Assembly: GCA_026129095.1 (NCBI GenBank)
Contig: JAHCIT010000001.1
Span: 434,245-498,244, forward strand
Direction: 5' to 3'
DNA: 64,000 nucleotides
Origin: Deltaproteobacteria bacterium
Lineage (GTDB): Bacteria; JAGRBM01; JAHCIT01
The translations under genes and the position numbers were made by a program. Below the pieces are notes generated by a model. It did no database searches. It had not been told where the DNA came from and was given only the letters and a program-made list of their open reading frames with translations. This document shows positions 1 through 64,000 of the stretch, piece by piece. Every line of letters begins with the position of its first letter. Position 1 is the first letter of the stretch.

Positions 1-83
1 TCATCCGGGATGAAAACTTCGAATTTACTTTCAGTGAAATGGAGCGTATCCGGCGTCTTCGCTGGGAACAGGAACCTGGATGA
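1..83 (+). CDS. 3' end of probable carbon-nitrogen hydrolase (glutaminase partner of NadE), truncated by window edge
   Basis: Frame from 3 reads [26 protein letters not shown]; resembles the LRDE..T..EL.RI C-terminus of nitrilase-family genes found upstream of nadE; TGA overlaps the nadE ATG (ATGA at 80-83). Confidence 0.5.
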
Positions 84-964
84 GCGGCCGCCGCAAAGCT
101 TCTGCACTGAACGGGCCTATCAGTTTTGACCCAGCCATATGGCTTGAGCAGCTCATTATTGACGAAGAACTGACGGTACGGATTCTTACGGCATTCCTCA
201 AGGAAGAAATCTCCAAAACCGGTTCCCGGAAGGCAGTTCTGGGGCTGTCGGGTGGCATTGATTCGGCACTCGTCCTGTATCTGGCGGTGAAAGCACTGGG
301 ACCGGACAATGTTCTGGGAGTCACGATGCCCTACAGGCAATCGAGCCCACAAAGCCTTGCCGACGCACTCGAAGCAGTACGCGACACCGGCTGCCGTCAT
401 GAAGTCGTCGAAATCACTCCCCAGATTGACGCCCATTTCAGCCGTTTTCCGGATGCCTCGCGCCTCCGGCGTGCAAACAAGATGGCTCGCGAGCGAATGA
501 CGATACTCTATGACCTCTCGGCCCGGGATGGTTCCCTCGTTCTCGGCACTTCAAACAAGACAGAACTGCTGCTTGGCTATGGCACTCTTTACGGAGATAT
601 GGCGAGCGCACTCAATGCCATTGGTGATCTCTACAAGACGCAGGTATGGCAGCTCTCCCGTTATCTGGGCGTGCCGGATTCCATTGTAAAAAAGCCGCCG
701 ACCGCTGACTTGTGGGAAGGCCAGACAGACGAGGCTGAGCTGGGATTCACCTATGGACAGGCAGATGCCGCACTGTATCTTTTCATTGAAGAACGCCGGA
801 CCCGTAATGAAATTATCGCGGCCGGGATACCGGAGACATTCTGTGATCTCATTCTGAGAAAAGTGCGGAGTTCCCAATTCAAGCGGCGGCTTCCGGTCAT
901 CGCCAAACTGGGATCACGCACCATAGACCGTGATTTCCGCTATGCCCGCGACTGGGGAATGTAG
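80..964 (+). CDS. nadE: NAD+ synthetase (synthetase domain only)
   Basis: [10 protein letters not shown]-loop, [34 protein letters not shown] motifs. Confidence 0.95.
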
Positions 965-983
965 CCACGGTTAAACTTTTACC

Positions 984-1012
984 TTGACAGTCCAGCGCTA
1001 CTTCTTCATTGT
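984..1012 (+). promoter_or_regulatory. Putative sigma70 promoter upstream of cobalamin riboswitch
   Basis: TTGACA-17 bp-CATTGT. Confidence 0.35.
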
Positions 1013-1065
1013 TTGTCTCGGAGCCAGTATCAGCATTGCTGAAGCTGGCGCCAATAGATAAGCCG

Positions 1066-1283
1066 TTCCAGCAGGTGTCCGTCCCGTAGCCACAAGGTTT
1101 CGAGACGGAATAAATGGGAAGCCGGTGAGATTCCGGCGCGGTCCCGCCACTGTTAGGGAGATAACGGCCCGAACGCACCCCCCGGTCACTGGGAGCCCGC
1201 ATACGGACGGGTTTCCGGGAAGGCCGGGATCTGGAGGGGCGTCCGCGGTCAGGCTCCCGAAGCCAGGACACCAGCCTGATGGA
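1066..1283 (+). ncRNA. Cobalamin (B12) riboswitch
   Basis: AGGTG...AATGGGAAGCCGGTGAGATTCCGGCGCGGTCCCGCCACTGT core, CACTGGG...CCGGGAAGGC, B12-box GAAGCCAGGACACC; lies directly upstream of a TonB receptor. Confidence 0.92.
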
Positions 1284-1321
1284 ACTTCCGATTGATCGGT
1301 CCCCCGAGGAGGGTCTGGCCG

Positions 1322-3418
1322 GTGCGCGACTTGTCGCATACCTGGCGGCCTGCTTCCCGATGGGGAGGCGGGCCGTATTCAGTGGTGGTTCTGGTGCTGT
1401 ATGGCTGCCTGGCCTCAGTCCCTTCCGCTGCGTACGCGCAGGACAGCGAGCCAGGTGCACTAGAACTCCCCTCCGTTGTCGTCGAACGTGAGCGCACCGT
1501 TGCCGAGAGTGAAAACGAGCGCGACTCGACCGGTGCCGTCACAACGATAGAGCGAAAAGAGCTCGACCGGCCCGGCGAGAACCTCGATCAGGTACTGGAC
1601 CGGCAGGCAGGAGTGAGCGCCGTCCGGCTCGGCGGGCTTGGCGACTTTTCCGCCGCTTCGATACGCGGGTCCAGCTTCGATCAGGTTCTGGTTTTTCTGG
1701 ATGGAATCCCACTAAATGCCGGGCTGGGCGGAGCGGTCGACCTTTCGGCCCTGCCTCTTTCGCATATCGAGCGCATGGAGATTTACCGCGGCTTCGCACC
1801 GGTCGAAGCCACCGCGAGTGCCCTTGGTGGCGCGGTATTTCTTTCCACCCGTGAACTGGAAAAGGAAACCCTGTCGGCCCGTGGCGGATACGGTTCGTTC
1901 AATACGATATCGGCGGGCCTCTTTGGCGGCGGGCTGATTGATTTCACCGGGAACGAAAAAACCAGAATGGCCGCGGGCCTCGATTTCATGCACTCAAGGG
2001 GAAATTTTTCCTTCCGGAACAACAACGGAACCGCCCTCGATCCATCGGACGATTTCGACCAGAAGTTCACAAACCGCGACTTCGACCGCGTGGGAACACT
2101 GTTTAAAGTTACACATGATTTCACTTCCCGTGCCCGCGGGACTTTTCTCCAGGACTTTTTCTATCGCGAAGGCGGACTTCAACGGGGTGGCGCCGTTATT
2201 ACCACCCGAAGCCGGATCCAACTGGTCCGTTCCATTACCGGAGCTGAGTTCAGGTTGCGTGACGCGATAATAAACGAGGATTCCCTCCGTCTTCAGGCCT
2301 ATTACACCTTTTCCCAGACGGAACTGGATGATCCGTTAGGAGAGTTCCGTGGATTCCCGCAGGATGAGATCAAAAAATCCTATTCGCCCGGGACATCCGT
2401 CACCTGGCGCGGTGGCCACGGGGCCATCCGGGGAACAACGCATTTCAGTTATCGGTTTGAGCGATATTCGCCAGCATACCGAATTCCCACTGTATTCACT
2501 GATGGAACGAGCGATCGCCAGTCTGTTGCCTGGGCGCTCGGTGGTGAACTGGAAATGCCAGGGGCGAAACTACTCGTTGCCCCCCAATACCGTTACGAGC
2601 ATGCCTGGAACAGTTTCCGGCCTGCTTCGACCTCAAGCCCCTTGAATCCCCAGAAAGTGCGCCAGTCCGGCGGGGGACACAGTGTTCGTGGAGGGTTGCT
2701 CTGGAAGCCTGTAGACGGGTTCAAGCTGCGCGGCAACGCAGGCCGCGCATTCCGTTTCCCATCGCTGTTTGAACTGTTTGGTGATTCGGCCCTGATTGCA
2801 GGAAACCCTCATCTCAAGCCCGAAAAAGGATTAAATCTGGATGCCGGCTTTGAGCTCGCCCGAAATCACGAACTGATAGCTGCAAAGGCAGGCATTGCCT
2901 TCTTTTATCAGGATGTGGACAACCTCATCCAGTTCGTCAGGACGCTTGTCCTGACCCGGCCGGAAAATGTGGACAGAGCGACTATCAAAGGTGTCGAGTC
3001 ATCACTTTCCGTCACCGCCCTTGAGGCATTCAGGCTTGATGCCACTCACACCTGGCTCACCAGCCGAATCCGGTCGAAGGTCGCGGCCCGCGATGGCCGT
3101 AAAATCCCGTTTCGGCCGCCGAACCAGTGGCTTCTTAGGGGAGCGGCATTCCGTGAACGGCTATTCAGCTGGATGACTCGGGCCGAGTTATGGACCGAAA
3201 TGGAGTTCACATCCAGCCATTTCGTCGATGGAAACAATATGGTTTCGGTCCCTGAGCGGCGAATACTCGGTGCCGGACTTGAACTGAAAATGCTGGACGA
3301 CCGGCTCGAACTGGCTTTTGACGGCCGGAACTTGACGAACGAACAGGTGATGGATGTCGTGGGTTTTCCCTTGCCCGGCCGGACGTTCTTCGGCCGTCTG
3401 GGATGGAAATTCCTGTAG
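1322..3418 (+). CDS. btuB: TonB-dependent receptor, probable cobalamin transporter (BtuB-like)
   Basis: Signal peptide, TonB box (LPSVVV), plug SIRGS..QVLVFLDGIP, FRFPSLFELF, GNPHLKPEKG, C-terminal PGRTFFGRLGWKF; riboswitch upstream; GTG start chosen after GAGGAG. Confidence 0.85.
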   Translation: MRDLSHTWRPASRWGGGPYSVVVLVLYGCLASVPSAAYAQDSEPGALELPSVVVERERTVAESENERDSTGAVTTIERKELDRPGENLDQVLDRQAGVSAVRLGGLGDFSAASIRGSSFDQVLVFLDGIPLNAGLGGAVDLSALPLSHIERMEIYRGFAPVEATASALGGAVFLSTRELEKETLSARGGYGSFNTISAGLFGGGLIDFTGNEKTRMAAGLDFMHSRGNFSFRNNNGTALDPSDDFDQKFTNRDFDRVGTLFKVTHDFTSRARGTFLQDFFYREGGLQRGGAVITTRSRIQLVRSITGAEFRLRDAIINEDSLRLQAYYTFSQTELDDPLGEFRGFPQDEIKKSYSPGTSVTWRGGHGAIRGTTHFSYRFERYSPAYRIPTVFTDGTSDRQSVAWALGGELEMPGAKLLVAPQYRYEHAWNSFRPASTSSPLNPQKVRQSGGGHSVRGGLLWKPVDGFKLRGNAGRAFRFPSLFELFGDSALIAGNPHLKPEKGLNLDAGFELARNHELIAAKAGIAFFYQDVDNLIQFVRTLVLTRPENVDRATIKGVESSLSVTALEAFRLDATHTWLTSRIRSKVAARDGRKIPFRPPNQWLLRGAAFRERLFSWMTRAELWTEMEFTSSHFVDGNNMVSVPERRILGAGLELKMLDDRLELAFDGRNLTNEQVMDVVGFPLPGRTFFGRLGWKFL

Positions 3419-3462
3419 CCAAAGAGAAGTGCATTGAGCGTTACAAACAAAAGGGGAGACCA

Positions 3463-4770
3463 ATGAAACACGTTAAACAGGCCATGTTATTCCATCTTTT
3501 TATTTCACTGGCAGCCTGCGAAGGCGATACTGCCCCGGGCACTCCTTCCGTGACGCTGGAACCCGGGTCTTACATGGCGGTCGTGACGACTGATTACAGC
3601 GTGTCCGCTGTCGGTGTATTGAACCGGGCAAATGGCGAACTTGTCAGTGAAGCAGTCCTGAGCTCTTCAACTAATTCGCCGGAAATTACCTTGCCGCTTA
3701 GCGGCGATGTTTCGTTGCCCAGTGATCCACCGCCTCCTGGCATTCTGTTTGTCATTGACCGGGGAGGAAGCAACAATAACATCAATGTGCTCGAAACCAC
3801 ACACATGACTGTCCTGGCGCAGATTCCCGTCGGAACCAGCACATTAGGTCCCTGGTATGCCAATCCGCACGATACGCTTCTCGTGAATGATTCCCGGCTG
3901 TATGTCACCCGGTATCAGGCCAATCCGAGTCCCTCGGCGGGTGCCGTCGACATGGATGAAGGCGATGATATCGTCATTGTAGATACAACTACACTCCAGA
4001 TCGTCAAGCAGATCCGGTTCAACTCCATTCTTGACCCCTGGTCTGGCGAACGGGCCAATCCGGACCGGATAGTTCGGGCAGGCAACCATGTCGTGTCTAC
4101 CCTTGGGCATTTTACCAATGCCAGCTTTAGCGCCTCAGGCAATGGACTTGTGGCGGTCATTGACACAGCAACAGAAGCACTGGTCGACGCTGATCCCGTG
4201 TCCGAAGGTACACAACTTCTGGAAATTACCGAGTTCAAGAACTGCGGCCCAATCCAGTACCTGTTCGATGAACCCGCCATCTATGTTGCCTGTTCCGGAC
4301 TGTTTGCTGACGGGCGGGATACTCAAATCGGGCGGTCGGGGGTTGTCAGGATTGATCTCACACCGCTTCCAGACAACGCCGCTGCGTATACCGTGGTTCT
4401 TGAAGGAGAAAACGAAGAAATCGGACAACCGGTCTCCAACCTGCTCGTTGTAGATGCAGAGACCGCATTCATCCTGACCTATGGCAATTTCTTTGGTCCT
4501 TTCGAATCGGACCAGCTCATCCGGTTCAATCCAAATGAACCAGAATTGGCGCCCGAGCTGGTATTCTCTGCCAGCGGCCCTTTCCAACTCGGCAGCCTTT
4601 CCTATGATGCCAGCACTCAGATCCTCTATGTAACTGATACGCCATTCGGCGGCGATCCGCTGATTCGCAGGTTTCAGCTCGGAATAGAAATCACCGAACT
4701 AGAGGGTATCAACCCTTCACCTGGCAACGGCCTCGCCCCAACGGCTCTGGGGCAGTTTGAGGTGGAATAA
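3463..4770 (+). CDS. Acidic beta-propeller lipoprotein (YncE/BtuG-like)
   Basis: AAGGGGAG RBS, lipobox LAAC, propeller-like motifs (NPHD..LYVTRY, IYVACSG); follows btuB. Confidence 0.7.
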   Translation: MKHVKQAMLFHLFISLAACEGDTAPGTPSVTLEPGSYMAVVTTDYSVSAVGVLNRANGELVSEAVLSSSTNSPEITLPLSGDVSLPSDPPPPGILFVIDRGGSNNNINVLETTHMTVLAQIPVGTSTLGPWYANPHDTLLVNDSRLYVTRYQANPSPSAGAVDMDEGDDIVIVDTTTLQIVKQIRFNSILDPWSGERANPDRIVRAGNHVVSTLGHFTNASFSASGNGLVAVIDTATEALVDADPVSEGTQLLEITEFKNCGPIQYLFDEPAIYVACSGLFADGRDTQIGRSGVVRIDLTPLPDNAAAYTVVLEGENEEIGQPVSNLLVVDAETAFILTYGNFFGPFESDQLIRFNPNEPELAPELVFSASGPFQLGSLSYDASTQILYVTDTPFGGDPLIRRFQLGIEITELEGINPSPGNGLAPTALGQFEVE

Positions 4771-5115
4771 CTACGTCAATTCCCGGTAACCGGGCGTCCG
4801 GTAAGCATCATAAGCCCGCTTGAAAAAGTCACGCGCCTCTTCACGCGTGACTTTTTCAGCCAGTTTGGGTTTACCCAGCATGAGCAGATAAACATGGGTA
4901 TCGTCGTTGGTGGTTCCAAATCCACCGTAAAATTCGAACTGGCCGATCATGAAATCGAACCAGAGTATCCGGAAAACAGACCGGAGAAACCAGTGTGTCG
5001 GCAGTCTGGCTTCCCGCCCGAGTCCACGGATCGTCACGGTAACGCCATCGGAACTGAACGTGAAACTGCCCAATTTCATTTCAGGATAGACCTGGTGTGC
5101 AGCGACCGAAGTCAT
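4771..5115 (-). CDS. Hypothetical protein, translationally coupled to upstream cupin dioxygenase-like gene
   Basis: ATGA overlap at 5112-5115; 114 aa. Confidence 0.6.
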   Translation of the reverse strand: MTSVAAHQVYPEMKLGSFTFSSDGVTVTIRGLGREARLPTHWFLRSVFRILWFDFMIGQFEFYGGFGTTNDDTHVYLLMLGKPKLAEKVTREEARDFFKRAYDAYRTPGYRELT

Positions 5116-6194
5116 CCATTCACCACCTTATGGAGCGGAAATCCACCTACCACTTCGGCACGGACACCTGCATTAGGCTCTCCGGCAACCGACTTTCGCA
5201 TCCACAAAAGAGCCGCATGGTTTTCCGGTTCTGGAATCACAAACCGGAAGCTAATGCCAGCAGGAACCCGGATTACATCCGCTTCGCCCATCTGCGAACA
5301 GGCGACTCTTTTGCCGGCGGCATTGAAAAACTCCACCTTCGGCCTGCCGAAATAGGCGATGAGATAAGAATGCGTGTCGCTTTCAAACGTGTTGCCAGTA
5401 GTGCCATCGGTAACGAAAAAATCGAGCGTTGCCGTTCCAACACGGGCGACTGCCTCGGGATTTTCCATCTCGCGGTCCGACTCTATTGACATACCGATGA
5501 GGCTCCGGGCCCCGATCCGCCCTTCGGTACGGCTGGGAATATCGTGATGGATCTTGATTTCGCCAACCTTCACCTTCGCAAACTGTGGCAACCGGTTACC
5601 GGACCATTCTTTCATGCTCACGGATTTCGTGGGTGCAAGCGTTTCGTTGTAGTCCACTTGCCCGGCCGAACAGAAAACCACGGCGAACAGCTTGCGCCGT
5701 ATTTCGTCAGGCGGGATGAAAATTTTTTCGGGCTCCTTTAGCTTGCCCGGCCAGTGGGACATTCCCACCGGATGTACAGTCATGGCTCCGTTGGTGGCCT
5801 TCACGTAGCCCAGCTGCTCCGCGGTATCAGTGTCGGTATATACCGTACGACCCGGAAAAGTATCGACCATCTCGTCACCGGTCGGGAACAGTATGTTGTA
5901 CTCATCGCCCCAGTTGCTGTGGCCGAAATAAAGCGGCTCGCTCGCCGTACTCATTTCAATCACCGTATTATCAATACGCATGACTATTTCGAGCACATGC
6001 TCCAGATGATTGGCTGCACCGGCAAACGCCCTGAGATTGAAATGGCCGAACTTGTCCTTGTGCGGGTCTTCAGGCGTACGAAACGGTTCGATAGGGCCTG
6101 ATTGCACATCCGGTTCAAGCGCCAGAGATCCCGGCTCGATCTTCCAGTGCTTGCAGGAAACATGATAGTTGCCCACGGACAAATCACTCCTCAA
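5112..6194 (-). CDS. Homogentisate 1,2-dioxygenase-like bicupin with swapped domain order
   Basis: GHSNWGDE (HxxxxxE) and HPVGMSHWP (HxxxxxH) metal-ligand spacing as in HmgA; second cupin motif GEADVIRVPAGISFRF near the C-terminus. Confidence 0.65.
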   Translation of the reverse strand: MRSDLSVGNYHVSCKHWKIEPGSLALEPDVQSGPIEPFRTPEDPHKDKFGHFNLRAFAGAANHLEHVLEIVMRIDNTVIEMSTASEPLYFGHSNWGDEYNILFPTGDEMVDTFPGRTVYTDTDTAEQLGYVKATNGAMTVHPVGMSHWPGKLKEPEKIFIPPDEIRRKLFAVVFCSAGQVDYNETLAPTKSVSMKEWSGNRLPQFAKVKVGEIKIHHDIPSRTEGRIGARSLIGMSIESDREMENPEAVARVGTATLDFFVTDGTTGNTFESDTHSYLIAYFGRPKVEFFNAAGKRVACSQMGEADVIRVPAGISFRFVIPEPENHAALLWMRKSVAGEPNAGVRAEVVGGFPLHKVVNG

Positions 6195-6302
6195 ATAGAG
6201 ATTCCCTGCACTGACATCAATGTCAGCCAGACCGGTCCTACTTAGACAGATTGAAGCCTTTAGCCAAGAGGAGCCACCGGACTGGATTGGGATACCTTAC
6301 TG

Positions 6303-6719
6303 TTACCGTCTCTTCGCCCGGACTTTCACTTCCATCCCGGGAGCAGCAGGATCTTCTTTGGCCTTGAAGTCCACCTCCGCCGTCAGTGTAACAGTAACAT
6401 TTTGCAATGCGGCCTGAAGCAGTTCCACGGGATCACGGTCCTTGAGAAGCGTACTGGCCACTTCGCGGGCAATGGCATTGAACAGTTCTTCCTTGGTCTG
6501 CTTCGACTGGTTGATGAAATAGCTGACTGCATCTCCTGGCACCTTGATATCAGCCAACGCCCGCCGCACCGAATCTTCTGTCATGAAGACCGCGCCAAGC
6601 GACGTGTATATCGCCTTTTTGACGCTGTCAGGGACAATACCGTCCAAACGGTCACCCAGCCGGCGGCGGCCTTCCCGCTCGTCCCTCTGGCCTGAATCCG
6701 AATCGTGTTCCGGCATCAT
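6303..6719 (-). CDS. Conserved hypothetical helical protein (phasin-like)
   Basis: KKAIYTSLGAVFMTED...KEELFNAIAREV pattern; GAGG RBS. Confidence 0.6.
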   Translation of the reverse strand: MMPEHDSDSGQRDEREGRRRLGDRLDGIVPDSVKKAIYTSLGAVFMTEDSVRRALADIKVPGDAVSYFINQSKQTKEELFNAIAREVASTLLKDRDPVELLQAALQNVTVTLTAEVDFKAKEDPAAPGMEVKVRAKRR

Positions 6720-6780
6720 TCACCTCGCTTCCGTACTCCAAAGAGTAGACCATTTCAGCCAAACTCCCTAACATGGGCCA

Positions 6781-7794
6781 GTGAAACCCTTGCTAGCCCG
6801 TGCCACCTTCACCGCCCTTTTTGCCGTCGCTTTGGCTTTCAGCCCACTTCAATCCCAAATGGTACCTCAGCCAGACGCCGAAGCGAAGGCTAAGGGGGAG
6901 CAGATATTCCGCCGGGGACAGAGGTGCTATGAGGAACTGAACTACAGTTGCGCGGAAACCAGCTTCCGCGAGGCGTTAAACTATTCCCGTGATCCACAAT
7001 ATCACGTTTTTCTGGCCTATACTTACGCGGCCACCGACCGCCAGCGGCTGGCCGTGGACGAATTCAAAAAGTCTCTGGAACTGAACCCTGACTTCACGGT
7101 AGACAGTGAAACCCAGTCGCCCAAAATTGTCCGGGCCTGGGAGCTCGCCCGCTCTGAAATCGAATCAGAAAAGGAAGCAGCCCGGCAAAGCGTCATCCGG
7201 AAAGGAACGGCTTTTCTGGATGAACTCTTTCGAGAAACGATTTCTACTGTCGCCAAGCCGTTTCTTCCGGAAAAACCCCAGGGGCTCATGTGGGGTGACG
7301 TGCCCCTGGCACGCAAAAGCCGGTATACCATCGCGGCCGGTTTCAACGTGCCGGTTGATGACCGGTATGCTGGCCGGAATGATGCCTTTGAGCCGGATAT
7401 CGCACTTATGGGAGCCTATACCTATCACCCTGAAATTAATCATTTCGCTTTTGGCACGCGGGTGATTTATTCCCGCAACAAGCAACGGGACGCGACGGGG
7501 CCCGTATCGCTCGATATCGTCAGCGCCTCGGGGTTTCTGGAGCTGCATCATCCTGTTGAAGTATTCCTGCTTTTCGGCAGAGCAGAGGCAGGTGCTGTCT
7601 TTTCTGGAATCGACAATATACGGGACAAAACCGGCCTGCTGGCCGGGGGATCAGCGGGTGTTGCAGCCTTGGTCACCGACCGCGTATCGCTGGAAATTTC
7701 CACCACTTTTCAGGCCATGTTCGGAGCCGGTGTTCCCGGCCGGAATCCGAGTTATCGGGCACCATTCTTCTTTGGCCTGAACTACCTGTACTGA
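6781..7794 (+). CDS. Secreted TPR protein with C-terminal outer-membrane beta-barrel
   Basis: Signal peptide, TPR motifs (FKKSLELNPDF), alternating beta-strands ending FFGLNYLY. Confidence 0.65.
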   Translation: MKPLLARATFTALFAVALAFSPLQSQMVPQPDAEAKAKGEQIFRRGQRCYEELNYSCAETSFREALNYSRDPQYHVFLAYTYAATDRQRLAVDEFKKSLELNPDFTVDSETQSPKIVRAWELARSEIESEKEAARQSVIRKGTAFLDELFRETISTVAKPFLPEKPQGLMWGDVPLARKSRYTIAAGFNVPVDDRYAGRNDAFEPDIALMGAYTYHPEINHFAFGTRVIYSRNKQRDATGPVSLDIVSASGFLELHHPVEVFLLFGRAEAGAVFSGIDNIRDKTGLLAGGSAGVAALVTDRVSLEISTTFQAMFGAGVPGRNPSYRAPFFFGLNYLY

Positions 7795-7882
7795 ACATTG
7801 CGACGGAACAGAGGCTTGCCCTCTACGCATTTCACAACGAGACTGTCAGCTCTGCGGCCTTAGTGAAAGGAAGCCTTATCCC

Positions 7883-8905
7883 ATGCGTCAGGTCTGGATA
7901 ACCAAAGCCGGAGAACCGGAAGTATTGAAAGTTAGAGAGGCTACCGATCCTGAACCCAAGGCCGGGGAAATCCGAATCCGAGTAGAAGCGGCTGGCATCA
8001 ATTTCGCCGATATCATGGGAAGAATGGGAATGTACCCGGACCTTCCGGGCATTCCCATCGTTGTTGGCTATGAGGTCGCCGGCAAGGTGGACATGGCAGG
8101 AGAAGGCGTGGACAGGGGATGGATCGGCAAGAATGTGTTCGCCATGACCCGTTTCGGTGGCTATTCGGACATGGTATGCGTTCCGGAGCGCCAGGTATTT
8201 GCTCGACCCGCTGCCATGAGCGCCCTAGAGGGAGCTGCCTTTCCGGTTGTCTATTTCACTGCATGGCAGCTCATTGTTGTAATGGGCGCCCTCAAGAAGG
8301 GCGAAACCATCCTGATTCATTCAGCTGGTGGAGGTGTTGGCATCGCCGCCATACAGATCGCCCGCCACATCGGGGCGACCATTATCGGCACGGCCTCCAA
8401 GGGAAAACATGACTATCTGAAAACCATCGGCGTGCATCACTGCATCGACTACCGGACCGAGGACTTTGAAAAGCGTGTCAGGGAAATCACAAATGGCCGT
8501 GGAGTTGAGCTTATTATCGATGCCGTTGGTGGTGATTCGTTCAAGAAGGGATTCCGCATACTTGCCCCCACCGGACGACTCGGTATGTTCGGAATGTCAG
8601 AAGCTGCCACGGGAAAGACCCGGAGCATTATCGACCTGCTCAAGATGGTCGCAGGCATGCCGTGGCTCCAGATCAATCCAGTAACTTTGATGAATGAGAA
8701 CAAGGCGGCTTTCGGTGTCAACATGGGACATATGTGGGGCGAGGTCGAGCGGCTCAGGAACTGGGGCGAGGAAATGCTTGTCCTTTATGAGCGCGGAATC
8801 CTGAAACCGGTTGTAGACAAGACTTTTAGTTTTGCTGATGCACCGAAAGCGCACCATTACATCCAGGACCGGAAAAATACGGGCAAAGTGCTTCTGGTGC
8901 CCTGA
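7883..8905 (+). CDS. NADPH:quinone oxidoreductase, MDR family (VAT-1-like)
   Basis: GINFADIMGRMG, GYEVAG, HSAGGGVG, RKNTGKVLL. Confidence 0.9.
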   Translation: MRQVWITKAGEPEVLKVREATDPEPKAGEIRIRVEAAGINFADIMGRMGMYPDLPGIPIVVGYEVAGKVDMAGEGVDRGWIGKNVFAMTRFGGYSDMVCVPERQVFARPAAMSALEGAAFPVVYFTAWQLIVVMGALKKGETILIHSAGGGVGIAAIQIARHIGATIIGTASKGKHDYLKTIGVHHCIDYRTEDFEKRVREITNGRGVELIIDAVGGDSFKKGFRILAPTGRLGMFGMSEAATGKTRSIIDLLKMVAGMPWLQINPVTLMNENKAAFGVNMGHMWGEVERLRNWGEEMLVLYERGILKPVVDKTFSFADAPKAHHYIQDRKNTGKVLLVP

Positions 8906-8913
8906 CCGGTCAG

Positions 8914-9993
<1,080 letters not shown>

Positions 9994-10036
9994 CTACTTC
10001 AATCTTTAGAGCCCCGCGCCCTCAAGGGCAAACCGG

Positions 10037-11248
10037 CTATCCCGGCACTACGCGGAGTGCCTGTTCCAGATCGTCAATCAGATCCTGCGTATCCTCGACG
10101 CCCACGGCATAGCGGACAAGCTGGTCGGAAATACCAACTGCCTGCCGTTCCTCAGTCGAGAGCTCATAAAAGCTCATCAATGAGGGTTGCTCGACAAGAC
10201 TCTCCGTGCCACCCAGTGATGGTGCGATATAGGGAATCTGGCAGGCATCGATGAACCTGGATATCTGCTCCAGACTGGCCTTCACCTCGAATGACACCAC
10301 ACCACCAAAGCCTTTCATTTGTGCAGCTGCAACCTTGTGGTTGTGATGGCTTTCCAGCCCCGGATAGTAAACCTGGGCTATCTTGGGATGCTTTTCCAGA
10401 TAACGGGCAATAGCCAGAGCCGATTCGTTCTGGCGGACCATACGGAGCGGGAAGGTCTTGAGCCCCCGGATCAGCAGATAGGCTGCCTGTGGATCTGGCA
10501 CACCACCCATGACGCCCTGGAATTTCCGGATACCATCCACGAAATCACGCTTTCCGCAGATGACTCCGGCAAGCAGGTCGTTATGCCCACCCAGATATTT
10601 CGTGGCTGAGTGCATAACCAGATCGACCCCGTAGTCGAGCGGGGTCTGGTTCAGCGGCGTGGCGAATGTAGAATCAATAATCACCTTGATCCGGTGGCGG
10701 CGGGCGATATCCACCACCTTGGGCAGATCAATAACGTTCATGTAGGGATTGGTCGGTGACTCTGAGAATAGCAGCTTAGTCTTCGGTGTAATGGCCTTTT
10801 CCAGTGCCTCATAGTCACGGGGATCAACAACCGAGGTCTCTACACCGAACTTCGCCAATGTCTGCAGACAGAACTGCCGGGTACGCCGGTAAGAATCAGC
10901 TGTCAGGATCATGTGGTCGCCGCTCTTAAGCAGGGCCAGAAGCGTGGATGTCACGGCGTTCATGCCGGAAGCAAACAAAAGCGCGTCTTCAGCGTGGTCG
11001 AGCGCAGCGAGCTTCATTTCCGCAGTACGGGTCGTGGGGTTGCCGTACCGGCCATATTCCATCCGGTCGAGCTTGCCTTCCATATAGTCACACAGCTCCT
11101 GCGTGTTTTCGAACACGTAGGTCGAAGCATGATAAACCGCTGTTGAAATCGAGTGAGCCGCTTTCTTGCGCGGCTCGCCGCCATGAACAGCAAGCGTAGA
11201 AATTCCTGGTTTCTTGTCACTCATATTGATGCTCATTATCCCCGGCAA
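10037..11248 (-). CDS. metB: Cystathionine gamma-synthase (plant-like)
   Basis: YGRYGNPT, ESPTNP, DSTFATP, HSATKYLGGHND (PLP Lys), APSLGGTESL. Confidence 0.85.
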   Translation of the reverse strand: MPGIMSINMSDKKPGISTLAVHGGEPRKKAAHSISTAVYHASTYVFENTQELCDYMEGKLDRMEYGRYGNPTTRTAEMKLAALDHAEDALLFASGMNAVTSTLLALLKSGDHMILTADSYRRTRQFCLQTLAKFGVETSVVDPRDYEALEKAITPKTKLLFSESPTNPYMNVIDLPKVVDIARRHRIKVIIDSTFATPLNQTPLDYGVDLVMHSATKYLGGHNDLLAGVICGKRDFVDGIRKFQGVMGGVPDPQAAYLLIRGLKTFPLRMVRQNESALAIARYLEKHPKIAQVYYPGLESHHNHKVAAAQMKGFGGVVSFEVKASLEQISRFIDACQIPYIAPSLGGTESLVEQPSLMSFYELSTEERQAVGISDQLVRYAVGVEDTQDLIDDLEQALRVVPG

Positions 11249-11265
11249 AGAACGAACTGGACGGA

Positions 11266-12681
<1,416 letters not shown>

Positions 12682-12728
12682 CTATCACGTAGAACCTGCG
12701 GTGCAAGCGCGGGATGATCCCGCCCCGT

Positions 12729-13595
12729 TCATGGCAACGTAAAGACGCTCGCCTCAACCTTCACTTTATGGGCGAGCTTGACCGCACTCTTGTCGGATGC
12801 GGTTCCCAGCCCTGATGGCACTTCTACAGCCGGTAGCTTCACGCTCGGTTCAATTTCAACAGGCCCTTCCTGACCTTCGGCAAGCTGGAGAGCCCAACAG
12901 CCATCGTGCGTGGAATCCATTGCCAGCGACTGCGAAAAGAACGAATAGCGTGGACCGTGGCGGTCCAGCAGGGAGGCGTGGCCTTCCTTCCAGTGGCCAT
13001 GCCGGGCGGTTTCACCAGTGGCGGGATTAAAGATGTACTGGCAGCCCTGTGCATCCTCGGGATCAAGATCGGCAGCCTTGGCCTGGGTGATATCCTCGGA
13101 AGTGACTATAAACTCCCTCCGGATCCACCGGTGACGCGGCGTGCGACGAGGAGCAAGCTTGGTCCCTTCTACCAGCACCTGCCCAACACGCAGATCAAGA
13201 TCGTAACAGCGGCCAGCCGTCAGCAGCCACGATTCCGATGTCCAGGTCTTATCCGGGTGGGCAATGTTGACGCCGAAGATCACCTTCGTTTCCTGGTGAA
13301 AAGTATAAAATGCGGCCCGGAGCTCATCCTGAAACAGCTGAAAGTCGCCGGACCTGAGTCCGACAAATCCGCCGGGGAACAGGAAATATTCCGGCATGAA
13401 GCCAAGCCGGCGGGCCATGCTCAGCACAATGGCCGACAGAATGAATGTCTGTCCGCGAACGGCCCCCTGGCTTGCGGGGGTAGATGCGACAGTCTGCCGC
13501 TCACCAAAGGCACCATCCGAAAGATCGAGGCCTTGGGCCATACCACGGGAAATCGTGGTAGTTTCAGCGCGACCGGTAACGCAGCAAATGTTCAT
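12729..13595 (-). CDS. Hypothetical protein, possibly degenerate nitrilase fold
   Basis: 288-aa ORF with AGAGGG RBS; YFLFPGGF and VIFGV resemble CN-hydrolase strands. Confidence 0.5.
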   Translation of the reverse strand: MNICCVTGRAETTTISRGMAQGLDLSDGAFGERQTVASTPASQGAVRGQTFILSAIVLSMARRLGFMPEYFLFPGGFVGLRSGDFQLFQDELRAAFYTFHQETKVIFGVNIAHPDKTWTSESWLLTAGRCYDLDLRVGQVLVEGTKLAPRRTPRHRWIRREFIVTSEDITQAKAADLDPEDAQGCQYIFNPATGETARHGHWKEGHASLLDRHGPRYSFFSQSLAMDSTHDGCWALQLAEGQEGPVEIEPSVKLPAVEVPSGLGTASDKSAVKLAHKVKVEASVFTLP

Positions 13596-13790
13596 GGTGT
13601 ATTCAACCCTCTGTTAATGAATGACGGGTGCAGGAAAGAGCCCGATTCGTCCCGCCCGGAACACCGGGGGAGGTTGGCTAACACCCTCCATGAGGGAGGG
13701 TCAATAGGCGCTAACGCGAAGACCCCCAAACACCGAAACGGGCTAATCCGCTGGAATGCCTCCAGCCCCATTAAATTCCGTCATCAGATG

Positions 13791-14162
13791 CTATTTTTCA
13801 GGGGAATCTGGTGACTCTGCGGCTATCTGAGCCGCTGTGCTTGATCCAGCAACCGGAGATCTGGGCTGCGCGTCCTTGGCGTCACCACCCAAATTCACCC
13901 GTTCTTTCAGCTCCTTACCGACCTTGAAGAACGGGAGCCGCTTGTTCGCAACGCTTATGGCTTCGCCGGTTTTGGGATTACGGCCCGTATAGGCACCATA
14001 GTACCGGTTTTCGAACGAACCAAAGCCGCGAATCTCAATACGCTCGTTATTCTTGAGCGCCTCGACCATCTGATCGAAGATGAGATTGACGACCTTTTCC
14101 GCCTTGATCAGCGGCAGGTTGTGCCTTTCGGCCAGTGCCTGGATGAGCTCTGACTTATTCAT
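13791..14162 (-). CDS. ihfB: Integration host factor beta subunit
   Basis: MNKSELI, RIEIRGFGSF, GRNPKTGE, PFFKVGKELKERVN. Confidence 0.92.
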   Translation of the reverse strand: MNKSELIQALAERHNLPLIKAEKVVNLIFDQMVEALKNNERIEIRGFGSFENRYYGAYTGRNPKTGEAISVANKRLPFFKVGKELKERVNLGGDAKDAQPRSPVAGSSTAAQIAAESPDSPEK

Positions 14163-14371
14163 TACACCAAATACCTAATTATCTTGTAATTATCCTAGGT
14201 TACGGAGACCTGTCAAGCGGACTTTTTATTGCCCGGTTTCTCAAATATCCAGAATGACTAAAGAAACCCGGGAAAATGGCTCCAGAAGCTCAAAAAGCCG
14301 CAAATTCCTGAATTTACAGGGAGTTGGCCTGATCCGAACCCTACATCAGAACATCCGGATACATTTCGGCC

Positions 14372-16513
14372 TCAATCCGGAAGAATACGGAATTCGACAC
14401 GCCGGTTACGGGCACGCTTAAGCTCCGTATCGTCCGGAACTACCAGCGGAACGCTTTCTCCATAACCGACAGCCGTGAGGCGGCCCTGCTCGATTCCGCC
14501 CCGCTCGATCAGCCAGTTACGTACCGAATCCGCCCGGGCCTGGGAAAGTTTCCGGTTTACCGCATCAGAACCGCGGGTATCAGTATGGCCGCCGATCTCT
14601 ACCCGGAGCTTGGGGTTTTCGCGCAGCATCTCGGCCACTTCACTCAAGATCGGGAAGGACTGCTCAAGTATCGCCGCCTTTCCGGTCACGAACAGGATCA
14701 TTTGCCCGATCTCCAGCCGGTCATCTTTCACTTCGACCATCCGTTTACGTTCAATAACCGGCTTCTTCTTCAGGACGAAGTCGTGAACCAGTATCTGATC
14801 CGCCACAAGCCCGAACTTGAAGGTTTCATCAAAGTAACCGACGGCCGATGCGGTAGCTGAGTACTGTCCCGGCGAGAAAGTGAACCGGAAGGCTCCTATG
14901 CCAGCCTCGGTTTCGGTCCGTTCAGAACGGCCATCCATACGAACTACACCCGCAACCAGATTTCCGTCTTCATCGCGCACAGTACCCTGGAAAACTGCCA
15001 TTTCCGGCGGTGCTTCCTTCGGACGCTGCAGGAGACATTCAGTCAAGGTTGTCTGTCCGGCGATGACTTCGACCGTTACCCGACCGGGCATCGGATATCC
15101 CTGGTAATGACACTCGACCTCGACCGGCCCAGCCTCAAATTCATAGCTTGTGAACGCACCCGTATCCTTGTCGGTGATCTGGTCGGTCAGACCACGGTCG
15201 GGATAGCGGACCATGGCCCGTCCAATCGGCTCGAACGTATCCTTGTCGCGCACATACCCAGCGATCTTGCCTTTGGTAACCGCAATGATCTGCCGCTCTT
15301 GCGGTTCAATCAGCGGTATGGGAGGCGGAGGCGGTTCAGGCAGTCCGAGGTAAGCTACCTGGAGAATAAGATTCCAGTCCGGATCAATGGCTATCTGCGG
15401 GTTGGGATTCTGCACCAAGGCGAATTCGCTCCCGACAGAAGCCACAAACTGCTTGGTCGGATAAAACCGAACGCCCAGTCCAAGCCGTTGCGGCGACTGC
15501 CCGAAATTGAAACCGGGTGGGCCGCCAGTAATGCCATCCATCCCCCACTCGAGGAAGAACGTAAGGTAGCGACGAATCACATACTCGCCACCCAGGCGAA
15601 TCGGTATCAGGTTGGAATCAGGGCGATGCAATGCGAACCGGAGAATAGTGTTGGTCGGGTCAGCTCGCGGATCAGGATTGCCACCAGGAGTAGTCGCCGG
15701 CAGAAAGGTGCGGGTGCCCTTGTATCCGTTCCACTGGTATCCGAGGTTCAGGTGAAACCGGAGAGGCAGATTTCGCTGGGTCGGGTCAATATCGCTGGGT
15801 GCCGCGACATCCCATGTTCCACCCACACTGACTTCATAGGATGTCTGTCCGAATTTGAGTCCGATGTTATTCACTTCGGACGGTACCTGCATGAACAGCC
15901 CCAGATAGCCTGAAAAGTCGCGTTTGTGATCCTCATTTGGATTGGTGAACGAAAGCTTGAGACCAGCATTCATGCCTGTAATCTGGACCAGCCGGATCTT
16001 GTCTGGGTCCACAAAAGTGGGGTTGGCACCTGTTACGGTTACACCGGACCACAAGGGCGCGACCGTAACTTCCAAACCTACGCCATAGTCTTCCCAGTCG
16101 ACCGGTTCCCAGTAAGGGACCCAAGAGACGTGAAACGTGCTTGTAAGGCGCTTGGTCTTCGAGTCCGAAAGCAAAAAGCCGTCGGCGACGAATATCTCCG
16201 TGGCGAGACCCAGCGTAAATGTATCACGGGGCATGATTTCAGAAGAATGAGTCCGAAAGAGGCCGACCGATCCCGATATGTCGGGTGCTAGCGGGCGACG
16301 CTGGTTCTGTGCATAAACCGTAGAAGCAGACACTGGAAGCAGCAGGAAGAACAGCGCAAGCCATGCCGCCGCAGCAAGCTCCCGCTTTCCACTGATCCCG
16401 CACCAGTTAACGGTGGGCCTGATGGTTTGGTTCTGGTTATGCACCCGCGTCAGAAATCCCACCCAATATGCCCGGGGTGCTTCACCGAAGTAAAAGCTCT
16501 TGATACGCTTCAA
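14372..16513 (-). CDS. OmpA-family outer membrane protein (beta-barrel, Pro linker, two carboxypeptidase-regulatory-like domains, OmpA C domain); start uncertain
   Basis: GHTDTRGS..NRKLSQARA, GYGES.P, RNRRVEF; PEPPPPP linker; signal peptide ending VYA-Q. Confidence 0.85.
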   Translation of the reverse strand: MKRIKSFYFGEAPRAYWVGFLTRVHNQNQTIRPTVNWCGISGKRELAAAAWLALFFLLLPVSASTVYAQNQRRPLAPDISGSVGLFRTHSSEIMPRDTFTLGLATEIFVADGFLLSDSKTKRLTSTFHVSWVPYWEPVDWEDYGVGLEVTVAPLWSGVTVTGANPTFVDPDKIRLVQITGMNAGLKLSFTNPNEDHKRDFSGYLGLFMQVPSEVNNIGLKFGQTSYEVSVGGTWDVAAPSDIDPTQRNLPLRFHLNLGYQWNGYKGTRTFLPATTPGGNPDPRADPTNTILRFALHRPDSNLIPIRLGGEYVIRRYLTFFLEWGMDGITGGPPGFNFGQSPQRLGLGVRFYPTKQFVASVGSEFALVQNPNPQIAIDPDWNLILQVAYLGLPEPPPPPIPLIEPQERQIIAVTKGKIAGYVRDKDTFEPIGRAMVRYPDRGLTDQITDKDTGAFTSYEFEAGPVEVECHYQGYPMPGRVTVEVIAGQTTLTECLLQRPKEAPPEMAVFQGTVRDEDGNLVAGVVRMDGRSERTETEAGIGAFRFTFSPGQYSATASAVGYFDETFKFGLVADQILVHDFVLKKKPVIERKRMVEVKDDRLEIGQMILFVTGKAAILEQSFPILSEVAEMLRENPKLRVEIGGHTDTRGSDAVNRKLSQARADSVRNWLIERGGIEQGRLTAVGYGESVPLVVPDDTELKRARNRRVEFRILPD

Positions 16514-16804
16514 CCGGCGAACCCTCGGACCCGTTGCTCCCGATATCGAGCGACAACCTTAGGTTGCCCTATGGCGGAAGTCAGATACCACTATTAATAC
16601 CCTTAAACTCTAGGAGCCGGGAAAAGCTCCGGGCAACGAAAAACTTGTAAATGCAGGTAGTTATGTTGCAGCTACAAATGCCGGGAATCAGTCGCAAGCC
16701 GCACATCATGACGCTGCGCGTTAGCTTGACGTGATCAATATTGCCGAGATAAACTGGGCCGCAGCAAACGCTGCGCCCCGGAAATAGCACAACCGGAAAC
16801 TGCG

Positions 16805-17254
16805 CTATTCTGCCGCAGTTCCGCTTTCATCCACCGGGACCGCATCTGCCGCCCCTGTATCCCCAGCCGGGGCGGCCTCAGTCGAAGCCCCGGCCGCACC
16901 TTCCAGAAGCCGTGCCACTTCGGCCCGTGCTCCTTCCGTGTGAATACTGATGTCAGTCATCGACCGGGCTTCCAGAACCACAAATACCGCAAAAATCCCC
17001 AAGAACAGCACTGGCGCGGCCGCAATGGCTGCCAGTTTTCTGGGCTCCCACTTGAGATGCATGTATATCCTGGCAACCAGATAGGCCTTCAGCGCGGCCA
17101 TCCCGACAAGCGAAATCACCATAATGGCGCCACGCATGTAAATGGCTGCAGCCACTTCAGCGATTGTCAGTACAAACAGGGCGCCCCATATGGCCATGTA
17201 AGTCTGGGTGTAATCATGGGCCTCTGCATGCTGCTGGGTTGCGGATTCAGACAC
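16805..17254 (-). CDS. ctaF: Cytochrome c oxidase subunit IV (caa3 type)
   Basis: YMAIWGALFVLTIAEV, KAYLVARIYMHLKWE; GTG start after GGAG. Confidence 0.8.
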   Translation of the reverse strand: MSESATQQHAEAHDYTQTYMAIWGALFVLTIAEVAAAIYMRGAIMVISLVGMAALKAYLVARIYMHLKWEPRKLAAIAAAPVLFLGIFAVFVVLEARSMTDISIHTEGARAEVARLLEGAAGASTEAAPAGDTGAADAVPVDESGTAAE

Positions 17255-17291
17255 GGTATTTTCTCCCTGGAATGGTGGTTCGCCGGAACAT

Positions 17292-17954
17292 TCAGATGAG
17301 GTAGACAAACGTGAAAACGAGAATCCAGACGAGATCAACGAAGTGCCAAAAAAGGCCTGCCACTTCAACCGCCTGGTAGTTGTCTTCGGTAAACTTGCCA
17401 CTCATCGCACGAAGCGTAATGACGATCAGGTATACAACACCGGAAAATACGTGCATCCCATGGAACCCCGTCAGGGCATAGAAGGTCGAACCAAAGAGAT
17501 GATTCGTCAGCGTAATGCCCTCACCAATCAGATGTGCGTACTCATAAACCTGGCACCCCAGGAAAAAGATTCCGCCGCCCACAGTAACCCATAGCCAGCG
17601 CACAAGCCCCGCCTGATCACCCCGCTGGATGGCGGCGATCGAGAGCACCATCGAGACGCTTGAGCAGATCAGGATGAACGTCATGATGGAAGTAAGCGTA
17701 ATGCCGAGAACATAGTGCGGAATCGGCCAGTTGAACTTGAGGGCACTCCAGTTGGCAGTCTCGGTGAAAAATTCAGCGCCCAGAGCCTCGGGCAGCGGAA
17801 TATGGGTATAGCGGATCAGAAAATAAGCACCGATCAGGCCGCCGAACCACATGGCATCCGAGCCTAGATACAGCCACATTCCCATCTTGAGGTTACGGAC
17901 CGGCGCAAATCGTTCAAACTGCTCGCCCGGAACCTTTGCCACACCTGCTGACAT
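17292..17954 (-). CDS. ctaE: Cytochrome c oxidase subunit III
   Basis: GMWLYLGSD, FYALTGFHGMHV, GLFWHFVDLVW. Confidence 0.92.
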   Translation of the reverse strand: MSAGVAKVPGEQFERFAPVRNLKMGMWLYLGSDAMWFGGLIGAYFLIRYTHIPLPEALGAEFFTETANWSALKFNWPIPHYVLGITLTSIMTFILICSSVSMVLSIAAIQRGDQAGLVRWLWVTVGGGIFFLGCQVYEYAHLIGEGITLTNHLFGSTFYALTGFHGMHVFSGVVYLIVITLRAMSGKFTEDNYQAVEVAGLFWHFVDLVWILVFTFVYLI

Positions 17955-18073
17955 TATCTTCTTCCCCTCGCCGGAAAAACGTATAAAAACCGGCCGGTCT
18001 AACCCGCACCTGAGCTACCGCCGGATGCCCCTAGCTACAACGGGAACAGCCACAGGGCAAGAGGGGGTTCTAC

Positions 18074-19345
18074 CTATGGCATAACTGATGTTTCGGCGAG
18101 ATCCAGCGCTCCTGGATCGGTCACATAAACATTCACCAGTTGGCCCGGCAAAGGTGTCTCCTCATTCTCGCCAATCACAATAAGCCCATTGGACCGGGCC
18201 AGCGCCGACACCACAGCCGACGACTGGATGCCCGCTGAACTGACAACCAGTCCACTGCCCTCGCGGGAAACTACCGCCCGGAGAAAGTAGGTTATACCGG
18301 GTTTGGTCTTTACTGTTCCGTCGAGTTTCGCCTGAACGAGGGGTGGAAACACCACTCTCTCTCCTTTCATCCGGCGGATCGCCGGGCGAGCGTACATTTC
18401 GTAACAAACCAGACAGGAAACCGGGTTACCCGGAAGGCCAAAAAACGGCTTGCTGGCCGCTCCCCCCTTGAGCCAGCCAAAAGTCATCGGGGCACCGGGG
18501 CGCTGTTTCACTTTCCAGAAATCCAGTTCCAGTCCTGCCTGTGTGAGCGCGTCGTGGACAAGGTCATAATCACCCACGGACACTCCAGCCGTGGAAACTA
18601 CCACATCCACCGAGTCCCTGAGCTCAAGCACCCGGTCCCGAATTTTTTCCAGCTGGTCAGGAATAATTCCGCCGTAGGTCACCTCGCTGCCCTCGGCTTC
18701 AAGTGCGGCTTTCAGGGCCCAGGCGTTCGAATTGACAGTTTTCCAGCCGCCCGTGTCCGCGTCAGGTTCCACCAGTTCATCACCAGTGGAAATGATTGCC
18801 ACCTTGGGACGGCGGTGAACCTTTACGAAAGTACGGCCCAAGAGCGCCAGCAGAGCCACTGAACCAGATGCAATCCTGTGTCCAGCTGGGAACACCAGAT
18901 CGCCAGGCTTTATATCTTCACCGGACCGGCGAACATTTTCCCCCGGCCTGGGTGACTGCCGGAACCGGGGGTTTCCGCCAGAAACCTCGACATTTTCCTG
19001 TATGACCACCGCATCGGCGCCTTCGGGAAAAATGCCGCCGGTGAATATCCGATGCGTCTCTCCAGCTTCCAGTCTTTTTTGCGGCATTACGCCAGCGGGA
19101 ATTTCGGCGGTGAGACGAAGCGCGACAGGGTTCGTCTCACTGGCTCCAGCAAGATCGGCCGTTCGCACTGCATATCCATCCATAGCTGAATTGTCCTGCG
19201 GCGGAATTGTGCGAGTCGAGTAAACCGGTTCGTAGAGAATACGGCCGCCGGCAGAACCCAGCTGAACTGTCTCCCCCGGCAATGGCTTCACCTGGGATAC
19301 AATCCGGTTCTGCGCTTCGCCTACATGCAAACGCCCATCAGCCAT
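18074..19345 (-). CDS. moeA: Molybdopterin molybdenumtransferase
   Basis: SAMDGYAV, GADAVVIQE, STGDEL, GVSVGDYD, GLPGNPVS. Confidence 0.95.
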   Translation of the reverse strand: MADGRLHVGEAQNRIVSQVKPLPGETVQLGSAGGRILYEPVYSTRTIPPQDNSAMDGYAVRTADLAGASETNPVALRLTAEIPAGVMPQKRLEAGETHRIFTGGIFPEGADAVVIQENVEVSGGNPRFRQSPRPGENVRRSGEDIKPGDLVFPAGHRIASGSVALLALLGRTFVKVHRRPKVAIISTGDELVEPDADTGGWKTVNSNAWALKAALEAEGSEVTYGGIIPDQLEKIRDRVLELRDSVDVVVSTAGVSVGDYDLVHDALTQAGLELDFWKVKQRPGAPMTFGWLKGGAASKPFFGLPGNPVSCLVCYEMYARPAIRRMKGERVVFPPLVQAKLDGTVKTKPGITYFLRAVVSREGSGLVVSSAGIQSSAVVSALARSNGLIVIGENEETPLPGQLVNVYVTDPGALDLAETSVMP

Positions 19346-19480
19346 ATCGAAAATCCCCCTTTGCTCATCGTCTTAACCATGAGACCCTGTTTCCTGGTTT
19401 CGCAAGTGGCCCGAAAGGGCAGCACCGGATAATCTAAGGCCGCTGCCACCTGTCAGGGAGACAGCAGGACGGATCCATTT

Positions 19481-20065
19481 ATGACCATGAGCATCCATGA
19501 TTTTTTCCGCGGACGAGATGTGAATATCCGCGAACTGTCGGACTATATCGAGCGCCTTCCATCCACGATCCGGATTGAAGAGGCATGTTCCCTTTCCGGT
19601 GACGAGCAGTCCGCGCTGTGGGAAGTTTCAGCGGGTTTTCGACCGGTAACCATCGAGGATTTCGTACCGGCTTCGGTCCCCGCCATGACACAGGTGATTC
19701 ATCACGGAAAAAATTCGCTGCCTATGTTCAGCCGGTTCCAGAAACGGTTCTGCCGGCCAGATGAACCCGGCTCCACCGAACTATGGGGCTATAACCACCA
19801 GGCCATGGCACCATTTACCGGACCTGGATATTTTGTCACACGCGATGCTCCGGCAGGTGAGGTCGTCATCGATTACCTTAGGGTGCCGCCGAGGAAACCC
19901 CACGGTTGGCCAAAGATTATGCCCAATTCGGCACGGCTCTCGCGGTTTATCTACTACCTCACGCAGGATTTCATGCGCGGAGTGTCCACTCACGTCACCA
20001 TCGGACGGGCCACCCGCAAGGGAAAGCCCATGGATAACTGGTTCGTGCTCTGCCGTGAAGACTGA
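19481..20065 (+). CDS. Conserved hypothetical protein
   Basis: 194-aa ORF with protein-like motifs (HHGKNSLP, FQKRFCRP, GPGYFV, DFMRGVS). Confidence 0.7.
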   Translation: MTMSIHDFFRGRDVNIRELSDYIERLPSTIRIEEACSLSGDEQSALWEVSAGFRPVTIEDFVPASVPAMTQVIHHGKNSLPMFSRFQKRFCRPDEPGSTELWGYNHQAMAPFTGPGYFVTRDAPAGEVVIDYLRVPPRKPHGWPKIMPNSARLSRFIYYLTQDFMRGVSTHVTIGRATRKGKPMDNWFVLCRED

Positions 20066-20075
20066 TTCCCGTGAT

Positions 20076-21608
20076 TCAGTGCACTGACGTTTCCAGGTAA
20101 TCCGCCAGTATTCGAACGCCCCAGCCAGTCGCACCACGCGGGTGATATCTCGACGGCCCCGATAGCCATGCGGTTCCCGCGATATCGCAATGAGCCCATG
20201 GGGTCTTGGGGTCCACAAACTCTCTCAGAAATGCCGCTGCTGTCAGCGTGCCCGCGTCTGGGCCGCCGGTATTTTTTAGATCGGCAATCTTGCTCTTTAC
20301 GAGATCCAGGTAGTCCTGATGAAATGGCAAACGCCACAAAAGGTCGCCCGTACGTGAAGCTGACTCCAGCAGGGATGCGGACAGTTTGTCGTCATTGGAG
20401 ATCAGCCCCGCGAAGGTGTGGCCGAGCGATACCACGCAGGCACCAGTAAGCGTTGCCAGATCAATGATCGCCCGTGGCTTGTATTTTTTCGCGTAGTCCA
20501 GCGCATCAATCAGGAGCATACGGCCTTCGGCATCGGTATTCAGGACCTCGACCGTTTTCCCGCTCCGGCTTGTGATAATATCTCCCGGCCGATAGGCACG
20601 GCCCGACGGCATGTTCTCGGTGCAGGGAGCGAGGCCGATGACGTTTACCTTCGGACTCAGCTCTTTCAGGGCCGCGAACAGCCCGATTACGGCGGCCGCG
20701 CCGGACATGTCATGTTTCATTTCGTCCATCTTGGCGACCGGTTTGAGCGATATTCCGCCCGTATCGAAGGTTACACCCTTGCCCACCACGACAACCGGAG
20801 CCTTCGAAGAAGCCGTTCCGCGATATTGCAAAACAATGAACCGGCACGGTTCCTCGGCACCTTGGGCCACTGCCAGGAACGCACCCATTTTCTCCTTGCG
20901 GATCTCGGCCGGGCCGAAAATTTTCACGGTGATCTGGCGTGATCCAGACGCCGTCTTTCGCGCCTGGTCGGCAAGGTGCGATGGCGTTGCGTAGTTGGCC
21001 GGCAGATTGGAAAGATCGCGTGCAAGACATGTGGCGCGGGCCAGCACCTCGCCGCGCTTCAGGCCACCTGCGAACCGGGCGGACTGTTTCATTCCCTCCG
21101 GAATCACCCCAATACGGGCTGGCAGCTTGCCGCTCGCTCCATTCGACTCCTGGCTGCTCGTACTCTTGCGAAACCGGTCAAACCGGTATCCGCCCAAAAC
21201 AAGACCTTCGGCCGCTGCCTGTGCAAAATCCTGTTCGTCAGCGCCCTTCGGGGGCTTCACCGCAACCGCCACGGTGAGTGATTTCGCCTTGCTGTCGGCG
21301 GCCCGGTTACCGACCCGCGAAAGTGCCAGACGCACACTGTCCAGCGTAAAGTTTTTCTCTGTTCCAAGACCGACCAGAAGGACCTGTCCGATATGATCAC
21401 TACCCGAGTCGACCAGATGGATCTGCTCCCCCGCCTTGGCCTTGAACTTCTGCCGTTTCCCGGCGCGTATGAGCGAAGCCGAAAGCCCCACAGGAAGCCC
21501 CCTGAACGGCTTTAAGCCGCCCTTATCCGGCGTATCCGAAACGACAATTGCCAACAGGTCGGTTTTCAGGGCGGGCGAAAGTGTTTTCTGCACGTCAAAC
21601 CGGGTCAC
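20076..21608 (-). CDS. pepA: Leucyl aminopeptidase (M17)
   Basis: VGKGVTFDTGGISLK, MKHDMSG, NTDAEGR, DLATLTGA, HCDIAG. Confidence 0.95.
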   Translation of the reverse strand: MTRFDVQKTLSPALKTDLLAIVVSDTPDKGGLKPFRGLPVGLSASLIRAGKRQKFKAKAGEQIHLVDSGSDHIGQVLLVGLGTEKNFTLDSVRLALSRVGNRAADSKAKSLTVAVAVKPPKGADEQDFAQAAAEGLVLGGYRFDRFRKSTSSQESNGASGKLPARIGVIPEGMKQSARFAGGLKRGEVLARATCLARDLSNLPANYATPSHLADQARKTASGSRQITVKIFGPAEIRKEKMGAFLAVAQGAEEPCRFIVLQYRGTASSKAPVVVVGKGVTFDTGGISLKPVAKMDEMKHDMSGAAAVIGLFAALKELSPKVNVIGLAPCTENMPSGRAYRPGDIITSRSGKTVEVLNTDAEGRMLLIDALDYAKKYKPRAIIDLATLTGACVVSLGHTFAGLISNDDKLSASLLESASRTGDLLWRLPFHQDYLDLVKSKIADLKNTGGPDAGTLTAAAFLREFVDPKTPWAHCDIAGTAWLSGPSRYHPRGATGWGVRILADYLETSVH

Positions 21609-21896
21609 AAATGGTCTCCTTAAATCAAGGCGGCACAGCCTACCTCAAGAGTCCCCGACGCTAAGGTGCTGTCGCTATAACCGGGCACCCCGAGCGGTTC
21701 AATGGGGCAGGAAAGCGCTTCCATCGAGGAAATTCCCCGGATTCATATTTTTCTTGACACAACGCGGCCCGGTAGCAGTAAGCTCCCGCCCCGGTGGGAA
21801 CCGGCCTGGCTGAAGACCGGTTTTTCAAGGTGAGGGCGTTTTCTGACAGCACTTGACACATCGCAACGGCGCAAGCTTGAGGAGTCCATCATCCGG

Positions 21897-23024
21897 ATGG
21901 CCTCCAAAGGTGTTCTCAAATCCCGGGAATTTGGCCGTAAGCTGGACGGTCTCACCCGGGAATACGGCAAGCAGGCGTATTCTGAACTGTTCCGTGTACT
22001 GGCGCATGTTGATCTGAAACCGGCGGTAGCCGAAAGCCACTGGCGAGAGGTAGTCGCCCACCAGAAAGATATGGCCACCCGGATGGGGCGGCCAGTCGAT
22101 CTGCGTGTGGCCATGCTTGACCATTTCCTTACTATCCGGCGCAAGCTCAAGAATCCGACAATCCTCGAGTTCCGCGTTTATCAGGCAACCGAGCGGTCAT
22201 CTATCCAGGATGAACTGACCGGGCTGTACAACTATCGCTACTTCAACAATGCCCTCGACCGGGAATTCAGGCGCTCCACCCGATATGGCGGCGTCCTGTC
22301 GGTACTCATTTTCGACATAGACAACTTCAAGCTTTACAACGACCAGAACGGTCACGTGGCAGGCAATGCCGTTCTTTACAAGATAGCGAAAATCATGAAG
22401 ACCAAGGTGCGTGATGTGGACACCCTTGCCCGCTACGGCGGCGAGGAGTTTGCCATCATCCTTCCTGAAACCACCAAGCAGGGAGCGATGATGGTGGCTG
22501 AACGCATCCGTCATGCCATTGAAGCGGCGGCATTTCCATTCTCGGCGAAAATGCCAGGCGGGAAACTCACCGTATCAGGTGGCCTTGCCACCAGTCCGTT
22601 CGATGCCCGCACAGCGACAGCCTTGCTGGAAAATGCCGACCGCGCCCTCTACCTCGCCAAGGGCGAAGGGAAAAACTGCGTCCGGACGTTCATAACTGAA
22701 ACCCGGTCGTTCACCCGTGTCCCCGCAAAAGTACTCGGCCAGTTCCGGCTCTTGTCGCACCACACAGGAATTATCGCTACCAAGAACCTGTCCAAAAATG
22801 GCCTGCTGTTCGAGTCGAAAGCGCCCATGCCAATCGGATCAATCATCGAACTGGGCATCCGCCTTACCCAGCGCAAGAGCATCAGGCTCAAGGCCAGTGT
22901 GGTCCGTGTGGAAAGTGCGGGAGAAAACCGGTTCGATATCGGAGTTATCATCACCCGGATTAGCGCTGCCGACCGCAAGGCGCTCGACCATTTTATCGAT
23001 TCCCGGGTTCCGGATTCAGAATAG
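21897..23024 (+). CDS. Diguanylate cyclase with C-terminal PilZ domain
   Basis: DELTGLYN, DIDNFK.YND..GH, RDVD I-site, RYGGEEF; RSFTR and NLSKNG PilZ motifs. Confidence 0.9.
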   Translation: MASKGVLKSREFGRKLDGLTREYGKQAYSELFRVLAHVDLKPAVAESHWREVVAHQKDMATRMGRPVDLRVAMLDHFLTIRRKLKNPTILEFRVYQATERSSIQDELTGLYNYRYFNNALDREFRRSTRYGGVLSVLIFDIDNFKLYNDQNGHVAGNAVLYKIAKIMKTKVRDVDTLARYGGEEFAIILPETTKQGAMMVAERIRHAIEAAAFPFSAKMPGGKLTVSGGLATSPFDARTATALLENADRALYLAKGEGKNCVRTFITETRSFTRVPAKVLGQFRLLSHHTGIIATKNLSKNGLLFESKAPMPIGSIIELGIRLTQRKSIRLKASVVRVESAGENRFDIGVIITRISAADRKALDHFIDSRVPDSE

Positions 23025-23081
23025 ACAACATTCGCCACAACGGCTTGCCAGCCGGTGCGGGCGCGTCTACAGGTGCCGCCC

Positions 23082-24371
23082 ATGCTTGATCTGAAACGCA
23101 TTCGCAAGGATCCCGCCGCCGTTAAAGCCCAGCTTTCCCGGCGACGGCCCGATCTGGACGGAGCCATCGACGAACTGCTGGGCGTTGATGAACAGGCCCG
23201 TACTGCCATTCAGGCATTTGAAACGCTGCAGGCAAGGCGAAAGCAGCTTTCGGAGCAGATCGGGCGCAAGAAAAAGGCGAATGAGGACACGTCAACTACT
23301 GAAGCCGAAGTCCGGGAACTGGCGGAAACAATCAGGATCACTGAACAAAAGCGCGAGGAACTGGACCGAAGCGTCGAGTCGAAGCTGCTGAACATTCCGA
23401 ATGCGCCACATGAATCGGTTCCTGTGGGCGACGATTCAAGCGACAATCCGGTTGTGCACACGCACGGCACGGTTCCCAGTTTCAATTTTACTCCCAAAGA
23501 TCATGTGGAGCTCGGAGAAAAACTCGCCATACTGGATTTCGAACGGGCGGCAAAGATCGCCGGAGCCCGGTTCAGCGTGCTCATAGGCAAAGGTGCCCAG
23601 CTTGAGCGGGCACTCGCCCAGTTCATGCTGGACGTACATTCAAGAGAGCACGGCTACACCGAGTGCTCACCGCCGTTGCTGGTGGAGCCGCATTCTGCAC
23701 TGGGAACCGGCCAGCTTCCCAAGTTCCGTGAGGACATGTTTGCTGTCAGGCTGGCTGATGGCGCGGAAAAATTCCTGATCCCCACGGCCGAAGTTCCGGT
23801 GACTAACCTGCACCGGGAAGAAATCCTGCCGGAAGAATCGCTGCCGAAACGGTACGTGGCACATACGCCCTGCTTCCGCAGCGAAGCCGGTTCCTATGGC
23901 AAGGACACCCGGGGACTTATCCGGCAGCACCAGTTCTACAAGGTGGAACTGGTCCAGTTTGTCCATCCATCGGCGAGCTATGAAGTACTGGAACAGCTGA
24001 CTGCACATGCAGAGAAAATCCTGGACCTACTGGAACTCCCCTATCGTCGCGTAACGCTCTGCACAGGGGATCTCGGCTTTTCATCTGCGAAAACCTACGA
24101 TCTAGAAGTCTGGCTGCCTTCCCAAAAAGCGTACCGCGAGATTTCATCCTGTTCGAACTTCGAGGATTTTCAGGCCCGGCGGACCCAGATCCGGTTCAAG
24201 CCAAAGGGTGGCGGCAAGCCAGAATTCGTCCACACATTGAATGGTTCCGGACTCGCTGTAGGCCGGACCTGGCTCGCACTGCTGGAAAACCACCAGCGCG
24301 AGGACGGAACAGTCGCCATTCCAAGACCACTCCAACCGTACATGGGCGGGTTGACGGAACTGAGGCCATAG
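23082..24371 (+). CDS. serS: Serine--tRNA ligase
   Basis: [44 protein letters not shown]. Confidence 0.98.
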
Positions 24372-24396
24372 GGCCGGGGCTCGCCAGGAAGCTGCC

Positions 24397-24936
24397 ATGG
24401 CCCGACATGATCTCGTCTCCACCCACGACCCGCTCTCACCGCTGACTCCAGGAGGCCACGTGCGTGCGCCTGTTAGGCTTGTTCTGCATGAGCCTGAAAT
24501 CCCACAAAACACAGGCTCCATAGCGCGGCTGTGCGCCGCCACCCGGACAGCACTGCACGTCGTTGAGCCAGCAGCATTCGATCTGTCCAGCAGCAAGCTG
24601 AAAAGGGCGGGGCTTGATTACTGGCCTCATGTGGAGATGTTCGCCCATGGCAGCTGGAGCGAACTCGAAGCACTCATCAACCGTACGGGTGGCCGCATTG
24701 TTGTCACGAGCAAGAAAACCGGTGTCTCTTACGCGGAGTATGACTTCGAAGCCGGCGACTGGATTGTGATGGGTAAGGAAACCAAGGGGCTTCCTGACCA
24801 TATGCTCAGCCGCTACCAGGAACAGGCTGTCAGGATTCCGATTTATGCGGAGAACGTCCGGTCCCTGAATCTCGCCAATGCGGCCAGTATCATTTTATAC
24901 GAGGCTCTCCGCAAAACTGGCGGATTGCCGGGCTGA
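24397..24936 (+). CDS. trmL: tRNA (cytidine(34)-2'-O)-methyltransferase
   Basis: EPEIPQNTG, RAGLDYW, GKETKGLP, RSLNLAN. Confidence 0.92.
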   Translation: MARHDLVSTHDPLSPLTPGGHVRAPVRLVLHEPEIPQNTGSIARLCAATRTALHVVEPAAFDLSSSKLKRAGLDYWPHVEMFAHGSWSELEALINRTGGRIVVTSKKTGVSYAEYDFEAGDWIVMGKETKGLPDHMLSRYQEQAVRIPIYAENVRSLNLANAASIILYEALRKTGGLPG

Positions 24937-24983
24937 CCCAGAGTCCGGGTGTTTTTGCCGTGAATACGGTACGCTAGTCACCG

Positions 24984-26798
24984 GTGAAAGAAACCAAGGA
25001 CAAACCCGAAGCGGGACTTTCCGTCCGGACCGTCGGCCATTTCGCTCACGACCGGTGGTTGATGGCAGTGTTATCTCTTGTCTACTGGGGTCTCGTGCTC
25101 ACTGTCTGGGGCAGGACTGGAGATGTCGCCACAGATGCATTCAATGATCTTACCACCGTATTCCGGTGGGAATCGGGCCAGAAGCTTTATGAGGAAATCC
25201 AGTGGCTACATGGTCCCATGCCACCCATTCTGGTGCGCACCGTTCGTCTCATATGGGGCCGGACTGTAGAGAGCTATCTTCTCCTGTGTGCTCTATTCGC
25301 CTGGGCCGAGTGGATATTCGCCTGGCATCTTATCCGGCGCCATGCCGGGCCAACTGCATCGGCAATGACTGTTCTGATAATCTGGGCATTTTTCACCTTC
25401 GAACCGGATGTGTTCGCACGGCTTCTGCCGGTAAACTTCTCATCGCTGGCGGCATCAGTATTCGTTCTGGCCCTGCTGAATCTGCTCGATTCAGACTGGA
25501 TCCGCCAACATCGCACTGGCCCGACAATGGCGGCGGCCGCTGTCGCCCTGATACTTCTCACAAAAGTCGAGTTCGGGCTTGCGGCATGGGCCGCCTTGCT
25601 TGCAGCGGTCTCCTTGCGTCCAGAACCCGGAAGGGTGGCAGGTATGGCCGTGGTATTACTATTCCCAGCAGCGGCTTACCTTCTCACCTGCGCGATATTC
25701 CCCTCTTTCTGGGAAATCGCCAGCCCCGCAAAAGTAGCAGGCAACGAATTTGGCCGACTCTATCTTCAGTATGGCGGCTCAATCACGAATCTTAAGACCG
25801 CGCTCCATTTCCTGATGATCGTGGCCGGGTCAACGGTAGTGTTTTTTGGCTTTACGGGATCGGTACTAGCACTTGCAGCAGGCCACTGGAAACGGTCGGC
25901 TGCTATCGTCGCGATCGCAGCAGCAATTATCACTCTCCTGTTTTCCATCGACTGGCTGGGTATTGGTCTTACAACGAGCGAGCGTCTCCGCTGGCATCTC
26001 AGTTTGGCTTTCCTCATCCCCGGCCTGCTCTGGGGCATTATCCAGACGGCACGGGATTCCGGGCACCGTCATGAGCTGCCCCTGATATTATGTGCTCTAC
26101 TCTTGCTCTCACGGACACCGAACCAGCTACTTCCCGCCCGGTACGGGGCTTTCTATCTCCTGCCGGCACTTGTGCTGGCAATTTCCTGGCTTGCAGCACT
26201 AACAAAGAGGCTGGCCAGCCGGAACACAATCCGGGCGTCAGGGATAGTGCTGTTCGCCCTGATGATACCCGCCGGATTTCATGCTGCCACCAGCATTGAA
26301 CGCTTCAGGGCCAAGCGTTACCCGCTACCGGAATCTGCGGGCGCCCTCCGCACCTATGATTTCCGGACCATGGTGATTGGGCCAGCCATCGCGTATCTCC
26401 GGGGAAACCTGAAAGCCGGCGAGAAGATTGCTGTCGTTCCCAACGAGCCGGTGCTTTACTATGCCACCGGCGCACTACCCGCTTGGCCGGACCACAACTA
26501 TATTGGCCACCTAGTACGCGGTGATGACGAACAGGCTCTGGCTGAACTGGCGTTTTCAGAATCGAGATTCATCGTCATGTCAAACCGGCCGTATGCCGAG
26601 TTCGATAATGGGCGTGCGGGTTCCGGTTTTGCGAACTACCTTGGAGCAGAACTCCCACACCGTGCCCGGAAGGTGGCGGAGTTTTCTACGGCACCGGGCG
26701 CGAAAGATGCCCCACAAGGCAAGGTGGAAAATTTCTACCGGATTCGAATATGGGAGGTCCTGCCGACAAGACCTGCTGAAGCCAGCGAACGCCCCTAG
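24984..26798 (+). CDS. Polytopic membrane protein, GT-C glycosyltransferase-like
   Basis: Many TM helices, G.KLY.EI.W.HGP motif, TKVEFG, soluble C-terminal domain. Confidence 0.6.
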   Translation: MKETKDKPEAGLSVRTVGHFAHDRWLMAVLSLVYWGLVLTVWGRTGDVATDAFNDLTTVFRWESGQKLYEEIQWLHGPMPPILVRTVRLIWGRTVESYLLLCALFAWAEWIFAWHLIRRHAGPTASAMTVLIIWAFFTFEPDVFARLLPVNFSSLAASVFVLALLNLLDSDWIRQHRTGPTMAAAAVALILLTKVEFGLAAWAALLAAVSLRPEPGRVAGMAVVLLFPAAAYLLTCAIFPSFWEIASPAKVAGNEFGRLYLQYGGSITNLKTALHFLMIVAGSTVVFFGFTGSVLALAAGHWKRSAAIVAIAAAIITLLFSIDWLGIGLTTSERLRWHLSLAFLIPGLLWGIIQTARDSGHRHELPLILCALLLLSRTPNQLLPARYGAFYLLPALVLAISWLAALTKRLASRNTIRASGIVLFALMIPAGFHAATSIERFRAKRYPLPESAGALRTYDFRTMVIGPAIAYLRGNLKAGEKIAVVPNEPVLYYATGALPAWPDHNYIGHLVRGDDEQALAELAFSESRFIVMSNRPYAEFDNGRAGSGFANYLGAELPHRARKVAEFSTAPGAKDAPQGKVENFYRIRIWEVLPTRPAEASERP

Positions 26799-27679
26799 AA
26801 CATCCGGGCTCCCGCATCCTGACGGCCACGGACTCCCTCTTCACGCACTTCCACCAGTTCACCAATAAAGCGGAGCACTTCTTCTATATCGCGGGCGAAG
26901 AACCTGGCCTTGGACTGCTCATTCTTTCCTACATGAACCGTTGTGGCGAAACTGCCAAGAGCAGCAAATACCGGTTCATCGGTCTGGTCGTCCCCGAAAT
27001 AAATGCAGATATCGCCCTGGACATTGAACCCTACACGACGAAGTGCGGCGACTGCAGCGGTTCCCTTGTCATGACCCGTTTCCTGGACGATCCCAATGGA
27101 AGACTTGGATCGTTCGATCCGCAGCATGGCGGCACGGCCGCCTATAATTTCTCCAAGCCTTGTGCGATCAGATTCCCGCGTAAGTCCATACACGCGAACA
27201 AATCCACCCAGACGTTCGATCTTTACGCCTTTCATTCGTGAAACAGCTTTTTTCAGATCGGAATGCACCTGATCGAGCAAAACCGAACCATGTGTCAGTT
27301 CGATATGCATGGGAAGCCCGACCGGCGGAGCGTACTCCAGCCCGAGACTCCCGCAGAGATGCACATTCACCCCGGCAAACAGCTTTGCCAGTTCGGTAAG
27401 CGGGCGCTCGCTGACAATCCCGGCATAGGTCTGCTTGAGCGCAACCAGATCGGCAAAGTTCTGCCGCGTGGATGACTTCAGCTTTGCCGCTGGTCCATCA
27501 AATTTTGCGGGGACCAGTGTTCCATCCAGGTCAACCAGAAGAAAAAACTTCTGTGCCCAGCGAGCACGGTTAAAGATTACTTTCTTGGCTAGGCGGAGCT
27601 GCTCCATCTGGTTCATTTGCTGGCGAACCGTGACCAAGTGCCTGCCAGCTTCGACGTCCCCCGCTTCGTCCGGATTCAC
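26795..27679 (-). CDS. otsB: Trehalose-6-phosphate phosphatase-like HAD (divergent)
   Basis: DLDGTL, DKG, YFGDDQTDE, TVHVG motifs. Confidence 0.7.
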   Translation of the reverse strand: MNPDEAGDVEAGRHLVTVRQQMNQMEQLRLAKKVIFNRARWAQKFFLLVDLDGTLVPAKFDGPAAKLKSSTRQNFADLVALKQTYAGIVSERPLTELAKLFAGVNVHLCGSLGLEYAPPVGLPMHIELTHGSVLLDQVHSDLKKAVSRMKGVKIERLGGFVRVYGLTRESDRTRLGEIIGGRAAMLRIERSKSSIGIVQETGHDKGTAAVAALRRVGFNVQGDICIYFGDDQTDEPVFAALGSFATTVHVGKNEQSKARFFARDIEEVLRFIGELVEVREEGVRGRQDAGARMF

Positions 27680-28042
27680 CCTGAGGAAAAAGGTATGCCG
27701 GGTTCCGGAAAATTTAAGACCTGCAAAACCGTTTGTTAAAAATACCGCTTTCTCCGACCCCGGTCAACTATTTGAAATTACAGGTATTTAGCCGCGCATG
27801 AAAGCTTCTTTGAGGGCTCTAGCTGCTTTGGAAGCTCCTTAGTTACCACTTTTCGGTGCCATATTCGTATTTTTTTGCGGACTTCTGACCTCTGTCAGTG
27901 GATTTGGTCCACTTTCGACTGATGCTCACGTCACGAAAGGGGGCCGCCGCCAAATCGAAAAGAAAAGCCCGGCAACGCAAAGCCCACGCGGAGCGGTAAC
28001 GGTCTTAACCAAAACAAGGACGCGGTCCCAGGGAGAAGACAA

Positions 28043-28468
28043 ATGAAACTGGAAAAGCTCGCATTCGGTCTGGTGGTCAAGGCGGAACCGCATCACTCAA
28101 TCCGCAAGGTGGCAGGGCTTATGTCAGCCCGGAACGTGGGATCGGTCGTCATCACCGCCCGCAACAAGGTGCTGGGTATCGTTACCGACCGTGATATCGC
28201 TGGCTGGGTTGCAGGCGGCGGCAAGAGCGCCGACAGCACTCATATCGGGGAGATCATGACGAAGTTCCCGCTGGTCGCCTCTGTCGATGATGAACTGGAG
28301 CCGACTCTCGACAAGATGGCCAAGAAGGGCGTTCACCGTATCCCGATCATCACCCGCAAGGGCGATGTGGCAGGTGTGCTTTCCACCGATGATGCCCTCG
28401 TGCTGGTATCGAGGTATCTCGCCGACATAGCCGCGATCGTTGAGAAGCCTCGCGGCAAGAAGAAATAG
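28043..28468 (+). CDS. CBS domain protein
   Basis: VGSVVI, GIVTDRDI, EIMT, VHRIPI. Confidence 0.9.
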   Translation: MKLEKLAFGLVVKAEPHHSIRKVAGLMSARNVGSVVITARNKVLGIVTDRDIAGWVAGGGKSADSTHIGEIMTKFPLVASVDDELEPTLDKMAKKGVHRIPIITRKGDVAGVLSTDDALVLVSRYLADIAAIVEKPRGKKK

Positions 28469-28500
28469 AGAAAAGCCCTTTTCCTTCCGGTACGCCCGGA

Positions 28501-28542
28501 GAAGGTGCCTTCTTCCGCTAACGGAGAAGGTGCCTTCCTTTG
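28501..28542 (+). terminator. Probable intrinsic terminator
   Basis: GAAGGTGCCTTCTTCCG-CTAA-CGGAGAAGGTGCCTTC hairpin followed by CTTT. Confidence 0.45.
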
Positions 28543-28595
28543 GTGTGTCTGTCTCCAATCCATGATAGAAATGCCCGGAGCCATGGAGGTGAATA

Positions 28596-29120
28596 ATGCC
28601 CGCATGGTGGCACATGCTTGTTATCCTGTCGGTCGCACTATGGATTGGCCCGCTCGTCTTTTTCAGTTTTCTGGTTGCTCCGACCGTGTTCCAGTCCCTG
28701 GATATGGAACAGGCTGCCAAATTCATGCGTATGATGTTTCCGCGCTACTATGCTTTCCAAGTAGTGGTTGCAGTAGCCCTGACGGGTTTTGTGGCGGTGG
28801 CCGCGGGAACGGGTAAAGCCGAGACTGTTTTTCACACGGGCCGGGGAGCCGTCGTTCCTGTCTTTATCGGTTTCCTTTGTGCCATGCTGGGAAAGCGCTG
28901 GCTAACCCCACGGGTGAACGAAGCCCGGGACCTCCGGGCAGCAGCAAAGCCGGATACTCCCGAGTTCGCTGAGGCTAAAAAGCAATTCAGTAGATATCAC
29001 CGTATCTCAGTGCAAGTTAACCTGCTCGCCATATTATCGGCGATCACGTTTACCGTCTTCTATGCACTGGCCAGTGCGCCCCGGATGTTCGGACCGGCAG
29101 GACTGGGGCCATCTCCCTGA
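28596..29120 (+). CDS. DUF4149/TMEM205 membrane protein
   Basis: FFSFLVAPTVF, FPRYY, LTPRVN, FSRYHRISV; GGAGGTG RBS. Confidence 0.85.
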   Translation: MPAWWHMLVILSVALWIGPLVFFSFLVAPTVFQSLDMEQAAKFMRMMFPRYYAFQVVVAVALTGFVAVAAGTGKAETVFHTGRGAVVPVFIGFLCAMLGKRWLTPRVNEARDLRAAAKPDTPEFAEAKKQFSRYHRISVQVNLLAILSAITFTVFYALASAPRMFGPAGLGPSP

Positions 29121-29265
29121 CCCTGCCCCTTTTGACTTCCCAGTCCGGAGAAGCCAAGAACGGCCCGCCGCAAGGCTCTGTAGGAGCCAGATGGCCCAAT
29201 CCAGCGCCGCCATGGGGCGGCGGAGCCTCTCGCAAGGGCTTTTAACGGAAGGCGGGTGATTTATC

Positions 29266-29457
29266 TTGATCGAAGTACGCGACGACGAGCCATTCGAAAC
29301 CGCACTCCGCCGCTTCAAAAAGCAGTTTGAAAAGGCAGGACTGTTCGCCGAAATCAAGAAACGTGAGTACTACGAGAAGCCTTCCGTAAAGCACAAGAAG
29401 AAGGCCGCTTCCGCCAGAAAACGTGCGTTAAAGAAAGCCGCCAAGGCAAACCGCTAG
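29266..29457 (+). CDS. rpsU: 30S ribosomal protein S21
   Basis: [20 protein letters not shown]. Confidence 0.95.
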
Positions 29458-29473
29458 TATTCCATATTGCCAT

Positions 29474-29513
29474 AAAGGCGCGGCACCTTTTCCAGGGCCG
29501 CGCCTTTGTTTTT
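29474..29513 (+). terminator. Intrinsic terminator after rpsU
   Basis: AAAGGCGCGGC...GCCGCGCCTTT then GTTTTT. Confidence 0.75.
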
Positions 29514-29542
29514 CTATCCCAAGGACAGTCAGACTCCCTGTC

Positions 29543-30079
29543 ATGGAACTGATTTACATTACCACCATTACCCATGATCTCCGCGAACTTTCAGCGGCAA
29601 CCCGTTGGGGGAGAGTGACGGTCCATTACAGCGATGACGCCATCCACGCCTGCAGCTTCGATTCAAAGGCCGACACCTGGCGTCCACCTGCCAATGGCAG
29701 TCTTACTGGCACACCGCTCCATGTGCGGCGTTTTCTTGACGAATGGGACCGGTTCGACAAACTTCGCACGTTCAGCGGGCGGTTCGTAGCTGCTGGGACA
29801 CGTTTCCAGCACAAGGTCTGGAAAACCTTGAGGGAAATCCCCTTCGGTGAAACGAACACTTACGGTGGGGTGGCGCGCCGAATCGGCCGACCGGATGCGG
29901 CCCGTGCGGTGGGCATGGGCTGCAATCGTAATCCCCTGCCCCTTCTCATTCCATGTCACCGTGTCATCGGAAGCAACGGATCCCTCACTGGCTTTGCTGG
30001 TGGACTCGATGTGAAAGAACGGTTACTCGCGATGGAGAGTTCCCTTCTGCCGTTGGCCACGAATGTTGTAAATGGATAA
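29543..30079 (+). CDS. ogt: Methylated-DNA--protein-cysteine methyltransferase
   Basis: [25 protein letters not shown]. Confidence 0.92.
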
Positions 30080-30137
30080 AACTTCTTTATTCTCCAATAG
30101 GGAAAATCAAAACTGAGACAGAGAAAGGGCAACTCGC

Positions 30138-30587
30138 ATGCCGACACTTCTGGAACGGCTGAACGAGGATATGAAAACGGCTATGAAGGCCGGCGAGAAG
30201 GACCGGCTGGAAACGATCCGGCTGATCCTTTCGGATACCAAATACAGGAAAGTGGAAAAGGGCGCGGACCTGGACGACGCCGATGTGATTGCCATCTGCC
30301 AATCGATGGTTAAAAAGCGGCGCGAAAGCATCGACCAGTTCACCAAAGGCGGTCGTGCCGATCTGGCGGCCCGGGAAGAAGCTCAAACCAAAGTGATCCA
30401 GTCCTATCTGCCCGAGCAGATGGGCGTCGATGAACTCCAGAAGATTATCGACGGTGAAAAAACGTCCACTGGCGCTGCGTCCATGAAAGACATGGGCAAA
30501 CTGATGAAGGCTGTGCAGGCCAAGACATCTGGCCGCGCCGACGGCAAGCTGCTTGCCGACCTGGTGAAAAAGGCATTGGGCGGCTGA
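30138..30587 (+). CDS. yqeY: GatB/YqeY domain protein
   Basis: DMKTAMKA, KKRRESI.QF, KDMGKLM, GRADGK. Confidence 0.93.
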   Translation: MPTLLERLNEDMKTAMKAGEKDRLETIRLILSDTKYRKVEKGADLDDADVIAICQSMVKKRRESIDQFTKGGRADLAAREEAQTKVIQSYLPEQMGVDELQKIIDGEKTSTGAASMKDMGKLMKAVQAKTSGRADGKLLADLVKKALGG

Positions 30588-30588
30588 G

Positions 30589-31074
30589 ATGCCTACCCAC
30601 AGAAAGCGCACTTTCAGTCCTGATGCCAAGACCACGCTAAAACCTCTCCCGGCCACCGTCGTCAGGCAGGTTGCACGTGCCGTGGAAACGCTACCGCTGC
30701 ACCGGTTTTTGGGTGTCAAACTGATCAGATCAAAGCCCGGCTCCGGCGAAATTCGGCTCAAGGCGGGAAAGAGTGCCGTGAACATTGCCGGTGTTCTGCA
30801 TGGTGGAGTGCTTTATGCACTTCTCGACGCCGCTGCTTACTCCAGTGTAGTGCCACTCCTGAATGAGGGAGAAAATGCCGTTACCCATGACATCCATGTT
30901 TCAGTCCTAAGGCCTGTAATGCTGGGCGAGACGATCGTGTTGAAAGGCCGCGTGCTAAAGCGAGGCAGAACCACCATCTTTGCCGAAAGTGAGGCCGTGG
31001 TAGGCGGGAAACTGGTTGCCACGTCCTGTGTAACCAAGTCTGTTATCCGTCAGGAACTGAAGCCGGCCCGGTAG
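30589..31074 (+). CDS. PaaI family thioesterase
   Basis: N..GVLHGG...ALLD, LRPV, KRGRT. Confidence 0.88.
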   Translation: MPTHRKRTFSPDAKTTLKPLPATVVRQVARAVETLPLHRFLGVKLIRSKPGSGEIRLKAGKSAVNIAGVLHGGVLYALLDAAAYSSVVPLLNEGENAVTHDIHVSVLRPVMLGETIVLKGRVLKRGRTTIFAESEAVVGGKLVATSCVTKSVIRQELKPAR

Positions 31075-31076
31075 CC

Positions 31077-31712
31077 CTATACTTCGCCGGCGCTCGAAAT
31101 CCCTTTCTCGTAATAAAGCTCAACTGTAAGGCCGGTCGCGACAGAAGCCTTGCATGCCTCCCGGATCCCGGAGAGAAAGTCGGCTGCCTCCAACCACGGC
31201 GATGAGGGTTCCTCATTTGCCAATATTCCGGCCAGCTTTTCGGTTTCGAGCAGCAGGCCCGGTGCGGATCCTACCGAGAGACCCGGCTCTTCCATCCAGA
31301 ATGCACGTGGGAACATGAGCGGTACATAGATTCCGGAACTTTCGGCGTGTCGTATCAGATGCGACAGTTTTCCCGGCCCAGCTTCCCGGAAAGCATCACG
31401 AAGGAGTGGATCTCCGGTAGGGTCGATCACACCAGGCGGAGGAACAGGAAGCCTGCCAAAGTCTTCCAGATGCAGGGCCGCACGTCTGAGTTCGTGCATC
31501 AATTCAGGATCGCCAAGCTTCCAGTTTCGGGTATCCGACCTGCCCTGCGCTAATTCCGGCCGCCGGCGTGTTTGCCGCTCAACCTCTGCCAGCATGGCGA
31601 TCACCAATCCGTCGGCTGCATCGCGAATTTTCTTGTATATCTGACGATCAGGATAAATCCCTGCTTCAACGCCCTGATATCCCAGTTGAACCAGCCGCGC
31701 ATATACCGACAT
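31077..31712 (-). CDS. Hypothetical protein
   Basis: 211-aa ORF following the HTH gene on the same strand. Confidence 0.55.
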   Translation of the reverse strand: MSVYARLVQLGYQGVEAGIYPDRQIYKKIRDAADGLVIAMLAEVERQTRRRPELAQGRSDTRNWKLGDPELMHELRRAALHLEDFGRLPVPPPGVIDPTGDPLLRDAFREAGPGKLSHLIRHAESSGIYVPLMFPRAFWMEEPGLSVGSAPGLLLETEKLAGILANEEPSSPWLEAADFLSGIREACKASVATGLTVELYYEKGISSAGEV

Positions 31713-31730
31713 CGCACCAGTCTCCGGCAG

Positions 31731-32132
31731 TCACCTGCGGCGCCTGGGTTCCAGCCGTCCGGAACGGTGTTGCGTCTCGGCACCCCGCAGGAACCATTCC
31801 ATCCGCTCCAACAGGGCGCGTTCAGACTCCGGACCAAGATTCACTGCACGCTGTTTCATTGCTTCCCATTCTGTGTCCAGTTCATCACGGCTGCTGTGCA
31901 TTCCTACGGCCCGGGCTTCGAGGGCTGTCCGTACAAGCCTATTGGCGTCCAGCTCAAGCTGCTTGGCCAGCTTCCGGACAATCGCTGGCGTTGGCACAAT
32001 GGCACCGGATACAGCCTTCTGAAGTGTGTCGTAAGGGACTCCGGCTGCCCGTGCGGCTTCGGCAATCGACTGGAAACCGGCATCGGCAAGAGCTCGCGTC
32101 AAGGTCTGCTGAAACCGGTTTCGGAGTGCCAT
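31731..32132 (-). CDS. XRE-like helix-turn-helix protein
   Basis: SIAEAARAAGVPYDTLQKAVSG...PTPAIVRKLAKQL; AAGAAGG RBS before ATG 32132. Confidence 0.65.
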   Translation of the reverse strand: MALRNRFQQTLTRALADAGFQSIAEAARAAGVPYDTLQKAVSGAIVPTPAIVRKLAKQLELDANRLVRTALEARAVGMHSSRDELDTEWEAMKQRAVNLGPESERALLERMEWFLRGAETQHRSGRLEPRRRR

Positions 32133-32309
32133 ACCTTCTTGAATCCCCATACACCAGGCCGACCCATTGGGAAAGACGGGCAACCCGGCAGGCTTACTTA
32201 TGTATAACCTGCTCCTGTTGCCCGCCGGAAACTGGTTGCGTATAGTGGTTTGAGCCTCAATTCCCACAAGGCAGATCGCCGTTTCCACTGCGGCAGGTGC
32301 GGGTTTTCC

Positions 32310-35300
32310 ATGTCAGACGAGGACAACAAGCGGCAAAGTGGAACCAGTGGCGGGGATTCGTTTTCTGCACCCCCTTCTGAGGATTCCTGGGACCTGGACG
32401 AGTTTGCCTCCGACCGGTCAGCACCACCCAATCCCGGCGATATCACCCTGAGTCCGGTGACGCTCGAGCCCACATACAACATCGGGGCAACATCCAAGAT
32501 ACCGGACAACGACCCCGACGTTTGGGATCGAAACCTGGTTACACGGCATCCATTGATGCAGGCCACCGGGAAAAGCGTGCCCCCGCCAAAAGCGGCGGAG
32601 ACTAAGACTATGGGTGGAGACGATTCTGGCGGCTGGGATCTGGATGAATTCAGCTCCAGCAAGCCGGTCGCTTCACAACCGGTGGCAACAGACGACGAGC
32701 CGATAGCAATGACCGCCGAGAATCCGCCGGAAGAAACCGGCTGGGATCTGAATGAGTTCAGTTCCAGGCCAGCAGATCCCGCTCAATCATCTCCGATATC
32801 CCTATCCGGGCCATTGCCAACGCATAATGACGACGAACCTATTGCACTTGAGGCTGAGCCCCCACCCGATACAGTCACTGATGATAGCTGGAGTCTGGAC
32901 GAATTCAGTTCGCCGGCTCCTGTTGCACCGTTCCGTGAAATCTCCACCGTTTCGACTGGGCCAAGCGATGAACCCGTAGCGATGGCTGCCAGTATTCTCC
33001 CTGGGCTTTCGGTGGAATCGCAGCCTGTGAGCATGCCAGCAGATAACAAAGGCGAGACTGACTGGGGCATGGAAGAATTCGAGGCGCCGGAAAATTCATC
33101 TAGTGAAGTTCAATCTGTTTCGTCCGGTGACACTCTGGACCGAATTCTTGAGGTGGAAGAAAAAGACGCCTGGCTGGACACCAGCGCTGCAGCCGAAAGC
33201 TGGAGCGTCCAGCCAATGCGGAACGTGGGGCAAAGCCTTTCCACGGGACAAGACCCCGAAATTGTCACTTCCACTTCCGCGCAATTGCATCCCACAACCG
33301 GCAATGACCATATCGATGTGGTGCTGGAACATCTGGCCAGCGAGCCGCCTTCAGCAAACCGCGATCTCAGGATCGCTTCCGTATATATTGCCGCCTGCGG
33401 CCGTTCCGATAACTTCGATTCCCGCTGGCTTACTGAAGCACGGCGGCTTATAGGTGACCGAAACGATCCGGCGGCGGCGGCACTTCGTGCGCGAATCGCC
33501 GTGATCGAAGAGTCCTCATCAGATGAGCTGGAGCGGCTTGGATCTGGTGTAGGCGGCGGACCAGCAAGCCGGGCACCATGGATCGCCGAATCCCTGAGAC
33601 GCGCCATTGCCGAAAATGCCGATGAGCGTGCCATCCGGCTTGCCTGGGCACTGGCTGAAATCGACCCGGGGCACCCCCTCGCACGGTGGGTTCAGGCCCG
33701 GCACCTGCCGAAGGACCGGCTAGCGGAAACCCGAGACGAAGCTCTTCAGACTGTTGGATCTCCTGCAGCTGCAATCGAACGTGCCCGTCTCCTTGCGGTC
33801 GATCTTGCTGCTGGGAACAGGGCCGGAAATGACCGGATTTCACAGATACTGTCGGCCCTCGGGACAATCCCGACAGATCATCCATTGGCCTCCGTAGCCA
33901 GAGAACTCGGCACACGAATCAACGAGCTCCAGCTCGACTGGAACGCGTGGACTGCTTCCATGAGCGAATATGCCGCCACGCTGCAAGGAGCAGAACAAGC
34001 GGCTGTTTTGTACCGCTTGGCCCGTATTCTTCACGAAGAGCTGGGCGATCTGGATGGTGCTCGTCAGATATACGAAAAATTGCTGGCAGCCGATACTGAA
34101 AATCTCGTGCTTCTCAAGCTTCTGGAGGACGTTGAGCGCAGGAGTGGGCGACCGGATATCCTGCTGACCGTCTTCGATGCGCAGTACCGGGTATTCAAGG
34201 ATGAACAGCTCCGCGCCATCACAGCCGTGAAAGCCGGTCAAGTCGCCGAAGATCAACTCAGAAATCCACAGGCAGCCATCGACTGGTACAGCCGCGCTCT
34301 GGAAGCTGATCCCCGGAATCCTTTTGCACTAAGTTCTATCGGGCGTCTGTTCGCCAAGGCGGGCGAGTGGGAAAAACTCGCTCAGGTATATGAGTTTGAA
34401 GCCGAAGGCGCCACCGACAAACAGCAGAAAGTCGATTTCATGCTGAAGCATGCTGAACTGCTGGCGGAACGTCTGAACCAGCGCGAAATGGCGATAAATG
34501 TACTGCGCTCGGCGCTTCTGATAGATGACAGCAATCTCAATATATACCGGGAACTGGGTCGGCAGCTTAGCGCCAGTCAGCAGTGGGAAGACCTGATCCG
34601 TCTTTATCAGGCTGAAGTAACTTTGACCCGGGACAAGAGCCGGCTGGTGGCTATTTACATGTCGCTTGGTGAACTGTGGCAGAAGGATTTTCAGCCCAGC
34701 GAACCGGTAGACAAGTTCGCCCAGGCTGTCGAATCATACTATCACGCACTTGAAGTAGAACCCGACTATACACCAGCCCTCCGGACGCTGGGACGCCTTT
34801 TTTATGCCACTGAAAACTGGGATCTGCTGATCCGGGTGTATGAAAGGGAAATGGAGTTGCTCGAATCCCCGCGGGCAAAGGCAGCCATCCGGGTCAAGAT
34901 TGCCGAAATTGCCGAAGACCGAAAAAAGGATCTCTCGCTGGCCATCGACAATTTGAGACAGGCTCTGGAGCTCGATCCAGCAAACCAGATGGTGATCAAT
35001 CACCTGTCACGGCTTTCGCCCACACAGAAGAACTGGGATGACCTTGTAGAAGTCTACATTCGCGAGGCGCAGATGACCCGTGACCGCCGCTACGCTGCCG
35101 CCCTGCACCAGCTCATTGGTGAAATCTGGCGCGACCGGTTCCAGTTCATCAAAAAATCAGCTGACAACTTCGAAAAGGCTATCGAACTCGATCCTTCACT
35201 CGAATCAGCCCGCCAGAATCTCGAACGTACCCGGTTCGAGCAACGCACTCCCGCCGAACAGATTGAAGACATTCAGGCATATCTCGCATCGGGTACCCCG

Positions 35301-38300
35301 CAATCACCTTCCGAAGTAGAGCGGTTTGTTTCACTGCTAGCGACCAGTCCTGAACTCATCACCGATTCCCGGTTGGCGCTGGTTCCGGACCGCTTCTGCG
35401 GCCGGGCACTGATTGCACTGGAGCCAGTCCTTAATGCCGTCAAGCTAAGACTGCTGGCCGAGCGGGCGGCTTCAGCCGATGTGGAAGAATCCGCTTATGC
35501 CCGACGGCTTCTCATTGAACTGCCAGGTACCGATGAAATCGCTGAGACTGCCTATATAGAAACGTTATTGCGAGGCGGTGGGCTTTCTATGGCGGACATG
35601 GAGCGTATTTATGCCCGCCTAAGCTCCCGGAAGCCTTCGCTCGGTCATTGGGAACTGAAAGTCGCGCTTCACGAGCGGCTCGGCCGTGGCATGGATGGAC
35701 TGGATGACCTGATCTGGGAAGGAATTGGATTGGGCGGCACCAGTTCCCGGCTCCTCCCACTCCTCGCGGCCCGCGTAAAATCCGGAGATTCCGGAACAGG
35801 CATTTTGGAGTCTCTTCACCATGTGGCCCTGGAAGCCGGTAATACCGAACTCGGACTTCTTGCCATCGAGAAGCTGCTGGCAAGCGGAGTGGCCGGCCCA
35901 AAGCGTGAAAAACTCCTCACAGACCGGGCCCAACTCCTTGCTTCTCTGCCAGACCGCAAGGAAGCGGCCCTCGATGCCGCACGGGAAGTGTTCAAGCTCA
36001 ATCCTGACAGCGAAATCGTAGTATCGCTTATCGGGAGACTCTCGGCAGAGCTTGGGCGCAGCGATGATGCCCGCCTGTTTGCCGAGCGCAGGCTCGCAAA
36101 AGCGACGTCACCTGTCGAAAAGGCCCTTGCTACGGTGGACCTCGCCCGAATCAGCATTGATCTGGAAAAAAATCAGGAAGCCGGAAAACGCATTCTGGAT
36201 GAAGCTCTCTCACTCGACCCTGCCTGTATTAGTGCACACCAGATGAAGGTGTCACTGCTTGAGCAGCAGGGGAATTCCGCCGAACTGGCGTCAGCCCTCG
36301 AAGCGATGGAGCCACAACTTCAACGAAGCGAGCAAATCGCCGTACGTGAACGCTTGGCAACGATTTACGGCGAGGAACTGCGTGAACCCGAACGCCAGCT
36401 ACTTCACCTGGAAGCACTGGTTGGTCTGGAACCACAAATTTCGGCTCGACACGCGGCACTGGCCAGGTTCCATCGGACACGGAACGACTGGCCAGAGCTG
36501 TTTCGCTCCCTCATGTTACAAGCACGGTGTCCTGACACTGAAGCCTCAGCTGCCGAACGGCTTGTATCCGACGCGGCACGGATCGCCATTGATCGCCAGC
36601 TTACCGAAGCCGATCTTGGGGAAGTGTTTTCCTGGGCTTCCTCACAACTCGATTCGGCCACCGATAAGGCCGCTATGCTTACTGCCACCATTGATACCGC
36701 CCGTGCTCTCGACAGGCCGGAAACACTGGCACCACTTCTCGAAAAACGTGCAGCGATGATCGCTGACGAGAAAAAGCAGGTGGCTGACCTTATTGAGGCC
36801 GCCAAACTGTACGAAACCGTGCTCGGCCACGCGGACAAGGCCCAACAACTTTACGCCACTGCAGCCGAACTGGACGACACTCACCCCGCCGCTCTCATGG
36901 CTCAGGCAGAGAAACTGTTCCGGGAAGAAGACTATGGCAAGGCTCTTCCAATCATTCGCAAGGCCTTTGGCGCTGGCATCCAGAAGTCAGAGCCGCGAAT
37001 TCGCGCCGATGCCAATTACATGATGGGGGTCTGCCTGCAGGCAATGGGTGATGCCGAGCAGGCCCGCGGAGCATTTCTGCGTGTCATCGAAGACCAGCCG
37101 ACTCACCGGGATGCGCTGATGTCACTGGCCGAGTATGACGGCCAGAAGGGCGATTGGGCCGCCTTCACACAGCGACTGGAGCAGGTTCTCAAGAATGCCA
37201 CCGAAGAAACTCCCCAGTTCCGTAGCGGAATCCTGAAACGGATCGCCCATGCCCATGAAAACAGCGGCAAATCCGACGAAGCACTCCGGTCCTGGGAAGC
37301 TGTGGTCCGCGAAGATCCCACTGCCAGCGACGCACTTGAGGCCGTCGTGCGACTGGCCATGGCGCGAGGACTGGTCGACCGGGCCAATACCGCACTGGAG
37401 ATTCTGGCCCATCAGTCCGAATCCCTGATGGACAATACCAAGGCCGCCAGATACCGCCTGGAGATCGCCCGAAACCTGGGTACTCATGCAGGGGACTCCG
37501 CCAAGGCACTAGTCGAATACCGGAAAGTTCTGGATCTGGATAGCAATACACCTGAGGCATTATTCAAAGTTGCAGAAGCGGATTTCTCAGCTGGTAAAAC
37601 AGAAGAAGCTGAGGAACTACTCAAACGATTCATTAAGGTAGGCCGAGCCGACACCAAATTAATGCCACAAGCCAATGCGCTACTCGGCAAGATCGCTATT
37701 GCCAAGGGTGATTCCACTGCCGCCCAAACCTATCTGGAGCAGGCCCAGCAGCAGGGAACAGAAGCGTCCGCAACGGCCGAAGCGATGGTTACCCTGCATG
37801 AAAAGAACGGTGAATGGGAAAAGGCCGAGCAGACACTCGAAAAGCTCGCCGACTCGATGCGCAAGGATAACCCTCGTGAAGCGGTTCCGTTTCTGATCCG
37901 GCGGGCCCGGATACTCAAGGCATACCTTAATCGCCGGGATGACGCCATTATGGAAATCCGGCGGGCAATCAGGCTGGATCCGCAAAATCTGGAGCTGCAT
38001 GAGATGCTCGCCGGTATTTTCCGGGAAAATGTGGCCACCATCGGTGAGGCGATCAAGGCCTATCAGGCAATCCTTCACATTGATCCATTCCATCTCCATA
38101 CCTACGACACACTGGCTACAATTTATTCGACCGACTTCGACAAGCGCTTCTGTGCTGGCCAGGCACTTATTGCACTCACCGGTCCCACGACAGACATCGC
38201 TGACTGGGTGGCCGCCCAAAAAAGAAACCAGCCGAATGCCCCCAAAGGGAAGTTCAATCCTGCACAAGCCGGCAGACAGTTCTGGCACCCTGCCTGCCAG

Positions 38301-39083
38301 CATTTCCTTCACGAGTTTCTGCCCCAGCTGGCCATGCCTATCTGCAAGTCGTTTCCCACCGATTTTGTCAAACTCGGTGTACGGCCTGAGCCACTCGCCG
38401 CTGGAACGATACCCGAAGCAATCCAGCGGGTAATGGAACAGATTGGTCCGGTTGAAAATCTCATCTTCGTCCGCGATACGCGGCGTCCCCTTCAAATGGG
38501 TATAGAGCGTGGTCCCAAGGGCCCGGTAGTGCTGATTGGCGACCAGCTTTTTGAAACCGTAAAAGGCCCAGAAGCCTCCTTTGTTGCCGCACGATCACTG
38601 TTTGCCCTGGTAGATGGGTCTTGGGCCCTGAGCCGTCTCGATGCTGATACCGTTCACCGGCTGCTGGCATTATACGGACGGGCTATCGATGAAAATTTCA
38701 AGATTGGCGGCGATCCGGCGGCGATCAAAAGAGACGTCAAACTCGTCGAAAAGGAAATATCGCGCGGATTACGAAAAGAGCTTCAGGCGAAGCTTCCCAA
38801 GTACAGGGAAGCCCACACCCGTGTCGTTGTCCAGTCCTGGCTGGACGGGATCCAGTGTTCCCGCGATCGGTTTGGTCTCGTCATGTGCGGCCATCTTGAA
38901 CCAGCCCTGATCCGGACGGCTGTAAGGCTTGGTGTCATTCAACAGGAACCACTACCAGATCCGAAAACCTGGCCCGACCTGTTCAGGGAACAGCCCCAGT
39001 TCGGCGAACTACTTCGCTATAGCGTCAGTGAGGACTACTTTCTGCAGCGCCGGAACCTTGGTATGGCTCTGGACAGCATCTGA
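32310..39083 (+). CDS. Giant TPR protein (myxobacterial gliding-type, AgmK-like) with acidic disordered N-terminus
   Basis: Many TPR motifs (YSRALEADP, RQALELDP); C-terminal DRFGLVMCG...LLRYSVSEDYFLQRRNLG typical of myxobacterial large TPR proteins. Confidence 0.8.
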   Translation: MSDEDNKRQSGTSGGDSFSAPPSEDSWDLDEFASDRSAPPNPGDITLSPVTLEPTYNIGATSKIPDNDPDVWDRNLVTRHPLMQATGKSVPPPKAAETKTMGGDDSGGWDLDEFSSSKPVASQPVATDDEPIAMTAENPPEETGWDLNEFSSRPADPAQSSPISLSGPLPTHNDDEPIALEAEPPPDTVTDDSWSLDEFSSPAPVAPFREISTVSTGPSDEPVAMAASILPGLSVESQPVSMPADNKGETDWGMEEFEAPENSSSEVQSVSSGDTLDRILEVEEKDAWLDTSAAAESWSVQPMRNVGQSLSTGQDPEIVTSTSAQLHPTTGNDHIDVVLEHLASEPPSANRDLRIASVYIAACGRSDNFDSRWLTEARRLIGDRNDPAAAALRARIAVIEESSSDELERLGSGVGGGPASRAPWIAESLRRAIAENADERAIRLAWALAEIDPGHPLARWVQARHLPKDRLAETRDEALQTVGSPAAAIERARLLAVDLAAGNRAGNDRISQILSALGTIPTDHPLASVARELGTRINELQLDWNAWTASMSEYAATLQGAEQAAVLYRLARILHEELGDLDGARQIYEKLLAADTENLVLLKLLEDVERRSGRPDILLTVFDAQYRVFKDEQLRAITAVKAGQVAEDQLRNPQAAIDWYSRALEADPRNPFALSSIGRLFAKAGEWEKLAQVYEFEAEGATDKQQKVDFMLKHAELLAERLNQREMAINVLRSALLIDDSNLNIYRELGRQLSASQQWEDLIRLYQAEVTLTRDKSRLVAIYMSLGELWQKDFQPSEPVDKFAQAVESYYHALEVEPDYTPALRTLGRLFYATENWDLLIRVYEREMELLESPRAKAAIRVKIAEIAEDRKKDLSLAIDNLRQALELDPANQMVINHLSRLSPTQKNWDDLVEVYIREAQMTRDRRYAAALHQLIGEIWRDRFQFIKKSADNFEKAIELDPSLESARQNLERTRFEQRTPAEQIEDIQAYLASGTPQSPSEVERFVSLLATSPELITDSRLALVPDRFCGRALIALEPVLNAVKLRLLAERAASADVEESAYARRLLIELPGTDEIAETAYIETLLRGGGLSMADMERIYARLSSRKPSLGHWELKVALHERLGRGMDGLDDLIWEGIGLGGTSSRLLPLLAARVKSGDSGTGILESLHHVALEAGNTELGLLAIEKLLASGVAGPKREKLLTDRAQLLASLPDRKEAALDAAREVFKLNPDSEIVVSLIGRLSAELGRSDDARLFAERRLAKATSPVEKALATVDLARISIDLEKNQEAGKRILDEALSLDPACISAHQMKVSLLEQQGNSAELASALEAMEPQLQRSEQIAVRERLATIYGEELREPERQLLHLEALVGLEPQISARHAALARFHRTRNDWPELFRSLMLQARCPDTEASAAERLVSDAARIAIDRQLTEADLGEVFSWASSQLDSATDKAAMLTATIDTARALDRPETLAPLLEKRAAMIADEKKQVADLIEAAKLYETVLGHADKAQQLYATAAELDDTHPAALMAQAEKLFREEDYGKALPIIRKAFGAGIQKSEPRIRADANYMMGVCLQAMGDAEQARGAFLRVIEDQPTHRDALMSLAEYDGQKGDWAAFTQRLEQVLKNATEETPQFRSGILKRIAHAHENSGKSDEALRSWEAVVREDPTASDALEAVVRLAMARGLVDRANTALEILAHQSESLMDNTKAARYRLEIARNLGTHAGDSAKALVEYRKVLDLDSNTPEALFKVAEADFSAGKTEEAEELLKRFIKVGRADTKLMPQANALLGKIAIAKGDSTAAQTYLEQAQQQGTEASATAEAMVTLHEKNGEWEKAEQTLEKLADSMRKDNPREAVPFLIRRARILKAYLNRRDDAIMEIRRAIRLDPQNLELHEMLAGIFRENVATIGEAIKAYQAILHIDPFHLHTYDTLATIYSTDFDKRFCAGQALIALTGPTTDIADWVAAQKRNQPNAPKGKFNPAQAGRQFWHPACQHFLHEFLPQLAMPICKSFPTDFVKLGVRPEPLAAGTIPEAIQRVMEQIGPVENLIFVRDTRRPLQMGIERGPKGPVVLIGDQLFETVKGPEASFVAARSLFALVDGSWALSRLDADTVHRLLALYGRAIDENFKIGGDPAAIKRDVKLVEKEISRGLRKELQAKLPKYREAHTRVVVQSWLDGIQCSRDRFGLVMCGHLEPALIRTAVRLGVIQQEPLPDPKTWPDLFREQPQFGELLRYSVSEDYFLQRRNLGMALDSI

Positions 39084-39087
39084 ACAG

Positions 39088-40092
39088 TTACCCAAGCATC
39101 CACCCCGCCAGATTAAAATAAAACAGAAGTGTAACCATATCGGCGCTAGCCAGCACGATAGGGCCCGAGGCGATCTTTGGATCTCGGTTCAACGCACGAA
39201 CAGCCGTTGGCAGAAGAATACCCAGAAGACATGCCGTTATCATGGATAAGCAAATGCTTACGGCTACCGCCAGCCCCGCCTGCGGTGCGCCCCGCCAGAG
39301 CCAAACGACACCTCCCACGACAGCACCACTTGCTGCACCTAGCAGAAAAGCGGTCTTGAACTCCCGGGAGAGCGAATTCAGGAGTTCACGCCATTTGGGT
39401 GCATGCCCATGAAATCCCTGAATGGTCATGCTCATGGACTGGATGCTTACACTTTCCGCCAAAGCCAGCACGACAGGAATAAAAAGTGCTAATACCACCG
39501 CACTGGCAAGAAGCTGCTCATAAAGCCCCGCAATCAATGCAGCAGCGATCCCGCCGCTGATGTTGCATAGCAGCCAGGGAAAACGGTCGCGAAAACCCGC
39601 CCACGCGTTTGCGCCCTGGACTTTCGACAAATGAACACCAATAAGCTGGAACACATCCCGACTCGCCTGACGCTCCGCAAGCTCAAACATCTCATCAGTA
39701 AAAAGCGTCACATCGACAGATCCGAGCAGCACTCCCTCAGAATCGACAACCGGAAATGCCAGATACCGGTGCAACAGGAACTGCTCACAGGCAACCATTA
39801 CCGTGGCCGTGTCCGGTAGTGTTACAATTTGAGTAACCATGAGGCTGGAAACCGGAGTGTCCGGCTCTGAAACCAGCAGCCGCCGGGTCGGCACAACCCC
39901 CTTCAGCTTCCCATGCTCGTCAACAACATAAAGATATACGACGCCTTCTTCAGGCTTTTGAGACCGAAGCGCAGAAAGAGCCTCGGCGACTGTCTGGCTG
40001 GTAAGCAATGTCACCACACCCCTGCGAACATATTTAACGACCGGGTCGTCGAGATTGTCTTCACCCAATGCCGGTGGCATCAGTTCCTCCAA
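39088..40092 (-). CDS. mgtE: Magnesium transporter MgtE family (CBS pair plus TM domain)
   Basis: YLYVVD, RFPWLL.N, DPKIASGP...ADM. Confidence 0.88.
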   Translation of the reverse strand: MEELMPPALGEDNLDDPVVKYVRRGVVTLLTSQTVAEALSALRSQKPEEGVVYLYVVDEHGKLKGVVPTRRLLVSEPDTPVSSLMVTQIVTLPDTATVMVACEQFLLHRYLAFPVVDSEGVLLGSVDVTLFTDEMFELAERQASRDVFQLIGVHLSKVQGANAWAGFRDRFPWLLCNISGGIAAALIAGLYEQLLASAVVLALFIPVVLALAESVSIQSMSMTIQGFHGHAPKWRELLNSLSREFKTAFLLGAASGAVVGGVVWLWRGAPQAGLAVAVSICLSMITACLLGILLPTAVRALNRDPKIASGPIVLASADMVTLLFYFNLAGWMLG

Positions 40093-40307
40093 GGGCTTTA
40101 ATTATTCTGACAGCCTTACCGCTAAAAGACCGCAGCCAGAGCAGTTTGATTTATCCGGTAATCCCGGTTGGCGGCAAATATTCTGCTCACCTTCATACTT
40201 CTTTAACGTTTTTCAGTCATAGTTCCCCGCAGGCATTGCCCTGAATGGGTGGCCGGATAAGCTGTTCCAGCCGCGACAACTGCCTTTCTTGCGGCCCCGG
40301 AGAGACC

Positions 40308-43097
40308 ATGTCGTCCAGATTGATTACCACCTGCCTTGCTGGTGGTTTATTGCTCACAATGACCTTTGCCGCCTGCGGTTCAAAATCCGATTCCGGTGCC
40401 CCGCCAGAAACCGCACCCAAACTATTCCGTCCGATCCGCCCTGTAACAGGAACCGAGAAAACTTTTCCCGACGGTGCAAGAATGTGGGTGCTGCCAAGTG
40501 GCCAGACGCTGATCGTCCGTCCAGTACCAGGAAATTCCAATGTAACAATTAACACTTGGGTCCGGGTGGGTTCAGCCGACGAGACAGAAGCCAATAATGG
40601 CGTTTCACATTTTCTTGAACACCTCCTTTTCAAGGGAACCGATAAATTCGGACCCCGTGACCTAGATGTGGCTTTTGAGGGCGCGGGTGGCGATATTAAC
40701 GCTTCCACTTCCAGCGACTTTACCAACTATTTCGTTACAGCACAGGCGTCCGAATTCGAGCGGATGCTGGAAATCCATGCCGACATGATCCAGCACGCCA
40801 CCATCCCTGCAGATGAACTGGAACAGGAACGCAAGGTGGTGATAGAGGAGATCAATCGGGCCAACGACAGCCCGATGCGCCGTCTGTTCATGAATTTGAA
40901 CAGCCTTGCCTACCGTCAACATCCTTACCGGCTGGATACCCTCGGTCCTGCATCAAACATCGCCTCGATTTCGAGAGAGAGCATTCTCAGCTATTACGAG
41001 CAGCACTATTCCCTGAGTAACCTGATCACGGTTGTCGCCGGAGGAGTAGACCCAGAAACAGTCAAGAATCTGGTCGAAAAGCACTTTCGCACCGGACGTA
41101 CTGGTGGGGCATCTCCAGTGGAAGCACCGCCTGAACCCTGGCCTACGGAAGAACGGCGTGCTGATTCCCGTATGGGCGTGAAGAAGGCCTATGTGGCCGT
41201 TGCCTGGCGGACGGTCCCGGCAGGGATCCTCCAAGAGTCAGTCGCCCTGGATGTGGCGGCTGAGGTGCTGGGACAGGGTGAATCTTCACGTCTTCACCAG
41301 CGACTTGTGCGACGCGAGCAGATCGCCAACAGCGTAAGTGCCTATTCAATGAACAGCCGTGATGGCGGCGTGTTCGCGGTACTGGCAGTATGCGAGCCAG
41401 AAAAGGCCGCCCGCGTCGAAGCCGCTATCCTCGAGGAAATCGAACTGCTCCGGACCGAAGGTCCCCAACCCAACGAGCTTCGTAAGGTAATTGAACAGAC
41501 CCGCCGCCAGTTCATTTATGATACCGAGTCCTCCAAAGGGATCACCTTCTCGCTTGGCTGGTATGCAACTGTCGCCTCCCCAGAACTTTATTATGAATAT
41601 CTGCCCATCCTGGAACATACCGATGCCCGGGCCGTTCAAACAGCTGTGAAGCAATATCTCCGTGCCAAGCGGACACTCGTAAGCCGAGTGTTGCCAGAGG
41701 CATTTGATCTGGCAAAGTTGGAGCCTGCCGTCACGATTACACCGGCCAAACGCGCCCCACTGCCAACGACCAAAGAGGCCGAAACCTCCGTTTCGCAGCC
41801 GTCAACGGATATTCCATCAGCACAGAAACTGGAGACAAAAGAGTACCGGCTCAAACTGGGCGGAACACTGATTGTCCGGGCGAACCCCTCCAATGATGTG
41901 CTTGCCATACGTATACTGTTCAAGGGCGGAAACCGTCTTCAGCCTGTTCCGGGAATGACAGATCTGCTGGCGCGCATGCTGACCAAGGGAGCTGGTTCAC
42001 GAAATGCTGCCGAGTTCGCCGCTTACGCAGAAGAGAATGGCATCGATATCTCGGCCCGGGCCGAAAACGACTATCTGGAAATTACCGCACAGGGTATCCG
42101 CGGCGATCAGGACCGGATGCTGGAGCTGTTGAGTGACGTGATCTACAGGCCGTTGCTGACAGCCGAGGACATGGAAATAGAGCGGTCACTCATATTGAAA
42201 GGCATTGTGAGCAGCCGGGATCGTCCGGAGCGGCTGGCCAATGAAAAACTTTTGCTCAATCTCTATCCGGGTCATGGCTACGGAGATGTTGGTGAACGAA
42301 TCGAGACAGCCCTCCCAAAGCTCACACGCAAGCAACTCATCGATTATTACCAGGCACAGGTAAACCCTGCTACGATGGTGGTAGCCGTTGTCGGAAATGT
42401 TGTACCCGATTCAATCCGGGACCACTTCGATTCCGCCTTTTCAATGGAACGTGAGGGTACTGCCGAGAGCTTTCAGAAACTGCTGAAAAGTGCCCGCAAG
42501 GCGGCGACTGCACCTGCTTCTCCCATAACGGTCAAAACACCCCGCCCCACCGAGCAGACGCATGTATTTCGTTCATATCTGACCGTTCCGGTCATGCACC
42601 CGGACTATCCCGCACTCAAGGTACTTTCGGCACTGCTCGGGCAGGGGCTTTCGTCACGGCTTTTTGTCGAACTGCGCGATAAGCAGGGACTTGCTTACAC
42701 TACTTATGCGAATTTTCCTCACGGTTTCGACCCGACGGGCTTTACGCTCTATATCGCCACCGACCCAAAGAATACGCAGGCGGTTCTTTCCGGATTCGAC
42801 GAACAGGTGCTGCGCCTACGGAAAGAAAAAATCAGTCCGGCGGAAGTCGAATTTGCCCGAAACAAGTTTCTTGGCCGGTTTCACCTGGCGCACGAAAAGA
42901 ATATGGATCAGGCCTTTTATCTCGCTTTCTATGAACTGGCCGGTTTCGGCTGGACCTATGACAGCGAATTTCCCCGGAGGATACAGAGCGTGAAAGCTGG
43001 CGATCTCACCAGAGTAGCAAACCGCTACCTGTCAAAACCCTCCGTTACGAGCATTCTGGGCCCTCCCGCTGCCATTGGAGCCCAGCCAAAGCAGTAA
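40308..43097 (+). CDS. M16 (pitrilysin-family) zinc peptidase, lipoprotein
   Basis: Lipobox FAAC, HFLEHLLFKGT, second half with SRLFVELRDKQGLAY. Confidence 0.92.
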   Translation: MSSRLITTCLAGGLLLTMTFAACGSKSDSGAPPETAPKLFRPIRPVTGTEKTFPDGARMWVLPSGQTLIVRPVPGNSNVTINTWVRVGSADETEANNGVSHFLEHLLFKGTDKFGPRDLDVAFEGAGGDINASTSSDFTNYFVTAQASEFERMLEIHADMIQHATIPADELEQERKVVIEEINRANDSPMRRLFMNLNSLAYRQHPYRLDTLGPASNIASISRESILSYYEQHYSLSNLITVVAGGVDPETVKNLVEKHFRTGRTGGASPVEAPPEPWPTEERRADSRMGVKKAYVAVAWRTVPAGILQESVALDVAAEVLGQGESSRLHQRLVRREQIANSVSAYSMNSRDGGVFAVLAVCEPEKAARVEAAILEEIELLRTEGPQPNELRKVIEQTRRQFIYDTESSKGITFSLGWYATVASPELYYEYLPILEHTDARAVQTAVKQYLRAKRTLVSRVLPEAFDLAKLEPAVTITPAKRAPLPTTKEAETSVSQPSTDIPSAQKLETKEYRLKLGGTLIVRANPSNDVLAIRILFKGGNRLQPVPGMTDLLARMLTKGAGSRNAAEFAAYAEENGIDISARAENDYLEITAQGIRGDQDRMLELLSDVIYRPLLTAEDMEIERSLILKGIVSSRDRPERLANEKLLLNLYPGHGYGDVGERIETALPKLTRKQLIDYYQAQVNPATMVVAVVGNVVPDSIRDHFDSAFSMEREGTAESFQKLLKSARKAATAPASPITVKTPRPTEQTHVFRSYLTVPVMHPDYPALKVLSALLGQGLSSRLFVELRDKQGLAYTTYANFPHGFDPTGFTLYIATDPKNTQAVLSGFDEQVLRLRKEKISPAEVEFARNKFLGRFHLAHEKNMDQAFYLAFYELAGFGWTYDSEFPRRIQSVKAGDLTRVANRYLSKPSVTSILGPPAAIGAQPKQ

Positions 43098-43102
43098 ACA
43101 GG

Positions 43103-44563
43103 CTATTTCCCCAATCTGAACATCACCTCAAGCCCGCCTTCAGAACGATTCCGGATTTCGAGTATGCCACCTTCGGCATCGGCGACAGCACGGGCAACTG
43201 CGAGTCCCATACCGGTACCGCCCGATTTAGTGGTAAAAAACGGGTCCGTTGCACGGGTAAGCACTTCTCCCGTCATACCGGGACCATCGTCCATGACGGT
43301 TATTTCCGTTTCCCTGCCTTTTGTGGTGACTTCAATTGTCACCGTATGACGGGCGGCTGAGAGCGCGTTGTCAATCACGTTAAAAAGCCCTTGGGAAAAC
43401 TGCTCTGGATCACGGAGAGTGCTGGTGTCTTGGCCGTCTCCGCTGACCTTGAGTTCCAGCCGTATCCCCAATTCAGCTGCCCGTGGAGCCAGCCGCTCAG
43501 TCTCGACAGCGGCCAGTTCCATGACGGTGCGATAAGGCACTGCCCCCGCGCCTCCTTCTGTCATATCGTCATCGGTACGGAGCACGTTCGTCAGCATGCG
43601 GCTGAGCCGTGTTCTCATAACTTCAAGCCGGAATAACTCTTCATGCAGGAGACTGCGCGAGGGTTCGGGAAGTTTTTTGGCATGACGCTCAATCTGATGC
43701 AGACTCATGCCAAACAGACCAAGTTCATGCCGGGACTGATGGGCAATTCGGGCGCTTACTTCACCAACAGCTGCGAGTTTCTGCTTCAGTTCCAGCTCCC
43801 GAACCAGATTTACAATCTGTTCACGTCTCTGTATCAGGATCTGGACGGCAAAACTGAGATAAAATCCCCAGCTCATCCAGAACATTGTCGCGTTGGGGTA
43901 GCGGGGATCATATGCCTTTACCGCCGCGTAATTCAGGGGTGCCACCAGAACAGCAATGGTGATAAAAACGGCGATGTCACTGTACAAAACACCAAGAGGT
44001 GGCACCTGAAGCAGTTCCCGCGGACGTTGCCGGTGCCGGAGCCAGACTCCAAATTCACTCATTACCAGGTAGACATTACAGAGAACCAAAAGAAGAAAGG
44101 CATATTTCAGATCAAGCACCACTTCACCGATAGGCACGGGGTACTGGCCGTCGCCGGTTTTCAGGTGGAACCAGTGTGTGGCCAGCATTGCGGCAATTGC
44201 TGACAACAGTGCCCATCCAACCGAAAAGGGCTGATTTGCGATACGCTGGAACGACCATTCCCGCCAACGGCGTGGCCAAATCGTGTGGTAAATCAGGTTT
44301 CTCACCACCGTCGCCGCAAGCAGCACCCATATGGCCCTTGGTCCCATAATGAAAAATGCAGCTACGCCTGCGACGCCCGTCGAATAATGAATGTAACGCT
44401 TGGGTGGAATATCCAGCGGAAACATTCCGCCTACGACCATGATGATAAACGTGCCGATGATAAAGATCGGGGATTCGGGCCAGTGACGAAGTGGCCAGTT
44501 TTCCAGCCAATCCAGAAGAAACCACTCCTGAAGACGGCGCAGCAGGCCGAACCATTCGTTCAC
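43103..44563 (-). CDS. Membrane sensor histidine kinase
   Basis: Multi-TM N-terminus; IAHQSRH H-box; NVIDNA, DDGPG, PFFTTK, GTGMGL. Confidence 0.9.
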   Translation of the reverse strand: MNEWFGLLRRLQEWFLLDWLENWPLRHWPESPIFIIGTFIIMVVGGMFPLDIPPKRYIHYSTGVAGVAAFFIMGPRAIWVLLAATVVRNLIYHTIWPRRWREWSFQRIANQPFSVGWALLSAIAAMLATHWFHLKTGDGQYPVPIGEVVLDLKYAFLLLVLCNVYLVMSEFGVWLRHRQRPRELLQVPPLGVLYSDIAVFITIAVLVAPLNYAAVKAYDPRYPNATMFWMSWGFYLSFAVQILIQRREQIVNLVRELELKQKLAAVGEVSARIAHQSRHELGLFGMSLHQIERHAKKLPEPSRSLLHEELFRLEVMRTRLSRMLTNVLRTDDDMTEGGAGAVPYRTVMELAAVETERLAPRAAELGIRLELKVSGDGQDTSTLRDPEQFSQGLFNVIDNALSAARHTVTIEVTTKGRETEITVMDDGPGMTGEVLTRATDPFFTTKSGGTGMGLAVARAVADAEGGILEIRNRSEGGLEVMFRLGK

Positions 44564-45201
44564 CGGCCAGCTCCATAGCGGGTAACCAATACTGCCAGCC
44601 TGGTACGATCTGGAAGCTGAAGCGCCTGCAGGATGTGGGTAACGTGGTTTTTCACCGTGCCTTCACTGAGAAAGAGCCGTTCGGCAATCTCACGGTTGCT
44701 TTGCCCTTCGCCCACAAGCGCCATGACTTCACGCTGCCGCGGCGTAAACGTACCAACGATACGGCGAAATTCCCGAGAGTCGGGGTCCGAACGCAAGGCA
44801 TCAGCAAGCCGAATTGCAAGATCCGCGCTCATCACGGTTTTCCCAGCTGCGGCATCACGTACGGCCTTCAGCAACTCCCTGGGCGCGGCATCTTTCCGGA
44901 CAAAACCACATGCCCCAGCCTCCACCGCCGCCTTTACACGGCGTGGATCGTCATGAGCCGAAAGCATGAGCACGCGCCGCCCATCCAGAAGCGTTGGGAG
45001 CGCCTCAATTCCGCTTTCACCTGGTAGCTCCACATCAAGTAATAACAAATCCACCGAAGCTGACTGAAGACGTTCCCTCAACTCCGCTACCGTACCCGCT
45101 TCCAGACATACGTCGATATCGGGTTCAGCAGCCAGAACAGCCGCAAGTCCAGAGCGAAAGACCGGGTGATCGTCACAGATGGCGACTCGAATAGGGGTCA
45201 T
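44560..45201 (-). CDS. NarL/LuxR-family response regulator
   Basis: ICDDHPVFRSG, LLDVELP, GFVRK, TPRQREV..SNREIAERLFLSEGTVKNHV. Confidence 0.93.
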   Translation of the reverse strand: MTPIRVAICDDHPVFRSGLAAVLAAEPDIDVCLEAGTVAELRERLQSASVDLLLLDVELPGESGIEALPTLLDGRRVLMLSAHDDPRRVKAAVEAGACGFVRKDAAPRELLKAVRDAAAGKTVMSADLAIRLADALRSDPDSREFRRIVGTFTPRQREVMALVGEGQSNREIAERLFLSEGTVKNHVTHILQALQLPDRTRLAVLVTRYGAGR

Positions 45202-45284
45202 TTCAACCTTTGGACCAAAGATACCGCCCAAAGAATGGGTTCTCCAGCGGCAAATTGCCGACGGCAATGCCATGAATTTAATTC

Positions 45285-45338
45285 ATGACGCGTCGCATCT
45301 AAAAAACGTGACTCCAGTCATGGCTCAACATGACTCCC
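45285..45338. promoter_or_regulatory. Putative regulator-binding repeats between response regulator and lipase
   Basis: TGAC at 45286, 45309 and 45331 (22-23 bp period), central TGACTCCAGTCA dyad. Confidence 0.4.
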
Positions 45339-45446
45339 GCTATCTGATGGGTGCGCAAACAAAACTGTATTCTTGCCCGCATAACAAGACCGCAACCGGC
45401 ACCCACTACATGAAGTCTGCCGGTTTCTACCTGAGGAGAAAGCATC

Positions 45447-46358
45447 ATGCAGTTCTGTAACCGCACCAACCTGTTCATCCTGCTTGCCATCACAATGATG
45501 ACACTACCCACTGCCGCCTACGCTGGCGGAAGTACGCCCCCAAAAGTGGGCACCAAATACCCTATCGTTCTCGCGCACGGTTTCAGTGGCTTCGATTCCC
45601 TTCTTGGCATCGACTACTTCTACCAGATCGCCGGTACGCTCAGGAATGAAGGGCATAAGGTCTATACCACCGAAGTGTCCGCCTTTAATTCAGTCCAGAC
45701 GCGCGGGAACCAGCTCGCCGACCAGATTGAACAGATACTGGCCATCAGCGGCGCGCAGAAAGTAATCATTGTTGGACACTCCATGGGTGGACTCGATGCA
45801 CGCTACGCCACCCGCTACCGGTTGGGATCAAGCAAGGTAGCTGCAGTTGTCACTGTCGCCACTCCGCACAGGGGAGCGGTCATGTCAGATCTTATCTACC
45901 CGCTCGTCAATACCGTGGTGAAGCTGACTGGACCGGTGGGAGACGCCATCGCCGCTTTCGTTTCATCCGTTGGCGGTGCCATCGTAAGCGGGAAACTAAC
46001 GCTTCCACAGGATGTGGTAGCCGGTCTGCGCGATCTCACCAGTGGCTTTACTTCCCAGTGGAACCAAGTGACCACAAATGTCCCCGGCGTCCTCTACTGG
46101 AGCTATGGCGGAACAAGTATCGTTAATATTTCGCTCGACCCCACAGACGCACTGATGTTTCTGACCGGTATCGTTGATCCAGTCCCGAATGACGGTCTTG
46201 TCAACCGGGAGTCGGCCAAATGGGGAACTGTCAAGAACGTCAATCTGAATGCAAATCACCTGGATGAAGTAAACCAGCTACTTGGCTCCACCGGCTGGTT
46301 CGACGCCAAGGGGTTCTTCAAAGGGATGGCCGCGGAGCTGAAGAATCTGGGTTACTAG
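45447..46358 (+). CDS. Secreted triacylglycerol lipase (family I-like)
   Basis: TKYPIVLAHG, GHSMGG nucleophile, TPHRG, NDGLV, NHLDEVNQ; signal peptide. Confidence 0.93.
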   Translation: MQFCNRTNLFILLAITMMTLPTAAYAGGSTPPKVGTKYPIVLAHGFSGFDSLLGIDYFYQIAGTLRNEGHKVYTTEVSAFNSVQTRGNQLADQIEQILAISGAQKVIIVGHSMGGLDARYATRYRLGSSKVAAVVTVATPHRGAVMSDLIYPLVNTVVKLTGPVGDAIAAFVSSVGGAIVSGKLTLPQDVVAGLRDLTSGFTSQWNQVTTNVPGVLYWSYGGTSIVNISLDPTDALMFLTGIVDPVPNDGLVNRESAKWGTVKNVNLNANHLDEVNQLLGSTGWFDAKGFFKGMAAELKNLGY

Positions 46359-46389
46359 AAAACTTCAGGCGAATCCCGAACCAAGGTAC

Positions 46390-46432
46390 ACAGGACCGGA
46401 TATCGTATGGTATCCGGTCCTGTTATTTTTTC
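46390..46432 (+). terminator. Intrinsic terminator after lipase
   Basis: CAGGACCGGATAT...GTATCCGGTCCTG followed by TTATTTTTT. Confidence 0.8.
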
Positions 46433-46509
46433 TGAACTCTCCCCATCTTTATGCTTCCGGCAAAGGGTGCACCCGGCATAAAATCTGGTCCAGCAAGGGA
46501 GAAACCATC

Positions 46510-48120
46510 ATGTCTGAGCCTTACCTTGTCCAAATGGGTCGCTGGGTGGCCGATCTGGACTATGAAAATATTCCACCCGACTCGGTCCGTGCGGCCCGAT
46601 ACCAGGTTCTGAACATGGTAGCTGCACTGCACGGAGCGGCACGATCTCATGAAACTGCCTCCATCGCGGCGGGCATTGGTGGATTTTCATTGGGTCAGGG
46701 ACGTTCAACGGCGCTGGCCACTGGAACCCGCCATGCTCCCCATGAGGCTGTTCTTTCAAATGCCTGTTACTCCATGGCCCAAGACTTCGATGATATCGTC
46801 TGGATGGGGCATACCTGCCATTCCGCCGTATTCGCATCGCTTGCCATAGCAGAGCATGAAGGGACCGATACCCAAACATTCCTGTCAGCCGTCGTCGCTG
46901 CAAATGAAATAGGCGGCCGGCTTGGAGCCTCCAGCATCCTCGGACCACTGAATGGCCAGATGTGGACCTTTATACATCTCATCGGAGCTTCCGCTGCCGC
47001 GGCCCGAATTCTGCGGCTGACAGCAGAGCAGGCGACTCATGCCATGGCGATTGCACTATCACAGCCAAATTTTGCACTACAGCCTGGGTTTATGGTGCCA
47101 ACATCCAAGCTGCTGTCAGCTGCGCTTCCAGCAGCTACGGGAATCCAGGCAGCCTATTTCGCCCGTGCTGGAATGACAGGTGCGCCAGACATTATCGAAG
47201 ACCGCCGGGGGTTCTGGAAGCGTTTCAGCTACGTACCGCTTCCTTCAATGATGGGAGGGCTGGGCGACTTCTGGGTAATGCAGACCCTTGCCGTCAAGAC
47301 CGTCCCCGGCTGCCATTATTTCCAGACAGCCTGTTCAGCCATTGATGAAATCGAGCGGCGCCGGGGCCGTATCGACCCGAAAAGGATACGTCGAGTAAAG
47401 GCCGGAACCACCAAGCTTGGGCTAGAGGCGACGAAGTTCGCTTCCGAGTATTCCAGGTCGACAGGCACGGTCATGCCAGTCAATGTCAACTTCGATCTCG
47501 CTGTTACGATCGCCATCCGGTTATTGGTTGGCAGGCTCACCAGCGAGCAGATGTACCCGGAATGGCTTGCCGAGCGTACATCCGATATTCGCCATCTCGC
47601 TTCCCAGACCATCGTCACTCATGAGCCTGCTCTCACCCTGAAAACCATCGGGAGCCTGCGGGCTGCGGGAGCGGGTCGTGGTGCCCTGTCGGCAATCACG
47701 CCATCCGACATTCCTCGGCTAGTACGGCGCTATTCGGAGGAGTACAGTTCGACGCTCATTACGCCCAGGGAAGCGACAGGATGGATAAAGGCCATTGCCA
47801 GCATGACCCGCCGGCGAAGTACCAGCGCAATACCAAAAAGACCGTCTCGCAGTTCCATTCCGCTCTATTTTCCCAACCGGGTGACGGTAGAGTTTAACGA
47901 TGGGGCAACCGAAACAGCCCAGGTGGATCTGCCAGCTGGCTCATTCTGCTCGCCAGACATGGAAACAGAACTGAAGGAAAAATTCCTGCGCGAGACGGTG
48001 CCGGTACTGGGCCCCCAAAACGCCATAAAAGCCTTTGAAACCGGATTAGAACTGGAATCGGCAAGATTGCCTGATTTCATCAGGCTGGTGTCGAAACAAC
48101 AAAACAGCGCCGTCACATAA
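46510..48120 (+). CDS. MmgE/PrpD family protein
   Basis: AQDFDD..GH, A.E....L, AGMTG...IE...GF, K..PGC. Confidence 0.82.
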   Translation: MSEPYLVQMGRWVADLDYENIPPDSVRAARYQVLNMVAALHGAARSHETASIAAGIGGFSLGQGRSTALATGTRHAPHEAVLSNACYSMAQDFDDIVWMGHTCHSAVFASLAIAEHEGTDTQTFLSAVVAANEIGGRLGASSILGPLNGQMWTFIHLIGASAAAARILRLTAEQATHAMAIALSQPNFALQPGFMVPTSKLLSAALPAATGIQAAYFARAGMTGAPDIIEDRRGFWKRFSYVPLPSMMGGLGDFWVMQTLAVKTVPGCHYFQTACSAIDEIERRRGRIDPKRIRRVKAGTTKLGLEATKFASEYSRSTGTVMPVNVNFDLAVTIAIRLLVGRLTSEQMYPEWLAERTSDIRHLASQTIVTHEPALTLKTIGSLRAAGAGRGALSAITPSDIPRLVRRYSEEYSSTLITPREATGWIKAIASMTRRRSTSAIPKRPSRSSIPLYFPNRVTVEFNDGATETAQVDLPAGSFCSPDMETELKEKFLRETVPVLGPQNAIKAFETGLELESARLPDFIRLVSKQQNSAVT

Positions 48121-48131
48121 TTGTCATAAAT
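48110..48131 (+). promoter_or_regulatory. Pho box (PhoB site) upstream of pstS
   Basis: CCGTCACATAA-TTGTCATAAAT 11-bp direct repeat matching the CTGTCAT consensus. Confidence 0.75.
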
Positions 48132-48192
48132 CTTCGATAGGGTTCCACGCAGAAGAGGGACGAGCGTCCCCAAGCACAGGAGAACCAGAGCA

Positions 48193-49236
48193 ATGCACAA
48201 GGAACTGAACAGAATCGTGAGCCGTCGCCGCCCTATTGTGACGGCAGCGGCCGTTGTCGCCCTATTTGCCAGCGCAGTGATTTCCCATGGTGCCGGCGCA
48301 CCCGGCACCGTCCAGATTGATCCAAACCTCCCCGATTACAAATCAGTGCAAGGCATCTCAGGCAGCCTGAACTCGGTTGGCTCAGACTCGATGAATAACC
48401 TGATGACCCTGTGGGGTGAAGGTTTCGCTAAATACTATCCGAATGTGAAGATACAAGTGGAGGGCAAGGGATCATCCACAGCCCCGGCAGCGCTCATCGC
48501 CGGCACCGCGCAGCTCGGCCCCATGAGCCGTCCAATGAAGGAAGAAGAAATCGACAAGTTTGAAAAGAAGTTTGGCTACAAGCCGGCCGAATACCGCACC
48601 TCTATTGATGCACTGGCCGTCTATGTGAACAAGGACAACCCGATCAAGGAAATGACCATGGAACAGGTGGATGCCGTTTTTTCGTCCACGCGGCTGGGCG
48701 GCAACTCGGATATTACCCGCTGGGGCCAGCTAGGTCTTACCGGCGAGTGGGCGAACCGGCCAGTCAGTCTTTATGGCCGTAACTCGGCGTCTGGTACCTA
48801 TGGTTTCTTCAAGGAAGTTGCGCTGTTCAAGGGTGACTACAAGTCGTCAGTGAAGGAGCAGCCCGGGTCGGCTGCTGTTGTTCAAGGCGTCACCGAGGAT
48901 ATCGGCGGTATCGGCTATAGCGGTATCGGCTACCGGACTTCCGGTGTTAAGATGGTCGCACTGTCGAAAAAGCAGCCTCAGAGTGCACTCAAGCGAGCCA
49001 CGCAGAAACTGGTATTCTATGAGCCGAGTTACGAAAATGCCCTGAAAGGGAACTACCCGCTCTCGCGCTTCATGTATGTCTACATCAACCAGAAGCCCAA
49101 TGAACCGCTGGATCCTCTGGTCCGTGAGTTCATGCGATTCATTTTCACCAAGGAAGGCCAGGAAGTGGTTGTGAAGGACGGCTACGACCCGCTCACCGCC
49201 AAGATGGCCGAGGAAGAACTAGCCAAACTGAAGTAA
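48193..49236 (+). CDS. pstS: Phosphate ABC transporter substrate-binding protein
   Basis: SVGSDS, EGKGSSTAP, YGRNSASGTYGFFK, GYSGIGY, YPLSRF. Confidence 0.95.
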   Translation: MHKELNRIVSRRRPIVTAAAVVALFASAVISHGAGAPGTVQIDPNLPDYKSVQGISGSLNSVGSDSMNNLMTLWGEGFAKYYPNVKIQVEGKGSSTAPAALIAGTAQLGPMSRPMKEEEIDKFEKKFGYKPAEYRTSIDALAVYVNKDNPIKEMTMEQVDAVFSSTRLGGNSDITRWGQLGLTGEWANRPVSLYGRNSASGTYGFFKEVALFKGDYKSSVKEQPGSAAVVQGVTEDIGGIGYSGIGYRTSGVKMVALSKKQPQSALKRATQKLVFYEPSYENALKGNYPLSRFMYVYINQKPNEPLDPLVREFMRFIFTKEGQEVVVKDGYDPLTAKMAEEELAKLK

Positions 49237-49256
49237 GCTACAGGGCCTATAATACT

Positions 49257-49293
49257 ACTGAGGCTCCGGCTCATGCCGGGGCCTCAGTGTTTT
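49257..49293 (+). terminator. Intrinsic terminator after pstS
   Basis: ACTGAGGCTCCGGC-TCAT-GCCGGGGCCTCAGT followed by GTTTT. Confidence 0.8.
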
Positions 49294-49364
49294 GGCAGAC
49301 GCTTTCGTTTCCAATGAAAGCCGGGTAGTTCGGCTGTCGAGGGAAAGGAAACCTCGCTGAGATC

Positions 49365-50534
49365 ATGAAGCGTCACATGCTGGCAGCGGGGCTGTGTCTG
49401 GGAGTAGCGGCCTATGCCATGGGACTCACCATATTTGGTCCCGCAGTGACCGCGATGGCTGCCGGATTTGGCACCGATGAAGCCGCAGTCGGAACACTGT
49501 TTATGTGGATGGCGGCTGGCTTTCTCCTATCCACGGCGGCCGGATGGGCGCTCTCCGGACGGATCGGGTTGAAGTGGTTCGCTGCTCCGGGCATCTCGGT
49601 CTTGGCGATTGGCCTGATAATGGTCGGTGCCGGAGGGACATACCCAACAGCCGCCGCCGGAATGGCCCTCTATGGAGTAGGCGGCGCATTCCTTCAAATT
49701 GCCACCAACGCCGGCATGGCTGATCTCTACCCGCGCCGCCAAGCATTCGCCCTGAATGTTCTCCATTCTTCATTTGGCATCTCGGCACTGCTGGGGCCCA
49801 GGTTTTCCGGATACTGGATTGCCTCAGGGCATGAATGGGAAGAGGTGTACATAATGGCCGGAGTGGCGGCATTTCTTCCACTCCCCTTTTATCTCCTGCT
49901 CCGGTTTCCCGATCATTCACGGGGAACTGGACGCCAGAACGTGGGTCAGGTGTCCGATCGGCTGCATTCGCCGTGGACTGATCCAGTAGTCGCACTGACA
50001 GCCCTCGCCATATTCTTTTATGTCGGCGCAGAAGTAGCCACAAATAATTGGAGCGTCCGTTTCCTGGAAGCATCCAGAAGTCTCGACTCAATAGCGGCAG
50101 CAGCAGCCCTCTCCAATTTCTGGCTGGCACTAACAATTGGCCGGCTAGCCGTGATAGGACTTGCAACCCGCATTTCACCAGAACGGCTTCTCCTGCTGCT
50201 TGCTACCAGCTCGGTGCTTTCGGGAATGCTTCTGCTGCTGGGACCCGACTCGCTGGCCGGAACAGCCATGGTTGCTCTCGGGGCTTCTTATTCGGGCATT
50301 TTTGCTACGCTTTTTGCTGTAGCAACAACTCGCATACCAGGAGCAGCGGCTCCCGTGTCCGCGATGCTTACTTTTGCTGCAGGGGCTGGAATACTCGTCC
50401 TGACTCCAGCTGTTGGCTACGTGGCCCGATGGGTAGGCCACCCTGCTGGATTTGGCCTGACCGTGGTCTATCTTGGCGCCCTGCTCGGCTGCACGATCGT
50501 CATTACCCGGAAAATATCACGTGAACGCCGGTAG
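49365..50534 (+). CDS. MFS transporter (TsgA/FucP-like)
   Basis: About 12 TM helices, LNVLHSSFGI, FYVGAE, FW..LTIGR. Confidence 0.85.
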   Translation: MKRHMLAAGLCLGVAAYAMGLTIFGPAVTAMAAGFGTDEAAVGTLFMWMAAGFLLSTAAGWALSGRIGLKWFAAPGISVLAIGLIMVGAGGTYPTAAAGMALYGVGGAFLQIATNAGMADLYPRRQAFALNVLHSSFGISALLGPRFSGYWIASGHEWEEVYIMAGVAAFLPLPFYLLLRFPDHSRGTGRQNVGQVSDRLHSPWTDPVVALTALAIFFYVGAEVATNNWSVRFLEASRSLDSIAAAAALSNFWLALTIGRLAVIGLATRISPERLLLLLATSSVLSGMLLLLGPDSLAGTAMVALGASYSGIFATLFAVATTRIPGAAAPVSAMLTFAAGAGILVLTPAVGYVARWVGHPAGFGLTVVYLGALLGCTIVITRKISRERR

Positions 50535-51695
50535 ACCTGTCACCGCTTCACCAATGATCAGTGTGTGCATGTCATGAGTGCCTTCATAGGTTTTTACCGT
50601 TTCCAGATTACACATGTGTCGCATAACGCAATATTCATCAGTAATGCCATTAGCACCCAGCATGTCACGGGCCATCCGGGCAATATTGAGTGCTATCTCG
50701 ACATTGTTTCGTTTAGCGAGTGAGATCATCTGCGGAGTCTGTCGTTTCGCCTCGAACAAACGCCCTACACGCCAGGCCAGGAGCTGCGCCTTGGTAATTT
50801 CCGTCACCATATAGGCGAGTTTCTCTTGCACAAGCTGGTAACCGGCAATGGGCCGGGAAAACTGGACCCGGTTTTTCGTGTAGTTCAACGCCTCCAGATA
50901 GCAGGCCGTGGCCGCCCCCAGCGCTCCCCAGGCAATTCCATATCGTGCATGATTTAGGCAGCCCAGTGGGGACCCCAGCCCCTTCGAGCCCGGCAGGATA
51001 TGATCCTTCGGAATTCGCACGTCCTCCAGGACCAGTTCGCTTGTAATCGAAGCCCGCATGGAGAGCTTTCCATGCATGTCCATTGCCTTGAACCCTTTGG
51101 TATCTGCTGGAACGATGAAGCCCCGGATGTCAGATGATTGGTAACCGTCCAGCTTGGCCCATACAACGGCGTAGTTGGCTATTGATCCGTTGGTAATCCA
51201 CATCTTGGCGCCATTCAGGACATAACTGTCCCCATCTGTACGCGCATTGGTAACCATTCCACCCGGATTTGAGCCATAATCCGGTTCAGTAAGACCAAAA
51301 CAGAACAGCAGTTTTGCGGCCCGCATCTCTGGCAGAAACTTCTTCTTTTGTTCCTCGGATCCGTACTTGTTGATGGCTGTCATGGTGAGCCCGCTCTGCA
51401 CCGAGGCAAATGATCTCAGGCCCGAATCCCCCCGTTCCAGTTCCTGCATGATCAGCCCGTAGGCAACTTCGCTCATGCCGGGGCAACCATACCCCCGTAT
51501 GGACGCGCCAAAAATGCCAAGTTCACCCAGTTCCGGAACCAGTTGCTTGGGGAACGTCCCTGTTTGCCAGCTCTCACGGACCGTAGGCATGTAACGGTCC
51601 TTGATCCACGATCGGACCGAGTCGCGCGCCATGCGCTCCTCTGGCGTTAGCAGCTCTTCCAGATCATAAAAATCGAGTCCGTTCGTATCGGGCAT
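50517..51695 (-). CDS. gcdH: Glutaryl-CoA dehydrogenase
   Basis: ELERGDSG.RS, CFGLTEPDYGS, GAKMWITN, ARYGIAWG, TYEGTHD. Confidence 0.9.
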   Translation of the reverse strand: MPDTNGLDFYDLEELLTPEERMARDSVRSWIKDRYMPTVRESWQTGTFPKQLVPELGELGIFGASIRGYGCPGMSEVAYGLIMQELERGDSGLRSFASVQSGLTMTAINKYGSEEQKKKFLPEMRAAKLLFCFGLTEPDYGSNPGGMVTNARTDGDSYVLNGAKMWITNGSIANYAVVWAKLDGYQSSDIRGFIVPADTKGFKAMDMHGKLSMRASITSELVLEDVRIPKDHILPGSKGLGSPLGCLNHARYGIAWGALGAATACYLEALNYTKNRVQFSRPIAGYQLVQEKLAYMVTEITKAQLLAWRVGRLFEAKRQTPQMISLAKRNNVEIALNIARMARDMLGANGITDEYCVMRHMCNLETVKTYEGTHDMHTLIIGEAVTGLPAFT

Positions 51696-51856
51696 GATAG
51701 TTCTTTCCCCTCAAAAGGTCCGGCGGCCGGGACGGGTAGCACGATAATTCGATGTATGAAAGCGATGCCAGTCTGGAATCAAAGCGACTGATATATGGCC
51801 TGAAAAGGCGGGAAAATACCGGTTCGGGAGACTATGGATAGCGACCGATCGAGCAA

Positions 51857-52489
51857 TTACATTGCCGCGGCAAGCTGCTGACGGGTTTTCTGGAGCCGGG
51901 CATTCATTTTGCCCATGAGTGACTCGAACGATTCAGCCCGGATGATCTTGCTGAACTGCTGACGATAACTGGTAAGCAGGGATACATCGTCAATCACCAT
52001 ATCGTAGACAACCCAGCCACGGTCACGTGAATTGGTAAGCTGGAATTCGACTCGCACCGGCTCAGTGGTGCTACCAGTGGAAACTGCCGAAGCAATGGTT
52101 GCCTGAGTTCCTTTTATCAGTTCACTTACAACCTCAGCCGAAAAATCGACAACCGGCTTCACTTTGGCAAGAACGGAGTGCTCAATCAGTTCCTTGAGCA
52201 CCAACGTGAATTCACTGCGCTGCTTCGCGTCAAGCTGTTCCCAGTTTGTTCCAAGCGAACGGCGCGCGAGCTCCTGGTAGTCGAAGCTGCCGCGCATTTC
52301 CACAATAAGTTTCTCGCGGCGGGCCTTGTCGTTGAGATTGCGATCCTGAAGGATTGCGGCAATCGCCCGTTCCTTTTCTGCAAACACATCCTTGGGCGTT
52401 TCATTCGCCAGAGCCGATACGGCCATAAAGAGACATCCAACAATTGCCAGCTTGGTCGCACGCATATTCAAGAATGTTCCCACTACCAC
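51857..52489 (-). CDS. mlaC: MlaC/Ttg2D phospholipid-binding periplasmic protein
   Basis: FDY.ELARRSLG..W, W.VYDMVIDDVSLLTSYRQQF. Confidence 0.88.
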   Translation of the reverse strand: MVVGTFLNMRATKLAIVGCLFMAVSALANETPKDVFAEKERAIAAILQDRNLNDKARREKLIVEMRGSFDYQELARRSLGTNWEQLDAKQRSEFTLVLKELIEHSVLAKVKPVVDFSAEVVSELIKGTQATIASAVSTGSTTEPVRVEFQLTNSRDRGWVVYDMVIDDVSLLTSYRQQFSKIIRAESFESLMGKMNARLQKTRQQLAAAM

Positions 52490-52593
52490 GTTCTGTCCTT
52501 AAAGAAACCGAAATTTGCTGCCTGATAGGCAACCCATTCGGCTTTATCCCAAACGGCCCAACCAGTCTGCGTAGACAGGTTCGCAGTTATACC

Positions 52594-52609
52594 AGCAAAC
52601 GGAGTGCCA
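52594..52609 (-). promoter_or_regulatory. Sigma54 -24/-12 promoter for mlaC
   Basis: Minus strand TGGCACTCCGTTTGCT. Confidence 0.75.
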
Positions 52610-52645
52610 ATCCAGCCCCGCTAGGGCTGACATTTTTTCATTTAA

Positions 52646-52658
52646 TATCAACAAGTTA
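52646..52658 (+). promoter_or_regulatory. IHF binding site
   Basis: TATCAACAAGTTA matches WATCAANNNNTTR with AT-rich 5' flank. Confidence 0.65.
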
Positions 52659-52768
52659 CGTCTTATCTGGCACTGGACTATTAGTTATTTAGGCTTGGTC
52701 TGTCACTCACGGTTGACAGAGTATGGCGCCTTGCCAGCACAAGCCATGTGAGGCATCAAAAGGAACGA

Positions 52769-53386
52769 ATGAGCACCCCCTATATACGTGTAGTGACCCG
52801 TCTGCCCGGTGGCCGCCAGGATGAGGAGGATTTCCTGGAACTGGAAGAGTTCCTGGATCTGGTGCGCAGTTGCAGCCCTTCAATCGAGGCACTCCGGCAG
52901 GCACTTATCAATGGAACAGCCAATGTACACGAGATGATTTATCGGTGGAATCCCGCCGATGTACCTATCGGTCATATCGGCCGGTATTTGGCCAGTCTGC
53001 CGGGTCCGGATACCCGTTATCACCCGGACCGTTGTCAGGCGATCACCTATTACCCGCAGAAAGACCCTCTCACGACTTCGGCAAACGAATTCGGCATCAC
53101 GTTCCGGCGAACTGATTTGATCACCCCTGTTACCACGCGTCGCAAGCTTGAGCCTCTCTTATGGGACCGGTTGCTAGGCTACAGCACCCGGTTTCCGGTG
53201 AAGCATGTGGAGTTTGACCTTGCTTCCATCACCGACCGCTTTCAAGTGACAATCCCGGTTGTCGAGATCGTGCAGCTCCTGGAACTGCTCCATGCGAGCA
53301 GCTACCGCAGTTCGGGTGAGCTCTATGACGCACTCACAATCATCAAGCCAGAAACAATGGACTGGTTTTATTTGTGCGGAAGGTGA
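52769..53386 (+). CDS. Hypothetical protein
   Basis: ORF with AAGGA RBS, divergent from mlaC. Confidence 0.55.
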   Translation: MSTPYIRVVTRLPGGRQDEEDFLELEEFLDLVRSCSPSIEALRQALINGTANVHEMIYRWNPADVPIGHIGRYLASLPGPDTRYHPDRCQAITYYPQKDPLTTSANEFGITFRRTDLITPVTTRRKLEPLLWDRLLGYSTRFPVKHVEFDLASITDRFQVTIPVVEIVQLLELLHASSYRSSGELYDALTIIKPETMDWFYLCGR

Positions 53387-53389
53387 GAA

Positions 53390-53884
53390 TCAGCCCCGGT
53401 CCACCTTGAACTTCTGGCCCTGAACGATGCCCAGTTCGGCAGCGGCACCGGAAGGAAGCAGGAGCAGTTCAGTAACAGGCACCGGGCTCAAGGACGTAGA
53501 GGCCCGCTGAACCCCGATCGGGGCGCGTAACCCTGAGGCCACTCCAACCACGGTAAGTCGGTCCAGCCAGACCACATCTACATCCATCTTCATTCCCTCG
53601 GTCGAAAACCGACCCGGTTGTGGATTGCCAAAAGCCAGCAGGAGCCCACATGCCGCAGACAGGGATATCTGGTCTACAGGAGCCTTCGCCCGGCTCTCTT
53701 CGGTTTCGGCAATTTCGACTTCTATGGTAACCCCCGGCCGGATATGCATCCGGGTCCGGTCAAGGGTATACGTGGGTCCGGACATCCGCCGCTTCTTTCC
53801 ACCGCTACAGGCACTAATCCCCAACGGAAGAAAAATACAGAGTGACAGGCAGAGAAGACGCCGGTGGCTCTCACGCATTCCCAT
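53390..53884 (-). CDS. DUF192-family lipoprotein (divergent)
   Basis: Lipobox ISAC; VEIAET...DVVWLD...G.AAELGI..G. Confidence 0.65.
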
Positions 53885-54860
53885 AAATCTCCTCGGAAAA
53901 ATGGCACGCAGCCAGCCGTCCCGGCTCTATCTCTCGCAGCGGCGGCGCTTCAGTGCGACAGTTTTCCTTGGCATGCGGGCACCGGGGGTGAAATGCACAG
54001 CCTGGGGGCGGATCAATTGGCGAAGGAACATCGCCTTTCAGGACGATCCGATTGCGAGCAACACCGGGCCCGGCTGCCGGTACTGCGGACATCAGTGCGG
54101 ACGTATAGGGATGAAACTGTTTACGCACCAGCATGTCAGCAGGGGAAAGTTCGACTATCCGGCCAAGATACATAACTGCGATCCGGCCGGAGATGAACTC
54201 AACGATCCGGAGATCGTGGGCAATGAACAGGTACGAGAGCCCCATCCGCTCCTGAAGATCCAGGAGAAGATTTACCACCTGTGCCTGAATGCTCACATCC
54301 AGTGCGGAAACCGGTTCATCACAAACAATGAATTCCGGCGATACGGCGACCGCACGAGCTATGCCAACCCGCTGACGCTGGCCACCAGAGAATTCGTGTG
54401 GATACCGGCTCATGGAGTCGGCTCGAAGACCCACCAGTTCGAGCAGTTCGCGCACCTTGTCGCGCCGCTCGTTTCTGGATGAAACCAGCCCGTGAACTTC
54501 CAGCGGTTCGCCGACGATTTCCTCAACGGTCATCCGGGGATTGAGGCTGGCATACGGATCCTGAAAGATCATTTGAACATGGCGGCGGAGTGGCCTCAGC
54601 TCACTTTCATCCAGTCCAGCGAGATTTTTCCCCCGAAACCATATTTCGCCCGACCGCGGCTTCACCAGCCGGACGATGGATCGGCCAAGCGTGGATTTGC
54701 CACAGCCCGATTCACCTACAAGACCTAGCGTTTCCCCCCGTGCCACCGACAGATCCACGCCATCCACCGCCTTGACCCAGCCCTTTACCGTGGACAGCAC
54801 CCCGCCCCGCACCGGAAAGTGCGTTCGAAGATCGCGTATTTCAATAACCGGCTCAGTCAT
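53871..54860 (-). CDS. oppF: Oligopeptide/dipeptide ABC transporter ATP-binding subunit (OppF/DppF type)
   Basis: [42 protein letters not shown]. Confidence 0.92.
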
Positions 54861-54934
54861 AGATGATGGATCACAGGATTTACTTTTGCGGTGACTACCC
54901 TAGCGCGGCTGCGAGTAATGGTTCAAACCGAGGG

Positions 54935-56008
54935 TCACTTCATTTTTCTGTACTTTTCCGCGGCAGCGTGATGACGCGCAGCTATTTCCACTGCCAGTGA
55001 GCGAGGCTCCAGCACTTCGGCGTCGTCACCAAAGCCAAGCAACCAGCCAGTAAGATCAGGAGTAAGACCGGTCACCATTGCCAGCACAACCGAGCCGTCT
55101 GGTTCTTTCCGGATCTTCTGACCCACAACATAGCGCCGCTCCGAAATAAAAGAGGCGACCCGCGGCGAGAACCGGATGCGAACAGTGACCGGCTCGCCCC
55201 GGATGATCCCAAAACTTCCTGAACAGTAGACCGATGGATCATAATCATCCGGATAATCGAACTTGCTGCCCCGGTTAACAGCGAATTTGCGTACCCGGTC
55301 AACGGCAAACGTGCGGATTGCTCCCGCTGTCTCGGAAAATCCGATCAGGTACAATCCCTCCTTGTAGGTAAGCATCGTGTATGGTCGCAGGCGATGTGGA
55401 TGGATTTCTCCATTTGGCACCCGGTAGCTCAAAGTCACTACGTACTGCCGGATCAGGGCATCAATAATATCATCCAGCAGATCCATCTGTTTCGCATAGG
55501 ACTTGGGGGCATCGGGGAGCGGAAAGAATTTCCGGTGAAATGTCCGAAGCTGAGCCAGATCACCCGGTGACATCGTCCGCTCAAACCGCTCGAAAAGAGC
55601 ATCAATATCGGCGCGGAAGTTCGTCCCCGCAAGAAAATGGCTCTGCGCACGAATTACATATAGTGAGATCACTTCCGCAAGTCCCAGCGTCAGTTGCGGT
55701 GCCCGGCTGAAACCGGACTGAAGACGAATCAGAAGCCGGCCATCAGGCTGGGTTTCCTTGACAAGCGGATATCCTTGCCTGTCCAGAAGGTCCAGATCCC
55801 GGTAGACGGTCCGGCGGCTCATGCGGTAGAGCGAGGCGATCTCATCCACTGTGATCCCGTGCCGGCTCGAAATGGTCCTGACGAGATCACCCAACCGGGC
55901 CGATAGCCTGATCGCTGGTGTGTCTCGACTGCGGACCGCCTTGGGTGGCTTCGCCTTCGGAGGGCGACCGGGCCCCCGGCGAAAGCGCCGCTTTGGCCTC
56001 CCCAGCAT
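54935..56008 (-). CDS. HTH-WYL-WCX transcriptional regulator
   Basis: SRRTVYRDL HTH; L.Y...H.LRPY....LYLIG...RTFAVDR; WLLGFGD.AEVLEP. Confidence 0.92.
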   Translation of the reverse strand: MLGRPKRRFRRGPGRPPKAKPPKAVRSRDTPAIRLSARLGDLVRTISSRHGITVDEIASLYRMSRRTVYRDLDLLDRQGYPLVKETQPDGRLLIRLQSGFSRAPQLTLGLAEVISLYVIRAQSHFLAGTNFRADIDALFERFERTMSPGDLAQLRTFHRKFFPLPDAPKSYAKQMDLLDDIIDALIRQYVVTLSYRVPNGEIHPHRLRPYTMLTYKEGLYLIGFSETAGAIRTFAVDRVRKFAVNRGSKFDYPDDYDPSVYCSGSFGIIRGEPVTVRIRFSPRVASFISERRYVVGQKIRKEPDGSVVLAMVTGLTPDLTGWLLGFGDDAEVLEPRSLAVEIAARHHAAAEKYRKMK

Positions 56009-56013
56009 GTTGC

Positions 56014-56523
56014 TCAGTTCCTCCGGCTGGATCCGGTTCCACCGGAACCGGTCAGAAGCGCCACTGCGAATGCAGCAATGCCTTCATTACGGCCAATGGC
56101 ACCCAGTCCCTCATTGGTAGTCGCCTTGATGCCGATCTGTGACGGCACAAGGCCCATTTCAGCAGCCATGACCCGTGCCATTTCCGGTGCGTGTTTCATC
56201 ACCCTGGGTTTTTCCCCGACGAGTGTCGAGTCCACGTTGACGATCTCCCAGCCTTCGGCGCGAACCCGGCGGCAGACTTCCTGTAGCATGACAAGGCTCG
56301 ATACATCCTTCCATTTCGCATCGGTATTGGGGAACAGTTGGCCAATGTCCCCTAGGCTCGCCGCGCCAAGAAGCGCATCCATGATCGCATGGATGAGCAC
56401 GTCGGCATCGGAATGACCATCAGGACCAACATCGGACGGAATTTCCACGCCACCCAGTACACAGCGACGTCCAGCCGTAAGCCGGTGAATGTCATAGCCA
56501 TGTCCGATCCGGAGTTTCGTCAT
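56014..56523 (-). CDS. ispF: 2-C-methyl-D-erythritol 2,4-cyclodiphosphate synthase
   Basis: RIGHGYDIH, GHSDADV, GDIG, KATTNE. Confidence 0.97.
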   Translation of the reverse strand: MTKLRIGHGYDIHRLTAGRRCVLGGVEIPSDVGPDGHSDADVLIHAIMDALLGAASLGDIGQLFPNTDAKWKDVSSLVMLQEVCRRVRAEGWEIVNVDSTLVGEKPRVMKHAPEMARVMAAEMGLVPSQIGIKATTNEGLGAIGRNEGIAAFAVALLTGSGGTGSSRRN

Positions 56524-56531
56524 TCTCCCGG

Positions 56532-57251
56532 TCAGGCCGGAACCTCCGCAAGCTTCACCAGGTCCCCGCGTACCAAAGCTTCAGCAACGGCAAGGTCTTC
56601 TGGTGTCGTGATCTTGATGTTTTCCACATTACCTGCGACCAGTTTCACGGTCCTGCCCATCCATTCAAGGAGCTGGCAGTCGTCGGTACCGGGAGTTTCG
56701 CGAGTGGCGGCCCGTTCATGGGCCTTCTTTATCCATTCGGCGCGAAATACCTGCGGTGTCTGGACAGTCCATAAAGGCGCTCGATCAACTGTCTCCATGA
56801 TGATGTCCGGTGATGCCGGTCCGACCTTTTTCACCGTCTCGCGCATCTTGATCCCAACTGTTGATGCGCCACTCTCGCCGGCACTTTTCACTGCCGCCTG
56901 TACCGCCGCCGGTGAAACGAGAGGCCTTACCGCATCGTGAACCAGGATCAGATCGCTATCCTCTGCTTCAGGAAGAGCCTGGATTCCCTTGTAAACCGAA
57001 TGCTGACGTTCGGTTCCGCCCGGAACTACTTTGGTGTTGCCCCGCCATTGCGCCGGAATAAGGGCACTCACCAGTTCAAGATCGGCCGCCGGAGCTACAA
57101 CCACAGTATTCACCGGGTGTACACTCTCACGGATGCGGCCTATTGAGCGGAGCAGAATGGGCCGTCCTCCGAGTTCCAGGTACTGTTTTCGGACCGGTCC
57201 CCCGAACCTCACTCCGGAACCCCCGGCCACAATAACGGCGAATAAACGCAT
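56532..57251 (-). CDS. ispD: 2-C-methyl-D-erythritol 4-phosphate cytidylyltransferase
   Basis: AGGSGVRFG, KQY, GG.ERQ.SV, VHDAVRP, VQTPQ, TDD, NIKITT. Confidence 0.96.
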   Translation of the reverse strand: MRLFAVIVAGGSGVRFGGPVRKQYLELGGRPILLRSIGRIRESVHPVNTVVVAPAADLELVSALIPAQWRGNTKVVPGGTERQHSVYKGIQALPEAEDSDLILVHDAVRPLVSPAAVQAAVKSAGESGASTVGIKMRETVKKVGPASPDIIMETVDRAPLWTVQTPQVFRAEWIKKAHERAATRETPGTDDCQLLEWMGRTVKLVAGNVENIKITTPEDLAVAEALVRGDLVKLAEVPA

Positions 57252-57377
57252 GGCGACAAGGAGAGTAGCAGCGGTTTCGCCCGGACCAAAACGGACACAT
57301 CACCCCCGCAAAAACCACGGCCCCGTTACCGGGGCCGCAGATATTTCAGATTGCATGGCGCCCGGGCGCCGACGTGT

Positions 57378-57971
57378 TTACGCCTGCGCGGCGTGAACGG
57401 TGCGACGGGCACGGGTCTGCTGGATCGGAATCTTCGCCTTGGCCGGACGCTTCACACCCTCGGTAGAAGCGCGCTGGGCGGTCTTTTCGAGTATCTTGTC
57501 CACTTCGCCCAGGATATCGGCCTCTGCCTTCTTCTTCGCAATGGCGAGTTCATGCACCAGCAGCGAGCGCGCCTCATCAAGCATCTTGCGCTCGCCGAAG
57601 GAAAGGTCTTTTTCGATTTTCATGATGCACAGGTCCCGCAGAACTTCGGCGATCTGGAAAACCGAACCGGTCTTGATCTTGTCACTGTATTCACGATACC
57701 GCCGATTCCAGGTCTGCGTATCGACCGAGATCTCCCGCTCCTTGAGGATCTTGAACACGCGGTTCACCTGGGCCGAATCGATCACTTTGCGCAGTCCCAC
57801 CGTTACCACGTTGTCCACCGGAATCATCACGGTCATCTCGCTCTTCAGAATCCGGAGAATGAAAAAACGCATGCGGTTACCGGCAATTTCACGCTCTTCA
57901 AGCCGCTCGATCTGGCCTACGCCATGACCGGGGTACACTGCCAGATCCTTTACCTTGAAAGCTTCGCCCAT
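57378..57971 (-). CDS. carD: CarD/CdnL RNA polymerase-binding factor
   Basis: VYPGHGVG, MIPV..VGLR, TWNRRYRE, LSFGERKML. Confidence 0.95.
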   Translation of the reverse strand: MGEAFKVKDLAVYPGHGVGQIERLEEREIAGNRMRFFILRILKSEMTVMIPVDNVVTVGLRKVIDSAQVNRVFKILKEREISVDTQTWNRRYREYSDKIKTGSVFQIAEVLRDLCIMKIEKDLSFGERKMLDEARSLLVHELAIAKKKAEADILGEVDKILEKTAQRASTEGVKRPAKAKIPIQQTRARRTVHAAQA

Positions 57972-58195
57972 AGCACTTCTCTTTCCTTCAGGTCCTCACC
58001 ACCCGTATTTTCATCCGCTGTGGCCTTCGCCACCGGCTAAAAAAGCCCCTCAGGTCATACTGAACCAGTAGTCCCGCCGGGAGTTATTTAAGCCAGTCTC
58101 ATGCCGCCCGCAGAGAAAATACGCCAGAGGAAGATTTACACGGCCTAGGTCGGCTTTCAGAGCCTAGTCGACCAGATTCCGCGTAGCTGGGCGCA

Positions 58196-58224
58196 TTTTT
58201 ACCATTTGGGTGCTGAAAAGTCAA
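58196..58224 (-). promoter_or_regulatory. Putative sigma70 promoter for carD operon
   Basis: Minus strand TTGACT-17 bp-TAAAAA. Confidence 0.35.
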
Positions 58225-58282
58225 TCAAAGGATGATCGCGGGCCCGCCAGCGGCACTATGCCGCAGCCATTTTGGAAATGGA

Positions 58283-58295
58283 ATAACCCATTGAT
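58283..58295 (-). promoter_or_regulatory. IHF-like site
   Basis: TAACCCATTGATA matches the YAANNNNTTGATW consensus. Confidence 0.45.
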
Positions 58296-58403
58296 ATTAC
58301 TTCATTTTTATTTGCATCCCTAGTCACTGTTACATGCAGGAAACTCGCTGCCGCATGGTGTCAATGAGCCATCGGGTTGAGTTGTCAAATCGGTGTAAAG
58401 CGC

Positions 58404-58472
58404 CACCTAACTTGGCAGCGCCCTTTCACCTAATTTGGCAGCGCCCCCGAATCACCTAATTTGGCAGCGCCC
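58404..58472. repeat. Three 20-bp direct repeats, probable transposase-binding sites
   Basis: CACCTAA(C/T)TTGGCAGCGCCC at 58404, 58427 and 58453, starting 10 bp inside TGTAAAGCGC. Confidence 0.88.
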
Positions 58473-58494
58473 CTCCTGAGTTTGATGGTCCACA

Positions 58495-59103
58495 TCACTT
58501 TGCCTTGGCGGCGCCATCTTCTTCATCTTCTTCCCACCACTTCCGTCCGGTGGCCCGGTCCGCCGTGGCGGGATCCGAGTCCGGGCACCGTGAGAAGCCC
58601 ATGCTTTTGTGGAAATCCGTGCCGCCTGGGTAGACCTGAACCGCCACGCCGGTCGAGACGCCCCAGTCGGCCAGTTTCATGCAAATTACGGTCGCCAATC
58701 CATCCTTGCGGCCGGGGCCCCATAATGCCCATACATCCCATCTCAGCTCCACAAGGAGCTGCGACAGGTTCTCGATCCAGCGGTAGTTCACGACATCCTC
58801 GTCCGCCGCGATCTCCTTCAGTGCCTTGGCGAGGAGATCTTTCCGGCCCTTAAACGGGGCTGGCTCGTAAGGACCCCGCACGGGTTTTTCACCCTCCGGT
58901 GCCACCGCTTGGGGTGGCTCGGACACCGGTTCTGGCGGCGGTTTCACTGGGGCTTTAACGGCCGTTTGAACGGCGGGCGGCCTGCCAGCAGACGGGGTGG
59001 ACGGGTCGGTACAGTTCATCACGACCTGTAGAGAGATCGCCGCAGCCCCGATTCCGAGCAGCACCCGCGGCACCATTGGCGATTTTGGCGGATCCGGTTC
59101 CAT
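58495..59103 (-). CDS. Phage-end membrane-anchored Pro-rich hypothetical protein
   Basis: GAGG RBS; N-terminal TM helix, Pro-rich linker, small C-terminal domain. Confidence 0.6.
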   Translation of the reverse strand: MEPDPPKSPMVPRVLLGIGAAAISLQVVMNCTDPSTPSAGRPPAVQTAVKAPVKPPPEPVSEPPQAVAPEGEKPVRGPYEPAPFKGRKDLLAKALKEIAADEDVVNYRWIENLSQLLVELRWDVWALWGPGRKDGLATVICMKLADWGVSTGVAVQVYPGGTDFHKSMGFSRCPDSDPATADRATGRKWWEEDEEDGAAKAK

Positions 59104-59133
59104 GCACCTCACCTTATCACCCACGCTCCATTC

Positions 59134-59897
59134 CTACCAGTTCAGGAACACCAGCTCGGTGGCCTTCTTGTTGTGGCCGGACGACGCCCCGGTGGTATAG
59201 GTGATCTTTACCCGCCTGCGGCGGAAGGCCCCGAACACCTCGCGCATCTCGGGAATGTCGCTCACGCTCAGGACCGCCTTGCCCTTGATACCGGCCAGCA
59301 GGCTCGCCATCTCCCTGAACTGTTCCAGAGCGAAGGGGGCACCGTATTCCGCATATCCCAGGTAGGGCGGGTCCAGGTAGAACAGCGTGTGAGGCTTGTC
59401 GTAACGCTTCAGGCACTCGGCCCAGTCGAGCGACTCGATGGTCACCCGGTTCAGCCGGAGGTGCGCGGCCGACAGTTCCTCCTCGATCCGGAGCAGATTC
59501 AGGCGCGGTGGACGGTAGGTCCCCGGCGCGAACGTCCGCGACGTCGGTATCCCGCTGAACACATGCTTCTGTATGTAGTAGAACCGCGCCGCCCGCTGGA
59601 TGTCGGTCAGCGTCCCCGGCGGTGTCTCCAGCGACCACTCGAACAGCTTCCGGCTGGTCAGCGCCCACCGGAACTGTCTCACGAACTCCTCCAGGTGGTG
59701 CTTCACCACCCGGTAGAGGTTGACGAGCTCGCCGTTCAGGTCGTTCAGGACTTCCACCTTCGACGGCTCCTTCAGGAAAAAAGCCCGGCCGCGCCGGCGA
59801 AAGGCTCCACGTAGCAGCTATGCTCCGGGAACAGGGGGAGGATCTGTGGCGCGAGACGGCGCTTGCCGCCGAACCACGGTACGACCGGTTTGCTCAT
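59134..59897 (-). pseudogene. D12-class N6-adenine DNA methyltransferase split by a 1-nt frameshift in a T6 run
   Basis: Frame 1 MSKPVVPWFGGKRRL...YVEPFAGAAGLFS* (59897-59772); the other frame continues LKEPSKVEVLNDLNG...YLDPPY; one extra T at 59777-59782 restores a 254-aa ORF. Confidence 0.85.
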
Positions 59898-59920
59898 GAG
59901 CGTTCCTTTTGGCTAGAGCA

Positions 59921-60035
59921 GTCCCGCCGCGTACGTGGCGGGACGCCTTCGCCCGAAGCTCACGGTCTCGTTTACCGTGGGTCAGGGGGCCGGGCGGTGC
60001 GCTGCATACGCACCTCCCCGGCCGCGTCCTCTTTC
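59921..60035. ncRNA. Putative structured RNA (leader or antisense) upstream of the methylase
   Basis: Four consecutive hairpins fill the intergenic space; the last is followed by TCCTCTTT on the + strand. Confidence 0.4.
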
Positions 60036-60036
60036 A

Positions 60037-60159
60037 TCAGCACGCCCCGCCGTCCCCGCCGTCATCCCACTTGTGCAGCACGAACCCGGTGGCGAAGAGC
60101 GCCGCCAGCGCCAGCAGGCACAGGAGAAACCACGGGTCGTGGAACGGCGGCACCTGCAT
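60037..60159 (-). CDS. 40-aa single-TM peptide (not in ORF track)
   Basis: MQVPPFHDPWFLLCLLALAALFATGFVLHKWDDGGDGGAC*; TGATG coupling to upstream ORF. Confidence 0.55.
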   Translation of the reverse strand: MQVPPFHDPWFLLCLLALAALFATGFVLHKWDDGGDGGAC

Positions 60160-60359
60160 CAGCTTTTCTTACCGCCGCTCTCCGGATCCCGGCCCGCCAC
60201 TTTCGCGGACCTCCTGCTCTCGCGGGCCGAGCGCGTGGCCGCCTCTAGCGCCTTGCGGATACGGCCCGGCTCGATGACCGGCCGGGCAGCTGCCCTCGCG
60301 GGCCGCTTCCGGGGCTTCAGGCCCAGTTCGGCGAACTGCTTCAAATCAATCGGTTTCAT
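60159..60359 (-). CDS. 66-aa basic hypothetical protein
   Basis: MKPIDLKQFAELGLKPRKRP...; GGAGG RBS, ATGA overlap with upstream gene. Confidence 0.55.
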   Translation of the reverse strand: MKPIDLKQFAELGLKPRKRPARAAARPVIEPGRIRKALEAATRSARESRRSAKVAGRDPESGGKKS

Positions 60360-61660
60360 GGTTCCTCCGGTGGGGGAGCCACATACGGCCCCTTCTTCAC
60401 GATCATCAGGTTGCGCCGCCTGACGATCCACGCCTCGTCGTCGGTCTTCTCGCACATGACGGCCAGCACGTCGCCGGCGGCGACCATAACGCCGGCGGCG
60501 GTGAACACGTTGGTGGCCGGCTCGCCGTCAACAGCCAGCCCGGAGACCGTCTTGTGTTCGGTCGCTGTCATCAGATCATCGATGGTGGCCACGGTGTAGG
60601 TCAGTCCACCCGCCGCCGCCTCCGGTGCCGTCTCGTGCGCCGAGAACAGCACCTCGTATTCGCCCGCCTCCTCCTCGCTCGCGCCGAGGCCGAACAGGTA
60701 GGCCACCGGGGCGGCAGCCTCATGACTCAGCATCGCCGCGCCGGAGTCCTCGTAGGAATACGCCTGCGTCCCGCCGCCGAACGGCACCACGACCGGAAAC
60801 CCTTCGCTGTCGGTGCCGCTGATCCGGCCGACCGGCTCGGTCTGCCCCGGCCGGAAGGCGTAGCCGTGCATGCCACTGCCGTCGAGATCGGAAGGGAATC
60901 CGCCCGCCGAGGCGAACACCGTGGCGAGCCACGGCTGGTTCGCAATGACCAGCATCGGGTCGCCTTCGGCGTCCGTCACCAGCGACTCGAACACGTTCTG
61001 GAGCGGGGTCAGCATGTCGATGGCAATCTTCCTGAGCGTGCCGCCGATGGGCCACGCCGAAAGTTTCTTGCCCGTTCCAGTCGTTGGGTCACCTGGCACT
61101 GAAGCACCGCCAAGGTTGCCCAGCGCCATCGCCGATTCGTCTCCGACGCCGAGGACCACCAGCCAGTCTGCATCCGTGTCGTCGTCGGAATTGAAGACGA
61201 CCAGCATCTGCTCGAGGTCAGCAAGGCTCGCCCCCTCGCCCGGCGTGATCGTGTAGTTACCCTCGCTCTCGGCGATGTCCCAGACGCCAGGCAGTTCCAC
61301 CGGGGTGGTTTCGAGGCTCAAAGGCTCCTGCGGGGAGCGGCTGGCGAACAGCCGTGGGTCCGCGCCGCCTTCGCCGTCGGCCCCGTCTTCTCCATCTTCG
61401 CCATCCGCACCAACCTCGCCTGGCGCGCCGTCCACCGACAGCAGCAGCCAGTGTTCGGTATACTCGGCTGGCGCGACCGGCAGCGGATTGCCCACGTTCC
61501 CGTTCGTCCGGCTCAGGAACAGCGCGCCACGGCCGTCCCATGTGCCACGGACGCCGTCGGCCCGGTAGTAGGTCTCGTTCTCGTCGTAGGTCTCGAGCGG
61601 GTTCAGGTTGATGGCCAGCGGCAGCAGGGCGCGGGCCTCTTCACTCAGTTTCCAGGTCAT
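60356..61660 (-). CDS. Acidic phage protein with short collagen-like segment (possible accessory fibre/structural protein)
   Basis: GAPGEVGADGEDGEDGADGEGG; N-terminal Y...Y...G..F...N.G...W motif; GAAAGG RBS. Confidence 0.65.
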   Translation of the reverse strand: MTWKLSEEARALLPLAINLNPLETYDENETYYRADGVRGTWDGRGALFLSRTNGNVGNPLPVAPAEYTEHWLLLSVDGAPGEVGADGEDGEDGADGEGGADPRLFASRSPQEPLSLETTPVELPGVWDIAESEGNYTITPGEGASLADLEQMLVVFNSDDDTDADWLVVLGVGDESAMALGNLGGASVPGDPTTGTGKKLSAWPIGGTLRKIAIDMLTPLQNVFESLVTDAEGDPMLVIANQPWLATVFASAGGFPSDLDGSGMHGYAFRPGQTEPVGRISGTDSEGFPVVVPFGGGTQAYSYEDSGAAMLSHEAAAPVAYLFGLGASEEEAGEYEVLFSAHETAPEAAAGGLTYTVATIDDLMTATEHKTVSGLAVDGEPATNVFTAAGVMVAAGDVLAVMCEKTDDEAWIVRRRNLMIVKKGPYVAPPPEEP

Positions 61661-61696
61661 GTTCAAACGTCCTTTCACCGCCGTTTCAGGCGGCCT

Positions 61697-62110
61697 TTAC
61701 CGGCGCGGGTAGCTCCACACCGTGCCGTGAATCTTGTGGCCCGCTTCCAGCGTGTCCGGCCGTACCTCGAGGAGGAGGAACGGCGGCAGGTCGTCCTCGG
61801 CGATGTCCACCGACACCCGGCCCCCATCCGTGGTGCCATCGAACACCACCTCGCCCGACGGCAGTTCGCACGGCTCCCAGGGCCAGTCTGCCGACGCGAG
61901 CGCCCCCTCGGGGTCCGGGGAAACCGCAAAGCCGCTCGACACCTGACGCGGGTCCACGGCGGAGGCCAGCAGGGACACCTCGCCGGAGTTCCATTCGTCC
62001 TTCGTCTCGCCCTCGCCCCACAGCCTCACCACCACGCGGCGGAGGTTGCGGCAGTCGATCAGGTGCCTGCCGCCTGGACCGAGCTCGACGGCTTTCGGGT
62101 CGTAGTTCAT
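61697..62110 (-). CDS. Phage hypothetical protein
   Basis: AGGAG RBS, ATGA overlap with upstream ORF. Confidence 0.65.
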   Translation of the reverse strand: MNYDPKAVELGPGGRHLIDCRNLRRVVVRLWGEGETKDEWNSGEVSLLASAVDPRQVSSGFAVSPDPEGALASADWPWEPCELPSGEVVFDGTTDGGRVSVDIAEDDLPPFLLLEVRPDTLEAGHKIHGTVWSYPRR

Positions 62111-62388
62111 GGATTTTCTCCTTTGTCGGGTGGTTCAGGGGTCTCGCAGCTATCAAAAAGCTCGCAGCAGCGGGCCCAGAAAGCCGGCGGAGGAGGCCAC
62201 GAGCCGCGCAAGTGGAAAACGCAATAGGCCATGTTCTCGTTGAAGTCCCCGCACATGAAGACATGCCCGAGCAGGCACAGATCGGCGGCGACGGCCCGGC
62301 AGTCGAGGGTGTCGCAGTTGTACACGGCCGGGAGCTCCGGCAGGGAACACGCAGCGGCGAATATTATGCCCATGACTGTTCGTCTCAT
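62107..62388 (-). CDS. Small Cys-rich putative lipoprotein
   Basis: MRRTVMGIIFAAAC lipobox-like start; 8 further Cys; PPPP. Confidence 0.5.
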   Translation of the reverse strand: MRRTVMGIIFAAACSLPELPAVYNCDTLDCRAVAADLCLLGHVFMCGDFNENMAYCVFHLRGSWPPPPAFWARCCELFDSCETPEPPDKGENP

Positions 62389-62401
62389 CTCATCTCGATC
62401 C

Positions 62402-63583
62402 TCATGCGAATGGTGGTGCAGGGGGTTTCCAAATCGTGTATTCGAAGCGGTAGCAGCGTATCTGGGCGTTGCTGCCGTCGATCACGGCGACGTCGGTGCC
62501 ATTAAGGGCCGTCAGCACGGCATAGCCGCTGGTGATGGAGTAGGCTGTCCCGGCACCAACCTGCGCCCACGTGGATCCGTTGAAACGATAGGTCCGGAGC
62601 TCGTCATTCCCGGTATCGAGGAATGCGACGTCGGTCCCATTGAGCGCCGCTATCCCGAAGCTCGTGCCGAGCCCTGTGATGCCGAGCCCGCTCCCAACCT
62701 GCGCCCACGTGGATCCGTTGAAACGATAGGTCCGGAGTTCGCCGTTGCCCTCATCGATCATGCTGACGTCGGTGGGGTTCAATGCCGCGAGACGGGTCGA
62801 TGAGGTAACGCCGCTGATGCCGAGTGCACTGCCGAGCAGAGTCGCCTCTCCGGTCGTCAGATTGATCTGGTAGCAGCGGAGTTCCGCTGTGCCGCTGTCG
62901 AGAAGGGCAACATGGGTTCCGTCGAGAGCGGATATTGACGGGGACGAAACACCAGGGATTGACGTCCCGCTGCCAACCAGTGACCAGGTGCTCCCGTTCC
63001 ACCGGTATACCCGGAGCGAAGCATTGTTCCCGTCGATCATGGCGACGTCGGTGCCATTGATCGCCGCCAGCGCGGTCCCCGAGGCAACCGCTGCGATGCT
63101 GAGCCCGCTCCCAACCTGCGCCCACGTGGATCCGTTGAATCGGTAGGTCCGGATCTCGTCATTCCCGGCGTCGAGGAATGCGACATCCCTTCCGTTAAGC
63201 GCCGTCATCGACGGCTGGGTAACACCAGATACGCCTAGACCGCTCCCCACGATGGCGGCCCGGCCCCACACCGGTTGCTCCAGGTGGCGCTTCGTCACCG
63301 GATGCACGGGCAGCGTGGGATCTCCGGCGAGCACTAGCGGCCCGGTCATGGTGCCGCCGGCCTTCAGCAGTGCGAGCCCGCCGATCATCGCCTCGACCGC
63401 AGCCGCGAGCTGGGTGTTGTCCGCTTTCGAGAGCGTGATGCCCATCTCCTCGATCAGATGACACAGCTCCTCCTGCAGGGCGTTCAGGAAATCGGCCGTG
63501 ATCTCGGTCCCTTTCAGGGCCGGCGGGCTATTCCGGCTGTGCAGGTTCCCCTCGGTGCGCCTCGCGCCGTCGGTCCGGTGCAT
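62402..63583 (-). CDS. Mu gp49-like tail fibre with six-repeat beta-propeller head
   Basis: MHRTDG...TADFLNALQEEL...DNTQL N-terminus, GGTMTG shaft motif, six ~46-aa ALNGTDVA.LD.GN.ELR.YRFNGSTW repeats. Confidence 0.85.
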   Translation of the reverse strand: MHRTDGARRTEGNLHSRNSPPALKGTEITADFLNALQEELCHLIEEMGITLSKADNTQLAAAVEAMIGGLALLKAGGTMTGPLVLAGDPTLPVHPVTKRHLEQPVWGRAAIVGSGLGVSGVTQPSMTALNGRDVAFLDAGNDEIRTYRFNGSTWAQVGSGLSIAAVASGTALAAINGTDVAMIDGNNASLRVYRWNGSTWSLVGSGTSIPGVSSPSISALDGTHVALLDSGTAELRCYQINLTTGEATLLGSALGISGVTSSTRLAALNPTDVSMIDEGNGELRTYRFNGSTWAQVGSGLGITGLGTSFGIAALNGTDVAFLDTGNDELRTYRFNGSTWAQVGAGTAYSITSGYAVLTALNGTDVAVIDGSNAQIRCYRFEYTIWKPPAPPFA

Positions 63584-63585
63584 CG

Positions 63586-64000
63586 TTACTCCTCCTCGTC
63601 TTCTTCGGCCGGCGCGAACAGCAGCACGGTATGCGCCGGGGCCAGCCGGGCGAACAGGCACGGCAGGATCTCGTTATCGGCCCAGGTGAGCGGCTCCCCG
63701 GCGCAGGCCTCACCGGCGTTCGCCGTCCGGATGAGGTCGCCCACCCCGTGGACGCGCCAGACGTGTGCCCATTCGGCGTCCCACTCCGGATCGCCGATTT
63801 CGTCCGGATCCTCATACCCAGCCGGGAAGGTCTCGATGGTGATCTCGAAACCCAGACGTGCGGCCACCTCGATCAGGTACGCTTTCGACTGCCCGCCGTC
63901 CGCGAGGTCCGCCGCCCAGGCCGCCTCGCGCCGCTGCGCGAACGTCTGCTCCTGGGTGATGCAGGGGCCCGGCAACCCAAACACCCGCTCGAAGTCCAGG
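63586..64000 (-). CDS. Mu gp48-like baseplate protein (DUF2313/YmfQ), 5' truncated
   Basis: FER.FGLP..C, GGQS.AY.I..A..LG..ITI, W.H.W.V, C.E.L, C...RLAPAHT. Confidence 0.9.
   Translation of the reverse strand, partial: LDFERVFGLPGPCITQEQTFAQRREAAWAADLADGGQSKAYLIEVAARLGFEITIETFPAGYEDPDEIGDPEWDAEWAHVWRVHGVGDLIRTANAGEACAGEPLTWADNEILPCLFARLAPAHTVLLFAPAEEDEEE

Follow-up and report, generated by a model that had tools for sequence, protein, structure and literature searches.

A rare cupin gene pair as a possible rearranged relative of type II hydroquinone dioxygenases

Two overlapping genes on the minus strand of a contig from a Deltaproteobacteria bacterium raise the question of what a double-cupin protein does together with a small partner, and to which enzymes the two are related. 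A reading of the DNA from its letters alone (the sequence-only reading) had taken the larger protein for a circularly permuted relative of homogentisate dioxygenase (HmgA, or HGD) and the two genes for an uncharacterised Fe(II)-dioxygenase system acting on a different substrate. Here we consider the pair within the whole 64,000-nucleotide stretch of DNA that was analysed (the window), through its gene structure, modelled folds, relatives and predicted complex.

The gene pair and its surroundings

The locus comprises the following features.

6303..6719, minus strand: 138-aa gene without a family match, 108 nt upstream of the pair on the same strand
6187..6190, minus strand: GGAG, a Shine-Dalgarno-like sequence 10 nt upstream of the GTG at 6176, read off the sequence
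5112..6176, minus strand: large subunit gene, encoding a bicupin of 354 aa from the GTG at 6176; the open frame reaches a TTG at 6194
5112..5115, minus strand: ATGA stop/start overlap of the large and small genes (AAT GGA TGA / ATG ACT)
4771..5115, minus strand: small subunit gene, encoding a 114-aa protein with a Whirly-like fold, probably a homologue of the PnpD/HqdB N-terminal domain

The translation of the minus-strand open reading frame 5112..6194 contains PF...FNLRAF...HLEH, PLYFGHSNWGDE, HPVGMSHWP and FESDTHSYLI..FG...GEADVIRVPAGISFRF, and with them every string on which the sequence-only reading was built. Translation probably does not begin at the listed TTG at 6194; we prefer the GTG at 6176 because homologues start six residues later and the GGAG lies 10 nt upstream. 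The start codon of the 114-aa frame sits within the stop of the large gene, confirming the ATGA overlap that had been noted. Homologues exist for both proteins, at 66-97% identity for the large and 73-97% for the small, so the features of the gene pair exceed what chance would give. In all six loci examined in related genomes carrying the pair, the small gene follows immediately downstream of the large one, and the 4-nt overlap is repeated in the two most distant of these loci (L005 and L006).

A promoter and terminator scan of 4500-7000 gave nothing above shuffle expectation, with no terminator between the large and small genes. Contigs assembled from RNA libraries (four runs), which are no proof of transcription, include none that spans the junction at 5112-5115 and leave 4991-5406 without cover; one of them corresponds to 6138-6320, with only 18 nt inside the 138-aa gene. 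Upstream of the pair, L005, L009, L010 and L011 carry a homologue of this gene and L006 does not, and its membership of the same unit is uncertain.

The pair is set among housekeeping genes, its neighbours being a TonB-dependent receptor, a beta-propeller protein, the 138-aa protein, a TPR protein, a quinone-oxidoreductase-like MDR protein and MreB. None of these neighbours is hppD, fahA or maiA, as had been noted before. Genes for 4-hydroxymuconic-semialdehyde dehydrogenase and maleylacetate reductase are absent from the surroundings of the pair in the window and from 16 distant loci, inspected two genes to either side.

Folds and the candidate metal site

The AlphaFold2 model of the large protein (pLDDT 86.3, pTM 0.88) folds as an ordinary bicupin. 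Sequence searches gave little: a Pfam scan at E<=1 returned just a chance match to P116, with neither Cupin_1 nor Cupin_2, the family profile searched against PDB sequences found a chance dUTPase only (E 1.9), and the single-sequence search found nothing. By structure, the top VIA match is 3rns (Z 15.6), with salicylate 1,2-dioxygenase (Z 14.7), gentisate 1,2-dioxygenase (Z 13.9) and quercetinase (Z 13.4) also matched, and oxalate decarboxylase and quercetinase are among the Foldseek matches. The elements discussed below map as follows.

5652..6059, minus strand: N-terminal cupin, the putative catalytic barrel (residues ~40-175), best-conserved part of the family
5901..5921, minus strand: H86-S-N88-W-G-D91-E92, candidate metal-binding motif 1 (H-x-N-x3-E)
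5754..5789, minus strand: G130-x5-P136-x-G138-x2-H141, cupin motif 2 with candidate ligand H141; H135 is conserved too
5172..5708, minus strand: C-terminal cupin with its N-terminal extension (residues 157-335), without metal ligands, PnpC-like
4921..4947, minus strand: conserved loop I57-G65 (..E-F-Y-G-G) of the small protein, predicted to dock on the H86/H141 region of the large subunit

Distant relatives match the large protein best over residues ~46-180. Among 63 unique relatives, with denominators giving the sequences that cover each position, H86, N88, D91 and E92 are each unchanged in 60/60. The model places residues 86-87 in a beta-bridge, followed by a turn and a strand at 92-97, which together form the canonical cupin C-D hairpin. 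Conservation of motif 2 is similarly high for P136 (58/58), H141 (56/58) and H135 (55/59), and W142 and P143 are both retained in 58/58. In the model, residues H86, N88, E92 and H141 stand at the canonical cupin ligand positions, and would make up the metal site; the C-terminal barrel, whose strand pattern parallels that of the N-terminal half with a shift of ~178, has F264, S266, S270 and F311 there. The earlier assignment of the C-terminal half to a non-catalytic cupin thus holds, since it is without metal ligands.

Type II hydroquinone dioxygenases of the PnpCD type combine PnpC, a cupin without metal, with PnpD, in which an N-terminal Whirly-like domain is followed by the catalytic cupin. 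PnpC (4zxa_A) is the best single-domain VIA match to the C-terminal half of our model (Z 11.3, rmsd 3.1, 135/163 residues on model residues 157-335); generic single cupins come next, with Z <=10.0 and <=106 residues aligned.

The small protein, modelled at pLDDT 90.3, has a Whirly-like fold built from two repeats of four strands and a helix. Its Pfam match to PF18191 (E 0.0035, 17.4 bits) is below the 25-bit cut-off, and phmmer aligned it with PDB chain 5m21_B at E 0.057; when a mixed profile of the small protein and its fused relatives was searched against the PDB, this match fell to E 1.7 because the profile took up cupin columns. A six-frame search of the genome for PF18191 found nothing at E<=1e-3. 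Structural comparison was more specific. Foldseek returned 13 matches at E<=1e-3. The best ten are without exception large-subunit chains of hydroquinone dioxygenases (TM 0.72-0.84, 22-25% identity), with the PnpD N-terminal domain matched at E 1e-4 and a TM of 0.84; beyond the 13, the first match has E 0.09. With VIA, PnpD chain 4zxa_W leads (Z 10.5, rmsd 2.0, 109 residues, 23% identity) and the runner-up is a Whirly protein (Z 8.2), the nucleic-acid binders Whirly, PUR-alpha and MRP1/2 together spanning Z 6.7-8.2. Two of the three modules of the pair therefore correspond in structure to modules of PnpCD.

Fused relatives, the predicted complex and competing readings

With 29 clusters at 50% identity among 1.84 billion, the family is very rare; neither Pfam nor NCBIfam has a model for it, and no structure of a member is solved. 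The small-protein profile matches the C-termini of 14/33 larger relatives in the set, and all 24 of the 24 distant genes with a complete 3' end are fused, in the order catalytic cupin-cupin-N-domain; distant relatives fusing the three modules are mostly from Myxococcota. The remote family would keep the three modules while redistributing them over chains, which argues that the three are needed together. An N-terminal FMN_red domain, for which the best name is NAD(P)H:quinone oxidoreductase/WrbA (E 4.7e-23, below cut-off), is present in 8/16 distant loci examined. In 8/16, the gene immediately upstream encodes an alpha/beta hydrolase, which in 3 more is seemingly fused (weak matches); for this conserved partner, no solved structure was found.

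Modelling of the large and small proteins together gave an ipSAE of 0.83 (runs 0.84, 0.83 and 0.80), with the best control at 0.00. The mark applied to this score is reached by 58/80 solved complexes and 2/110 mismatched pairs, counts that hold only roughly here because custom alignments were used. Across the runs, at least 65% of contacts are common and the partner pLDDT is at least 86. Residues 57-65 of the small subunit, in which Y63 and G65 are invariant, make the lowest-error contacts, with residues 84-86, 114, 119, 140 and 142 of the large subunit, and 12/31 conserved large-subunit positions, including E59, H60, H86, N88 and R160, fall in the predicted interface. The model supports binding of the subunits to each other; its score may be partly a memory of the solved intrachain arrangement of PnpD. 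Taken with the adjacency in 6/6 loci and the fusion in distant relatives, it bears out the earlier proposal of an uncharacterised two-gene cupin enzyme, probably Fe(II)-dependent, with a functionally coupled partner.

We propose that the pair is a rare two-subunit metal enzyme, a deeply diverged and module-rearranged relative of the type II hydroquinone 1,2-dioxygenases PnpCD/HapCD/HqdAB, and give this reading roughly even chances. The catalytic cupin and a PnpC-like cupin would be joined in the 354-aa chain, and the PnpD-N-like domain, made by coupled translation as a separate 114-aa chain, would complete an obligate heteromeric cupin metalloenzyme. Fe(II) would be held in the N-terminal barrel by H86, N88, E92 and H141, and the E-x-Y-G-G loop and arginines of the small subunit may close over the barrel to complete the pocket. 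O2 would then be used to cleave the ring of a para-diol, hydroquinone-type substrate. Among the fused relatives, the WrbA-like quinone reductase could feed the enzyme by converting quinone to hydroquinone, and the alpha/beta hydrolase might act just before or after the dioxygenase; reductase, dioxygenase and hydrolase would form a disposal line for quinones and hydroquinones, and not a classic catabolic island. The fusions of hydrolase, quinone reductase and dioxygenase in Myxococcota predict the class of substrate and suggest a small quinone-disposal cassette that could serve bioremediation or biocatalysis. A protein family as yet without a Pfam or NCBIfam model or a solved structure would thereby receive a name.

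The pair could instead be a bicupin with a different chemistry that carries a PnpD-N-like accessory domain and acts on a substrate other than a hydroquinone, as would a gentisate/salicylate- or quercetinase/pirin-type dioxygenase or a non-oxygenase isomerase, decarboxylase or hydrolase. We consider this less likely but plausible: the top matches of the whole model are other bicupins, 3rns and salicylate 1,2-dioxygenase among them, which score higher overall (Z 15.6 and 14.7), sequence comparison links the cupins to neither PnpC nor PnpD at a significant level, and hydroquinone-pathway genes are absent beside the pair in the window and in the 16 distant loci. What tells against it is that the relatives listed for the accessory domain at E<=1e-3 are without exception large subunits of hydroquinone dioxygenases, and that the putative ligand pattern, H-x-N-x3-E, is the one seen in PnpD, whereas gentisate and salicylate dioxygenases have a three-His iron site. 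In addition, the fusions to a WrbA-like quinone reductase point to a quinol substrate, and neither Cupin_1 nor Cupin_2 matches the large protein. The lack of a catabolic cluster around the pair would also suit a sensor or regulatory system, in which a ligand- or metal-sensing bicupin, like those of ChrR-type anti-sigma or AraC-type proteins, is paired with a nucleic-acid-binding partner of Whirly-like fold. The large model does match the ChrR anti-sigma cupin 3o14_B (Z 12.8), and the fold class of the small protein includes Whirly, PUR-alpha and MRP1/2, all single-strand nucleic-acid binders. Neither the pair nor its fusions contains a sigma factor or DNA-binding domain, however; the fusion partners are enzymes (the WrbA-like reductase and the alpha/beta hydrolase), the His, Asn and Glu at the cupin metal positions never vary, and the small protein matches an enzyme domain best, clearly ahead of the Whirly proteins, all of which makes a regulatory role improbable.

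The kinship with HmgA on which the sequence-only reading rested fares worst. Its H-x5-E and H-x5-H spacings are present, HGD is a structural match (3zds_A), and the metal-type residues do lie in the N-terminal barrel, opposite to HGD, in which they are C-terminal. The circular permutation itself is not supported: the ordinary VIA alignment to HGD is collinear, pairing residues 31-330 with 84-399 (Z 12.2, rmsd 3.7, 223 residues, rank 15th), so none is required, and a metal barrel in the opposite half calls for none either, since gentisate and salicylate 1,2-dioxygenases are arranged alike. Spacings of the H-x5-E and G-x5-P-x-G-x2-H type are generic to cupins. No Pfam match to HgmA_N or HgmA_C was found for the large protein at E<=1, and a six-frame search of the whole genome for PF04209 gave 0 matches, while the control did match in Caulobacter; hppD, fahA and maiA, as noted above, are missing nearby. 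With the partner subunit and the C-terminal cupin both pointing to PnpCD, we reject the HmgA reading and regard a permuted HmgA relative, with catalytic and non-catalytic domains exchanged, as very improbable. The module order is rearranged relative to PnpCD, not to HmgA.

Returning to the relationship with PnpCD, a fuller scenario is tentative and, on balance, unlikely as a whole. An operon-level circular permutation, for example by tandem duplication, fusion and trimming, might have turned PnpC-cupin / N-domain-catalytic cupin into catalytic cupin-PnpC-cupin / N-domain, with a composite site closed by the Whirly-like subunit. Together with WrbA and the hydrolase it would form, in Myxococcota, a 'reduce-cleave-hydrolyse' machine disposing of an endogenous or environmental redox-active quinone rather than a pollutant intermediate, in an undescribed housekeeping pathway of quinone turnover.

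Comparison with known systems

The resemblance to HGD (HmgA, 3ZDS) is confined to a bicupin-like core and the generic H-x5-E found in both; HGD differs in having no partner subunit and its metal-type residues in the other barrel, and no tyrosine-pathway context is seen here. The ring-cleaving bicupins salicylate 1,2-dioxygenase (2PHD), gentisate 1,2-dioxygenase (3BU7, 2D40) and quercetinase (1GQG, 2H0V) share the single-chain bicupin fold, align collinearly (Z 12.8-14.7) and have their metal site in the N-terminal barrel. Their identity to the large protein, however, is just 8-11%, and they have no separate Whirly-like subunit. With the gentisate and salicylate enzymes in particular the fold alone is in common (Z 13.8-14.7), and the second ligand position, part of a three-His site in those, is Asn here in 60/60 sequences.

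PnpCD offers the closest parallel. The small subunit corresponds to PnpD residues 25-146, the metal-free cupin module of PnpC is found here as the C-terminal half, and both systems consist of two adjacent coupled genes, with a heteromeric product predicted for the pair. The spacing H86-x-N88-x3-E92...G-x5-P-x4-H141 equals that of H256/N258/E262...H303 in 4zxa_W, which we take to be the iron ligands of PnpD and whose positions in that chain are indeed occupied by H, N, E and H; the alignment to PnpD is not significant. In hhalign, the family against PnpD scored E 0.04 with a probability of 1.3%, and a domain-limited comparison gave P 0.0038 and 8.8%, neither being significant, nor was anything significant against a homologue or alignment of PnpD or PnpC. 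The alignment sets H141 on the last His of PnpD ...MPADIRH, and its best register puts PnpD H-G-N-D-R-V-E on T99-G100-D101-..-D105, leaving the invariant SEPLYFGHSNWG loop as an insertion, in conflict with H86, N88 and E92 as candidate ligands. Among language-model neighbours of the large protein, PnpD clusters make up 19/30 matches (score 0.93), and with residues 35-180 alone the top three named matches are PnpD clusters (0.86-0.87), a lead only. The PnpD chain is absent from the best 50 VIA matches of the large model, which is not evidence of difference.

The systems differ in wiring, [cupin] + [N-domain-catalytic cupin] in PnpCD against [catalytic cupin-cupin] + [N-domain] here; in sequence, since neither PnpC nor PnpD is significantly similar to the cupins and PF18191 scores below cut-off; in context, with no downstream pathway genes by the pair; and in abundance, with 29 clusters at 50% identity against 3400 matches for canonical PnpD. 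The canonical PnpCD-type gene order is itself present in L007, and the canonical large subunits found in this analysis are 76-92% identical to one another. To our knowledge, type II hydroquinone dioxygenases have so far been a single, tightly conserved family.

The linkages seen in Myxococcota have a parallel in the MhqR regulon of Bacillus subtilis, which includes a quinone reductase, hydroquinone-type ring-cleavage dioxygenases and a carboxylesterase and provides resistance to methylhydroquinone and quinones. The same three activities, quinone reduction, quinol cleavage and hydrolysis, are suggested by the Myxococcota fusions and neighbours; the MhqR dioxygenases, however, are glyoxalase/extradiol-family proteins with no relationship to cupins, making this an analogy of logic only. 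The family would offer a natural experiment on the role of each hydroquinone-dioxygenase module. In the type II enzymes, the parts played by the small subunit and by the N-terminal domain of the large one have been hard to assign, and a 2013 review describes the role of the alpha subunit as elusive (PMC3727088). In known pathways (pnp/pdc clusters), a benzoquinone reductase directly precedes the two-component hydroquinone dioxygenase (PMC3324391), and relatives of the family described here are likewise linked to a quinone reductase.

Arrangement and surroundings of the gene pair

The two overlapping genes described by the sequence-only reading are real: the large gene's stop codon and the small gene's start codon share ATGA at 5112-5115, and every string that it quoted occurs in the translation of the 5112..6194 ORF. 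Because homologues of the large protein begin where GTG 6176 falls, with a GGAG 10 nt upstream of that codon, we count the large protein from 6176, which gives 354 aa. The pair and its neighbors are as follows:

1292-3418, plus strand, TonB-dependent receptor gene, overlapping the next gene
3403-4770, plus strand, beta-propeller-like protein of 455 aa with a probable lipoprotein N-terminus
4771..5115, minus strand, small-gene ORF, 114 aa
5112..6194, minus strand, large-gene ORF, 360 aa counted from TTG
6303-6719, minus strand, 138-aa protein, 108 nt upstream of the large gene
7883-8905, plus strand, MDR-family protein, best name PIG3-type NAD(P)H quinone oxidoreductase (264 bits, cut-off 296.8)

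The small gene and the convergent propeller gene meet end to end, with no spacer (4770/4771); the receptor and propeller genes, which converge on the small gene, are also kept in two relatives (L009 and L010). The 138-aa protein is without a Pfam or NCBIfam match. Its homologues (41-72% identity) lie upstream of the pair in relatives L009, L010 and L011 and in the sister-family locus L005, and are absent there in the second sister-family locus, L006. The spacing to the large gene is about 1.15 kb in L009 (808-1961) versus 108 nt in the window. The MDR gene, 1.7 kb from the pair and on the opposite strand, is syntenic in L010 and L011.

Among the closest relatives, the syntenic order runs NAD synthase, TonB-dependent receptor, propeller protein, pair, 138-aa gene, TPR protein, PIG3-type quinone-oxidoreductase-like MDR, MreB, cystathionine-type PLP enzyme and threonine synthase. 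In the sister family, the neighborhood common to the window shrinks to the TPR gene, 138-aa gene and pair in L005, and to the pair alone in L006. The 138-aa gene may share a transcript with the pair.

Four RNA-seq libraries, from four studies, contain contigs that match parts of the region at ≥95% identity. Those of X10 cover 5407-6178 of the large gene in four pieces, and X19 covers 5450-5649 and 6138-6320; the small gene is touched by X17 (4673-4990) and X13 (4615-4817), and the 138-aa gene by X10 and X13. Such library contigs do not prove that the genes are transcribed.

Elsewhere in the window, ORF 32250-39083 (+) encodes 2277 aa, mostly TPR repeats (12 TPR-type Pfam families). Four ORFs of 288-604 aa are without Pfam matches: 12729-13595 (-) at E≤0.01, and 24984-26798 (+), 60356-61678 (-) and 62402-63661 (-) at E≤1e-5.

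The small protein and its predicted complex

The firmest connection of the analysis links the small protein to the N-terminal domain of the hydroquinone dioxygenase large subunit. The profile of that domain, PF18191, matches weakly (E 0.0035, 17.4 bits, cut-off 25), and chain 5m21_B matches over residues 32-98 at E 0.057. The AF2 model (pLDDT 90.3, 15-row alignment) comprises four strands and a helix, twice. By Foldseek, 13 matches were found at E≤1e-3, the next following at E 0.09; the best 10 are all hydroquinone dioxygenase large-subunit chains (5m26_F, E 1.2e-4, TM 0.84, 22% identity; 4zxa_W, TM 0.72, 25%), and the remainder are further chains of the same entries. By VIA-align, model residues 6-114 superpose on 25-146 of 4zxa_W (Z 10.5, rmsd 2.0, 109 residues, 23% identity), followed by Whirly, MRP and PUR proteins at Z 8.2-6.7. 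An unrelated genome (L008, G181) has a weak PF18191 match with two in-frame stops (E 1.7e-4, 22 bits, below cut-off), possibly a domain of this type that has decayed or diverged far.

The two proteins are predicted to bind each other, with ipSAE values of 0.84, 0.83 and 0.80 (median 0.83) in three runs and 0.00 in each of three controls. Of 80 solved complexes, 58 reach the mark passed here, as do 2 of 110 mismatched pairs, counts that hold only roughly since the alignments were supplied by the analyst; memory of the related intrachain arrangement in solved PnpD, the large subunit of the PnpCD hydroquinone dioxygenase, may contribute. At least 65% of contacts are common to the runs, with partner pLDDT ≥86. 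The confidently predicted interface comprises large-protein residues 55-62, 79-80, 83-89, 114, 116-119, 140, 142, 146, 149-150, 152, 154 and 160 and small-protein residues 38-53 (in part), 57-65, 80-84 and 112-114. It takes in 12 of 31 conserved large-subunit positions and, of the seven non-Met positions invariant in the small subunit, five (R45, R49, Y63, G65 and E112).

Two barrels and a candidate metal site

The AF2 model of the large protein (pLDDT 86.3, pTM 0.88, 21-row alignment) is a bicupin; in its DSSP string, one pattern of strands recurs after about 178 residues. Foldseek matched it to quercetinase, oxalate decarboxylase and vicilins at about E 1e-10 (TM 0.35-0.45), and VIA-align to 3rns (Z 15.6), salicylate 1,2-dioxygenase (14.7), gentisate 1,2-dioxygenases (13.9, 13.8), quercetinase (13.4) and others. 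Homogentisate dioxygenase 3zds_A ranks below these at Z 12.2, and aligns collinearly (model 31-330 to chain 84-399).

The earlier proposal of a circularly permuted HmgA loses its footing here. The large protein has no HgmA match and no cupin match at all (Pfam and NCBIfam, E≤1); a six-frame search of the whole 3.67-Mb genome found no PF04209, with a positive control in Caulobacter; and the cited His/Glu spacings are generic cupin motifs. Nothing in the data requires a permutation. We replace this assignment: the pair is probably a module-rearranged, very remote relative of PnpCD-type hydroquinone dioxygenases. Of the proposed two-gene Fe(II) dioxygenase, the coupled genes stand and the dioxygenase idea is reasonable, while the HmgA kinship falls. 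The reaction we infer is putative.

Structure comparison supports two of the three module correspondences, those of the small protein and the C-terminal cupin. The C-terminal half (model 157-335) superposes on PnpC chain 4zxa_A (Z 11.3, rmsd 3.1, 135/163 residues), with generic single cupins ranking below (Z ≤10.0, ≤106 residues aligned). This barrel has no metal site, because F264, S266, S270 and F311 fill the positions equivalent to the candidate ligands.

The third correspondence, that of the N-terminal cupin, is suggested by motif, topology and language-model neighbors. The hallmark residues of the family lie in this half. In the 63 unique sequences out of 65 collected (each column counted without the fragments that miss it), H86, N88, D91 and E92 are each conserved in 60/60, E59 and H60 in 56/56, P136, W142 and P143 in 58/58, H141 in 56/58 and H135 in 55/59. 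The model places a beta-bridge at H86-S87, a turn at N88-D91 and the next strand from E92, so that H86-E92 is the predicted C-D hairpin on which cupins bear motif 1; G130-x5-P136-x-G138-x2-H141 is a classic cupin motif 2. H86 and H141 would lie close together and beside the partner, as small-protein residue 61 touches 84-86, 140 and 142 in the complex model.

A genuine pnpCD pair occurs in one unrelated genome (L007), the only one of 401 above the PF18191 cut-off; its PnpD aligns to 5m21_B at E 1e-139 and 4zxa_W at E 1e-133. The 4zxa_W sequence contains H256, N258, E262 and H303, which we take to be the iron ligands. Profile-profile comparison of the large protein with PnpD falls short of significance (E 0.04, probability 1.3%; limited to the domain, P 0.0038, 8.8%), and its register sets H-G-N-D-R-V-E of PnpD on T99-G100-D101-E-M-V-D105 instead, where T99 (49/61) and D101 (53/60) are less conserved. 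We favor H86/N88/E92/H141 as candidate ligands, because they are invariant and this register yields the canonical four strands between motifs 1 and 2 in the model. An independent lead to PnpD comes from the ESM-Atlas, where PnpD accounts for 19 of the 30 clusters nearest to the large protein (0.93, 146 of 256 features); when the query is cut to residues 35-180, PnpD clusters again fill the first three named places, at 0.86-0.87, under the 0.9 bar.

Rarity, fused relatives and comparison with PnpCD

This is a very rare family. By word-seeded search, five of 2254 candidates matched the large protein and five of seven the small; exhaustive search of 1,835,955,588 proteins gave 29 representatives at E≤1e-3, three of them at E≤1e-30. 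Six of 41 sampled genomes carry it (the window's own, 3/3 of the same family, 2/2 of the sister family, 0/35 others), and the small gene follows the large in all six.

Distant relatives are single chains; of the 33 larger proteins in the set, 14 have a C-terminus matched by the small-protein profile (13-32 bits). Species-representative genomes, when scanned, yielded 47 loci, three close and 44 distant, the latter mostly titled Myxococcota lineages or "delta proteobacterium", with one Acidobacteriota. Simple gene calling retrieved the target gene at 29 of these loci; the small-protein domain is C-terminal in all 24 distant genes complete at the 3' end, and two more run off contigs.

Sixteen distant loci were inspected, with two neighbors on each side. 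Eight carry an N-terminal FMN_red/flavodoxin domain, for which NCBIfam's best name, at E 4.7e-23, is NAD(P)H:quinone oxidoreductase/WrbA (82 bits, under the cut-off of 141); the PIG3-type MDR gene of the window is a second, weak "quinone" hint. An alpha/beta hydrolase gene lies immediately upstream in eight (L013, L022, L028, L032, L042, L050, L051 and L053), and three further loci (L033, L046 and L017; 816-972 aa) have weak hydrolase matches in their own N-terminal extension. This hydrolase of about 425 aa (weak Hydrolase_4, Abhydrolase_1 and DLH matches; no solved relative found by sequence) is repeatedly coupled or fused to the single-chain dioxygenase-like gene in Myxococcota. The window's genome has two homologues on other contigs, unlinked to the pair, at L056 (1456-2799, +) and L057 (50% and 41% identity, E 1e-142 and 9e-84).

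In the part of the literature consulted, a benzoquinone reductase comes immediately before the two-component hydroquinone dioxygenase in the p-nitrophenol pathway (PMC3324391), and two-subunit hydroquinone dioxygenases are described with adjacent genes and iron carried by the beta subunit (PMC3727088). A quinone reductase is linked to the known pathway and, as a WrbA-like domain, to eight of the distant loci. Neither an aldehyde dehydrogenase nor a maleylacetate reductase lies among the two neighbors on each side of the 16 loci. In the window pair, the modeled small protein has the fold of the PnpD N-terminal domain, the C-terminal cupin resembles PnpC, and the candidate ligands of the large protein have the H-x-N-x3-E spacing of the PnpD site.
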